The notes beneath the pieces were generated by a model, which ran no database searches, was not told the origin of the DNA, and saw nothing but the letters and a program-made list of their open reading frames with translations. This document shows, piece after piece, positions 1 to 64,000 of a stretch of DNA of 64,000 nucleotides. Numbering within the stretch: the stretch's first letter is position 1; each line of letters opens with the position of its first letter. The position numbers were made by a program, and so were the translations under genes. Source of the DNA: Octopus sinensis. Its lineage: Eukaryota. The stretch is taken from NCBI RefSeq assembly GCF_006345805.1, contig NC_043000.1, positions 122,388,001-122,452,000 on the forward strand. Reading direction: 5' to 3'.

Positions 1-270
1 GTGTGTGTCTGCATGAGTGTTCGTGTGTGTGTGTGAGTGTATGTGCGTGTGTGTAAGTGTGTGTGTGTGTGAGTGCGTCTGTTTGGGGTGTGTGTGAATG
101 CGCGTGTGTGCGTATGCGTGGGTCTATCTGGGTGGTGTGCGTTTGCGTGTGTTTTTGCGTAGGTCTGTCTGGGTGGTGTGTGTGTGCGTGTATGTGCGTG
201 TATGTGAGCGTGAGTGTGCGTGTGTATGTGTGTGCGTGTGTATGTGTGTGTGTGTTCGTGTGTGTCGTTA
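1..270. repeat. Degenerate (GT)n microsatellite
   Basis: Direct GT/GC dinucleotide runs; explains the 57..278 CV-rich ORF. Confidence 0.95.
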
Positions 271-454
271 ATACATAATTTCAGTGAAACTGATGAGTCA
301 TAGCTCGCATTTAGCGCGAATAAAATTTTGAATTCAAATATATGGATGGATGGATGGATATATACATAGTAGCTGTAATTCTTTACAGAACTAGGTTGTT
401 TCGTCAGTTGGTAAATGCGGTCAGGATATCTCATATGAAAAGCATGCCTGACTT

Positions 455-600
455 AGTCAATATATGCTCAGCCTGAAACCTGTTCATATATGTTAATATA
501 TGCTCAACAGATGACAATATATTCTCAGCCTGAAAACTGTTAACATATGTTAATATATGCTCAGCAGATGTTAATATATGCTCAGCCTAGAAACTGTTTG
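455..600. repeat. Minisatellite of alternating ~36-bp and ~21-bp units
   Basis: Core ttaatatatgctca recurs five times, followed alternately by gcctgaaaactgtt or cagatg. Confidence 0.8.
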
Positions 601-659
601 GTTTTGAAGTAAATTCTTGTTTAAGAAGTTCGATTACCTGTGTTGTATTTCCTTTACAA

Positions 660-880
660 TAATGCTTTATTTTTTTCTAAACCGTTCTATTTTCCGTCAT
701 CTACCTCCAGATTCCAAGACCCACTCTAAGACCCTAAAGATTATTTCTGACAACATCCTTAAATCTTCTCGTCTGTTTACGTCTTTGAAGTTCACCATGT
801 TGCAACCGCCCATAAAACAATTACTTAGCTAACCAGTCATTACCCATCTCTGTACGATGTCCAACCTATCGCATCCAAAT
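660..880 (-). mobile_element. RTE-clade LINE 3' fragment (decayed)
   Basis: Minus-strand translation with stops: RMR*VGHRTEMGNDWLAK*LFYGRLQHG...RRFKDVVRNNL, matching the RTE C-terminal pattern RLRW.GHV.RM...K..FYGEL..G.R....KRFKD. Confidence 0.65.
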
Positions 881-3217
881 ATATAGGAAGCGAAACTCAA
901 TGCTGGATGTGTTGCATCAGAGAAAAACAAAGATGTTTGATATTAGAGACGGCCATTATATATTTAGGCTCGTCCAAAGACGAACTTACATACACTATAC
1001 ACACATACATACGTACTTATTAATATTGGTATCAATATATGGCTCTTCAAAATTAATATAGAAGTATAAGTGATTTTAAGAGGAAACTACAAATTTCGCA
1101 GTATCAAATTCATGAATCATCTTCCAAACGTTAAGAGACCCCAAGCGTTTATCTATGTACTATGTGGGTTCGTGGCAAAATTGCGTCAAACTGTATAAAA
1201 CACCTCTGAGGACACAGCGGTTTTATTGACTAAGTGATAAGTTATGAAACCAGGGCAGCACCACAGAGACGAATGTAAATTGCACCTATTGTATATCAGG
1301 TTTATAGATATGATAATGCATGAGTATATACAAAACTCGTTTTGTCTAAAAAGAAAGTCTATGTTTAAATTTTCACTTGTTTCTATCTGTAGATTGCTGG
1401 TCACACAATACATTTATTATTATATATCATATTAGTATCACGTTTGAGTTACTTCTGCTCAGTAACTTGGAGGCCAGACATTAATACCTTCGTTGGCAAA
1501 TGGTATGAGAAAAAGTTAAGTGTAATTGTTAATAACATATATATTGCCTAGCTATTGAATTATCAATAATCTGACAAATATATTGTCAGCCACAATAAAT
1601 CCTGCCACATCACTGATTCATCGTTATTTTACTTCGGATTATGCTTATCCATGCATGTTGTGGAACATCGAAAAACATCACAAATGCTTTTAATGCTTTC
1701 ACATAGACAAGTTTACCTATTCGATATATGTGATATAGTAATAAGAGTGACAGACAGACAAAACACAAAAAAATTTAGCTCGAAGGCGAAAGAGAGAATC
1801 AGAAAAATGTATTAGACCGAATAAACGAGATGGGTTTACTGTCAATTATACTAGCGTTTAAACATTTCATTGTAAATGTTGACCCGAAAAACACATCGAA
1901 TGTTAATCAGTTTTAGTTTGTTTAAACATTCAGTATGACATCACGTCTGAGTATTTACTTTTGCTGAAAAACTGGTTTTGCTAATAATAAAAAAAGAAAG
2001 TTTTTAAATGGAATGTATTTTTGGTAGCAAGTGTATAATTGTAATTTTGCGTTACCACGAACGATAAAACCAAAACGCTGGCTCTGATCTCCTGAACTGA
2101 ATAAAAATAGTTTTATCATCGACGGTACGATATATCAGGGAATACCGTTGCCTACTTTCTACAAGGTGAAGAAATGTAATGTAGAATATCAACCCTCCAA
2201 GAACATTATCAATTAAAAGCAATGGTTTCCACTGTCAAGTTTGCAGAGTAAAATTTAATATATATCACTTCAATTTTGGGTAAATCCTTATAACAGCAAG
2301 CATTAAGACAATCCACATTGTCCCTGATAGTTTGAAGTGACCATTACGTAATCCCCTACCCCTAATATTGGTGGGATATTGAATTTAGTAAACAGGTATA
2401 CCTCTGCGTCATATTGAGTATAATATGAACGGCCTTAAGTAGATTCACTGAATATCTGACAAATAGTAGTTGGAAATGGAGAAGTTGGAGTTGTCAGATA
2501 AATGGAAATAATTTACTTATCGTATTATAATGTAAGTGGGTTGTGTATTTGACAGGCACTTGTACCTTTAACATTATCTCCTATCGGAAGACGTGTGACA
2601 TTAAGATAAGACTGGTTCTTTGAGTTAGAATTACAGGTCATCTCATAGTATTCTATATAGATTCCAAACACCAAATTTCACGCACGATGCCACTTCCGAT
2701 CCGCTGTTGCGATATAAGGATTTTGTTATTTATAGAAAGGTATACTGAGATAGAACCAGGAACATTATGATTGCAAAGTGAACGTTATAACCATTCTGAC
2801 ATCCATTTTCCCAACATAGAATGAAATACAGCTAGACAAAAATATACCGTGTTATAACTAACCTTCAAGATTTCTAGAGCTAGCTAATACATTTGCTGTA
2901 TTGTATGTTCGTTTGTTTTTTGCAACTGTGAATTTTTATCTTTGCTCTTCTATGTAAATGAAGATATTTCCATCGTTTTGCTGCTTTTCTTTCTAGGAAA
3001 TGAGAAGATACATTGCAGAACTGTTATTTAACGAGCTGTGTCAATTTATCACCCGATGAGACACATCTGCACCGACGGATGCTCCTGAACCAGTTGTTAA
3101 GTATGCCACCCTGAGTGTCAATGCTAGATATATCGAAACACTTGTCGTGATTAATAATAAATTATCGCATATTCCATCTTTAGTCTTTCATTTACCATAT
3201 ATGTATATATATATATA

Positions 3218-3630
3218 GGCGCAGGAGTCATCGTGTGGTAAGTAGTTTGCTTACCAATCACATGGTTCCGGGTTCATTCCCACTGCGTGGCACCTTGGGT
3301 AAGTGTCTTCTACTATAGCTTCGGGCCGACCAAAGCCTTGTGAGTGGATTTGGTAGACGGAAACTGAAAGACGCCCGTCGCATATATGTATATATATGTA
3401 TGTTTGTGTGTGTGAGTGTATATGTTTGTGTGTCTGTGTTTGTCCCCCAACATCGCTTGACAACCGATACTGTTGTGTTTATGTCCCCGTAACTTAGTGG
3501 TTTGGCAAAAGATAACCGATAGAATAAGTACTAGGCTTACAAAGAATAAGTCCTGGGATCGATTTGCTCGACTAAAGGCGGTGCTCCAGTTTGGCCACAA
3601 TCAAATGACTTAAACAAGTAAAAGAGTAAA
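3218..3630 (+). mobile_element. tRNA-derived CORE-type SINE (family 1; probably octopus OR-type), full length
   Basis: Head ggcgcaggag..gtggtaag..ggttcattccc with A/B boxes; CORE-like ccttgggtaagtgtctt; internal TA/TG microsatellite; tail cagtcaaatgact..gtaaaagag. Many copies in the window. The family name is recalled, not searched. Confidence 0.9.
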
Positions 3631-3631
3631 T

Positions 3632-3950
<319 letters not shown>

Positions 3951-4281
3951 TATCTTTAACACTTCCAATCTCCGTAATAGTCTTATCGATCTTGGCGGGA
4001 TTAAAGGCAAATTATTTATCATGATATTTTATCTGACACTCTAAGAACTCTGACAATTTATTGTAACTATGAACATGTATATCAATGTTTTACACACAGT
4101 CAAACATAGAAATATATACATACAGACGCGTGTTACTGGCATATGTATGTGCACGCGTACGTATAGGCGTTTGCACGCCTGAACTCGTGAGTATATTAAA
4201 AACACGGAAAGGGTAAAGTCAATGTAACGAAAACACACGCATACGTGTATTTGTGTGGATGTGTGGCGCTATGCGTGTCGG

Positions 4282-4312
<31 letters not shown>

Positions 4313-4322
4313 TTGTGTGTGT

Positions 4323-4373
<51 letters not shown>

Positions 4374-4621
4374 TTTGTGTTTGTGTGTTTGCGAGTGCGT
4401 GTTGGTGTCTAAGGAGTGCCGTTTATAAATCAAGACGAAGTTCTCTCAGATATGAATTAATTTATCTGACGTTTATCTGTTTCCCACTAAAACCTGAACA
4501 GATCCTGGTAATAAAATATGATTACTGCTGTATAAATCACCCGACCAATTTCCAGTGTTGTTTCTCATCGTTCACGTGATTATTTCACTTGTTGTTATTG
4601 CGATGGGAGGAAATTACTGCG

Positions 4622-4728
4622 ATGACAGGAGGTGTTACTCAATACGAGGAACACATAAAGAACAACAGAAACGAAAGCGACGACAACGCTTACGACGGCG
4701 GCGGTGAGAACAGCAAAATATCTTACAG
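4622..4728 (+). CDS. Candidate first coding exon of an unidentified host gene (MTGGVTQYEEHIKNNRNESDDNAYDGGGENSKISY)
   Basis: ATG at 4622 with an in-frame upstream stop; CpG-rich non-repetitive codons; ends at AG|gtaaaa donor (phase 2). No homologue recognised. Confidence 0.3.
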
Positions 4729-5081
4729 GTAAAACGTAAAACGGTTCCTGTGTCTAACATATCAAGCGTGATATTGCGGGAACAACAACAGCAAAAATAA
4801 CATATACAATAAAAGGAGGAGGTGGAGGGTAAATGCCGTAGACCCCAAAATGTCTCAATTTACTGCTTAACTAATAAAAATAAATCATTATATAAATACA
4901 TCACGCATGAAATTTATATATTCATAAAACACATGCGTGTTGCCATATATAGAAGATTTTTATCATCATGTGACTCTGTTAATCGATTTTTATTGATTGC
5001 CTATTTGGGGTGTAAATTACGGTTTGAGTTAGTGACATAAGGCTTGCAGTAGACTTTTAACAAACATTAGCTGAACGAAGA

Positions 5082-5400
5082 CATGCGCATGGCGCCACAT
5101 CATTGAATAATTAATAGACACCATTCAGAAAATTATAAAATGTTAGCAACTGGTTGAGGGTTTTTCTTTAATAAACATCTGAAAAAATACAATAAAATTG
5201 GATATTTATCCCGCTTTTATTTGCACTGTGGCTAATATAAATAATTGCAGTATGGCAGTAATTGATTTCAATTCAAATATTTTAGCATATTTCTGAAACC
5301 AAACCCTTGAACGGTATCTCGATGATTTACATTTTCGCAATAGCTGTTAAAAATGAACTTCAAAAATGCACCAGAGTGGGGAACTGCGAACGCCATCTTG
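5082..5400. promoter_or_regulatory. Candidate promoter motifs: NRF1-like catgcgcatg (5082-5091) and YY1-type CAAGATGGCG (minus strand, 5391-5400)
   Basis: Motif matches only, in unique CpG-retaining sequence. Confidence 0.25.
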
Positions 5401-5650
5401 ACGTTAAATGAATTTTATGAAGCCAGTCCAGCAGAATTATGGGTGATTACTTGTAAATGCTTTTCTGCACGTAATATTTAATCTTTGTGTTTTGTTGAAA
5501 TAAATAGTAATTACGTGTTGCGTTTGGGGTCACAAGCCAAGCCTCTTGTCATTTTGGCTCTGGAATAACTCAGTGCAAAATATCACGCAAACCGAATCTA
5601 ACATACAGTTAGAAATTGTTTGCATCTTTGTATCAGTAACACATTTTGTA

Positions 5651-6056
5651 CTCTTTTACTTGTTTCAGTCATTTGACTGTGGCCATGCTGGAGCACCGCT
5701 TTTAGTCGATAAATCGATCCCAGGACTTAGTCTTTGGAAGCGTAGTACTTATTATATCGGTCTTTTTTGCCGAACCGCTAAGTTACGGGGACGTAAACAC
5801 ACCAGCATCGGTTGTCAAGCGATGTTGGGGGGACAAACACAGACACAGAAATATATACACATACATACATTCATGTATATATATACATATATACCACGGG
5901 CTTCTTTCAGTTTCCGTCTACCAAATCCACTCACAATGCTTTGGTCGGCCCGAGGCTATAGTAGAAGACACTTGCCCAAGGTGCCACGCAGTGGGACGGA
6001 ACCCGGAACCATGTGGTTTGAAAGCAAGCTTCTTACTAGACAGTCACTCCTGCGCT
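5651..6056 (-). mobile_element. CORE-type SINE family 1, full length
   Basis: Reverse complement of the 3218-3630 element; explains ORF 5546..6073. Confidence 0.9.
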
Positions 6057-6679
6057 TATATATTATTCATTGAGAAAGTACTTTAGAAGATGAGATCTTT
6101 TCCCTTTATCTTTACTTAAGACTCATTTAGGATTATATAGATAACAGCTTAGTATTAAGAATACATTATTTATAAGATATTATTAATACCACGTTGTTCC
6201 TGGAAATTAATTTAGAAAATGATAAGTATTTGATATTCGTTAGCTCGACTGAATATACGACAGATTTTTTTTGTATTCCTTCCGACCAAATACTCTGAGT
6301 TCCGTTACAAAATATGAAAGTATTGAAATTACAGTAATAGTACATGAATCTAAGGTAATGTTGTCTCTCGACGTTTCAGTTTAAAGTTAGATGAAAATAT
6401 AAAAACAGAAAATGTACTGGGATCAATTAAAGCGACTAAAATACCTCCTCAATAGTTTTATCAATGGGAATAATCAACATTATCTTAATGTCCTAATTGG
6501 TTTACGAGGACGTAAGCTACAATATATGGGTATTAAAGAGTTTCTACGATAATACAGGTCGCAATTCCTTTATTACTCAATGCATACAAAGGGCATGAGT
6601 GCACTCAATCTAGGAATCATGGTATTCTAGTAATCACTGAAACCCTGTGAAATCATAATGATAATAGTATTAGAGGAGC

Positions 6680-7090
6680 GGCGGGGTGGCAGAAGCGTTA
6701 GCACGCCGGGCGAAATACGTAGCCGTATTTCGTTTGCCGTTACGTTCTGAGTTCAAATTCAGCCGAGGTAGACTTTGCCTTTCATCATTTCGGGGTCGAT
6801 ATATTAAGTACCAGTTACGCACTGGGGTCGATATAATCGACTTAATCCGTTTGTCTGTCCTTGTTTGTCCTCTCTGTGTTTCGCCCCTTGTGGGTAGTAA
6901 AAAATAGGTATTTCGTCTGTCGCTACGTTCTGAGTTCAAATTCAGCCGAGGTCGACTTTGCCTTTCATCCTTTCGGAATCGATAAATTAAGTACCAGTTA
7001 CGCACTGGGGTCGATATAATCGACTTAATCCGTCTGTCTGTCCTTGTTTGTCTCCTCTGTGTTTAGCCCCTTGTGGGCAGTAAAGAAATA
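6680..7090 (+). mobile_element. Meta-domain-type tRNA SINE (family 3), head + two tandem body/tail-A units
   Basis: Head gcggcg..tggcagaagcgttagcac; Meta-like gcctttcatcctttcggggtcgat..agtaccag; second unit restarts at gtatttcg (6908); 14-bp TSD agtattagaggagc at 6666-6679 and 7091-7104. Confidence 0.9.
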
Positions 7091-7654
7091 AGTATTAGAG
7101 GAGCAGTAGAGTATGGGTCTGTGCATGTGTTTATGACTTTCTCCTTTATTTTCATGATGTTTAAATAACGATCGCCTGACTGAGCAACTCTGCCCGAAAG
7201 GTAAGATTGATCTCCTTGAATGCGATTTAAAATTTATTCTATGTCTGCATTATTATTTACTAATACGGAACAAATCTGCTTCCTTCTGACTGCACCACTT
7301 AAACTGTTATGACATCTTTTTCTATTTAGCTTCCATTTTAGAAATACAAATCGAATGAACACACATATTCGTTTATTCGCTCTGTACGAACATTACACAG
7401 TAGAGAAATTAGTCAAATTCAGTCTCCTGGGACATACAGTTATTCGAAAAAAAATGAACATATTAAATAGTTATTTAATTCATTGTTGAAATATTGCATC
7501 GACTGACACGATGCAAAGCCACTGTATCCAGTTTACAATGGTTGGTTTTGAAATGGAAAAACATACACTCAGTGACCTTTATAAGGACTGATGTTCTTAT
7601 GTTTTCTGCTTTTATCGAAATTCAATACATATATGAATAAATTCGATACATATT

Positions 7655-7831
7655 GTGCCGAAAAGTTCCTGGCTTTGGGTAAAACAAAATACAGAAGGAC
7701 CAGTTATTTGTAATTTTATTCAACATCTTCCCCTCTCACATTCACACACTTATGATACCGGTCCTTCAGTTTTCCCACCCAAGTCTTTCGGGATAGCCTT
7801 AAAGCAAAGAACCTTTCAAAGCCCCTCGTAT
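7655..7831 (+). mobile_element. Mariner-derived MITE (diverged)
   Basis: Left end gtgccgaaaagttcctggcttt and right end aaagcaaagaacctttcaaagcccctcgta are imperfect inverted termini; no coding capacity. Confidence 0.5.
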
Positions 7832-8302
7832 AGAAACACACACATACATAAAATTATAAATACTAGTAACAGAAGCTGAATTATAAACTAATGGTATATC
7901 CTACTTATTGTGAATGTGTTGTTAAAATACCATATTACTGAGAGGAGCACACGCTGAGACGTAAAATGGTGAGAAGCAGAGACAAATCGTTTGCATAGTA
8001 GAATCGTCTCGCGTGGGTGACAGAACTATTAGACCACGTCATTTCAGTGTACACGCATTTCATCAGTAGCAGGCGTCGACTCAACGCATGTCATGCAAAT
8101 GCCACTGCAAAATATACACTGAAAACTAGTGACTGCCAATCAATGTTGTATCAGTACTGCCACTCATGTCACATAGTATGCCTTCGCCTTTTAGCACTTT
8201 ACATTCGTGACAACAGGATCTCAGCAAAACGGTGTTCTGTTAATGTATTGCCGACCAAAGCCTTGTGAGTGGATTTGGTAGACGGAAACTGAAATAAGCC
8301 CG

Positions 8303-8307
<5 letters not shown>

Positions 8308-8338
<31 letters not shown>

Positions 8339-8352
8339 GCACGCACACACAT

Positions 8353-8398
<46 letters not shown>

Positions 8399-8421
8399 AC
8401 ATACATACATACATACATACA

Positions 8422-8450
<29 letters not shown>
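8308..8450. repeat. (CA)n-(TA)n-(TACA)n compound microsatellite after a truncated family-1 SINE (8250-8308)
   Basis: Direct. Confidence 0.9.
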
Positions 8451-8453
<3 letters not shown>

Positions 8454-9092
8454 AGAGGGATGTTCTTGAGAACATTTCTTAGTGGTAAGACCATAACGGA
8501 TGTACTTCTAGCATAAGGGTTGTCCACGTTGTGGTCATCCCTCTTATATGTATGTAATATAATTTTCTAAACCTTCAGATTTTAATATGCTACACCACTG
8601 GTTTTAAATTGATATTAATCAAATTAATATTCAATTTTTCACCCTCATTCTAAATTTATATATATACATATATAAGTAACAACTACGGACTGAAATTCCT
8701 TCCAGAGATGTGTAAAACATCCAATTCACTGGTACAACAGTTGAATACTACAGAAATTGGGGTATAATACAAATTACAAACAATAAATTAAATAGATTCC
8801 ATTGACAATCTAACAATTTATTTATATTATGATGTAACATAATACATCATGAATATAGAATAATATAAGATAACATAAAAAATTACTATAAAACCAAGAC
8901 CCCAAAATTTGTTTCGACTTAAATACATTTTTTTTTTTTATAAACACTTCATATCTATGTATATACATTTCTTCAGGATTTTGCTTCAAAAGGCAGACGA
9001 ATTTCCGTGTGAAAGGACGGCCAGATTGCAAAGAGATTGATTTAAATACCTATGCTTAGCAGCGTGAGCGTTAACATTTCAACGCTTATGCT

Positions 9093-9500
9093 TTTCAGTC
9101 ATTTGACTGCGACCATGCTGGAGCACCGCCATTAGCCGAACAAATCGACCCCCACGACTTATTGTTTGTAAGCGTAGTACTTGTTCTATCGGTCCTGTTT
9201 TGCCGAACCGCTAAGTTACGGGGACGTAAACACACCAAAAGCTGTGTCATGCGATGGTGAGGTGACAAACACGGACACACAAATACCTATATATATGTAT
9301 ATATATATAGGTATATATATATATTTATGCACACACACAAACATATACATCTATATATACAACGGGCTTCTATCAGTCTCCGTCTAACAAATCCACTCAC
9401 AAGGCTTTGGCTGGTCCGAAGTTATATAGTAGAAGACACCTGCCCAAAGTGCCCGGAACCATGTGGTTGGGAAGCAAGTTTCTTATCACACAGCCACTCC
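9093..9500 (-). mobile_element. CORE-type SINE family 1
   Basis: Reverse-complement match to the other family-1 copies. Confidence 0.85.
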
Positions 9501-9757
9501 TTTATATATATATATATTATATATATATATAATATATATATATATATTATGTGAAATAGAAAGATGAATAATCATGTAGTAGATTAATCAAAAGTTTAAC
9601 CGATACCTTAGTAGCAAAAATCACAGCAGTAACAGCACGGTTGGAGGTACAACCATCTGGCGTTGCAACCGTGCGTTGGTGCGGATAATTGAAATTAAAA
9701 CATTATTGGTGAATTGAAGAAATGGAGCTGAACGCAGATTGAACAGAAATCGTTTTA

Positions 9758-9846
9758 TTTCATTCTACACGTGTTTCGAAAGGCACAAATTACCAAAATC
9801 CGATTGAATAATGGGACCATATTGTGTCTTTCTCTTCAGGAAGAAA
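9758..9846 (-). ncRNA. Type I hammerhead ribozyme, canonical C3:G8 core (sense to the EN ORF)
   Basis: Exact reverse complement of 11281-11369. Confidence 0.8.
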
Positions 9847-10448
9847 AAAGGAAATCCGTTGGAAAAACAAAAACAGAACAGAGGCGGAGCAAAAACAAAA
9901 ACAAATCGAACTAAGCTCCTAAGAGCCCATGGCAAAACTGTTTATCAGTGTATGTTGAGAACCGGTGGCTGAAGAATTCAACGGGTCAGGCATCGGTCAA
10001 TCATGTGGGTGAGGGTGTATAGATGTTCTTTGTGACCGAGAATAAAGTTCTGACTATTTAAGGAATATTGGATGTTTTATAAGGGGCGAGAAAAAATCTA
10101 CTTAGAGACGTGTGTGTGTGTATACTGTTCTATATATGTGTGTGTTGGCGTAGGGGTAGAAAACATTTTTTGTGTACATGTGTGCGTTTGATCGTTCGGC
10201 TGTCAGTGGCTACTGCCGTGATAACCGTTGGGTGGCAGAAAGAAAAAAAAAAAATATATATATATTATGTTTTATGTGTGTGTGTTCATCTAAGCCTGCC
10301 TTGTCAAGGAAACCCCCCGCTGTGAAAAAACCAAGCCCCGTTTGTCTTACAGGAGTAATTCCCCTTGCAGTGGTTAATCGTAGATATCTTAAAGGCTATT
10401 TCAGAATTTGTTACCAAGGGCTATGGGTGCCGGTATTATTTATAAACG

Positions 10449-11090
10449 CTATTTAAAAGCCAGATAAGTGTAACGCCGCCAATGGGGGCATCGAAAAGCC
10501 GACTGTAAGAGCCCGTTTACCATCCGGCCTCTGGCAAACAAAATATGGAAGAGTTCGGAGACACAAAGGTTGCACTGTCTTCTGCCCCTATCAAATGGGA
10601 GGGCCACCGACAAAATTGACCATTCCAGCCTATAGCTTAAGTTCGTATCCTTCAGTCGCCATATTAGCTTACTGAGTCCCGTGGTCTGGCGCTTGTTCAT
10701 GTCCCGAAAAGTTGCGTAATGGTTGGAGACACGCAAAGACAATCTTGAGGATGATGCCCCTACATAAGTGAAGACATCTGAGTCCGTGTAAACCTTGCAT
10801 TGGTAGACGGCGTTTTTGATCTTGGAGTTCGCCGACGTGAATCTTAATCTGCTAGGATTAGTTTCTGAAATTAGAACTGCGTTCCTGTCACTATATTCGT
10901 TCCGAGACCTGCAGCCGCTTACTACTCTATTTTCCACTACGTCACTATTAACTATAGGAATAACCGCTGATTCTCCACTATCTATCAGAGTGCTGTCATT
11001 GCTACTGCCCGTGGTGCTGCTATTGCGGGAAATGATGCTGGGGATGCTATTGGGGCTCTCTACCCTACTCCCATTGTTACCGTCAACCAC
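10449..11090 (-). CDS. PLE-type GIY-YIG endonuclease domain preceded by an S/N/G-rich linker (probably the truncated C-terminus of an RT-EN polyprotein)
   Basis: AVYQCKV..YVG, then RVSNH, T.LSKLIW.LKD, WSIL...PF, CNLC..E, N, CPH: the motif order typical of invertebrate PLE endonucleases. Confidence 0.8.
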   Translation of the reverse strand: MVDGNNGSRVESPNSIPSIISRNSSTTGSSNDSTLIDSGESAVIPIVNSDVVENRVVSGCRSRNEYSDRNAVLISETNPSRLRFTSANSKIKNAVYQCKVYTDSDVFTYVGASSSRLSLRVSNHYATFRDMNKRQTTGLSKLIWRLKDTNLSYRLEWSILSVALPFDRGRRQCNLCVSELFHILFARGRMVNGLLQSAFRCPHWRRYTYLAFK

Positions 11091-11280
11091 AACACCCCTA
11101 TTATAACTATACCCCTAGTGGGTACTCCTGGCTGGAGGTGAGATTATGTGTCACTGTACTGGCTCTCATATCATTATTACTACTATAATTATTCCTACTG
11201 AGCATTAAACCGGGAGCGGAAGAGGCTGTGCCTCCGGAAAAATGTGATAGGGTCTTAGTAAGTAGCCTATTATTTCCTTT

Positions 11281-11369
11281 TTTCTTCCTGAAGAGAAAGA
11301 CACAATATGGTCCCATTATTCAATCGGATTTTGGTAATTTGTGCCTTTCGAAACACGTGTAGAATGAAA
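11281..11369 (+). ncRNA. Type I hammerhead ribozyme, canonical C3:G8 core
   Basis: Stem I tttcttc/gaa(t)gaaa; CUGAAGA 11288-11294; stem II gaaagacacaa/ttgtgcctttc; GAAA 11350-11353; palindromic stem III cacgtg; GUA cleavage at 11361. Confidence 0.8.
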
Positions 11370-11425
11370 TAAAACGATTTCTGTTCAATCTGCGTTCAGC
11401 TCCATTTCTTCAATTCACCAATAAT

Positions 11426-11510
<85 letters not shown>

Positions 11511-12436
11511 TGTATGTATGTATGTATGCATGCATGCATGTATGTATGTATGTATTTATGTATGTACATATGCGAAATCTCCCGTCGAAGACTATGTAAA
11601 TTTGGCTGAATGCCCAGTACAAATGATTTACTTATAGCGTTCATCTGTATGTGCTGTACATTAGTTCACTTCCTTCGTCAAATCGGCGTTACCTGAACAG
11701 GTGAACAGTGTTCCACGCGTACGGTGTCGACATGAGATGGAGTGTTTTTCTCAAGAACACAATGGCTACCCAGTTTAGGAACTGAAACCACGATCCCACG
11801 GTGGTGAATGCAGCACCCTATTGTTACTCAGATTGCTATATCAAGTATTCTGGTAGCTGCTGTAGAATATATGCTGTCCTTAGGAAATTGTTAGACGCTT
11901 CATAAATGTCACACCAAATTATGTATATTTCTTTACACCTATATAATGATCTTTCCTCACTTCAGTTGGAAAGCAACGTGAAGCATACCTACTGTTTTGA
12001 GTAGAAAGTTAATAAGATTCAGACTCCTCGAGAGGTGACACCTTGCTTTCCAAATAGCAGATTAAAACAATATTAGTCCTTTAACATTTTTTTTCGTCCC
12101 CCATCACCATTGCGCTGTAATTCTATTTTAAATTAATTAAAGTTTTAAAGATGTCTCCCTTTGATTAACATAAGCCATTGACCTTATTGATTTCACTTTA
12201 TTGCAACGGTAATTATATTTCTTTGAAATGTCTTTACTCAATGCTTTACTTGTGTGCTACTACTTATTTGATTACTATGTTGAAACCTTTATGTAAATTT
12301 TTTGTAAGAAGATTGCTGTTTAAACACGTCGTCCCGGGTTCGGTCCCACTTCGAGGCAACTTCGGCAAGTCCCGTCTACTATAGAGGCTTTGTGAGTGAA
12401 TTTAGTTGACGGAAGCTGCAAGAAGCCATTTGAATA

Positions 12437-12449
12437 GATAGATAGATAA

Positions 12450-12524
<75 letters not shown>

Positions 12525-12530
12525 CATAGT

Positions 12531-12613
<83 letters not shown>
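12437..12613. repeat. (GATA)n microsatellite
   Basis: Direct. Confidence 0.95.
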
Positions 12614-12614
<1 letters not shown>

Positions 12615-12947
12615 ACTGCTCCAGCCTTAGGAATGGTAAACGATGCCCCACTCACGATATTTGCCGGACATTGCCCTATCTGATTATCATTTATTCAGCA
12701 GTCTTCAAAATGATTTGGACAGAAAAAAACATGAATTATGTAGACGGGGTCAGATCAGAACTGTAGGAGTATCTTTCATCGCGGATAAATGGATTTTGGA
12801 AGAGGGGCTTTCAAGTCTACCAGACAGATGGCATTGCATTGTAGAAAATGAAGGAGAATGTATTTTAGATTTAAAACAACTATATTTATCTTAATTATGA
12901 AAGATAAGAGAAATATTATTTACCGCATTATTTATGGTATGACCCAA
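12614..12947 (+). mobile_element. Mariner transposase 3' relic with right TIR
   Basis: [22 protein letters not shown] resembles HPPYSPDLAPSDYHLF.SLQN; LPDRW..IVENEGE; terminal cgcattatttatggtatgacccaa. Confidence 0.8.
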
Positions 12948-14023
12948 CATATATATATATATATAAGAGCCTGCTAACAACTGTACCTTTGTATATATAT
13001 AATCTGTGGGTATTGGGATATGACTACCTTCTACGTATATTTCCTATTTAGTACTGGGTACGTTTCATTTATGAGGACTACTCCTGTACTTGTCTGAGTG
13101 TTGGGTCCTTCGGGTGCTTGGATAAAACGCAGATGTCAAGTTGACCCAGTGTGCTCCCATGTTGGCAGAGTATGGAGGACTGTATATACCATATTTTCCG
13201 GTATCAAAAACGCTTTGTCCTCGAGGATATACCTTAATTTTGAGAACCGAAAATTTGAAAAAAGAAGTAACAAATATAAAAATAAGATCCAGGCACTTCG
13301 TGTCTTGTTACCTTTACAGATGCAATAAAAAAAAACATCTCTGTAACCTCCACTATACCACTTAAAATGTGCTAAAACTCATTTATCTACAATTTATCCA
13401 GCAGGGAGAATCTCATAATTACAATATTCAAATTTTAAACAGCTCTATACGACTACACCATAAATTATGCATGTTTCAATGCACTCATAACAATTCTGTC
13501 TTTGACTCGACATGTTACGTGAAGTCAAACATCAGCTGATAAGGATTAAAATGATTGAAACATGTTTGAAGTTATATACTCTAATAAAAATATAAACATA
13601 TTGTTACTCAGTAACGAATATAAGTAGTTCATTGTACTTAAGAGAGATTATAACACCAATATGACTATACACAAAAACAAACAGACACAAGCAAATTTGC
13701 ATGGCTTTGTCTGAATATATGTGTCGTTGTGTGTTCATATATATGTGTGTATGTAAATGTGTACGTATGTAAAAAATATTCTTTTGTTTGATTTCCACAT
13801 AAACATTTAACGTACATACACAGAAATCGTCAGGCAGATCGTGTAAAGTGCATACACTTATTCGAATTACTGTGTATACAAAAATAACATTTGTATATAA
13901 TGTGCACGAATCTGTGCATCCAAAAGCCATAGCATAGTAAGTAAATATATTTACTCAAATAGTATGCACGTGCACCTACTCGCACGCACATACAAACTTA
14001 TGCATAAGTATGTTATATATATA

Positions 14024-14268
14024 TGGAGGCGCAATGGCCCAGTGGTTAGGGCAGCGGACTCACGATTCCCAGACCGGCCGATGAGAGTGTTTATTGAGCG
14101 AAAACACCTAAAGCTCCAGCAGTTGGTAGTGATCCTTGGTGTACTCTTTCGCCACAATTTTCTCTCACTCTTTCTTCTTAGCCAGTGGAGTGGCGTCTTT
14201 GAAGGCTAAAACAATGTGTAGCGCATTGTGACCAGTGATGTGTTGCAACATCTGATGGCTTGGTTGGT

Positions 14269-14276
<8 letters not shown>
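14024..14276 (+). mobile_element. tRNA SINE family 2, tail a (internally deleted)
   Basis: Head tggaggcgcaatggcccagtggttagggcagcggactc; tail ending ggtcacgtgat. Confidence 0.85.
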
Positions 14277-14335
<59 letters not shown>

Positions 14336-14340
14336 ATATA

Positions 14341-15527
14341 TAGAAAATAGTAAAAAGTGAAAAAACTACAGAAGGCTTGTTTTAAAAGGTTAAAAAATAT
14401 ATATTTGAGTCAATATGTCTGAAGAATATTATAAATTTTTTTTCTTACAATGACATAGTTTAGAAGAAAGACCGGTTTCGCGTTTAGCTTTTCAAATTTC
14501 TTACGTCGTTATGTTTATGTTGAGCAGAGTTATCGTTATGTTTATGTTGAAAAGAGTTATAAATAAGGGGAGGTAATGAGTGATTTCTTCCGGTGTAAGG
14601 GAGATAATCGCTTAAAATTTTTTGCCTTTCCCTTGGTGTGAATTTCTCTGTATCAGTATGTTGGAATGGTTAAGTCTGGGCTTGTACTTTTCAATGAAGA
14701 ATGTTTCCTTGTTTAGTCTAATTTGTGTTGATGACCCGATCGCACATTGGTAAAATGGAAAGATTAAAAATTGTGGTAGTAGTTGCTTTACGCATTTCTC
14801 AATGTGCTCACTAAAAGGTAAGCTGTTGTCGATGCAGTGTGCATCTACGTCTGAGTGATAGTCCCGTTGATCCCACGTAGTCTTGGTGGCAGCCCGAGCA
14901 TTTTATGACTTAAATTATGTTTTCAGAGGCACAAGTAAAGTTAGATTTGATCTTGTATTTCTGTCCCTCTTTGAAGAGGAATTCTGATCCTTCTAGCAGG
15001 TTTGGACATGTTGCACAGTTCGATCTACCACATTTTTTTACTTTTGCATCCGTAATTTCAGAAAACAATTTTCCTTTTGTGAGAATTTAGGTTGTTTGTA
15101 GCTTTTAATGATTTGGTGTATGTATAGAATTTCCTTTAATTTGGGGTCCTTATGAATTATTGGTAAATTCTGGGTGATGATGGTGAAGGCTTCTTTGTTT
15201 CTGGGGTTGTATGTAGATATGTAAGGTAGTATTTTTGGGGAAGGTGTGTTGTTGTGTTGAACTTTTCTTAAAGTTTCTATGTTGATTTCTCTATGAGTTG
15301 AGCTGGGTAATGTCTGTCAATTAGGGTGTTTTTGAGTTCTTGCAGTCTAAAGTTCCTGGTATTTTGTTCTGACACTATTGTGCATATCCTTCTTGCAAGG
15401 TTCTTCTAAACTATGTCATTGTAAGAAAAAAATTTATAATATTCTTCAGACATATTGACTCAAATATATATTTTTTAACCTTTTAAAACAAGCCTTCTGT
15501 AGTTTTTTCACTTTTTACTATTTTCTA
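14341..15527 (-). mobile_element. 5'-truncated Neptune-like PLE (thumb + GIY-YIG, decayed) with inverted pseudo-LTR
   Basis: Minus translation NLARRICTIVSEQ...KKCGRSNCATCPNLLEGSEF...SNFTCASENII*VIKCSGCHQDYVG; inverted arms 14341-14468 / 15401-15527 differ only in a T-run length. Confidence 0.85.
14464..14503 (-). ncRNA. Minimal hammerhead ribozyme, U3:A8 core variant
   Basis: Minus: aagaaat UUGAAAA gc-taaac-gc GAAA ccg GUC ttttctt. Stem I has a U-U at the first position; 2-bp stem II; palindromic accggt stem III. Confidence 0.6.
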
Positions 15528-15683
15528 TATATTCAACCACGTGCTTTCACAAACCAACTTTCTTATATATATATATATATAACGATAGACAGATATGCAT
15601 TTATATACAACATGAAAATATGTATATATGTATCAATAAATACAGTATATATAGGTGTGTGTGTATGTATAAATATATACATA

Positions 15684-15715
<32 letters not shown>

Positions 15716-17146
15716 CGTATGTATGTATACCGAGCTAGAGAGAGAGAGAGAGAGAGAGAGAGCGGAAGAGAGACATGGGATGGTGAACGGTAAAGAGAGA
15801 ATTAATGTAACCATATAATGAACAAATTATGTTTATTCCTACCATAGCAACGATATGGTTCTCCACAAGTACAGTCAAACCGACACAAGCTTTTAATATA
15901 CATCAACAAATTTGTAAATTGTTAGTTTTTTTACACGAGTATAAATATTATTCTAATATCTTCTCTCAATTTAATCAGATAGCAATAGCAGTGAGTAATT
16001 AAAATGCTGCTTATTTTCACTTTTAAATCGTTGAATTAATATTATATATATTTTTTCCTCTACTTTCAACTGACATAAAATTATTTCGTGCTGAAGGCTG
16101 GTTAGATTTGTATACAATCCAATACATGATGAAATTATGTCTAGCATTTCTTGAATTACAAAATTATAGTCGTGTTTGTGCATGAGATGTTATACATTGT
16201 TGTGAACAATATTGGCAAAGACATAGAATATTACACAGATTCTTACGTCGATGTAACAAGACCTTCCGGCTAGAATGGCGTAAAAACATTTAATACAGTT
16301 TGCTTCCTGTTGTAGTTTTGTTCCCGAATGTAAAAGCCATGTAAATCTATAGGAAACTACGGATATTAACTAATATCTTCTCATTGTGCAAAACATCCAA
16401 TATATTTAGCGTCAGTATTTAAAATATTTCATTCCAAGGTATCTCCACCTCCTGCGTTAACATTACAAGATCTGTAACTTCTGTATATTTCTATGTGATA
16501 TTGACTATTAACGAACTCATCTGATTGTTGCCCTAATGGATTTTTCTGTTACGCTTTAGAGATAAGCCATTTATCTAAATGCAACTTTCTTTCTACTATC
16601 TCCAGGCCTTTCTTAATGATTTTTCTCAATGTGTCTGCAGTATGTGTATGTGCACATGCCGACGTGTCTGTTTGTGTGTGTTACTCACCAAAGCAACATG
16701 GCGGACAACAATATTGTACATCCGAAAGGAATAGAATAATACAAAAGAAATATATTCGAAAGAAAAATCGATGATATAATTGAATCTTAGCGAAATATTT
16801 TTTTCCACTTCATACAAAGTAATTAATTATCCCCCACCATTTCTTACAATGCAGTCAAATTAAACAATATTTTGCCTTGCTTAATAATTAATCAGAGGCG
16901 TAAATCTGTTTCGCGCCAATTAGTTCAATCAATCCTTTATATCAGTAAATAATTCTATCTTTGATTCAGTTAACGTCAATCACTCTATGGCTCTATCAAG
17001 TTATTTACAATACGTCGGAATAGCTGTGTGGTGATGGTGCGTTTTATAGAATGCTCAGACATTGAAAATGTTCTTTTCGTGTTGAGTATCTTTAACATAA
17101 GCCAGTATGACATTATAAGAATATCAACTAGTAATTTTTATTTTTC

Positions 17147-17524
17147 GCACTCCGTCGGTTACGATGATGAGGGTCCCAGCTGATACGATCAACGGAACAG
17201 CTTGCTCGTGGAATTAACGTGCAAGCGGTTGAGCACTCCACAGACACGTGTACCCTTAACGTAGTTCTCGAGGAGATTCAGCGTGACACAGATTATGACA
17301 AGGCTGGCCCTTTGAAATACAGGTACAACAGAAACAGGAAGAAAGAGTGAGGGAAAGTTGTGGTGAAAGAGTACAGCAGGGTTCACCACCACCCCCTGCA
17401 GGAGCCTCGTGAAGCTTTAGGTGTTTTCGCTCAATAAACACTCACAATGCCCGGTCTGGGAATCGAAACCGCGATCCTACGACCGCGTGTCCGCTGCCCT
17501 AACCACTGGGCCATTGCGCCTCCA
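17147..17524 (-). mobile_element. tRNA SINE family 2, tail b
   Basis: Same head/body as 14024; tail ...gtacctgtatttcaaagggccagcc...accgacggagtgc. Confidence 0.85.
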
Positions 17525-17825
17525 CCATCTAGTTATATCTGTGGTTGAAATCTACCCCTCGATACAGAGCAATTCAGCAAACCGTTTGTTTAATCATATA
17601 AGTATTTGTAACTGTTATCAGCTATTTACAAGGAAAAGTGTACAAGGAAATGTGTACAATTTCTATTGGGTAATAGGTAACAGGGACTGTTCAGTGATAC
17701 TTCAGTTATAGAGTGTCCGCAGCGCCATTCGGAGGTAATTTTCTGTGAAACCTTATCTCGCTTTCGACTGTATTCGACACGGTAGATCAGTAACTACCAA
17801 TTGATTGTCTAAAATCTTATGTTGA

Positions 17826-18075
17826 TAACTAGTATCCATATTATTGGTCCTCCGTCGGTTACGACGATAAGGGCTCCAGTTGAACCGATCAACGAAACAG
17901 CCTGATCGTGAAATTGTTGTGCAAGTGGTTGAGCACTCCACAGGCACGTGTACCCCTAACATAATTCTCAGGGACATTCAGTGTGACACAGAATGTGACG
18001 AGGCTCGCCCTTTGAAATGCAGGACTACTCATTTTGCCAGCTGATTGAATAGAGCAACGAGAAATAAAATGCCAT
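17826..18075 (-). mobile_element. Older SINE fragment sharing tail b but with a different upstream module
   Basis: Tail matches 17147-17330; upstream reads ttttgccagctg..gagcaacgagaaataaa instead of the family-2 body. Confidence 0.6.
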
Positions 18076-18170
18076 ATTATTAATAGACCCCGAATACTCT
18101 CTGGTCGCTATACATGACACTACTGACCAAAACACTCTCAGGGAGTAAAGTCTTGAAAGTGAACACCTGG

Positions 18171-18338
18171 GGCACCAAGGTGCAGTTGTGACTGTGTGGT
18201 AAGTAGATTGCTTAACAACCACATGGTTCCGCGTTCAATCCAACTGTGTGGCACCTTGGGCAAGTGTCTTCTACTATAGCCTCGGGCTGACCCAAGCTTT
18301 GTGAGTGGATTTGATACTGATACTGAAAGAAGCCCGTC

Positions 18339-18392
<54 letters not shown>

Positions 18393-18600
18393 ATGTGTTT
18401 GTTTCTCTGTATGCGTTTGTCTCCCCAACATCGCTTGACAACTGATGTTGGTGTGTTTACGTCCCCGTAACTTAGCGGTTCGGCAAAGGGGGCCAATAGA
18501 ATAAGAACTAGGCTTACAACGAATAAGTCTTGGGGTCGATTTCCTCGACTAAAGGCGGTGTGTCCAGCATGGTCGCAGTCAAATGACTTAAACAAAATAA
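18171..18600 (+). mobile_element. CORE-type SINE family 1
   Basis: Match to the other family-1 copies. Confidence 0.85.
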
Positions 18601-18704
18601 TAAAAGAATATACGATGCGGATTATAAAAGTAAGAATACAAATAATAGTTGGAGAACAAATTAGGATAACGATGATTAAATAAACAAAAGTATGTATATA
18701 ATCT

Positions 18705-19099
18705 TTTCTGCTCTAGGCACAAGGCCGGAAATTTTGCGGAGTGGGGGTGCCAAGCGATTAGACTGATCCAATACGCAATTGGTGTGTAATTTATCGACTC
18801 CGAATGATGAAAAGCAAAGTCGACCTCGGCGGAATTTGAACTCAGAACGTAGCGGTAGACGAAATACCTATTTCCTTACTACCCACAAAGGGCTAAACAC
18901 AGAGAGGACAAGCAAGGACAGGCAAATGGATTAAGTCGATTATATCGATCCCAGTGCGTAACAGGTACTTATTTAATCGACCCCGAAAGTATGAAGGGCA
19001 AATCGACCTCGGCGTTTTTGAACTCAGAACGTGGCAGCAGACGAAATACGGCTACGCATTTCGCCCGGCGTGCTAACGTTTCTGCCAGCTCACCGCCTT
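18705..19099 (-). mobile_element. Meta-type SINE heterodimer: head + tail-A unit + tail-B unit
   Basis: Junction gacgaaatac|ctatttcc at 18867/18868; the distal unit ends in tail B (ccttgtgcctagag on minus). Confidence 0.85.
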
Positions 19100-19894
19100 A
19101 AAAAAGATATATATAAAATATAAGTACTCGGTAGTCTCCACTCAGTTCACTAAATTGCCTAGTGACTACTTTGAATTCAATAACACAGTGCACACACTAC
19201 AATTTTCTTCCGAGCATAACGTGTGCAGACCAGTGGATGTGTATGATGGTAGCAACGAAACCTTTCAGATGGAGCATTATAGAAAGCATAATGCTCTTCA
19301 AGGTTTCGTAATCCTTCTAAGGAATAAAATATTTAAACAAAATACTATAGTTACATTGCAAGAACATGTGCAAAAAAAATAGTTTTCTGGATAAAATCAT
19401 TAATACAAAGAAGATTTTATACTGAGAGACAAGTAAAATGGATTATGAAACTTCAAGGCCCCATAGGATTTCATTTTATAAGTTCTTGCCTCTATTAGTA
19501 ATTCCGATAAAAAATTAACATGGAGGTTTCCAGTCTACGCAAATATCTCAGAAGCAGCATATGCTTGGCTTGAAAGAACTATATATGAAAATATATTGTG
19601 TGTAATACACATCTGCGCAAGATTAGCTTCTTTTTAATTAAAATTATCTACTTTTCTTCTACATTCTTTCTGAAATATGATACGAAACATTTGCAATAAA
19701 CCCTTTTGGGAATGGAATTCAACATTAAAGTGACTAACGCAACGACTATTCTTATATAAGCATTGCTCATTTCTGTAAGTAGAACCGTACACGGCACCAA
19801 ACATTCAGTGAGTCTATACTGTACGTTATCAACATGCAGGCGAATGACGCACAACTTACTTGCACACTCATCAGACGATGATTTTTTATAACAG

Positions 19895-20125
19895 AGTCGG
19901 TGAGCTGGCGGAAACGGTAGCACGCCGAGTGAAATGCGTAGCCGTATTTCGTCTTCCGCTATGTTCCGCGTTCAAATTCCTCCGAAGTATACTTTGTCTT
20001 TCATACTTTCGGAGTCGATTAATTAAGTACCAGTTACGCACTGGTGTTGATGTAATCGACTGAATCCGTTTGTCTGTCCTTGTTCGTCCCCTCTGTCTTT
20101 AGCCCCTTGTGGGTAGTAAAGAATT
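19895..20125 (+). mobile_element. Meta-type SINE monomer, tail A
   Basis: Match to family 3. Confidence 0.85.
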
Positions 20126-20424
20126 AGATAATATTTATAACATTCGCACAAGGACGGATATCTGGAGAAGCGTTGAGTTGAGTAAATCGAGACTAGTATT
20201 TAACAGGTACTGTATATTTCGACCTTAAAATGATGAAAGACGTAGTAGATTCCATCGGGATTTGAATTTCATGCATAAAGTGCTGAATCTGATAATGCAT
20301 GATAATACGCCAATTCACTGCTATGCCAATCTATTGTCTATTGATAACCCACTAATATTATTCAATACACAAAACTACAAAACTTATAACATATGCACTT
20401 GTTACCCAACAATATATGTATATC

Positions 20425-20650
20425 TTTACTAACCACAAGGGGCTAAACACAGGGAGGGCAAACAAGGACAGACAAACGAATTAAGTCGATTTTATCGACC
20501 CCAGTGCGTAACTGGTACTTAATTCATCGATCCCGAAAGGATGAACGGCAAAGTCAGCTTCGGCGGAATTTGAACGCAGAACGTAACGGCAGACGAAATA
20601 CGGCTACGCATTTCGCTCGGCGTCCTAAAGTTTCTGCCAGCTCGTCGCCT
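20425..20650 (-). mobile_element. Meta-type SINE monomer, tail A, with TSD
   Basis: 19-bp direct repeat ttgttacccaacaatatat at 20399-20417 and 20652-20670. Confidence 0.9.
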
Positions 20651-20954
20651 TTTGTTACCCAACAATATATAGGGAATCACACAGTATATACAGAGCACTA
20701 AAACACTTAACAGAGCTCAAACGGCACGCACGTAGGAAACAATTATCTAAATAAACAATTAACTAATTAAAACACATAGTATGTGAAGCAGTTTCCACTG
20801 GATGATTTTCAAGTCAGGACTGCAGCCAGCTAAAGTAGTTGGGCATTACTCATTGACACAAAGCTATACAGGCAATGAAGGCAATCCCCGACCCTGTATG
20901 CACAAATACGAAATCAAATTTCAGCTATCATTCAGTATCAGTATATTGTTTATG

Positions 20955-21267
20955 TGGAGGCGCAATGGCCCAGTGTTTAGGGCAGCGGACTCGCGGTCGT
21001 AGGATCGCGGTTTCGATTCCCAGACCGAGGCGTTGTGAGTTTTTATTGAGCGAAAACACATTAAGATTCACGAGGCTGCGGCAGGGGGTGGCGGTGATCC
21101 CTGCTGTACTCTTTCACCACAACTTTCTCTCAGTCTTTCTTCTGTTGGTCTGCTCGTTTAGCCAGCAAGGTGGCGTCATTTGAAGGCTAAAACAATGCAA
21201 AGCGCATTGTGACCAGCGATGTGTTGCAGCATCTGATAGCCTGGTCGGTCACGGTGATCACGGTGAT
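20955..21267 (+). mobile_element. tRNA SINE family 2, tail a
   Basis: Full head/body; tail ends in (cacggtgat)2. Confidence 0.9.
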
Positions 21268-22152
21268 CTTGTTTATAGTATTTATATGTCATGTGAAAAA
21301 AAGGAGAAGCTATAAGGTAACAACAGAAACAAAGAACAACATATAAGAAATCAACACAAATCAACACCTGTAAAGACAAAACTCAGATATCCAGGCATAC
21401 TTAGAAGGAAGCAATGGCTTATATGACATTTGAAAACGCACCGACAACTATGACGATGATGATGATGATATTATAACAATGAAGATGCTCGTGGTGCTGG
21501 TGCTGGTGCTGGTGTTTATGGTGGCAGTGTTGATGCTGCTGATGCTGCTCTGTTGCAGCCCGCAATGATGATGAGGTTATATTTAACTTGTTAGCAGAAC
21601 CCAAGGTTCTGCGGAAAATACACAGACGAGATAAAAACGAAAAAACCTGGTGGTCTATATCGAATAAAAATAAGATGAACAAAAAAACAGGATAATGATA
21701 AATATTTCACCTCAAAAAGTTCCGCGGTACTTCTAGGGACCTCGATACAAACAGATTACTGCACCTTCACTAAGCTATCAAATGTGGCAGGTTTGCTCCT
21801 CATAGAAATGCATATTTCGAGTATGCTCGTTCAACATTTCCTATCATGTCACTCTAACACAGTTTTCGTAAACCGCAGCAACCTTGGCAACGCCTTCTCT
21901 ATTCTCACTATCCCTTTTCAGGTGGTAATTAAATTAAGCTGAGTTAATGGCTAGTGATGAAATGTTCTCTCTTCAAACATTTCAGACTAATCAACCATAT
22001 AACTCCTTTAGCCATAAACATCACCCAGTCAAAGTATTCGCCTACCTTTGCCAAATGAATGTGGTACGTCTATTTTCATAATGGAAATAATGATAATCAG
22101 ATTTCTTCCAAAAGTGACAGGAAAAGTTCAGCACAAACTCACACGTCAACAA

Positions 22153-22458
22153 TGTTTGTTTGTTCCTTCTCGAGCTATGCCTGGCTCATAAGGGTCGGTT
22201 TCCCGGTTTCCTTGATGTATAGGTTCCCCACCTGGACGAGACGCCGGTCCGTCGCGGGTGAGCTTGAAGATGCAGGAAGAAAGAGTGAGAGAAAGTTGTG
22301 GCGAAAGAGTCAGCAGAAATTTGCCATTACCTTCTGCCGGAGCCGCGTGGAGCTTAGGTGTTTTGCTCATAAACACACACAACGCTTGGTCTCAGATTCG
22401 AACCCACGATCCCTCGACCGCGAATCCGCTGCTCTAACCACTAGGCCATGTGCCTCCA
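22153..22458 (-). mobile_element. tRNA SINE family 2, tail c
   Basis: Family-2 head/body; distinct tail ...cccgcgacggaccggcg...gagaaggaacaaacaaaca. Confidence 0.85.
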
Positions 22459-23530
22459 CAGTCCACAACGTATCAGGGATTGACACTTCATTGCCTGTAT
22501 AGCTTTGTCTCAACGGGTAATGTCCAACTTCTTCAACTGGCTATAGTACAGACTTGAAAATCATCCAGTAGAAACTACTTGACATACAAAGAGCATTTCG
22601 TCCGTATTCTTCCCTGAATCTTTATATAATGCGCGAGATTTTTTCCTAGAAGAGGAAACTGTACAGCTGATAGATATGTTTGGTCTCATTCTAGAAGTCA
22701 CACATCTAAAATCGGGCTACACCTGATCTACAATTAATCTTCGATCTATTGGATAAGATACAGAAAGGGATGTCGCTTGAAAAGCGCCTACACTATTTTG
22801 CCTTGACTTTGTTGTCGTTGTAACCGTCCCAAAGGTCAGTATATTTCTACAAGTCCGTCAGCCTCAGAGTGCACCAACGTAAGGCAAGCTAAAGAATCGC
22901 AACGCCACTATGTTGTGATTGATATTTCCAGATTTATTTCTTGATCGGCGGGCAACTCTCACTTCTATATCAACTGGAAGAGCAGACACTTCCTTTTGAT
23001 TAACTGTTTTCTGGAATAACTAGGATGATCTGCATTAGTATATAACTACGGTTTCTTCTCAACCTCTCAAAGCCCACAATTCATTGGCTCATTTCTGAGT
23101 AAAGCTGCCACCCTTCCCTAAACACATTTTCTTCCTAATTCTTATCTACCAAGGAGTAGCGCTAGATCCAGGTAACTAGAGAATTAAGCTGGTTCCATAT
23201 AAAACCAACTGCGATCAAAAATCGATGCTAGCCCGGTATGAACTTGCCCACCTAGCTGCTGAACTGCAACCCCACAAAATCATTCTGATCATCGTGTACT
23301 TCGGTAAATTTCTACTGCTGTTCGTTTATCGGATCCCTCACTTTTTCATCCGACCTGTCTGAGTCTATGACGGGGAGGCCTTTCTACATTGTCACTGCGG
23401 CAGTCGCTCCAAAACGAAAACATACAGGAGAGAAGTGACAAGGAAACCTTTGAAGGATCGAGTGTAACCATGAATCACGTCAAAGTACAATTTAACAATC
23501 CGACTTCCAAAGACGGACCCACAACCGATT

Positions 23531-23943
23531 GGTGATAGGAGTGGCTGTGTGGTAAGTAGCTTGCTTACCAACCACATGGTTACGAGTTCATTTCTACTGC
23601 GTGGCACCTCAGGCAAGTGTCTTCTACTATAGCCTCGGGCTGACCAAAGCCTTGTGAGTGGATTTGGTAGACAGAAACTGTAAGAAGCCCGTCGTATATA
23701 TGTATATACGTATATATGTATGCATGTGTATGTTTGTGCATCTGTATTTGTACCCCCAACATCGCTTGACAACCGCTGGTGGTGTGTTTACTTCCCCGTA
23801 ACTTAGCGGTTTGGCAATATAAAGCGATAGAATAAGTACTAGGCTTACAAAAAATAAGTCCTGGGGTCGATTTTTTTAACTAAAGTCGATGCTCCTGCAT
23901 GGCCTCAGTCAAGTGACTGAAACAAGTAAAGAGAAAGAGAGAG
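23531..23943 (+). mobile_element. CORE-type SINE family 1
   Basis: Match to the other family-1 copies. Confidence 0.85.
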
Positions 23944-24149
23944 AGTCAAATTAATTTCTCTAATAATAATATTTTGTCTATTAATATAATACATAACACC
24001 GCAAAACCTTCCAACATCAACGGACCATGGGTTATACTGTGTGAGAATATAGGAACAAATTATTCAGCATAACGAAATAAGGCGCAAAAGATCAATCAGA
24101 CAAGGAATTAAAATATATAGTAGCAGCGCAAATATGACTGAATATGGCC

Positions 24150-25330
24150 AGTAATGAACTCAACAACTCCTTAAGAAATTCGAACATCTGGAAAGCTCCA
24201 AAATTAGAAAGGTACCTACAGCTTATTTGTAGCATATAACTAGATCTCAGAATTAAGTAGGAAGGATATTCATTGACCAGCTGAGGAGACAACACTTGTA
24301 TTGTTGTTCGAGAAAGGACCAGCGTTAATATTCCGAAATAGAAACACCGGCGAGTTCAGGGTTACACACCCGATACGTGGCCCTTTATCGAAAACATTAA
24401 AATGATGTCATCAAACATGGCCTTGTCTGACTAGTATTCCTCACTTTTGTATTCTAGACACTTTCTGAATTACATAGCAGCGAAGAAGCTTACAGAGTGC
24501 ATCACCCATAACAAAACAAAATACAAAGCAAGAATATCACTGCAAAGCAAAGATAGAATCATCAAATCCAGTCCTATACTAATACGAACAGGAATCTTCA
24601 AGACAGAAACGTCTCTCTGATCACATTATCAAATCTATTGAATAAAACAACCCATGCTTAGATGCTATAGATAAGCTAGAAACTATCTCATCTGGGTGTA
24701 GTAATAGCATTTACAAGGTATAATACCTAGTTGATGACCTAATAAAAATTGTTCATAAATTCAACAGAACATAAAATGTGTCTGGGATTAGACATATGCC
24801 CCAAAGGCCCTATAAAAGGAGAAAGTTAACTATAAATGAGAATATGAAATTATATAGAGACACAGAAATTAGATCATTATAACAGTGCCAACCATAAAAA
24901 TATCCAGATGTAGGCGAAACTGTTCACATACATCATACAGTGAAGGAGATATTATACAAGAGTTTTATAGTAGAGTCAAACTAATAAAAACTGAAATTAA
25001 TGTTAGAAATAAGGTATTAGATATAAAATGAATTGTCCGTCCCATTTATAAACTATAGCTTCTACATTATAAACTGTAAGTTAAATGCATTGGACACTTT
25101 AGGCGGGAAAGCACAAGAAACTGCTGAGACTGTTTCGAAGCCGCTGTCACAAAAATGACAAAAGGAAGCCGGACAGGAGAACTATGGAGTTTGATACTAT
25201 AAGACCAGAGCATAGTTACAGTCGCCGGACTAGCCCCCGTGTGGGAGCGAAGCAATAGGAAACTGAACAAGAGGAAACAATAGGAAAACTGTCCTAGGTT
25301 CCAGGCAGGTACTCAACAACAAATGGAAGA
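24150..25330 (+). mobile_element. Highly decayed R4/Dong-like non-LTR relic
   Basis: Patchy motifs only (IKSSPILIRTGIF near 24565; gatgaccta DDL near 24735), ending at a (TGA)n/(GGA)n tract. Confidence 0.35.
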
Positions 25331-25749
25331 AAACCCAATGATGATGATGATGAGGAGGAGGAGGAGGAAGAGGAGGAGGAGGATTTTAACGACGATGATG
25401 TTTTGTAACTTAGCCACAAATCTTCGAAGATACACAAAAGTACTGGGAAAAGTTAAATAGGGACTTACATAGATGTATGTCGTGGGACAGGCAAGTTCTA
25501 AAATAAATGAACGTCGGAATGAATTAATACAGTATAGCAAATTTAAAATTCATGAAAATAATATTGCCACAGGATATTATATATTATATATTGTTCATAA
25601 CTGGAGATTCTACACTCATCTATGGGAAGCTTGTAGGTTATAATTGTCTAGAGAAGAAATGCGCTTTGTTAATTATATTGACCTGCTACGAAGCAGTGAC
25701 AGGAAACTAAGGAAGAAAAAGGAACTCACCACCAGACAGGAAAAACTAT

Positions 25750-26390
25750 CAGGAATATACGGGATGGAGATCATCCCAGAAAAGAGCAAGATCCTGATTA
25801 ACAATTGCAGCCAAAACAAGCGACCAACATTAAGTTAAATGGCGGTAGACTTGACGAAGTCGACAACGTCGAAAAGAGATAACTAGGTTCAATTTAGCTC
25901 CTCCTGCTGCCATGATGAAGCTGAACACCATATGGATAAGCAATTCTATTAGATTTTTCGCAAGACACAGAATAGACAAATCTCTGGTGAGTTCAATACT
26001 TCTGTGCGGATGTGAGGACTGGACTATTACACCTAACAGAGCGAAGAAGCCAAGCATTCAGAAGGCTGCTACGCATCTCTTACACAGAGCACAAAATGAA
26101 AGCCTTTACCAGGCAACCAGTCAACAAATATGGTGACAGATAAGAATATCTACTTGAGGAGGTAACAAGACAAGAGCTTACATCGTATGGTTAAGTATGC
26201 TGTCCAAAGCTATTCTTCACAATACAGTTGATGGAAGTCGAAAAGGAGAAAGAGAAAATCTTGGTTCGAAACAATTAATGACTGGACAGATAACAACAGT
26301 GCAAACCTGCTACACGTGACATATATTAGAGACCAATGCCGACGACTAACTGCAAGAACGTCAAGGGGAGCGTTCCAAAGACTGGCTGCA
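25750..26390 (+). mobile_element. RTE-clade LINE 3' fragment
   Basis: GMEIIPEKSKILIN; AMMKLNTIW; KSLVSSILLCGCEDWTI; RLLRISY: typical RTE RT C-terminal motifs with frameshifts. Confidence 0.8.
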
Positions 26391-26413
26391 GCATATAAGG
26401 GAGCTCGAAATAG

Positions 26414-26827
26414 GCGGCGAGCTGGCAGAAATGTTAACGCGCCGGGCGAAATGCTTAGCGGTATTTCGTCTACCGTTACGTTCTGAGTTCAAATTCCGCC
26501 GAGGTCGACTTTACCGTTCATCCTTTCAGGGTCGATGAATTAAGTTCCAGTTACGCACTGGGGGTCGATGTAATCGACATAATACCTTTGTCTGTCCTTG
26601 TTTGTCCCCTCTGTGTTTAGCCCCTTGTGGGTAGGAAAGAAATAAGTATTTCGTCTGTCGTTACGTTCTGAGTTCAAATTCCGCCGGGGTCGACTTCGCA
26701 TTTCATCCTTTCGGGGTCGATAGATAAAGTACCAGTTATGCACTGGAGTTGATGTAATCGACTTAATCCGTTTGTCTGTCCTTGTTTGTCCACTCTATGT
26801 TTAGCCCCTTGTGGGCAATAAAGAAAA
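26414..26827 (+). mobile_element. Meta-type SINE homodimer (head + 2 tail-A units)
   Basis: Units start at gtatttcg 26461 and 26646; 16-bp TSD atataagggagctcga at 26393-26408 and 26828-26843. Confidence 0.9.
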
Positions 26828-27400
26828 ATATAAGGGAGCTCGATGATCACATGGTTATAAACAATGAACAAGCCGTACAAATTCAAATTTGCATGGACCC
26901 ACTGACTTAAAGAGTCTCCAATCTAGAGCAAGTATCTTTTTTAATGACTTCAGATCGGCTTAAAATTTGTGAGTGAAATTGGATGGAAACACCCGATGTA
27001 TCTATCGTACCTCTCAAATTAAGCATTGCCACATTCTGTGTCACGTTCATACTGCTACAGGAGATTACTGAAAGGATAACTCAATGCAGCTCTCATCTAA
27101 ATGCATTGTAGTTTCGGAACATGTATCTAAATTCATCAAACTACTTGAATACTCACTGTCAAAATTAAAGAAGGTCAATGTAATTAAGGTTTTATTTCTG
27201 AAACAGAAATATACAAAAACTCTTATTTAAACGGTTTACCATCGTTGATTTTCGTTTGTCAGTATCAAAGTGCTACGACAAAGTATATACCTAAAGTACT
27301 TTTGCAATGGGCAACTTGCTTTGGTCTTAAGAACTTTGTTGGCTAATGGAAACCATGAATTCATAATGAGAGGTGAATTCTTACTTTTCCGTTTTATTCC

Positions 27401-27795
27401 ATAACTAGCAGTATCACCCGGCATTGCTCGAGTTTGTTTCGACACTTTAGAATTAGAATTTTTGAAAATTTAACATGTTGCATTATGTAGCTTGTTATTC
27501 TCTTTAAGTGAACATTTTTCCGGTTGAAATACACCGAGAAATGGCGACAGAGCAGTCAAAAAATGATAAAATATAAGGATTTTCATAGAAAATAAGCACC
27601 TTTTTGATGTAAATAACTTATGGTCTTAACATAGTCCGATTTGAATTTTATCTTCTACGGGAGGAAGAGCAAGCCTTCTTCTATCATACTCTCAATTTTG
27701 GTCAACTTGCGCTGCAGGGTCTCGGAGGAGATAGTGTTAGTTGAAGGCTATCAAACCTGCCTCACACAGACAACTTCAGCTTTATATATATAGAT
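27401..27795 (+). mobile_element. Non-autonomous Helentron/Helitron2-type (DINE-1/HINE-like) element
   Basis: Start ataactagcagtatcacccggcattgctcgag (subterminal hairpin) and end cagctttatatatatagat match the termini typical of these elements. Confidence 0.65.
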
Positions 27796-28115
27796 TACTT
27801 TCAAATATATTAGTTTCATTTCAAACTAAAGGCAACGTCTTGTAGTAATTCATACGCTCAGATGAATGTTATAGCACTTGACTGTATCAACTCCATGAAG
27901 GCCTGATGATGAAAATTATAGTTGATGCGAGAGGGATTTGCAAATACGAAGCAAACATCTGTAAATAAATAGTGCAATATGTTCAGTTCAGTAGAACATT
28001 GTACATTGAAGATGTTGATTCGTTAAGTCTGCAAATGAATGATACATTCGTACGTCTTCAGCAAACACTGTTCATACGGAGATGAAGAATTCAATTGGTT
28101 CAGCAACAACTTCAG

Positions 28116-28486
28116 TGGAGGCGCAATGGCCCAGTGGCTACGGCAGCGGACTCGCGGTCGGAGGATCGCAGCTTCGATTCCCAGACCGGGCGATGCGTGT
28201 GTTTATTGGGCGAAAGCACCTAAAGCTCCACGAGGGTCCGGCAGGGGGTGATGGCGACCTTTGTTGTACTCTTTCGCTCCAACTTTCTCTCACTCTTTCT
28301 TCCTGTTTCTTGTCCCCGACTTCCTACGCAACCGCTGAGCCTGGATGCACATTCATCCATCCGTCGATGTTCTCGGTGTCGCGGGTTGACCTGTTTTCTC
28401 TTCTGCGGGTCTTACGAACAGCAAAGGACCACGTTTCGAATTTCTCCCACGAAGACCGCTTCGCTCAACAAACAAACAAACAAATA
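28116..28486 (+). mobile_element. tRNA SINE family 2, tail d
   Basis: Family-2 head/body; distinct tail ...cctacgcaaccgctgagcc...cgcttcgctcaac(aaac)n. Confidence 0.85.
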
Positions 28487-28496
28487 AGCAACAACT

Positions 28497-28660
28497 TCAT
28501 CATCATCATTGTTCGACCCTGTTCGAGAAATGGAATTTACTATGCTACGCCAGACTTCACGGTCCATCATAGCATTACGGAGAGTCTGTTGTTGGATGCC
28601 TGTATCCCTAGAGATTACATCAGGGTAGAAGAGTGTACGCCCTCTGGTATCAACTTCTGG
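28497..28660 (-). mobile_element. RTE LINE extreme 3' end
   Basis: GRTLFYPDVISRDTG...LRNAMMDREVWRSIV followed by a (TGA)n tail. Confidence 0.7.
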
Positions 28661-30415
28661 TAACAACTTCACGTTAATACCGGTAAGAAAAATATTAACT
28701 CTAAATAAAGTGTATTTTCCCTAAATCACTAGTTTTATGTAGAATCAATCTCATTCCAAGATTTTTATTCTACTTTCACCTTTCTTTCAGCGATTACTAA
28801 AAAGTAGTTCTTACTCGTATTTCCAGAGAAATTTCATTTATGAAAAATGATTACATAAATAATAACAAATTATAAAAGTACAGATTTTATTATGTATTCT
28901 ATGATTGTTTTGAATCTATTAAGAAATTAAATATACAGGCTATGATCATAGATCCTCTCAGCAATTATACTTTATCTTTCGCCTGATTTCCTTTGCTATT
29001 TCAGTTCTTGTTCATTGTCTACAGCGTCGATCTGACGCCTACTTGATTCTTACCACAACATTTACCTCAACAAGAAATGATTCACAGAACACACTCTTTC
29101 ACACTTTTCGCTTCCCTGCAACATCACTTAATTATCGCCCCTTCTTACTCCCACTATTTTGTTCATTCTTTCGTTCCGTTTTTGTTTTGTTTTTTTCTAT
29201 AAATCTCTTCAACCATTTCAAATTTTCTATTTCCTTTCTTCATTGCCTTTTTCAGTATTCATTCAACATCCCATTGTCTTGTTCTTTTATTTACTGTCAA
29301 CAACGATATATATATATAGTGCTGACTTGAAGATACACGCACACACACACACGCACACGCACACTCAATCATCACTCACTCACATACACACACACTTGCA
29401 CATACACACTCACACACACACACATATATGTAATACAAACAAATATCCCTATATAAGAATGTTTGCTTGTCTACCTTTGTGTGTGTGTGTGTGTGTGTTT
29501 GTGTGTGAGTGTATTTATGTGTTGTGTGCACTCTTAACTCGCAAATTCATATCTATACATACATACCTAATAATATATAGTTGGATGTGTGTTTGTGTGT
29601 ATATTTCAGTATGTGTATATGTGTGTGTGTGTGTGTGTATTTGAGTGTGTGAGCGTGTGTTATAACCTATGTTAAGGCCAACTAGATTTAGTGGTAAAAT
29701 AGATAACTTAACGTTCTAGTTCCGTTGACCGACTCCAAATAGAACAATACTTCTAAACCTTTCGGGCATGAAAAAATATTATTCGACCGTTAGATAGATT
29801 TCAATGCATTAGAAATTATTCGCTTGCTTAGAATTCCGTGAGGATGTGATGTATCTTAGCCTGTTTGCTCTTGTGTGATTAATCTTTTACTATAGTCCAG
29901 TAGAGCCATTCTGACAACGTTGGTGTTGTTCCATGGTCGATGCGAGTTATCCTTACGCTTAATGATTGGTTTTGTTTCTTTTCTAAATAAAGTGACTTTA
30001 TTGTGTTTGTTTCGGATTGTATTATCCTATATATATATGCACGCGAGTTGTGGTACGTTTCTTGTTGTACGAAAGCATAAAGATATACCGATGCACACTC
30101 ACGATGCACACACACGATGCACACATATTAATGTTTCGTTTAGGTATAGCGATAGTATTAACCTGGCGTTAGATCACAAGATACATATGGTTCAGAATAA
30201 TGAAATAGTTGAGTACAGAGCGTAATGTGAAATTGAATGAATGATAAAGGAAGAGAATATTATGCGAAGTACATCATTAGCTAACAGCTGTTTGTGCTAT
30301 GAGCCGCATTACAATCAGAGCTGAGTGTGGTGCAGTATTTTATAGATTCATCGGAGCATCCAATCTGAAGAGCAAATTCATATAGGGAATCATTTCTATA
30401 TGTACAGAAATTTAT

Positions 30416-30570
<155 letters not shown>

Positions 30571-31143
30571 AGCACTTTCTCTGCCCATGGCTATCTAACG
30601 TCATCCACAGTATTTTTTAGAATTGTCGCTGGATAGACCTCAGAAATCCTTCAGTATTCATCGAGTGTATGACAAATGATAGAGACTGAAAATGGAATAT
30701 ACCTACGGTCATATCGTAAAAGCCCCTCACGAGACACATCCACAAAGAGGGATGCACCACAGCCAGTTGTACTTTATCCCACCCGAGAGGGAGCGATGCG
30801 ATGCAAGATGATTTAGAAATGAGAGGTTTTAGAAATGTATTATTTTTATTTTTGAAATCAGTGAATGTATTTCATTAGAATTGTTATGTTTACAAGGGCT
30901 AGATAGGCATCTCCAACTAGCAAGGTATGCTACTCCAGACTGAAGACGAGCAATGACGCAGAAACTAGTCTCTAGATTTTGGCTTCGGTTGGTGGGGGTG
31001 CTTATCTCCCCCTTGTAAACATAAGGACACAGGAAATGTTTCACTGACGGCGAGAATAGGTGCTGCTTCCTAGGGCTAAATAGCAGTAGTATTATTCCCT
31101 CTCATGGGACTGTCACATTAGGTTGACAGCATACAACTACGTT

Positions 31144-31181
<38 letters not shown>

Positions 31182-31184
31182 TGG

Positions 31185-31378
31185 TTTCAAACTTTGGCAC
31201 AAGGCCCGCAAGTTAGGGGATGGGTAAATCAATAACATCGCTCCCAGTGCTTAAATGGTACTTAATTTATCGACCCCGTAAGAATGAAAGGTAAAATCGA
31301 CCTTGACGGAATTTGAATTCAGAACGTAAAGACGAAGGAAATACCACTAAGCATTTTTCATGGCGTGCTAACGATTCA
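31185..31378 (-). mobile_element. Meta-type SINE, older tail-B type
   Basis: Diverged family-3 body with an aaactttggcacaaggccc tail. Confidence 0.75.
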
Positions 31379-31391
31379 GACATATGCATAT

Positions 31392-31423
<32 letters not shown>

Positions 31424-31553
31424 CATGTACATATGTGGGCATATATAAATATAGATAGATATATGTTTGTTATGTGTGTAAATATATACATATATGCACG
31501 TTAAAGCATAAGTACATACATACATACACACACACATACATACACACACACAA

Positions 31554-31622
<69 letters not shown>

Positions 31623-31854
31623 AAAATAAAGATAAAATCTTTATAAGAAATTATCAGTAGTTAGCGTGAAAAACCTCGTAAGAGAAAAAATCTGTAAATT
31701 TTCCACTTTGAAAATGTTTATTTATATTATATAGAGAGTACTATTATTCAGAGGTACCGCACGCTAGGAGGGACTTTTGCAGTCAAAACTACTAAAATAA
31801 ACAAATTGTACCGAAAGGAAAACTTCAAAGCAAGTCATTTAAAAACAGAATTTG

Positions 31855-31918
31855 GTTACATATCACCTGTGATTTCGCAATCAATGCAGAATATGCATTC
31901 TATGCTCTTCAGTGCAAC
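31855..31918 (-). ncRNA. Type I hammerhead ribozyme, canonical core
   Basis: Reverse complement of 32340-32403. Confidence 0.85.
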
Positions 31919-32339
31919 GAACTCAAGACATATAAGATGTTTTGCTTTCGGTACAATTTGTTTATTTTAGTAGTTTTGACTGCAAAGGTCACTCCTAGCG
32001 TGCGGTACCTATGAATAATAGTACTCTCTATATAATATAAATAAATATTTTCAAAGTGGAAAAATTTACAGATTTTTTCTCTTACGAGGTTTTTCACGCT
32101 AACTACTGATAATTTCTTATAAAGATTTTATCCTTATTTTCAAATTGATATTTTTCACCGGAATAGTTCAATACTGAATTTTTGTGCCGAGTAGGCAAGT
32201 TTGTTACCGAAATGCATTGCGAATAAGCCCGCCATTTTCATAGATATGTAAAGATAAACATCCGTACATGATGCGGCGAATTCTACGGTTGGCTGTCGGG
32301 TATGTAATGGTGTTTTTTTTTCTTATATGTCTTGAGTTC

Positions 32340-32403
32340 GTTGCACTGAAGAGCATAGAATGCATATTCTGCATTGATTGCGAAATCACAGGTGATATGT
32401 AAC
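32340..32403 (+). ncRNA. Type I hammerhead ribozyme, canonical core
   Basis: Stem I gttgca/tgtaac; CUGAAGA 32346-32352; stem II gca..aatgca/tgcatt..tgc; GAAA 32382-32385; stem III atcac/gtgat; AUA cleavage at 32397. Confidence 0.85.
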
Positions 32404-33333
32404 CAAATTCTGTTTTTAAATTACTTGCTTTGAAGTTTTGCTTTCCGTACAATTTGTTTATTTGAGTAGTTTTGACTGCAAAAGTCCTTCCTAGCGTGCG
32501 GTACCTCTGAATAATAGTACCCACTATATAATATAAATATATATATATATATATATGCACATACACGCTCATATGCATATATGAGTGTAGAAGCTATAAT
32601 TATGCTTGGTTTTTATATTTTTATGAAGAACTCTATATATTTTTATATTGTTTGATGTTAAAGTTTCTGTCATAACCTTCCTAAGTCTATAAGATTATCG
32701 AAAATTTTTCGACATCACTATCTGAATAAGAAGCTACCGATTGTATATTGAAGCAATATACCTTGAGTAGTAAGGAATTCTAAAAAAAAGGCTTTGGTTA
32801 ATCCCGGTATTAATATTATGTCTGTGAAACTTAGAACGGGCAAACCAGTATAAGATTTCTTGTCGATTAACCAAGCGCCTGCAAGCAGCGAATCGATTAT
32901 GTTATCAAGTACTACATAATATATAACTAGCCAGAATACAATGTTACTTTATAGCACCATCAAACAATCTAGAAATCCAGATATAACTAGATACCTAGAT
33001 ATATCTTCTGGGGCCTAATTAATAGCTGTATGAACACTGAAATCAAAATGCAGACGCGGTAAATATGACATAAATTAAGAGATTTGTAGCGACTTAACTT
33101 TACGTTGATTTCAATTGTAATCATTTTCCTACTCTCTGTTGCTTTCTATAATAGACCGCAGTAATAATGCTCTAGATTATAATTTTGAGAACAGTTTGGA
33201 ATGCGTAATTTAGGAATGGCATTGCACCAGACTAGAAGCGTCTTTAATAAAAGGAAGTTGACACGACTGTCTCAACGCTAACTTGTCTGAAAGAAAAGTA
33301 GTAATCTATATGCCATACATATGCACGCATATA

Positions 33334-33634
33334 CAGAGTGTCCCCAAAATGTATAAACACTTTAAATAATCGTAAAATAGATGTTTATCAAAATACATTT
33401 CATTTTCAAAATTTAATAGAATCTACAGACATGATTTTATTGGTTTTTCAACACCTGTTTCCAAACTGACGTACGCTCCGCTCCAGGCACCGATGACAAA
33501 GCAAAGCAATGGAATCGCAAACATCACAAAACCAATTAGTTTAATATTTGTGTGCATTCTTGTTCAATGGTTGTTCTCAAATCAGTGACTGTTGCAGGTT
33601 TCATAGTGTAGACTTTGTCTTTTAGGCATCCCCA
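33334..33634 (-). mobile_element. Tc1/mariner-superfamily (maT/DD37D-like) 3' relic
   Basis: Minus translation WGCLKDKVYTMKPATVTDLRTTIEQECTQI; terminus cagagtgtccccaaaa preceded by TA. Confidence 0.7.
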
Positions 33635-34143
33635 TATGTGTATGTATGTTTGTGTGTGTGTGAGTGTGTACATTGTTGTATTTCCGGGCGGTAATTTGTT
33701 TTGTGTTTCTTATGCCAACTAATCTCACGCGTTATATATTCGCTCTCCACTTAGTTCATGTGTCGCTGAAGAAGTCATTGATGTATGGAGAAAAGTTTCC
33801 GGACAATTGACATAAGTCAATATAATTACAGTAATAAAAGAGTAAAGAACGAATACATAGTACCTGTGGTTCTTTGGCTAAAAAGAATACCACCCCGAAA
33901 TACAACAATATCTGTTTCAACACACAGTTTAATATCGGGAATCTTGCAAGAAAAATGCGGGGTCTCACTAAACATGAAATAGACTATTTATCCAATTTTA
34001 AATACAGTCCTAGTCTATTCTACGAATTACCCAAAATACATAAAGATCCACACATTTGTGAAGCCTGCAAAGTCTCTACAAGCCTATGCATTAATGCCCC
34101 CCCCTACTGACCTCAAACTGAGACCCATCGTAGCTGGCCCTTC

Positions 34144-35067
34144 TTGTGTAACCCACCGTTTGAGCAACTTCCTCGACATATTACTCAAATATTTACGTTT
34201 TTAAAATATGTGAAAAGCTTTATCAGGGATGACCTAGATATGCTGAACCACCTCCCGAAGACAGTAAAGGAAGGAACTCTGCTGGTATCTTTCGATGTGG
34301 TGAATCTATACACCAATATCCCACACGACTATGGTATAGAATCAATCACAATCTGGCTAGAAAAATACCCAGAAGAGATCCCTGGACGCATTAACCACAG
34401 TTTTATAATTGAAGCACTCAAATTCATCCTGCTGAACAATTATTTCATGTCCGATACAACTTACTATCGACAAAAATGTGGAATTGCAATGGGAACCAGA
34501 GCTGCTCCAGTGATTGCAAACCTTGTAATAGGTTACCTAGAACTCAGGTTATACCAATCATCACTAGAAAAATATGGCGCCTCTTTTAATTGCTATTTAA
34601 AGGGGAACTGGCAGAGATATTTGGATGATTGCTTCATACTTTGGAAAGACAGCATGGATAAACTCCTTGATTTCAAAATAATGCTTAACAACATACATAG
34701 CAATATACAATTCACTATGGAACACAACAGTAAACAACTAGACATCTTAATTAAAATAGTTAACAACCACATAAAAACAGATATCTTTTATAAACCCACA
34801 GATTCTAAACGATACCTATTATTTAACTCTTGCCACCCCAAACACAGAAAAATTAATATACCCTTTAATCTAGCGAAAAGAATCTGTATCATAGTTTCGG
34901 ATACATATACTTGTGAACAAAGATTCCTTGAACTTAGATCAACACTAACTAAAAGACATTACCCAATCTCATTAATAAATGAAGGCATTAAAAGAGCTAA
35001 GGAAATAGATATACAAATGTTAAGGCAAACCAGACTTAAAAATACTCCCGTACATTTCCACACATAA
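34144..35067 (+). pseudogene. PLE reverse transcriptase core and thumb (fragment)
   Basis: RT motifs as above; frame broken at both ends. Confidence 0.85.
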
Positions 35068-35131
35068 CCCTAGAAGCAACGAGGCCTTCAACATTATCAC
35101 CCAAAATCTTCCCATCCTCACAGCAGACAAA

Positions 35132-35600
35132 ATGAACGAAATTTTAAGCTCATACAAAATTATAAAAAGCAAAAAACAACCGAAGTCACTGAAAAAAATA
35201 TTAACCAGCGCAAGACTGTATCCACTAACAACAGAGCCAAAAGTGAAAAAATGTGAGCGTACTAACTGTGGAACATGCCCCCACCTTTTGGAGGGTTCAG
35301 AATTTCACTTCAAACAAGGAGAAATATTTAAGATCAAATCAAATTTCACCTGCGCCTCTGAAAATCTAATCTATGCCATGACATGCTTAGGGTGTGGTAA
35401 CCGCTATATTGGACAAACATAAATTGCACTCCATCGAAAAACCACCATTCACAAAGAGCAAATCCGCCACCCACAGACAGTTACAGGTTAGTGAACACAT
35501 AGAAATGCGTGCCAGGAATCTTAATCTTAATTTCCAAATCTTCCCCTTCTATCAATGTTCACAGAACACCACGATGCAACAAAGGTTGAATTAAGAGGCA
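35132..35600 (+). pseudogene. PLE zinc linker + GIY-YIG endonuclease (disrupted)
   Basis: NLIYAMTCLGCGNRYIGQT, then a stop; downstream QVSEHI..C..FQIFPFYQ in a shifted frame. Confidence 0.8.
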
Positions 35601-35848
35601 TTTTCCATCAATAAATATCTCCCCCAACTAAATATGAACACACAACTAAATACAGAACACCACTAACCCATCAATTAAAACCACTAACCCCTATACACTC
35701 CCTACGCCATTCACATTACAACTCTATAACTAAATCCAGAACTACTTACCTCCCTTACAAATAATCCAGAACACTTACGTCCCTTACAAATGTTTTTTTT
35801 TTCTCAGGAACTATTAGACCTGACAGTGTATTAGCCGGTGTTTATTCA

Positions 35849-35885
35849 AAGCAATGAATAGCTTTGCAGAAACCATGGTATGCTT
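35849..35885 (+). ncRNA. Minimal hammerhead-like motif, A3:U8 core variant
   Basis: aagca AUGAAUA gc-ttt-gc a GAAA ccatg GUA tgctt: perfect 5-bp stem I, palindromic accatggt; one extra A before GAAA. Confidence 0.5.
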
Positions 35886-36136
35886 TTCTTTCTGACTTTT
35901 TAATCATCTCATAATAATGACTTTTACTTTTATTACTACCTCAGTCCATCTAAATGTATATATCTGTCGTTACCTTTCATAAAAAAAAGCCTTTTCTTTT
36001 TTTATTTACAATATGCTTTTTCGTGGATTTTTCATATTTTCCCCATACATTTCCACGTGTATTTTATATTTTCTTTTTGTAACATATTTCTACTATATAT
36101 ATATATATATATTTTTTTTTTTGCTACCCTTATATT

Positions 36137-36178
<42 letters not shown>

Positions 36179-37260
36179 TTATTGTTAGGAATAGTCACAT
36201 TTTACGATATATATATATACATGATGTATGTATGTATATGTGTATGCATCTGTCTCACACAATATTTGTGTCTTTATAATATATATGTTAGTAACACTAT
36301 TTAAGAGCAATGTACTGTATACAATGCATCAACCGTGAGGACAATATGAGGCTAATAATCTGTACTTTATTTCCAGTTGTTCTAAACAAGTAACAGGTGT
36401 GAAATAACCAAACTCCTGCAAAGAGTTTGGCTATTTCAGAATGACTCGCCACTATTATTCAACTGTTTTTTTTTCTTCGGTTTTTGTTAGACGTTTTTTT
36501 TCTTTCGCTGTTTTGATTCAGTATCATTGAACAATATTTCGTGATGCAGCTCTTATCATGCTGTCCTTTTTCATCTGTCAAGATGAAGTTGGGTAAATCT
36601 CATGAATTTGTACGTATAATGAAAGAAAGTTATTTTATGCTGGATTGAGAACAAAATCGCAGTGCTGCAATGAACAGATGTTGAAGTAATAAACTTTGCC
36701 TATAATGATTATAGTATGTTAAAAATGCAAAGATCACCACAGTTAAGTAACTCGCCACCTTTCGATAGATAGAGGTTTGTGGTTGCAGAAGAGAAATTTG
36801 AAGTTATTCACACAGAAATGGACAATACACTACTGTTCGGGGATGGGATCTATCACCAATAGTGAACATTTTAAAGTACTTCGTGCAATCAGTACGAGTT
36901 ATTCACGGTTGCCGCGACCACTTGTTTAAGAAGCTGTAACCAAACTACAACAGAATTACGTACCGTGATCATTCATTCAGTCCTACTCACAATCTCACGA
37001 GAAAGAGAAATGTTGTGAAATGAGAATTGTTATCGAGCTGATAATTTCATTCGAATTTAATTGAGTTTAATTGAGATATCGATATGGAGACAGCAAATTT
37101 ATGCCAGTCGGCCACATTCATATAGCGAAATATATTGATCTCAAAGACCTTAAAAACTAAGCAGATTATGTAAATAACCTAGTGTGGCAGGTTAAGTTTT
37201 TACATCTTTTTATAAGAAATCAGATTCGAATTTTCCAATTAAATTTTTATTGAACTACGA

Positions 37261-38540
37261 AATCTGTTGACTATGGCTCCTAGTTCTCCATAGGAAATGC
37301 TATCATAAGCGAATTCAAGTGGGTGCGAAATATGCACTCAGGATATAAAAACAACATACGACTGAACTGTTTTGAACTTTCTGTTTTTTCTTACTCCGTA
37401 CATTGTTACTTTGCTTTTCTCTCTCCTTTTCTTCTTCTGTTCGTCTTCTCTTCTTTTCTTCTATTTCTCTCTCCTTTTCTTCTTTTTTTCTTCTCTTCAC
37501 AACTTTTGAATTTTTGGAACTTTTATACTCCGCACATCATTACTTTACCTTTCTCTCTCATTTTCTTCTTTTTTCTTTTTTCTTCTTTTTCCAGCATGCC
37601 CGATAACAAATCCTTCCTCATCCATCTTCACTACCGCCTAAAGAAACACCTTTTCACACTTCTTTTTCGTTTCTTTTAACCTTCTATTAATCTTTCCCCG
37701 CTGATTTTCAAAAAAATATGCTTCTCTAGCTACGTTTCAATTTTCAGTTGCTGCCTTCACTGCCACTTCATCCCCAGAGGTTACCGCCTTCATTTCTCCC
37801 CCACTTTCTACTCTGCTTCTGCCACCCTATTCATACTCGGTACTAGATCCTACCGCATTATGCGTGCCGCCATTCGTTCTAATCTCTCCAAAATATATAC
37901 CCTCGACCGCCATCTGCCTCGCGCTTATTCCACCTTTTTCTCCTCTCTTTCATCTTCCTTTGCACATTCCACTCTACGCTTCATAATCCATTTACGTCAT
38001 TATTTCCACGAGTTCCTTGCGCGCACTAAACAACATAAACTCCACTGACTTTTTCATTCTGTCACACCCGATGCAACTACAACCACACTTCCCCGATTCA
38101 CTCCTCCTCACCCTCACCTCAAGCTTACCGTCACTACAACCTCCCACAGAATTACACCTCCTCTCTCTCCTCCCAGCTTTCATTGCTTCCATTGCTTCCC
38201 AGCTTTCCACTATCCCCACTACCCCTCCCGCCACCCTCCCATATCTAACCCATCAACCCTCTCCCCACTTCAATCTGTTGTTACCATTCCTCCTGATCTT
38301 CTTCTCTCTGAGGCGGAGCGCTCTCTAATCGGTAAGGGTCTGCGCTTCATCCGCCTCACACCATCATGTAACAAATTTCAGACCCGGGCTGATATTCATA
38401 GTTTTGTGCGCCGCGTCAGGCTATATGCACTATTCCACAACACTGCACCATCATCTAATGAAGAAGGCTGCTTCACTGACCTGGGTCACCGATTATGCCA
38501 CTGGACGCCGCTCCTTCGATGTCTCATTAAACATTACCGT
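37261..38540 (+). mobile_element. 5' portion of a Neptune-like PLE (N-terminal ORF region, no RT), with a degenerate upstream HHR
   Basis: CCLHCHFIPRGYRLHF..SYRIMRAAI..FLARTKQHKLH and LSEAERSLIGKGLRF..D...FVRRVRLYALF..WTP resemble PLE N-termini. Degenerate HHR at 37261-37309 (CUGUUGA ctatgg/ccatag GAAA). Confidence 0.65.
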
Positions 38541-39679
38541 GTGGAGCCTAACCCTAACCCTATAAAAGGCTTGTCGATTCCAGGATGCCATACTAGAGAT
38601 TGATCTCGCTACAGACTCTTACAACATTATTGTCGCCATCATGAGTATGCTGGTCAATTCCCATCCACGACAAAGGCGTGTTAATGAACTTTGTCAGACA
38701 GCAATTTTTCGTATCCTACACACATCGGCGAATAAATGAAACTCAATTAGACTGTATGCAATACACCGCATACAAGGAACGTGCACGGGCCTTATAAATG
38801 CTTTTGAAACCTAGAGTCAAACATAATATTTGTTTGTAATAATAGGTAAGTATTCTGATATGTCGTTTAAGCTGATGTTGCTTTACTAAGTAGAAGACAA
38901 AAATGGGGGCAATGTTTTTATAACATATTTTTCATTAGCATGGAATTTTGTCAGTGAACAGGTCGTGGTCTCAAAGCGACGAAAATATTTTGACAAATTA
39001 AATTTGAATGTTGAAGGGAATCTAACGGTTTTTGTGTGTTTCTTAAATGGCTTATAAACACCTTCCACGCTGCAATTGTTTTCGTTCCAGCACACGATCT
39101 CAGATCAGGTCACTTGCTATGCAAGTACATTTCCTTAGTTTCAATACTGTTTGGTTAATAATATTTTCTACCTTGGGTTTGCATTATGTACTCAACACCT
39201 TGAGTATCACAGATTTCAGTTCAGCCGCAATGGAGATGACAAAAGTGTCTCTCGCTTGCTGTTCATTGCATTATACTTCCCCTAAAATTCATAGACGTTC
39301 TATGCAATAAATTAGCTTTCTATTAAGATATAGATAAAGTACGTAATGTCAGAATTAAATAAGATTATTTTCTGCTTTAGCAAAACGGTTTACAAAGTAC
39401 CTGAGCAGCCTTTCAAATACTTTAGTTTCACACAATCCCGACAACATAATATATCAAACAGCTGTATTTTTGTAAATATATTTCACAATTTACACTTCTG
39501 TTCTATTTACATTGCCTGTTCGAAATACTACTTTTGTACAAATGTTACGTTGATAGGTTGCTATTCTCCTTGCATATGTCTGTTTGTTCTTTGCTTTATT
39601 ATTTTAAAACTATAAAGTATTTAGAAAAATCATCAAGTTATTTACGCGACAATATTTTAATATGTTTATATGTAATAGT

Positions 39680-40102
39680 AAGGGGGTGAACTGGCAGAAA
39701 CGTTAGCACGCAGGGCGAAATGTTTAGCGGTATTTCGTCTGTCTTTGCGTCCTGAGTTCAAATTCCGCCGAGGTAGACTTTGCCTTTCATCCTTTCGGGT
39801 CAATTAAATAAGTACCAGTTACACATTGGGGTCGATATGATCGACTTAATCCGTTTGTCTGTCCTTGTTTGTCTTCACTCTGTGTAGCCCCTTGCGGGCA
39901 ATAAAGAAAGAGAAAGAAAGAGGTAACATGCTTAGCGACATTTCGTCCACCTATACGTTCTGAGTTCAAATTCTTCCAAGGTCCAGCAGCTTATCCTCCT
40001 TTTGTGGGGTCCATGAAATAAGTAACATTTGAGCACTGGGATCGATATTATAAGCATCCATCCTGCATCGAAATTGCTAGCACTGTGACAAAATTTGAAA
40101 GC
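39680..40102 (+). mobile_element. Meta-type SINE heterodimer (tail-A unit + decayed older unit)
   Basis: Older unit resumes at atgcttagcg (~39928), slightly upstream of the usual junction, and ends in an aaatttgaaagcaat-type tail. Confidence 0.75.
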
Positions 40103-40185
40103 AATATGTTTTCTGTATAATGAAATTTGCTTCTTAGCTCTTGTTATATCAATCATTACAAAATATTGAATCAATATATATATAT

Positions 40186-40574
40186 TTCTCTACTACCCAC
40201 AAGGGGCTACACACAGAGAGGACGACAAACGGATTAAGTCAATTACATCGACCCCAGTGCGAAACTGGTACTTTATTTATCGACCCCGAAAGGATGAAAG
40301 GCAAAGTCGACCTCGGCATATTTTGAACTCAGTACGTAACGACAGACGAAATACCTATTTCTTTGCTACCAACAAGGGGACAAACAAGGACAGACCAAGG
40401 GATAAAGTCGATTACATCGACCCCAAATTCGTAACAGGTAATTAGTTTATCGAACCCGAAAGGATAAAAGGCAAAGTCGACCTCGGCGAAATTTGAACTC
40501 ACAACGTAACGGCAGACGAAATACGGCTAAGCTTTTCGCCCGGCGTGCTAACAATTCTGCCAGCTCGCCGCCTC
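40186..40574 (-). mobile_element. Meta-type SINE homodimer
   Basis: Junction 40354/40355; 17-bp TSD aatattgaatcaatata at 40162-40178 and 40575-40591. Confidence 0.9.
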
Positions 40575-41588
40575 AATATTGAATCAATATAACCTCTAGA
40601 TTTTGCTTTTCTGAATATATTTCGTTTTTATCTGAAATATATATTTGATAACAGTTTGTATACGATATTCCTTAGTTTATAATTGAAATACTACCTATAT
40701 TTGCACTACCTCTGTACACAGGAGAAAGCATAAATCAATGTCATAATACTATTTGTGGGTATTCACTGCATTATATTATGCCTCTATTTATATGAATCTG
40801 CATTGTAGCCCTATGAAAAGAACGCTGTTTCATAAACTTAAAGAAGTCAGTTCATCTGACATAGAACCTTAGCGCCTAATATATCATTCTTTTGAGTTCA
40901 ACTTTAGGGAATTAAATCCAGTCATTCATATCACTAGTTCTATAAGATTCGAATTTTTGCAAAGCATTAAATATTTAAGAATAAGCGTTGCCGGCGAATT
41001 TGTTAAGATGAAGCTGAGCACCCTTAAATGTAAAGTTGAGATAACTCATCACGTGTTGTTATCCTCCTTGCAGTGCTTGAATGGAAGAGAATAAGAGAAG
41101 AGGAGCTTTTCAATGGGATGCAGAATTGCACCAACCATTATTTGACTTCTACTCATGCAGTCACAAGGATGTATTATCTAATCATACCTTAACTATGTTA
41201 CAAACTAAACTGCATATGAATGATCTTAGTGTGAGCATATGCACCAAATTTAGGTTGCTCTAACGAAAGAATGCGTTTTTAAAAAATTCATTTTAAAGAT
41301 TAGTTGGAGATTATATATATATATATATCAATTTATTCTTTTTTATTCTTATATCGTTGCAGTAATTTGACTGTGGCCATACAGGGGTACTGCATTTAGT
41401 CGAACAAATCGATACCAGGACTTACTGTTTGTAAGCCTTGTATTTATTATATAGGTCGTTTTTGTCGAACCACTATGTTATGGGGACGTAAACACACCAA
41501 CGTCAGTTGTCAAGCAATGGTGGGGGACAAACACAGACACACATACATATATATATATATGTGTCATATATATATTTTTTTATATAAT

Positions 41589-42007
41589 AACGGTAGTTTT
41601 ATATAAGTTTAAAACTTGTGGCGATTACCGTGCAATAAGTAAGGAAAATAGTCTAATAAATGTGCATAAAAGCACTCGACAGAAAAAGAAAAAGATGTTC
41701 CTATCTATGTGAGACTCGAACTCACATCCCTTTCTATAGTTTGTAATATATTTGTTGTTGTTTTTCTTCAATTTCTGCAATTCCAACCAATCAGTGACGT
41801 CTATTGAGTTAAAAAGCATTCTGTGCCGTATGAATATGTCCCTCGTTTAAGAAACAGATTGAGTTTATTTACATTTGTGAAAAAAAAAAGATACCCTTCC
41901 CCCACCCCTAACCCTAACCCTAAAAGAGATTAAAATGCAATAGATCGATACTAGGGTTATAATTATGGGTGAAAATTTCATATGACACCGCTAGAAAAAC
42001 TGCCGTT
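41589..42007. mobile_element. ~420-bp non-autonomous element with 12-bp terminal inverted repeats and internal (CCCTAA)3
   Basis: aacggtagtttt (41589-41600) / aaaactgccgtt (41996-42007); ccctaa x3 at 41906-41923. Confidence 0.55.
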
Positions 42008-44229
42008 CAAATCGAAAAGATCCCTACACAAGACCTAGGCAAGACACTAGGGTAGCATTCAAGTCATTATACTGCACATTGCAAAACAGGCGTGATTTGA
42101 AAACTAAAGATAAAGAACGTTTGAAAAATTGATGGAACATAACACAGCAAGGAATTGAAATAAAGAATCAGTTTATCACTAATTGGTACATTACAAACGA
42201 AGACAAACTGGAATTGATTGGAAAATTACAGGTTAAATAAACTACATATACTTGTGTATTTTATGAATTTCCACTGTGTTGATGTGACATCTCCATCTTG
42301 CTATTTGTTTCAGTGTTTATAAGTCTTGTGACGATATATTTAAGCAAATAAACATACTAAGAGCAAAATAATGTAAAATTTGGAGACAAGAGTAAAATTT
42401 TACATTCAGATAATATTTACCGCAATATATTTTTAAATAGGTAAATATATATATATATATATATATGTACTTCTGTCTGTTTCAATGAGTGTGTTGCATG
42501 TTTTTTTTCTTCTTTTTTCTGTGTGTGAGTAAATAGGATGATATGTGCATGGAGTATGTATGTCTGCAGCTTGCATTTACTAAATTCTTAGATAATACAC
42601 GAGGCAAAACTGTGTTCGAAAATTCTGTGCTGTGAGTATATTCAAGATGAAATAAATTATCAAGAGTGTATATGTGTTTTTATTTGGGTGAGTGTGTGGC
42701 GTCAGGAAGGGGTAGCATATTTGACAATGTAACAACAGATCACATTCTTAAAGGTGGTTCGAATGATTTTTTTCACAGCCTGCCACCCACCTCTCAAATG
42801 TGGTCCCAATTAGCTTTATGCACGCAATCACGGCCACGCTCCGGGAGACTTCATCGACTGGCGGACTAAACAAGGTTAGGTTAGCCAATATGTATGTAAC
42901 TTTCCCTGAGTGAGGGCTTGTCTGCCAATTCATGTGATGATTGGGTCGGGTAGACTCTGCAGAAAGGTGAGTGAAAAAATGATGACAATTGTATGATTTT
43001 CTGCTGCCCTGAGGTTTGCTTTCTGTCATCTCTCTTAATTGCCTGACTTAAATGACGTTAAGAACATCTCATGGCTACCGAATATCTGTAATTCTTGTAC
43101 GCTCTCATAGACATTGCCTCTAGACTAAATAAAGTAGATGATTTGAAGTAACAGAGTCGTTTGATTTGTCTGTCACTCCCACACCCGTTACAGCCTCTCC
43201 TATTTTCTTTATAAATTCGAATCTTAGATATTTCCTTTACAATACAAATTATCCAACAATGTTGCTTGGATTCATCATCACCTGTTTATACCTGTTTAGA
43301 ATTTTATCTAAAGACGGTGGGTAATATTCTATGATGTAATCTATGAATACACCAATAAAATTTTATCGAAGCAGCTGTCATACGTTCTTAACTCCATTTC
43401 TGTTCTTTTTATACATACGGATCCGCTATAACCAGTCTGGAGTCAACTGAAGTTGAGTTTAAATTGCATTTGGTACTTACATGCCTACAGTATCCTACCA
43501 ACACCTGATGCCTTCATGGTTATTGTGCTTAAATATATATATATATACCTTCGGGGGAAGTTACACACCTGGCATTTATATATTTATTACTAGCTGAAAA
43601 ACAAGACAGAAAGAGTATAAATCACCCTAAATACATGTTGATGTGGTCGGTGAGTCGAGGACCATTTCAATGTACCAGAATAATTCTGAAAGACGTTCCT
43701 TCCTCTTGGTGTTTCAGATGTAGATAGTATTCTCTTTCTCTTAGACGACAGGGTATGATGTGAAGGAGATTTGTCTTTTATTTATCTATGATTATACAAC
43801 CATGTAAGAACATACTCACAAGCTCATGCAATAATGTATATTTAAAGAAACTTTTTTATCTTTTACTTGTTTCGGCCATTAAACTGCTTTGAAGGATTTT
43901 AGTCGAACAACTCCAATTCAATATTTATCTGGTATTTATATTGTCAATCCGCCGCGATAAACGATGTAAAGAAACTAACGCTATTTGCCAAGCAAGACAG
44001 AAGTGAGCAAACACAGACACAAAGGTTCACACAGATAAATACATATATAGGCGACAAGTTTCTAGTTTTCCTCAACCGAATTCACTCCTCTAACATGGTG
44101 TTGGTGGGGCCCTGGTTTTAATACAAGACAATTACCCAAGGCATTGGGCAGTGAGACTCTTAACCAAATACTCATGCCTTCGCCAATTAAGTTATACCTA
44201 GCTTTTAGCTTAGATTTTAGTTGCTTAAC

Positions 44230-45228
44230 AGCTTTTCTTGTTTCCTACTTTTCTTCGTAGTTTTCGGGTACTATGACCTCTTTCTTGTATTTTTCGGTTT
44301 CCAGAAAACAGTTTTGGTTCTTTTGCTCATATTTTACTGCTAATTGTACCAGTTTTCCCTGTTTCAGAGTTAGATATTCTCTAATCCTATGGTGGTTATT
44401 TTATAGTAGCTTTCTAGGTATATAAGGCCTCTAGCTCTTTTTATACGTAACATTTCTATTTCAGAGTTTGGGTGGTTAATGCTAAATTCCGTCTTTCATG
44501 TCTCGTTTAGTTAGTTCATTTCGTGTCGAATTAACAATATTGGAACTGTACCTTACAACTGAGACATCTAGTGTATTGATACTTATCATCCTGTTTTTTG
44601 CATTGAGCTCTGTTTTAGTATTAACGTAATTCATCTATAGTATCCCTTCTTTATATACTCTTTCATCTGTGTGTGTTGTACCGCATCCAATTCATTAATT
44701 CCTAGGTATCTGTATATCTGTGTTTGGTTTGATTCTCTTATTTTATTTTATTTATCTAGTGTGATATTGTTAATCTTAACTAGTTTTCTTCTTTTTGAGA
44801 TTGCTTTATCACAATTTTCTAAGCAGAATGTCATGCTTATATCTTTGGTAAATCTATGCACATCTGTAGTAAATTATCCGGTTGTTTATTATTTACAGCA
44901 TACAGGTTTAGATCATCCATAAATCAAAGATGGTTTACTGTTTTACCGTAGCAGTTACATCCACATCCAGGTGTTCACGATGTTAATTAAAGGCAAAAAG
45001 GAGAGGAACATTCCTCTCCTAATGGAAATGGCTTTAGTTTTTTTTTAGCTCCTCTTTTGTCTGGAACTACAGCACTGTTTGTCATTTATTTATGGCCTGT
45101 TTTGCATATATTATTTTGGTTGGTGCTACCTTGTTCATGACTGGTGTTTCCAGGAGCCATATATGGAGAATACTGTCAAATGCATTTTGGTAATCGATTC
45201 AAATCATGCTCGGCCTCTTAAATTCATA
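44230..45228 (-). mobile_element. R4/Dong-type non-LTR retrotransposon RT fragment
   Basis: Minus: IDYQNAFDSILHIWLLE; AISIRRGMF; HL*FMDDLNLY; RFTKDISMTFCLENC; YRYLGINE; TELNAKNRMISINT. Confidence 0.8.
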
Positions 45229-45231
45229 ATC

Positions 45232-45233
45232 AC

Positions 45234-45271
<38 letters not shown>

Positions 45272-45290
45272 TATTATTATTATCATTATT
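45232..45290. repeat. (TAT)n microsatellite
   Basis: Direct. Confidence 0.95.
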
Positions 45291-45694
45291 TTATTCTTTT
45301 TTCTTTTAATTGTTTCAGCCAATTGACTGCGGCCATGCTGGAGCACCGCCTCTAGTCGAGCAAGTCGACTTTAGGACTCATTCTTTGTAAGCCTAGTATT
45401 ATACTATGGGTTTCTGAATTTGTAAAACCACAGAGGAAAACACTTGGCAGCTTTTCGTCCATTCCTACGTTCTGAGTTCAAATTTCACTGAGGTCGAATT
45501 TACCTTTCATCTTTCGGGGTCGATCAAACAAGTACCAGTTGACTACTGTAGTCGATGTAATCGACTAGTCCCTTCGCCGAACTCGATGTCATTGTACCAA
45601 TTTGAAAGCATTAGTTCTTATATACAACAAGTTCTCATATATAATATAGTTGTTAAGAAAACCGTTCTGCAGTTACTGGCACACACGCGGATAT

Positions 45695-45748
<54 letters not shown>

Positions 45749-46762
45749 CATACATACATATAGAAAGTAAGTGGTAGACTGCCGAGGAAAAGATGTCTGC
45801 ATACATATTACATCTCAGACCTATAATATTTTCGATGTAACTTAAGAACCGGAAGTCAAGATTTTAGAGAAAGTAGTAATTTAATAGATATAAAGATCTT
45901 TAGCAACTTCAGCTGAGACATGTTTCAACTATTCCAAGGTCTTGTTACCTGTAGCTACCATTATTTTACTAAGTAACCAATAATGCTATTAACAATAAAT
46001 AACACTGGATGAAGATTAAGGTTATATATTATTTTGTGGCTCTTTACTTTGTTTGTTCTCGAAGCAAATTGCAAAATATGATAAAAGTTCAGTGAGGACA
46101 GCTGGAAGATTTAACTGCTCTAGTCTGCAAAAAGCAGACTTTGCTATGAATATATCAATTTTTGAGAGATGAAAATATGTTTCTCTCGATTGTATTTGAT
46201 GCCGTAAAACATCTAGACGTTATTATATTGCTTGCGCACGTTCATAGCAGAGTTTATAGCAGGGGTTAAAAGCTTAAAGTTTTATATTGACATTGGTACA
46301 ATGATGACTGCAAGGAAGTCACAATAAAGTCTCACTACTATATAAAAGAATGTTAATCGATGCATTGTTAAAAGAAATAAAGTGTTAAAGTCAATGCAAT
46401 TCAGACGTCACTTTCTTCTCTCATCTTCGCGTTCAAAACCTTCTAATATCCACTTTGCTTTTATCTCTTCCAAACCGATAAAATACGTCCAAGTTGTGCA
46501 TCTACTTACCTACCCCACTTGTAAAAAAACAACAACCAAATCTAACATTAATTGACAACTAGTCACTTCAAAATAAAAACAAAACTGACGTAGTATATTC
46601 ACCTGAATGCAGTTTGTGTAAAAACAAAACACTGATTGATTCGCTTTCTGGAAGGAAACAAACGCTGGGTTATGCCGTTGAAGCAGCAACGTCATAGGTA
46701 TTCAAATCGTATTGAATGAGACTTAAGTTCCTGAGTTATTCAAGTAATATTATTATTAATTA

Positions 46763-47175
46763 AAGAGGTGAACTGGCAGAATCATTAACATCACCAGGCA
46801 AAATGCTTAACGGTATTTCGTCTGCGGTTACGTTATGAGTTCAAATTCCGCCGAGGTCGACTTTGCCTTTCATCCTTTCGGGATCGATTAAATAAGTACC
46901 AGTTACACACTTGGGTCGATATAATCAACTTAATCCGTTTGTCAGTCCTTGTTTGTCCTTTCTGTGCTTAGGCCCTTCTGGGTAGTAAAGAAATAGAAAT
47001 AGGTATTTCCTTCACCTTTGTGCGTTGAGACTACATTCTGCCGAATGTCGACTTTGCCTTTCATCCCTTCATCATTTCGCGGTTTATAAAGTAAGTACCA
47101 TTTAAATACTGCGATCGATGTAATCGACTTGCCCCTCCCCCAAAATTGCTGGCCTTATGCAAAAATTTGAAATCA
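46763..47175 (+). mobile_element. Meta-type SINE chimera: diverged head + young tail-A unit + diverged tail-B unit
   Basis: Units start at gtatttc 46813 and 47003; head and distal unit deviate from the consensus more than the middle unit. Confidence 0.8.
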
Positions 47176-47402
47176 GTATAATAAATCGGTAAGGTGGCGA
47201 GCTGGCAGAATCGTTAGCAACGCCAGCCAAAATGCTAAGCGGCATTTCCTTCGTCTTTACGTTCTGAGTTCAAATTCTGCCAAAGTTGATTTCGTAATAC
47301 CTCCAGCAAAGTCAGATAATCACCGATATAAATGAGTGTGTTTGTGCGTGTGAGTGTGTGTGCGTGTGCGTTTCTGTGCATGTATGTACATATGCGTGTA
47401 TG

Positions 47403-47457
<55 letters not shown>

Positions 47458-47641
47458 GTGGTACAACAATGCAGCAATATATACTGGAAAAGCAGCCGAT
47501 AATATACTGGGAAGCAATACTACCGTATTGCGCTATTTCATAATTACATATATATAGAGAGATTAACTTCAATATATATATATATATGGCCACAGTCCAA
47601 TGACTGAAACAAGTCAAAGAGAGTCAAAGAGAGTATATATG

Positions 47642-47692
<51 letters not shown>

Positions 47693-48207
47693 ACAGATAG
47701 ATATATAGATACATAGATAGATATATAGATCAATATGTATATATATATATCTATATATATTTATCTACATATATATATATATACACATACAAACAAACAC
47801 ACATATAGTGAAGAATAGAGAATTCTTTGTCTTTAGAAATATGTTATCAAAGTGTTGCTTTTTTTATTGCATTACAACACAGCTCTTTGTTGGGCAAATG
47901 TCTTAGTGTCCTTTATGAACTTAGTTGATTTACGTTAACTTCACGTTATTCACACGTGTGGTAAACACTTCGGATAAATCTATATAAGTTTATTAACCTT
48001 TAGGTTTGACCGTATACTGCAACTGATTTAATGTTATTCAACTAAATGCAGAATGCTGTTATATCAAAGGGCGCTTAATTACTTATGCAATAGAAACACA
48101 TGTCGGAATATAATATGAAGAAAATGCTTGAATAAATAAATTTTGTAGATGCATAATCCCCGTTTTTTCTGGGTTTTTTTTTCATAATGTCTTGATTAAA
48201 TACTCTC

Positions 48208-48412
48208 AACGTTAGCACGCCAGGCGAAATGCGTAGCCGTATTTCGTCTGCCGTTACGTTCTGAGTTCAAATTCCGCCGAGGTCGACTTTGCCTTTCATC
48301 CTTTCGGAGTCGATGAATTAAGTACCAGTTACGCACTGGGGTCGATGTAATCGACTTAATAGCTATGTCTGTCCTTGTTTGTCCCCTCTATGTTTAGGGT
48401 AGTAAAGAAATA
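48208..48412 (+). mobile_element. Meta-type SINE monomer, 5'-truncated
   Basis: Match to family 3. Confidence 0.85.
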
Positions 48413-48653
48413 CATTCTACAAGGAATCCATTGAAGCTGACTCACGATTTGCCTACCGAAGAATGTACAGTTTAATCTTTTACTTTACACGATTCTAAAT
48501 TTTTTCATTTATTCGATGTATATAGGCAACTCTGTAGATCCTCCAATCCCAGCTAGATATCTGCCTGGATTTTGAATCCCTATTCCTTTAAGACACACAT
48601 ATATGTGTATGTCTCTGTGTGTGTATATATACATATGAATATATGTGTATACA

Positions 48654-48969
48654 TGGAGGCGCAATGGCCCAGTGGTTAGGGCAGCGGACTCGCGGTTGTA
48701 GGATCGCGGTTTCGATTCCCAGACTGGGTGTTGTGAGTGTTCATTGAGCATAAAACACCTAAAAGCTTCACGAGGCTCCTGCAGAGAGCGGTGGCAATCC
48801 CTGCTGTACTCTTTCGCCACAACTTTCTCTCATTCTTTCTTCTATTGGCCTGCTCGCTTAGCCAGCGGGGTGGCGTCATTTGAAGGCTAAAACAATGCGA
48901 AGCGCATTGTGACCAGCGATGTGCAATAACATCTAATAGCTTGGTCGGTAACGGTGACGGTGAGGGTGA
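48654..48969 (+). mobile_element. tRNA SINE family 2, tail a
   Basis: Full head/body and a cggtgac-repeat tail. Confidence 0.9.
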
Positions 48970-49039
48970 CATATGTATACATATGTATACATATTCCTAC
49001 CGCTCTATGTCACGCTGGTGAGACCCATATTGGAGTAGG

Positions 49040-49522
49040 GAATTCAAGCCTCTTCTCCTTATCTCCTCAAAGATATACATCATCTCGAAAGAGTCCAGAA
49101 GCTGGCTGCCCGCATGGTTCTTGGTCTCAAGCATTTTTCCTCTGAAGACAAGCTGAAGACAAGCTTTATTCTCTAGAACGACGACGCCGTGGTGATCTCA
49201 TTCTCGCTCACAACATCATAAGCGGAAAGTGTAACCTCTCGAAAGAGCTGTCCTTCACTCCTGCTCCAGAGCGTCGGCTGCGGGGTCACTCCGAAAAGCT
49301 GTATCTGCGACGATTTCATCTCAATCGAAGGAGAAGGGCTTTCTCCGTCCGGGTTGCGGATCCGTGGAATAAGGTGCCGGACGACAGCTCGGTTCAAAGT
49401 CTCTCTTGACCAGAAATGGCCTGAACTCTTTGCATGAACACCCTCCCTGTACATAACTCCATGTCCCCCTACATGGCCTTGATTTTTGCTTTTTGAGCCA
49501 AAACATTAACTTAGCTTAACTT
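49040..49522 (+). mobile_element. CR1-group LINE 3' end
   Basis: SPYLLKDIHHLERVQKLAARMVLGL; LERRRRGDLILAHNI; LRGHSEKL; FSVRVADPWNKVP; (ttaac)n tail. Confidence 0.85.
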
Positions 49523-50193
49523 ATATATATGTTTGTGTGTGTGTGTATTTACATATGGACAAGGTTACAGAAAGTTTAAAAGTTACACATACAAACTATA
49601 ACATTGACTAAAAAGCAAAACAAAAAATGCAAACAGATTTTATTTGGAATCAATGGCCTATCAAGACAGCGACTGGGTCTTAAGAATTTTTGCTGTATAA
49701 AATTCACGAATAAATTACAGAGAATGCCTTGAGGCTGTGAAAGTGAGGCCAGTTTTCATTTCATAGCTTTTATGATAAATGTCTTGCCGTGTGGTGATGG
49801 TGGTGTATTTTGGTCGTGGTGGTGTAGTTCGTGGTGGCGGTGTATTTTGAAGTGGTGGAGCATTTTTGTGGAATTGGCGTATTTTGGTTGTATTTCATCC
49901 TTCGTTTCTTTTTGTTGTTCTATTGTTTGTTATGTTTTGGTTGGTTCCATCTTGTTGTCTCCTGTTTACGAAAAGAATCACGTTGTCTGCAGAGTCCTTA
50001 ACTAAAAAGCCAGAGTTAAAAGAATGGAATCCGTGACTAATGGTCTTTTATAGTTTGACAGACCGTGTGATTGGAGTTTTGCGAAAAAAAAAGAGAGAGA
50101 GAAATAAAAGAAAGCGTAAAAAAGAATGAAACAAGGAATCAAAATAAGACGATGTAGAAATATTAGCTTGAGAAAGAAAATGAGGGTGGAAGA

Positions 50194-50194
50194 C

Positions 50195-50267
<73 letters not shown>

Positions 50268-50592
50268 GTGATGGTGATGATGATGATGATGATGGTGATG
50301 ACGACGACGATGACGACAATAATAAGAATAATAATTGGGAGAAGAAGAAGAAGAAGAAGAAGAAGAAGAAGAAGAAGAAGAAGAAGAAGAAGAAGAAGAA
50401 GAAGAAGAAGAAGAAGAAGAAGAAGAAGAAGAAGAAGAAGAAGAAGAAGAGAAGAAAAGAAGAAGAAGAAGAAGAGAAGAAAAGAAGAAGAAGAAAGAAG
50501 AAGAAGAAGAAAAGAGAAGAAGAAGAAGAAGAAGAAGAAGAAGAAGAAGAAGAAGAAGAAGAAGAAGAAGAAGAAGAAGAAGGAGAAGGAGG
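50194..50592. repeat. Compound (GAT)n-(GAC)-(AAT)-(GAA)n trinucleotide tract
   Basis: Direct; explains the poly-D/K/E/R ORFs. Confidence 0.95.
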
Positions 50593-52495
50593 AGATATTT
50601 TGGGTTTTCTTTTTCTAACACCGAACATTTCATCGTAATATTTTACAAATGGAAGAAATTTTAAAGCACCGCACTAAACCATTTATTCTGTCTCCAATAT
50701 TCCCTTGGTCGAATTTTCGTTTCTTCTCTCTAATATCTCAAAATGATATCTAATTTTATAATATGTTGATTGGCATAACCCTTCTTTTAACATTTATCAC
50801 AGCTTATGCCAGTGTTAGAAATCTGTATTGTGTATACAACTGATGAGGCTTTAAGAGGCAGTCTACTACAGACTGCGGTTCTTAGTCTGTGTTGAAACAA
50901 TTGAACTTCATATTTGTCTGTATTGGTTTGGCAGGAAGAAAAGAAGCACTGGTCGTAGTCTTCTCAGGTTCCCTGAATTCTTGAGAACGACACGGTTAAC
51001 TTTCCTTTTGAGTATGAGTTGATGGATACTAGAAATACACCTGGAGAGTAGAGGCCATCATCAAAAAATCGCTATAACACCAGACAAAGGAAACACTATG
51101 TCTATAGTCAAAATATTAGGAAGGAATTACAACCGTATTTCATGGTCTGCTACCACAACAGTTCCTTTATAGGGTCCAGTTAGCTCAAGACATCATCAGG
51201 AGGAACCACGTCCTACTCCTCAACCGTTTTGAAGTGGCGCCCCCCCCACCCCTTTCGGAGGTGTCTTCAGCTCTGATGTTGGGTGCCTGTCTTCTTTCTT
51301 CTGTTCCCTGGCCTCTTCGACGTATCGTCAGCGAGTGTCAGCCGGTGACTGAGTGATTTGTCAATTTTTTCTCTTTATATACCTTCCTCTATACTCCAGC
51401 AGGCAGCCCCAGCAAGTTGTCATGTGACACTGTCTCACGTTAACTGACTAGTCAAGGCGCGTAGTTTTAGCCTGCGCATTCTCTAAACGACCGTCACCTT
51501 TCGTCAGTCAGCGAAGCCAAACGAATTCGTGTCAGCTTTTTGTGTGAAATTTCTTTGCAAACAGTTTAGAATGTCTCTGTCTATGTGACAGCCACGTCAC
51601 GTCAAATTTAGGGAACTTTTTACACCATCTAGTCGAACTTTGTAGAAAGTTAATCATTTTGGGGAATACAATATATTTGTTGGCTATAAATAGGATAACA
51701 AGTTTTGATATAACACCAAAACTACAAATAAAAGCCTGATGCGATGCAGTTTCCGCTCTGTTAATGAAGGGTGCTTACCGGCTAAGGTAATGATGGGATC
51801 AAGCATTTGTCGAGACTCGAGAAATTTAGCTGCTTGCTGTAAATATTTAGATGTAAAAGAATATTCATTCTTCCTAAGAATAATGGTCATGTCTTTATAA
51901 TTTTGCAAGAGATGAAGAGCTCATAAAACCACAAAAAATTGCTTTTGAGATATTGCTTCTGGTTTCCGTGCAACTACGGACTGTGAAAGGCTAAATAGTT
52001 GCTTCTACCGTGAAACAACAATTTTCTGTTATTTGGAAAGGGCATATAAGAGTTAAATATATTAGCCACGGTCTAAACGTATCAACAGTGATTTGATACG
52101 AAACACTGACTTCTCAAGTAGGCGCTTGCTGTAATACTGACCAGACCATCCCAGCTCACATCGCTAAAGCTGCTCTCATATAATTGTGAAATATTAATCA
52201 ATCAAATCTAAGGTATGACTCTAGACTCGATCTTTTGACTTATTGGGTCTTTCTTAATCAGACTGAAAGCTGACCTGAGCAATAGAGCATATTTCGAGCT
52301 CTAATTATTGCTGAGTAATTAATCTTAAATGTAACAAGAAGTTCATTACAAAATCGATTTACTTAGGTTACATTGGCGATGTCATACATACGTTCGGTCT
52401 GGGCGGAAAATTCTGATCAATACACGTATACTCGGTAGTATATATAGGTGCGTACATAAATGTGATAGAGTGTATGCACGCGTGCGTGTATGTAG

Positions 52496-52498
<3 letters not shown>

Positions 52499-52577
<79 letters not shown>

Positions 52578-52615
52578 CATATATATATATATACATATAT
52601 ATTATATATACATAT

Positions 52616-52649
<34 letters not shown>

Positions 52650-52731
52650 ATACATATATATATACATATATATATATATATTATATATATATATATATTA
52701 TATATATATTATATATATATATAACATATAT

Positions 52732-52781
<50 letters not shown>
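52499..52781. repeat. (TA)n microsatellite
   Basis: Direct. Confidence 0.95.
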
Positions 52782-52786
<5 letters not shown>

Positions 52787-53384
52787 AAATGAGAAATATG
52801 TCTCTATGGGGACACACACACATACAAAGAGAGAGAGAAACACTTGTATGCGCGTGTGTTTTTGATTATGTTTGTGAGGTGGATTTTGTATAGTAAACAC
52901 GTAAGCCTTCACGTGGAACGCATTGATTAATGCTACCTCCCACAGCGCATAAAGTCGCTAACAAATAAATCAGTAACATAATTGATTGCTTTACAAAACT
53001 TACGTACGCACACATACATGCACAGTCACGCATACAGCTATACATATGCACTCATAATTGTTCATACTTATATAAAGTATGCGAGTACTGAAGACAGCTT
53101 ATTATCGAACAACTGACTGTTAAAAGCAAATAGAAAAGCAAGCTGTATGTTGTATGTAAATCTATAGAGGATCAATTTGATGTCGGAACGAAATGTCCTA
53201 TACCCCGTTGGACATAATTTTTGTTCTTTATGATCAGCCGCGAAGCCGAATAAATGTTGTAAGTTACAAATACAAAAGCCATCTGTACTGTGCCTGTTAC
53301 CCAAATCCCAGTCAGAGGTACTGAACACGCTGAGATTAGAGTAGAGGACGCGTTGGACAAGGTGATGTGTAATAGAATAGAACT

Positions 53385-53868
53385 TGATTTCACTTGACTC
53401 GAGACAGCATTCACCCGGTGTGGGTTGAGCTGGCTTCATTCATCCTCAATGCTGCCTCTCTCACAAACGCCGACCAGACCTGGCGATTTGAGGCTAACGA
53501 CCGCGTGATCTCCAGCTACTCGTTATTCCAGCGGCGAACGCGGTAGACATGGGGGCCTAGGTTGGGTTCCAGATCAGCCTTGACTGTCGTCAGCCAGGTT
53601 TTTCGTTGTTCACTACATCACTTTCGCCAACCCTGAAGGGGAGCTGGGGCAATTGCTGCGTAGATGAATTCTCCTGGTTGACAACGGAATGCATGACCCA
53701 GCCAATGCAGACGTCTCGTTAGGATGACTTGTCGGAGGGAGGTGATTTTGCACTGGTGTCGCACCGAATTGTTGCAGACAAAGTGATGTCATCGGACACG
53801 AAGGATGCGGCGTAGAAGTGATCGAAGGATTCTAGTCGCCTAATATCTTCCAACCTCATTGGCCATGA
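53385..53868 (-). mobile_element. RTE-like LINE 3' end
   Basis: Minus: WPMRLEDIRRLESFDH..LRRILRV..RRLHWLGHAFR..RKTWLTTVKADLEP; caagt-repeat tail. Confidence 0.8.
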
Positions 53869-54448
53869 CCCGTTGCCGTAAAGGAGTTAATAGAATAGAA
53901 CCAGAACTATCTCGTTTCTTTGACTTCACATTAATGCCTGGGCTCTTTCTTTATATAAAGCTGAGTTTGAAACTTAAAGAGGTTACTCTGGCCTTGCCAA
54001 GTTTACGAATCCGAGAGGATATTTCCATTTTACTTCTCCGCTTAAATGTAGTATCATATTTAAAAATGATTCTACTCTTTGTTGGTTACTATTGTACAAA
54101 TTTATTGCCTATTGCAGTATGGATACACCGCTTATTTTAAGAGTATGTGATTCGTATCATTTTCTTACATCTATAGGTCGTTTCATTTTTTTCTATGCAG
54201 TATTGAACACCTATGCTTACTGAGGTGTTTCTGAAATTTGGGCTCAGGTTACGTAACAGTGTGGTTTCCAGTTCGGTCCCCACTACGCACCGCTTCGGCC
54301 TGACGTCTGCTATCATATTTTCTAGTGATTGGAAATTCTTGTGATAGGAAATTTTTTAGACAGAGTGTATCTAGAACTCAATCGGTGGATATTTCGTGTC
54401 TTTTGGAAAGGGGTACATTTAACAGTAACCCGGTTATGTATGTATGTA

Positions 54449-54479
<31 letters not shown>

Positions 54480-55433
54480 CATACATACATACATACAAAC
54501 ATTCATACATACAGGGTTTTGTTAAATGCTTAAAGGAGAATCTAGATAAACTGGGATTTCATAAAGAGAAATCGACAGGCTAATTTGTACATTATAAGTG
54601 CAATCTGTGAGCGGAAAAGTAAAAATATACAAGACTTTTCTCAAGTTCCAAATGTGAATTTGTCTGTGTTAACCAGATCCCAAAATGGAGCCTTGTATCT
54701 TTGTTGGAAACTGGCTCCCTCCTCAGTGTAAGGTTTTTGATAATTAAAAAAATAGATATACGTACATACATAGATACATACATTCATACATACATACATA
54801 CATACATACATACAAACATACATACAGACATACAGACATCGTAGGAGGCATAGACATTCATAATAAAAATGAGTACTGGTGGAAAGTCCCTGTGAAAATT
54901 TCAATAAAATGTAAACATAATAGACCTGACATAGTAATTTAGGATAGAGAAAAGAGAAACAGTGTTCAGTTGTGGAAATCAGCTGTCCAGTAAAGCTAAA
55001 AATCTGCGCTACACTATTCAGGAATCTATAGGTACTTATCCAGATTCCAAGTTCAGGTTTATAACCTGAAATTATTAGAACACTGCGATATGTAATGCAT
55101 TGCCTAACATACAGTTTTGAGAAGTTAGGCTTCTTAAAACTAGAAAGGAGAAAGCGGACTCAAAACCCATCATTGCAACTACAAAAATCTGAGAAACTTT
55201 CCCGAAGTTTAAGTATATATGAGCATGTTTAGATATGCAACTATATGCATCAAAAGACATACATAAAACAAAACATAAATCTGCACATATAGGTACATAC
55301 AAAAATTTCTTGTTTAGGTTGTTGAAATTTCAATGAAGGACCATTGGATCTAGGTCAGTTACCGGCTCTTTCTCTATTGGCAAGAAATCGTAATAAGGAA
55401 AAAGAATATTGACATATATACACACACGGAATC

Positions 55434-55435
<2 letters not shown>

Positions 55436-55502
<67 letters not shown>

Positions 55503-55558
55503 AAGATAGAGAGAGATGGAGAGAGATACATACATACATACATACCTACATACATACA

Positions 55559-55592
<34 letters not shown>

Positions 55593-55610
55593 CATACATA
55601 TATACATTCA
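55436..55610. repeat. (GATA)n-(TACA)n compound microsatellite
   Basis: Direct. Confidence 0.95.
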
Positions 55611-55780
55611 TGTGTTTGTGCGTGTGTGTATGAGTGTGTATGTACAAAATTCATAATTTATATATAATTTATATTTGTTGGAGTATTTTGTCCATCTTCA
55701 TCTCCCTAACACACTTTTACATAGTTATACGAAACCTAGTCTCACATTACCAATGTCTGCGTCGATTTCCTTATCAATAG

Positions 55781-55944
55781 GCGCAGGAGTGGCTGTGTGG
55801 TAAGTAGCTTGCTTACCAACCACATGGTTCCGGGTTCAGTCCCACTGCGTGGCATCTTGGGCAAGTGTCTTTTGCTATAGCCCCGGGCCGACCAATGCCT
55901 CGTGAGTGGATTTGGTAGACGGCAACTGAAAGAAGCCTGTCGTA

Positions 55945-56027
<83 letters not shown>

Positions 56028-56244
56028 ATATATGTTTGTGTGTCTGTGTTTGTCCCCTTAGCATTGCTTGACAACCGATGCTGGTATGTTTACGTCCCCG
56101 TCACTTAGCGGTTCGGCAAAAGATACCGATATAATAAGTACTGGGCTTACAAAGAATAAGTCCCGGAGTCGATTTGCTCGACTAAAGGCGGTGCTCCAGC
56201 ATGGCCGCAGTCAAATGACTGAAAAAGTAAAAGAGTAAAAGAGT
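55781..56244 (+). mobile_element. CORE-type SINE family 1, full length, young
   Basis: Near-consensus head, internal microsatellite and (gtaaaaga)n tail. Confidence 0.92.
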
Positions 56245-56510
56245 AATATAAAAAGTGTGGTAAATTTGCCAAAAAATGCCAAGATAAGAGGATAATCATT
56301 TTGCACCATTACAGCAATCCTTAATGTTTGTAGCGAATATAGCAATCAGATCAGTTCGTTTCCAATTGCTGTCAGGTGTCCCTTTCTTGAATGTACATAT
56401 TGTTCCAGTTTGTTTCATTCCAGGAGGCATTATTTGTAAAAGAATATATAGTAATAGTACTGCATTTGCCTACTAAACCAGCATAGGGATGTAAATATCT
56501 CTTAAATATA

Positions 56511-57113
56511 TTTCTTTATTGCCAGCAGGGGGCTAAACATAGAGGGGACAAACAAAGACAGACAAAAGGATTAAGTCGATTACATCGGCCCCTGTCCGTA
56601 ACTGGTTCTTATTTAATCGACCCTGAAAGGATGAAAGGCAAAGTAAACCTCGGCAGAATTTGAACTCAGAACGTAACGGCTGACGAAATACCTATTTCTA
56701 TTTCTTTACTATCCACAAGAGGCTAAACACAGAGAGGACAAACAAGGACAGACAAACGGATTAAATCGAATATATCAACCCCAGTGCGTAACTGGTACTT
56801 ATTTATTCGGCCCCAAAAAGATGAAAGACAAAGTCGACCACGGCAGAATTTGAACTCAGAACGTAGCGGCAGAGGAAATACCTCTTTCTTTACTACCCAC
56901 AAGGGGCTAAACACAGAGGGGACGAACAAAGACAGACAAACGGATTATGTCGATTATATCGACCCCAGTGCGTAACTGGTACTTATTTAATCAACCCCGA
57001 ATGGATGAAAGGCAAAGTCGAGCTCGGCGGAATTTGAACTCAGAACGTAACGGCAGACCAATTACGGCAACGCATTTTGCCCTGCATGCTAACGTTTCTG
57101 CCAGCTCACCGCC
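56511..57113 (-). mobile_element. Meta-type SINE trimer (head + 3 tail-A units)
   Basis: Junctions at 56691/56692 and 56881/56882. Confidence 0.88.
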
Positions 57114-57137
57114 TTAAAAGTCTCTGAATTAAATATT

Positions 57138-57322
57138 CTTTTCTACTCTATGTACAAGGCTCGAAATTTTGGGGGAAGGAGCCAGTCGATTACATCGACC
57201 CTAGTATGCAAAGATGAAAGACAAAGTCGGCCTTGGTGGAATTTCAACTCAGGACGTAAAGACAGACTAATTACTACTAAGCATTTCCCCTGGCGTACTA
57301 ATATTACTGCCAGCTAGCCGCC
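57138..57322 (-). mobile_element. Meta-type SINE, older tail-B monomer
   Basis: Diverged body (aaagacagactaattac) and tail B. Confidence 0.75.
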
Positions 57323-57346
57323 TTAACAGTCACTAAATTAGATATT

Positions 57347-57689
57347 AGATCGACCCCAGTATGCAACTTGTGCTTAATTTATCGAACTCAAAAATATGAA
57401 AGGCAGAGTCGACCTTGGTGGAATTTGAACTCAGGATATAAAGACAGACGAATTACCTGTTTCTTTACTACCCACAAGGGGCTAAACACAGAGAGGACAA
57501 ACAAGGACTGATAAACGGATTATGTCGATTATATCGACCTCAGTGCGTAACTGGTACTTATTTAATCGATCCCGAAAGGATGAAAAGCAAAGTCGACCTC
57601 AGCAGAATTTGAACTCAGAATGTAGCGGCAGACGAATTTCCCGCTAAGCATTTCCCCTGGCGTGCTAACATTTCTGCCAGTTCGCCGCC
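57347..57689 (-). mobile_element. Meta-type SINE chimera: old head + tail-A unit + old body
   Basis: Junction 57456/57457; the head (catttcccctggcg) and distal body (aaagacagacgaattac) match the old monomer at 57138-57322. Confidence 0.8.
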
Positions 57690-58249
57690 TTAACAGTCTC
57701 TAAATTAAATATTAACAAGATGTGCTCGTATCGCAGGAAAAAATAACACATTTATACAACGAACATGATAAGAAATGAAAAGAAGCGAGATGGCATAATG
57801 TTGTAAACAGAGAAATGTACACATTTTACAAAATGGCTCTAACTCCTAACGAGGTTAGACACACAATAACGCAACAAGAACGGAAATACAAATAGAGACA
57901 CAGCAATGGACGATAGTCAAGAAACAGCAAAATGTAAGCCGTCCAGGCAGTATAGGGACATATTTATTATTAATATCAATTGACATTAAGTATTACTAAA
58001 TAATGGTACATCAGTCGGTACGCATACAATTACCTGCACAAATATTAATTCATCTAATTATTAGTGAAGTCGTCCAGAAGCTGACGTGTCTCCCACACAT
58101 ATATGTAAACACATACTAACATGATTTTGTGTGTGTGTGTAAAGGAGCACAAAAAGAGTATTGCACATGAATACGTGGATATAAACGTGCAAGTGTTTGC
58201 ATACATCAGTAAATATATATATACATACACACACAGATGTAAGGATATA

Positions 58250-58338
58250 CATATGTATATATATATATGTGTATGTGTGTGTGTAAATACACATACATAC
58301 ATATATATATATATAATATATATATATATACATATATG

Positions 58339-58376
<38 letters not shown>

Positions 58377-58438
58377 CATATACATACATGCAAATAACAT
58401 ATATATATATACATATATGTATATATATATATACATAT

Positions 58439-58519
<81 letters not shown>

Positions 58520-58540
58520 TATATACATACATACATACAA
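58250..58540. repeat. (TA)/(CA) compound microsatellite
   Basis: Direct. Confidence 0.9.
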
Positions 58541-59083
58541 GCATGTGTGTGTGTGCGGTTACGTATACATGGAAACGTTTGCGAGACCAACGTTGGTAAT
58601 AAAAAAAATAATAGACCTCAGAAAAATATTAAAATTTGCACAGAAAACCACAGCTAGTAACAAAAGGATTTAGATTCTCTAAATAAACAAAAAATAAATA
58701 AAATAACCGAAGCTTAAATCCGGCATCAGCCCCAATAAAGTATAGTAAACGGTAATGAAATTACCATTTAGTAGAAGTAGCTCTTTAGCGATGCTAATTA
58801 AATGCAATTGCTAAATGAGAAGCCAATGGACTGCAGTTAGAAAAGAAACTATAAATCTTCAGACGGGAATAACGGGCAATAAGTAAAAGGAAAGAAAACC
58901 AGTGAGAATAGAATGCATACACCGATTTATCATATGAAACCGCTACCCCTAGTAAACTGTCATAAAAAAAAGGCAATTAAGCAACAGAATAACTAGGAAC
59001 TAACCATAGAAATAATTATAGCAATTAGCATAAGTAGTATGTATAGAAACAATATGTAAAATGTGTGAAGTAATCGACTCCTT

Positions 59084-59230
59084 AATTTATTCTTTGTAAG
59101 CCTAGTACTTGTTCTATCGTTCCCTTTTGCCGAACCGATAAGTTACAGGGACATAAACGCACCAGCACCGGTTGTCAAAGTGATAGTGTGGGTAAAACAA
59201 ACTCACACACATAAACATATACATACATGC

Positions 59231-59320
<90 letters not shown>

Positions 59321-59470
59321 AAGGCTTCTTCTAGTTTCCATTTATTAAACCCACTCACAGGGCTTTGATCGGCCCGAAGCTATAAGAGAAGATACTTTGC
59401 TCGAGACGCCACGCGCTGGGACTGAACCTGGAAACATGTGGTTGGGAAGCAACCTTCTTACCACATAGCT
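59084..59470 (-). mobile_element. CORE-type SINE family 1 (diverged)
   Basis: Match to the other family-1 copies. Confidence 0.8.
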
Positions 59471-59717
59471 ATGCGTGCGTATGTATGTATGTATGCATGT
59501 ATGTATATATATCTATATGAATATATATATATATATATATAAGAATACATGTAAGATATCGAAAAGCCGTCTGCAACGCGACACAGACGAAGTAGAAGAA
59601 GAGAAATGAATTAGCTAATCAGAAAATATGGCTGAAATTAAAAGCTCACTGGAACAAATATGTGTCAGACTTGTCTTAAGGAATGGACGTAGCATGTTTA
59701 CTGGTTTTATATAAATA

Positions 59718-60240
59718 TTGGGTTGTCCGGAAAGTTCGTGCCAATTTATAGTAGCTTACCTTTCGACTTATTTTAGAACATGTTTGAGTCCATAAAATAG
59801 GATTTGACTACACCTCCATTTAAAGCACAGGTTAAGCTATCTTATCGTGGAAGAAGATTTATATTCCTAAAGTTCATTTTCGGCACCTGATGCTTTTTAA
59901 ACCAGACAAAAATTGCTGCAGTTCGGCTGGGATGTCTTACCCAACCCTCCATATTTACCAGATGGTGTTCCTTCGGTTTTCCACTTATACAAGTCTCTGC
60001 AGAATAGTCTTAATGGTAAAAATTTCAATTCCTTGGATGACGTAAAAAGATACCTTGATGAATTCTTTCATGAAACTACCCCAGTTCTGGGAAGAGGGTA
60101 TTTTCAAGTTAAAGGAAAAATGAAGACGCATTGTGCAACAAAATGGTTCATATTAGTTTGATTAAAAATGTAATGGCAAATATTTATATTGACCTTTTCC
60201 TTTCCTTTAAAAATCGGCACGAACTTTCCGGAAAACCCAA
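59718..60240 (+). mobile_element. Internally deleted mariner element with both TIRs and TA TSD
   Basis: TA-ttgggttgtccggaaagttcgtgcc ... ggcacgaactttccggaaaacccaa-TA; WDVLPNPPYLPDGVPSVFHLYKSLQNSLNGKNF. Confidence 0.9.
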
Positions 60241-61131
60241 TAAATACCTAAAATATTTGGTTGTCAATCTTTCTACAGATTCATTCATATTGATTTCAAA
60301 TTCCAGCTCAACGCAACCACTTTGCGTGTATGATTAAGTCAATTACATCAACTCCAGTGCTCAACTGGAGTTTATTTTATTGACGCAAAAAAAGAACGAA
60401 AGTAAATCGACGTCGGTTAAATTCGAACTCAGAACATAACGCCGGACGGAATACCACTATATCATCTTGCCCAGCAAACTAACTATCCTGTCACTCGCCG
60501 CTTTTATTACTTCATTAGTATTAAATTGTTTCCTGTTAAGCAAAGATGAATAACTCCCTCTACTGTTACACGCTGGGAAGAAAGTGCAAAATAAATGACA
60601 GGTCAGTTTATATTAAAGGCTCTGTTACTCTTTTAACTTCATTTCCAATATCATTTTGAATGTCCGAGAGCAAATTTCCTGTTTCAGTTGACTAATGAAT
60701 GCTCGTTTTAAAACCATTTTAATCAAACTAATTCATGAAAACCATTACTACCAAGCGCTTAACTCCACATTGTCACTTCGTACCAAGAAATAGCCAGGCA
60801 GTTTCCATTGAACAGAAAATTACAAAATTTCTATAATTATACCAACACGTTCGTTTAATATTTGTATTAGATGACTTAAGTTTTGCCTTAGGTGAAGTGA
60901 AAAGAGCTGCTCAAAATTCCGCAATTAAAGTAAGATAAGTTGAAATTACTATTAAAAGACTTATAATAATTACTCGCTTTTTAATGTAAGACTAACTTAA
61001 AGGAAGAATTCCTTAGTTATTCAAACTAATAACGAACTCATGACTCAAATTTTTTTATTTCCATGTCTTCCTTCAAGAGATAGAGAACTGGATAATTAGT
61101 TATATATATACATATGTAAAGAAAATATGTG

Positions 61132-61290
61132 ACAATTATTCTGTAGCCATGATAAAACTCCGAGTTTCGGATGTCGGAGCGGAAACCCACGCTGCCCTCT
61201 CTGATGGCTGGATAACTGAAGAGATGGCGGCGTGAGTTCCCGCCCCGACATCCGAAACTCGGAGTTTTATCATGGTTACCGAATAATTGT
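61132..61290. mobile_element. Mini fold-back element (65-bp imperfect inverted arms) carrying a hammerhead motif
   Basis: Arms 61132-61196 / 61226-61290. Confidence 0.7.
61211..61271 (+). ncRNA. Type I hammerhead-like motif, canonical core, GUU site
   Basis: gataa CUGAAGA gatg..catc c GAAA ctc-g-gag UU ttatc; one extra C before GAAA. Confidence 0.6.
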
Positions 61291-61379
61291 TTCATATTAT
61301 ATTTACAGATAAATTCCTCAATTTACCTAATATCAAGTTCTCTTCCATTCTTTTGTTGTCTTACCATTTCTATCAATGT

Positions 61380-61437
<58 letters not shown>

Positions 61438-61555
61438 AGTGCGGATATATATATATATGTATATATAATTATACATATATATATACACATATATTATATA
61501 TTATATATAATATATAATATATAATATATATATATGTATATATATATATATATGT

Positions 61556-62056
61556 AAAATAATAGTTATCGCCATACTAATATGGCATTCTTATAAAAAA
61601 AAGAAAAAAGCTGTCCGCTTATTAGCTCCATGAGGCCATCGCCTTAAGTTAGCTATTTGATACACAAACTGTATCCATATAACCTTCGAACAAGGGAGGT
61701 CAGTCGCTCCACACTACTTGACCGGCAGCTACAGACGCGTTTCGGAGTATTGCCCCTTTTCAATGCAGCGTAGCCAGCCAGTAGGTGTCGCTTCCGACAA
61801 TCTCTGTTCGATGGTTTTATTTACCTAGTTTCGGTCAAGTAGTGTGGAGCGACTGACCTCCCTTGTTCGAAGGTTATATGGATACAGTTTGTGTATCAAA
61901 TAGCTAACTTAAGGCGATGGCCTCATGGAGCTAATAAGCGGACAGCTTTTTTCTTATTTTTATAAGAATGCCATATTAGTATGGCGATAACTATTATTTT
62001 CCGGGAACGCTGCCGCTGTTCTCTTTTAGAGAGACTTAGTTATTTTAATATTTCTA
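61556..62056. mobile_element. ORF-less fold-back PLE pseudo-LTR pair (169-bp inverted arms)
   Basis: 61556-61724 / 61832-62000, one mismatch seen; HHR in the spacer; (TA)n on both flanks. Confidence 0.85.
61728..61769 (-). ncRNA. Minimal hammerhead ribozyme, U3:A8 core variant
   Basis: Minus: gctgca UUGAAAA gggg-caata-ctcc GAAA cgc GUC tgtagc. Confidence 0.7.
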
Positions 62057-62104
62057 TTATATATATGTATATATACATATATATATACATATATATATAT
62101 ATAT

Positions 62105-62150
<46 letters not shown>

Positions 62151-62162
62151 TATATATAATAT

Positions 62163-62227
<65 letters not shown>

Positions 62228-63336
62228 ATATACTTTAAACTATTACAAAAGCCTCAAGATTTACAGACTGTGACGATTACTTCTAACAACTGGAGATTTC
62301 CGTGTGGAAAAACCTGGTTTAAAATCAACTTTCATTATACTTAGAAATTCTCCATGTCTAAATTTGCTGGTACTTTCAGAAAAATGCATTTTGGTAAAAT
62401 GTTAGCAGCTCTGTTTCGTTGAACTCTAAAATAATATCTTTTTGTTTTTCATCTGTCTACATTATATCTTTTCGTATTTCGAAACAAATCATGCTGACAA
62501 AATCCCTCTACTCAGTATAGGACGTCTTTTGCGCATCAAATAATATTTATCAAAGATTTCACTCACATCTTCCTCGATAAATGCATCCACAACACCATCA
62601 TCATCAATTCTCCTCATTCCTTTTTGTTGTCATTGTTGTAGTTTTTTTTTAAATCCAGACTGCATTTTCGAAATAATAGAGAGGCTGTCTAGATTGTAAA
62701 CGGATTATATCGGCTTTGGCAAAGTTTACAATGATATCATCGAAAGCTTATGGTCGAGGTTATAGTGGCGTTGTAATAGACTACAATAAAACTCATGATA
62801 TCAAAATGGAAATATACAGGAGGTTATTACATTATAACCGATTAGCAATTCTGGAGAGATTCTTCAGATTCATGCTCTTCTCTTTTAAGTGCAGATGTAA
62901 TCTCCATTGTTCCTAGACAAACAGTTTTCTAAGTATCAAGTAACTTTGTTTATATACAGCTAATATTATATACTTATCAGTTTATATACTGTTAATATTA
63001 TATACTTATCTCGTAAGATGCTTATTGAGCATAAATTTAAATTGCCTTTTCCACAATTAACACATAGCAGATCTTGAATCAGCCAAAACATTTTAGTTGG
63101 TATACATATGTGTGTGTCAGGAATTCATGTTATATTTAGTATGCACTTTTCAAACACTTCCAGGCATGTATTTGTAGAGGAACGTCTGTGCTTCTGCAAT
63201 TCATTCTTATCAGCGCCATCTGCATCCAGGTTTGTGATTATCAAATACTTCTTTGTATTTTCAGTCGAAACTTTTAGAAAATATTTCTGAAGAGTTACAG
63301 GAATATACTAAATAGAAAAATCATACGGACATTACT

Positions 63337-63524
63337 CCTTTTCTACTTTAGGCACAAGGCCCGAAATTTCGGTGAGGGGACCAGTCGATTAGATCAACCC
63401 CCAGTATGCAACTGGTACTTAATTTATCGACATCGAAATAATGAAAGGCAAAATTCGACCTCGGCGGAATTTGAACTCAGAACGTAGCGACAGACGAAAT
63501 ACTGCTAAACCAGCTCGCCGCCTT
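63337..63524 (-). mobile_element. Meta-type SINE, tail B, with a deletion in the head
   Basis: Match to family 3. Confidence 0.8.
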
Positions 63525-64000
63525 AATACGAGTATTACTCCAATATTCCACTGTTTACATACGTTTCGATTATAGTGAACTACTCTTAGTAGAAAATACT
63601 AAACACAATAAGTAGAGTTTACTCAACCCGATGAGTAGTGTTAGACACGTACGCAAACATTGCAGGGTAAAGAGTTCTCTGTAGTGAGAAGTAAGTAAGG
63701 ATGTAGTAGCTACTGAAAATAGACTAACAAAATATTACATTGATAAAGCGAAAATTTCAAAGTGAGAGAAGGCGAAAGGTGGAGAAGGAAAAAGTTTAGC
63801 AAATATGTATCATATTTCATTTTATAACGCTGCCCATCCATAACGTATACGCGTTATGAGTCTGCATCTTTTGTATGTTCTGATATATCGGGCTTCTTTC
63901 TATATGCTTAAATAACGGAAATATGATGGTGTTAAAATGTAAATCACCGTACATGGCTGCTCATACTCGAAATTCGGCCATTGTAATCCTATGGAAATTT

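What the first reader, a model, noticed from the sequence alone, without database searches (positions are those of the whole stretch)
6666..7104. Meta-type SINE multimerises at one fixed nucleotide: self-targeting or rolling-template retroposition
Seen: eight independent junctions (6908, 18868, 26646, 40355, 47003, 56692, 56882, 57457) join the tail end (..aaagaaatag) to the same internal position (gtatttc, between the A and B boxes). Each array has only one head. Three dimers are bracketed by single TSDs of 14, 16 and 17 bp. The two units at 6680 share a private variant (attcagccg). Inference: either the template RNA is multimeric/circular and is copied processively, or new copies insert into relatives at this site with a homology-guided 5' join. 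Random tandem duplication would not give the same breakpoint each time. I know of no description of this behaviour but cannot search.
Basis: partly seen in the sequence, partly recalled or inferred. Interest (0 to 1): 0.7.

Follow-up and report, generated by a model that had tools for sequence, protein, structure and literature searches.

The report
Octopus SINE nests inside related SINEs
In this octopus genome window, new copies of a short retroposon have repeatedly landed at one exact nucleotide inside the head of older related copies and been stitched in register, building head-less tandem arrays; this is an unusual but explainable variant of ordinary SINE insertion.

Summary
A ~230-bp octopus SINE ("X") forms seven arrays in the window. 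In them, eight junctions join a complete tail (..GTAAAGAAATA) to GGTATTTCG, the 3' arm of a hairpin between the A and B boxes. The TSDs of 14, 16 and 17 bp are confirmed.

A new X copy is reverse-transcribed into an older SINE at this nucleotide, and its 5' end is resolved by homology. The result is [old head][new body+tail][old body].

Evidence:
- Array heads have lost more CpGs than the body of the first unit (29/48 kept vs 66/80, p=0.007). Monomers show no such difference.
- A paralogous copy at 57321-57135 has the same flank, head and Y-type body but lacks the X unit.
- Junction position follows the upstream unit's tail subfamily: alpha 9/9 at this site, beta 3/3 at other sites (p=0.0045).
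- Ordinary TSDs begin with the same motifs, RGTATT for alpha and AGAAT for beta.
- Mixed arrays always have X lying 5' of Y.

Rolling or circular templates and unequal crossover are not supported. Template jumping and dimeric source genes are not excluded for arrays A, C and D. The sample is only about 0.37 Mb, so a genome-wide and orthologous-site check is still needed.

The parts
6666..6679 (+). 5' target-site duplication of array A (AGTATTAGAGGAGC)
   Evidence: Exact repeat at 7091-7104.
6680..6907 (+). Array A, unit 1: head (A-box-like TGGCAGAA), hairpin, B-box-like GAGTTCAAATTC, body, and complete alpha tail GGGTAGTAAAAAATAG
6711..6732 (+). Head hairpin CGAAATAC-GTAGCC-GTATTTCG. The recurrent junction falls at the loop / 3'-arm boundary, 6724|6725.
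   Evidence: The consensus fold gives a 12-bp stem with a 6-nt loop. Sequence read.
6908..7090 (+). Array A, unit 2. It lacks head positions 1-45, starts at GTATTTCG, and has tail GGGCAGTAAAGAAATA.
   Evidence: blastn query 46-227, 92.35% identical to unit 1.
7091..7104 (+). 3' TSD of array A
18686..19115 (-). Array B: TSD 19115-19101; X unit 19096-18868; junction 18868|18867; head-less Y-type unit 18867-18701 with a Y tail; TSD 18700-18686
26393..26843 (+). Array C: TSD 26393-26408; X unit 26414-26645 (head of gcTTAGCGG type, alpha tail); junction 26645|26646; X unit 26646-26827 (beta tail); TSD 26828-26843
40162..40591 (-). Array D: TSD 40591-40575; X unit 40571-40355; junction 40355|40354; X unit 40354-40179; TSD 40178-40162
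46764..47186 (+). Array E: CpG-depleted, Y-like head plus young X body 46764-47002; junction 47002|47003; old Y-type unit 47003-47186
   Evidence: CpGs kept: head 0/6 vs body 8/10, p=0.007. Sequence.
56509..57134 (-). Array F (trimer): 22-nt flank 57134-57113; F1 57112-56882; F2 56881-56692; F3 56691-56509
   Evidence: Non-CpG divergence rises 5'->3': 5.4%, 7.4%, 9.5%. CpGs kept: head 2/6 vs F1 body 9/10.
57344..57710 (-). Array G (filled site): flank 57710-57689; old head plus X body 57688-57457; junction 57457|57456; Y-type unit 57456-57344
57135..57343 (-). G' (unfilled paralogue of G): the same 22-nt flank 57343-57322, the same head variant CCAGGGG, and an uninterrupted Y body and tail
   Evidence: G2 vs G' body is 88.2% identical; G1 vs G' is 74.1%.
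39682..40100 (+). Beta-tail X unit (39682-39922) abutting a Y-type unit that starts at head position ~33 (39923 onward). This is a junction at a different head position.
19896..20124 (+). X monomer M1 (control), TSD TTTATAACA
20425..20649 (-). X monomer M2 (control), TSD ATATATTGTTGGGTAACAA
48210..48410 (+). X monomer M4 (control), 5'-truncated at about position 17

Best explanation
This is self-targeted nested retroposition with an in-register 5' join.

The element is a ~230-bp tRNA-like SINE ('X') of octopuses. Its RNA is reverse-transcribed by a partner LINE directly at a nick in the chromosome (target-primed reverse transcription, TPRT).

Shown:
- The nick site is not random. Ordinary X insertions have TSDs that begin with RGTATT (alpha-tail subfamily) or AGAAT (beta-tail subfamily).
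- The head of every X and Y SINE carries such motifs. GGTATTTCG lies at the loop / 3'-arm boundary of a hairpin between the A and B boxes. AGAAACG lies at position 15.

Inferred:
- When the bottom strand of an older SINE is nicked there, the new cDNA is laid down with its complete tail abutting old position 46.
- The short stretch that would become the TSD (old positions 46 to ~53-58) is homologous to the new cDNA. The upstream DNA end therefore anneals in register, and the new head is discarded.
- The product is [old head][new body + tail][old body + tail] inside the old element's TSDs. It has one head, a constant junction and a complete internal tail.
- Repeating the event at the head-proximal site gives trimers that are youngest at the 5' end.
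- Some extra factor raises use of this site about 60-fold over other RGTATT sites. That factor is not identified. Candidates are the homology itself, the hairpin, or an RNA 3' end that extends into GGUAUUU.
For: 1. Chimeric age. Array heads keep 29/48 consensus CpGs, whereas the first-unit bodies keep 66/80 (p=0.007). For E the counts are 0/6 vs 8/10 (p=0.007) and for F 2/6 vs 9/10 (p=0.036). Monomers show no difference, 36/46 vs 57/79 (p=0.53). A's head is also more diverged at non-CpG sites than A1's body, 6/35 vs 4/147 (p=0.004).
2. Unfilled paralogous site. G' (57321-57135) has the same 22-nt flank, head variant and Y body as G but no X unit. G2 vs G' is 88% identical; G1 vs G' is 74%. G1 positions 46-53 carry the old element's AATT variant.
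3. Junction position follows the upstream unit's subfamily. Alpha tails are 9/9 at 45|46. Beta tails are 3/3 at 14|15 (L039 and L045, two species) or at ~33 (Fisher p=0.0045).
4. Ordinary TSDs start with the same motifs: AGTATTAGAGGAGC, GGTATAGTCGATTA and AGTATTACACTGTGT. The probability that at least 3 of 14 start with RGTAT is 3.5e-6. Beta monomers have AGAATTGC.. and AGAATGGA...
5. All six mixed arrays have X lying 5' of Y.
6. Internal tails are complete, as at any TPRT 3' junction. E1 and F2 have two GAAATA repeats.
7. In F, divergence rises 5'->3'.
8. No stand-alone unit starting at position 46 was found among 26 X 3' ends and about 15 fragments.
Against: 1. The sample is small: 64 kb plus ~300 kb, with 9 + 3 junctions.
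2. Arrays A-D show no CpG age difference between head and body (21/24 vs 34/40).
3. A1 and A2 share a private variant at about position 86, well outside the expected TSD zone. Simple insertion in trans does not predict this.
4. The duplicated zone inferred for E, G and L039 is only about 8-13 nt or less, shorter than ordinary TSDs (13-19 nt).
5. No 'two-head' full-length nested copy was seen. In-register resolution would therefore have to be very efficient.
6. G' could in principle be a deletion derivative of G, through a crossover within the first ~12 nt of the units.
7. The RGTATT motif alone does not explain the ~60-fold excess at SINE heads.
8. The nicked primer end is not complementary to the tail ..GAAAUA.
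9. The last units of A, C and D share TGTCG (3 of 4 vs 1 of 12 monomers). This could instead mark a dimeric lineage.
Confidence: 0.55

Rival explanations
1. Template jumping during one retroposition event. The reverse transcriptase copies a SINE RNA from its tail up to position 46. It stops there because the RNA is cleaved in the anticodon-like loop (like a tRNA 3' half) or carries a blocking base modification. It then jumps to the 3' end of another X RNA and copies that to its 5' end.
For: - A single TSD brackets whole arrays, and internal tails are complete.
- The junction lies exactly at the loop / 3'-arm boundary of a strong hairpin in the tRNA-like head.
- Arrays A-D show no age difference between head and bodies.
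- From my own knowledge: R2 and L1 reverse transcriptases jump end-to-end between templates in vitro, and template switching is the accepted source of composite SINEs (also cited in PMC4758252 and PMC4824008).
Against: - It does not predict heads older than the adjacent body (E, F, pooled p=0.007).
- It does not predict the unfilled paralogue G'.
- It predicts that junction position depends on the downstream (donor) unit. Instead the position tracks the upstream unit's tail subfamily (p=0.0045).
- It predicts both X-Y and Y-X orders, but 6/6 mixed arrays are X 5' of Y.
- It predicts stand-alone units starting at position 46, and none was seen.
Confidence: 0.15
2. Multimeric source genes. A dimer arose once or a few times, by any mechanism. 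It is transcribed by Pol III from its single head through both units and retroposes as a dimer, as Alu does. Trimers arise later by unequal exchange.
For: - Whole arrays A, C and D have clean single TSDs and intact, CpG-rich heads.
- The X consensus has no run of four or more T, so read-through is plausible.
- The last units of A, C and D share TGTCG, and A, C and F share GGGCA, whereas junction-forming units are always TGCCG and GGGTAG.
- The junction sequence is nearly constant: AGGTATTTCG in 7 of 8.
- A1 and A2 share a private variant.
Against: - Four of eight window junctions, plus L039, join X to different and mutually divergent Y-type units. Each would need its own master.
- Head and first body differ in age in E and F.
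- G' lacks the X unit.
- Unit 1s and unit 2s of A, C and D do not form separate clusters in pairwise distances.
- TGTCG is also the Y-family state, so it may simply mark older targets.
Confidence: 0.15
3. Post-insertion DNA-level tandem duplication. Unequal crossing-over or replication slippage occurs between the tail (GAAATAG) and the similar head segment (GAAATGCTTAG).
For: - The tail resembles the 5' arm of the head hairpin.
- The 56.5-57.7 kb cluster does show DNA-level duplication of [22-nt flank + SINE].
- This mechanism is proposed for clam and squamate SINE arrays (PMC11481361, PMC10702118).
Against: - An exchange within the shared GAAAT or TAG would retain the loop nucleotides (..TAGCCGTATTTCG). 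These are absent at all eight junctions, and the tail is complete.
- Units of one array are not nearest neighbours (0.129 vs 0.130, permutation p=0.46).
- Units often belong to different families.
Confidence: 0.05
4. Rolling or circular RNA template copied processively.
For: The repeat unit is constant. A1 and A2 share a private variant and are 92% identical.
Against: - A circle of positions 46-229 cannot supply the single full head.
- Units within arrays differ in subfamily or family and in age.
- Mixed X-Y arrays cannot come from one circle.
Confidence: 0.03

Closest known systems
Head-to-tail SINE multimers in mammals: B2 (40% of copies), Dip (49%), Ves (11.5%) (PMC8466645; also cited in PMC10702118)
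   Same: A large fraction of copies sit in same-orientation tandem arrays. The candidate causes are the same: integration of one SINE into another, or multimeric templates. Target choice appears to be driven by resemblance to what the TPRT machinery prefers.
   Different: In those cases the units are full-length, each with its own head, and the junction is in the A-rich tail. Here the target is inside the head, the downstream unit loses 45 nt (or 14, or ~33), and the join is in register, so only one head remains.
TSD1-(SINE)n-TSD1 arrays of HCD SINEs in the blood clam Scapharca broughtonii (PMC11481361)
   Same: A mollusc tRNA-derived SINE. One complete head at the 5' end, internal units with the same head truncation, and one TSD pair around the whole array.
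   Different: In the clam, the first and internal units also have truncated tails, and the authors invoke unequal recombination. Here every internal tail is complete, units are not nearest neighbours, and the head, first body and last unit differ in age.
Microhomology-mediated 5' attachment / 5' truncation of L1 and Alu insertions, and preferential insertion of Alu into A-rich parts of older Alus (from my own knowledge, not checked in the library)
   Same: The 5' end of the new cDNA is joined where it can pair with the upstream target end. Nested insertion occurs at sites that match the endonuclease or priming preference.
   Different: Here the homology is the target element itself. The truncation point is therefore fixed, and the product mimics a tandem duplication.
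Site-specific non-LTR elements that target repeats or other transposons, such as R2 in 28S rDNA and Tx1L in Tx1D (from my own knowledge)
   Same: Repeated use of one nucleotide position in a repeated target.
   Different: X is not site-specific. About half or more of its copies lie in unique DNA with varied TSDs. It is a non-autonomous SINE, and its target is its own family.
Dimeric SINEs that amplify as dimers (Alu; shrew-mole dimer, PMC13023118)
   Same: Two related units under one Pol III promoter, bracketed by one TSD.
   Different: Those have fixed, position-specific unit differences and a single origin. Here the partners vary (X-X, X-Y, trimers) and have different ages.

Membership tests
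tRNA-derived SINE (non-autonomous, LINE-mobilised retroposon) | Internal Pol III promoter (A and B boxes) in a tRNA-related 5' head | tested here: inconclusive
   A-box-like TGGCAGAA and B-box-like GAGTTCAAATTC are present at the expected spacing. ARAGORN finds no tRNA and Rfam finds no tRNA match. The tRNA origin therefore rests on box motifs only.
tRNA-derived SINE (non-autonomous, LINE-mobilised retroposon) | Short, non-coding, dispersed copies flanked by variable target-site duplications, with a 3' end of short repeats | tested here: met
   More than 25 copies in three genomes' loci. TSDs of 9-19 bp differ at each locus. The tail is ..GTAAAGAAATA with a variable number of GAAATA/GAAAGA repeats.
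tRNA-derived SINE (non-autonomous, LINE-mobilised retroposon) | 3' tail shared with a partner LINE | not tested
   No LINE with this tail was found in the window. Only a Penelope-like RT is present. X and Y tails resemble each other (CCTTGTG..AGTA..AAAG).
MetaSINE superfamily (Nishihara et al. 2016, PMC4824008) | 66-bp Meta-domain immediately after the tRNA-derived region (61-86% identity to the consensus) | not testable with these tools
The consensus appears only in a figure, and no supplementary text is held.
Head-to-tail multimers by insertion into the tail of another SINE (B2/Dip type) | Each unit is full-length with its own head, and the junction lies in the tail repeat | tested here: not met
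   Downstream units lack 45 nt of head (or 14, or ~33), and the upstream tail is complete. Family Y in L035 does show the classical form.
SINE-derived tandem repeat / satellite formed by unequal recombination | Units within an array are each other's closest relatives, and junctions fall within shared homology | tested here: not met
   Within-array distance is 0.129 vs 0.130 overall (p=0.46). The loop nucleotides expected from a homologous exchange are missing.
Dimeric SINE amplified from a dimeric master (Alu-like) | Position-specific diagnostic differences shared by all copies, and both units of a copy the same age | tested here: inconclusive
   Two columns (TGTCG and GGGCA in last units) are position-biased. 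However, partners vary, four downstream units are Y-type, and the head is older than the first body in E and F.
Site-specific non-LTR retroposition | Essentially all copies occupy the same target sequence | tested here: not met
   14 of 26 X 3' ends abut unrelated DNA with varied TSDs. This is a strong preference, not specificity.

The most novel reading that the evidence does not exclude
X-alpha may be a 'homing' SINE. A unit that sits upstream of a head-less unit would be transcribed a few bases into the junction, ending ...GAAAUAGGUAUUU. TATTT is a weak Pol III terminator in other SINEs (PMC8466645). That 3' extension would pair with the nicked GGTATTTCG site of any other SINE head. It would guide TPRT there and recreate the same arrangement. 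The result would be a self-propagating cycle in which both ends of the insertion are homology-guided. The cycle would seed satellite-like arrays and would explain the ~60-fold excess over other RGTATT sites.
Probability: 0.15. Interest if true: 0.75.

Novelty: new variant of a known kind. Interest (0 to 1): 0.5.

Why it matters
If confirmed genome-wide, this would be a clean natural case in three respects:
- A SINE's own sequence is a preferred integration target.
- The 5' end of a TPRT product is resolved by long homology rather than microhomology.
- Retroposition, not recombination, lays down the first repeats of a tandem array. How interspersed repeats turn into satellites is still an open question.

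It also has a practical consequence. Such arrays look like simple tandem duplications or dimeric subfamilies to repeat annotators, although they are really nested insertions of different ages. That distorts SINE copy counts, age landscapes and presence/absence phylogenetic markers in cephalopod genomes, where I recall SINEs being reported at about 8% of the genome (from memory, not checked).

Tried and rejected
- **Public collections.** I searched for more copies with a conserved 16-mer in viral contigs and a 20-mer in metagenome contigs. Only chance hits or nothing came back.
- **Protein search with the dimer's open frame.** The reverse-strand frame of the dimer is open, so I used it as a protein query. 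It returned two proteins, both from monomers.
- **Extra octopus DNA.** I obtained about 300 kb indirectly, from loci of Penelope-like RT proteins. All 12 look-ups are used. No orthologue of the window could be fetched.
- **tRNA detection.** ARAGORN and Rfam do not recognise the head as a tRNA.
- **Nearest-neighbour test.** Within-array distances do not differ from between-array distances. This has low power because the family is star-like. It argues only against recent local duplication.
- **Possible tail-derived filler before heads.** I considered that AATAG or GAG in front of the heads of C and D might be tail-derived filler. I rejected this because nearly all heads are preceded by (T/A)AAG, which is probably a transcribed leader.
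- **Microhomology priming.** I considered pairing between the tail GAAAUA and the hairpin arms. The registers predict junctions that keep the loop or that invert the element. Neither is seen at 45|46. Only the ~33 junction at 39922 fits.
- **Chance match.** A GTATTTCG-like match at 9005 was checked and is not a SINE.
- **Rolling-circle template and unequal crossover.** Both were rejected as the origin of the junction (see rivals).
Full report
**What the window is.**
The window is AT-rich (about 36% G+C) and dense in repeats. A 307-aa reverse-transcriptase ORF at 34144-35067 finds its best named relatives in Octopus sinensis and O. bimaculoides. A 1.6-kb repeat at 9696-11274 is 98.4% identical to O. 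sinensis DNA (L039). The window is therefore octopod, most likely from the O. sinensis/vulgaris lineage.

**The element.**
- The element ('X') is about 230 bp long. A consensus was built from 15 full copies.
- It begins GGCGGCGAGCTGGCAGAAACGTTAGC and is usually preceded by a short (T/A)AAG leader.
- It carries a B-box-like GAGTTCAAATTC and ends ..CCCCTTGTGGGTAGTAAAGAAATA.
- Between the two boxes lies a hairpin, CGGGCGAAATGC-TTAGCC-GTATTTCGTCTG (12-bp stem in RNA).
- ARAGORN and Rfam do not call the head a tRNA.
- A sister family, 'Y', shares the head and core. It has a different 3' half..GGCCTTGTGCCTAAAGTAGAAAAG or ..TTTGAAATCA.

**Checking the observation.**
- blastn of 6680-6908 against the window gives 27 hits. 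Every non-first unit of an array starts at query position 46.
In 7 of 8 the tail ..GAAATA is followed by GGTATTTCG. In array C it is GAAATAAGTATTTCG.
- This point is the boundary between the hairpin loop and its 3' arm.
- The TSDs of 14, 16 and 17 bp around A, C and D are exact. B has an imperfect 15-bp TSD.
- Each window array has one head. The variant attcagccg is private to A1 and A2.

Qualifications:
- F, G and a third SINE (G') form a cluster in which each is preceded by the same 22-nt sequence. The events are therefore six to eight, not certainly eight.
- Half of the downstream units are Y-type (B2, E2, G2).
- Other junction positions exist. X tails abut head position ~33 at 39922|39923. 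They also abut head position 14|15, with the identical junction GAAATA|AGAAACGTTAGC, in O. sinensis L039 and O. bimaculoides L045.

**More data.**
- Pattern scans of the viral and metagenome collections found no copies.
- I fetched about 300 kb of O. sinensis, O. bimaculoides and Argonauta DNA around Penelope-like RT genes.
- These loci hold about ten X monomers and two arrays. Argonauta has none.
- The window is therefore unusually rich in arrays: 7 arrays vs 3-4 monomers, against 1 vs 9 elsewhere as counted (Fisher p=0.02). A second outside array (L045) was found afterwards.

**Which mechanism?**
Four models make different predictions.

*(a) Unequal crossover between the tail and the similar GAAATGCTTAG of the head.*
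- This would keep the loop bases (..TAGCCGTATTTCG) and need not keep a full tail.
- All junctions lack those bases and have complete tails, some with two GAAATA repeats.
- Units of one array are not nearest neighbours (mean p-distance 0.129 within vs 0.130 overall, permutation p=0.46).
- I reject this as the origin of the junction. DNA-level duplication did shape the 56.5-57.7 kb cluster.

*(b) A rolling or circular template.*
- It cannot supply the single head.
- It predicts identical units. Instead, units differ in subfamily, family and age.

*(c) A template jump from a 5' end at position 46, or (d) dimeric masters.*
- Both predict that the head and the first body are one molecule and therefore the same age.

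*(e) Nested TPRT into an older SINE at 45|46, with the upstream end annealing in register.*
- This predicts a chimera: [old head][new body + tail][old body].

**Tests that separate these models.**
1. *CpG decay.* In monomers, head and body keep consensus CpGs equally (36/46 vs 57/79, p=0.53). In arrays the head keeps 29/48 and the first body 66/80 (p=0.007). The difference is driven by E (0/6 vs 8/10, p=0.007), F (2/6 vs 9/10, p=0.036), G and L039. A-D show no difference. A's head is, however, more diverged at non-CpG sites than A1's body (6/35 vs 4/147, p=0.004). In trimer F, non-CpG divergence rises 5.4%, 7.4%, 9.5% from 5' to 3'.
2. *A paralogous empty site.* G' (57321-57135) shares with G the 22-nt flank, the head variant CCAGGGG and the Y body. 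G2 vs G' is 88% identical; G1 vs G' is 74%. G' has no X unit. G1 positions 46-53 carry the old element's AATT variant, as expected for a duplicated target. A deletion derivative would need a crossover in the first ~12 nt of a >110-nt homology, which is possible but less likely.
3. *Junction position follows the upstream unit.* All nine units whose tail abuts position 46 have the alpha tail (GGGTAGTAAAG). All three that abut position 15 or ~33 have the beta tail (GGGCAATAAAG). Fisher p=0.0045. In a jump model the stop point belongs to the downstream template. In a nesting model the inserting (upstream) element chooses the site.
4. *Ordinary insertions show the same preferences.* Three of 14 TSDs begin with RGTAT: AGTATTAGAGGAGC, GGTATAGTCGATTA and AGTATTACACTGTGT. 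The motif frequency is 0.002 per position, so P=3.5e-6. Two of these bound alpha monomers; the third is the outer TSD of array A, whose terminal unit has the intermediate GGGCAG tail. Two beta monomers have AGAATTGC.. and AGAATGGA... The head sites GC|GGTATTTCG and GGC|AGAAACG match these motifs.
5. *Order in mixed arrays.* All six have X lying 5' of Y (binomial 0.016).
6. *No free position-46 units.* No stand-alone unit starting at position 46 was found.

**Conclusion on mechanism.**
I give it about 0.55.

The steps shown are the chimeric ages, the site motifs, the subfamily rule and the unfilled paralogue. The steps inferred are the bottom-strand nick at 45|46, the in-register annealing of the upstream end, and the loss of the new head as a flap.

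Points not explained:
- SINE-head RGTATT sites make up about 5% of such sites (about 20 of 411 in 306 kb). They nevertheless received 9 of 12 RGTATT-class insertions, roughly a 60-fold excess.
- The duplicated zone seems short, about 8-13 nt or less.
- No two-head nested copy was seen.
- A1 and A2 share a variant outside that zone.
- The last units of A, C and D share TGTCG. This fits 'older, Y-like targets' but also fits a dimeric lineage.

Template jumping (0.15) and dimeric masters (0.15, perhaps as a secondary route for A, C and D) therefore remain open.

**Comparison with what is known.**
- Head-to-tail multimers make up 40-49% of B2 and Dip copies. Their origin (insertion into tails vs dimeric templates) is unsettled (PMC8466645). 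Those units are full-length.
- Blood-clam HCD SINEs form TSD1-(SINE)n-TSD1 arrays with one full head. There the internal tails are truncated, and the arrays are attributed to unequal recombination (PMC11481361).
- Squamate SINE-derived satellites are likewise attributed to recombination or repeated insertion (PMC10702118).
- I found no description of in-register, complete-tail nesting at a fixed head nucleotide with subfamily-specific sites.
- I rate this a new variant of a known kind (nested, target-preferring SINE insertion with homology-assisted 5' joining). It is not a new category.
- MetaSINE membership could not be tested.

**Verdict.**
The pattern is clean, unusual and immediately testable genome-wide. 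However, the evidence rests on a dozen junctions, and the frequency outside this window is clearly lower.

Noticed in passing
window 34144-35067 (+), 10449-11090 (-), 9696-11274: Penelope-like retroelement pieces are present. One is an RT ORF whose best named hits are Octopus proteins carrying RVT_1, DUF8422 and HTH_animal domains. Another is an ORF that looks like a GIY-YIG nuclease, judged by eye only; the Pfam GIY-YIG calls are on database relatives of the RT ORF. Region 9696-11274 is 98.4% identical to O. sinensis L039 42160-40589, which suggests a recently active element and places the window in that lineage.
   Followed up: partly
window 3197-3640, 5646-6063, 9093-9501, 18178-18612, 23537-23941, 55777-56250, 59072-59469: A different repeat of about 420 bp is very abundant. 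There are seven copies in the window and many in every O. sinensis and O. bimaculoides locus fetched, at 70-89% identity. Its family was not identified.
   Followed up: no
L035 8650-9600 (-), O. sinensis: Four Y-family SINEs lie head-to-tail, each with its own head, separated by short ATT-rich spacers. This is the classical tail-targeted kind of multimer and contrasts with the head-less X arrays.
   Followed up: partly
window 56509-57710 (-): Three SINE arrays (G, G', F) are each preceded by the same 22 nt, AT(T/C)TAATT(T/C)AG(A/T)GACT(G/T)TTAAG. A degenerate copy follows F3. G2 is cut at GATCTAAT and joined to the next copy of this sequence. This points either to TSD-mediated tandem duplication or to repeated use of one target site. 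The order of events was not resolved.
   Followed up: partly
window 63507-63383 (-) and 45440-45566 (+): Two Y-type copies have internal deletions within the head: GCTGG|TTTAGCAGTATTTCG and TTGGCAG|CTTTTCGTCC. In both, the deletion removes the segment between the A box and the hairpin's 3' arm.
   Followed up: no
window 50000-50640: A long low-complexity purine/pyrimidine tract, about 600 bp, gives spurious poly-Ser, poly-Lys, poly-Glu and poly-Phe ORFs on both strands.
   Followed up: no
window 31612-32151; 61388-61724 vs 61832-62197: There is a 540-bp self-complementary (palindromic) segment at 85% identity. There is also an inverted repeat pair of about 340-365 bp (85%) separated by ~100 bp. 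Both may be foldback or MITE-like elements.
   Followed up: no
window 6673-7062 (-): The reverse strand of dimer A is one open frame of 130 codons with no stop. The head-less unit is 183 bp, or 61 codons, so the frame is kept across units. O. bimaculoides has an annotated 'uncharacterized protein' (P0103) that contains a translated SINE monomer. Such ORFs are annotation traps.
   Followed up: partly
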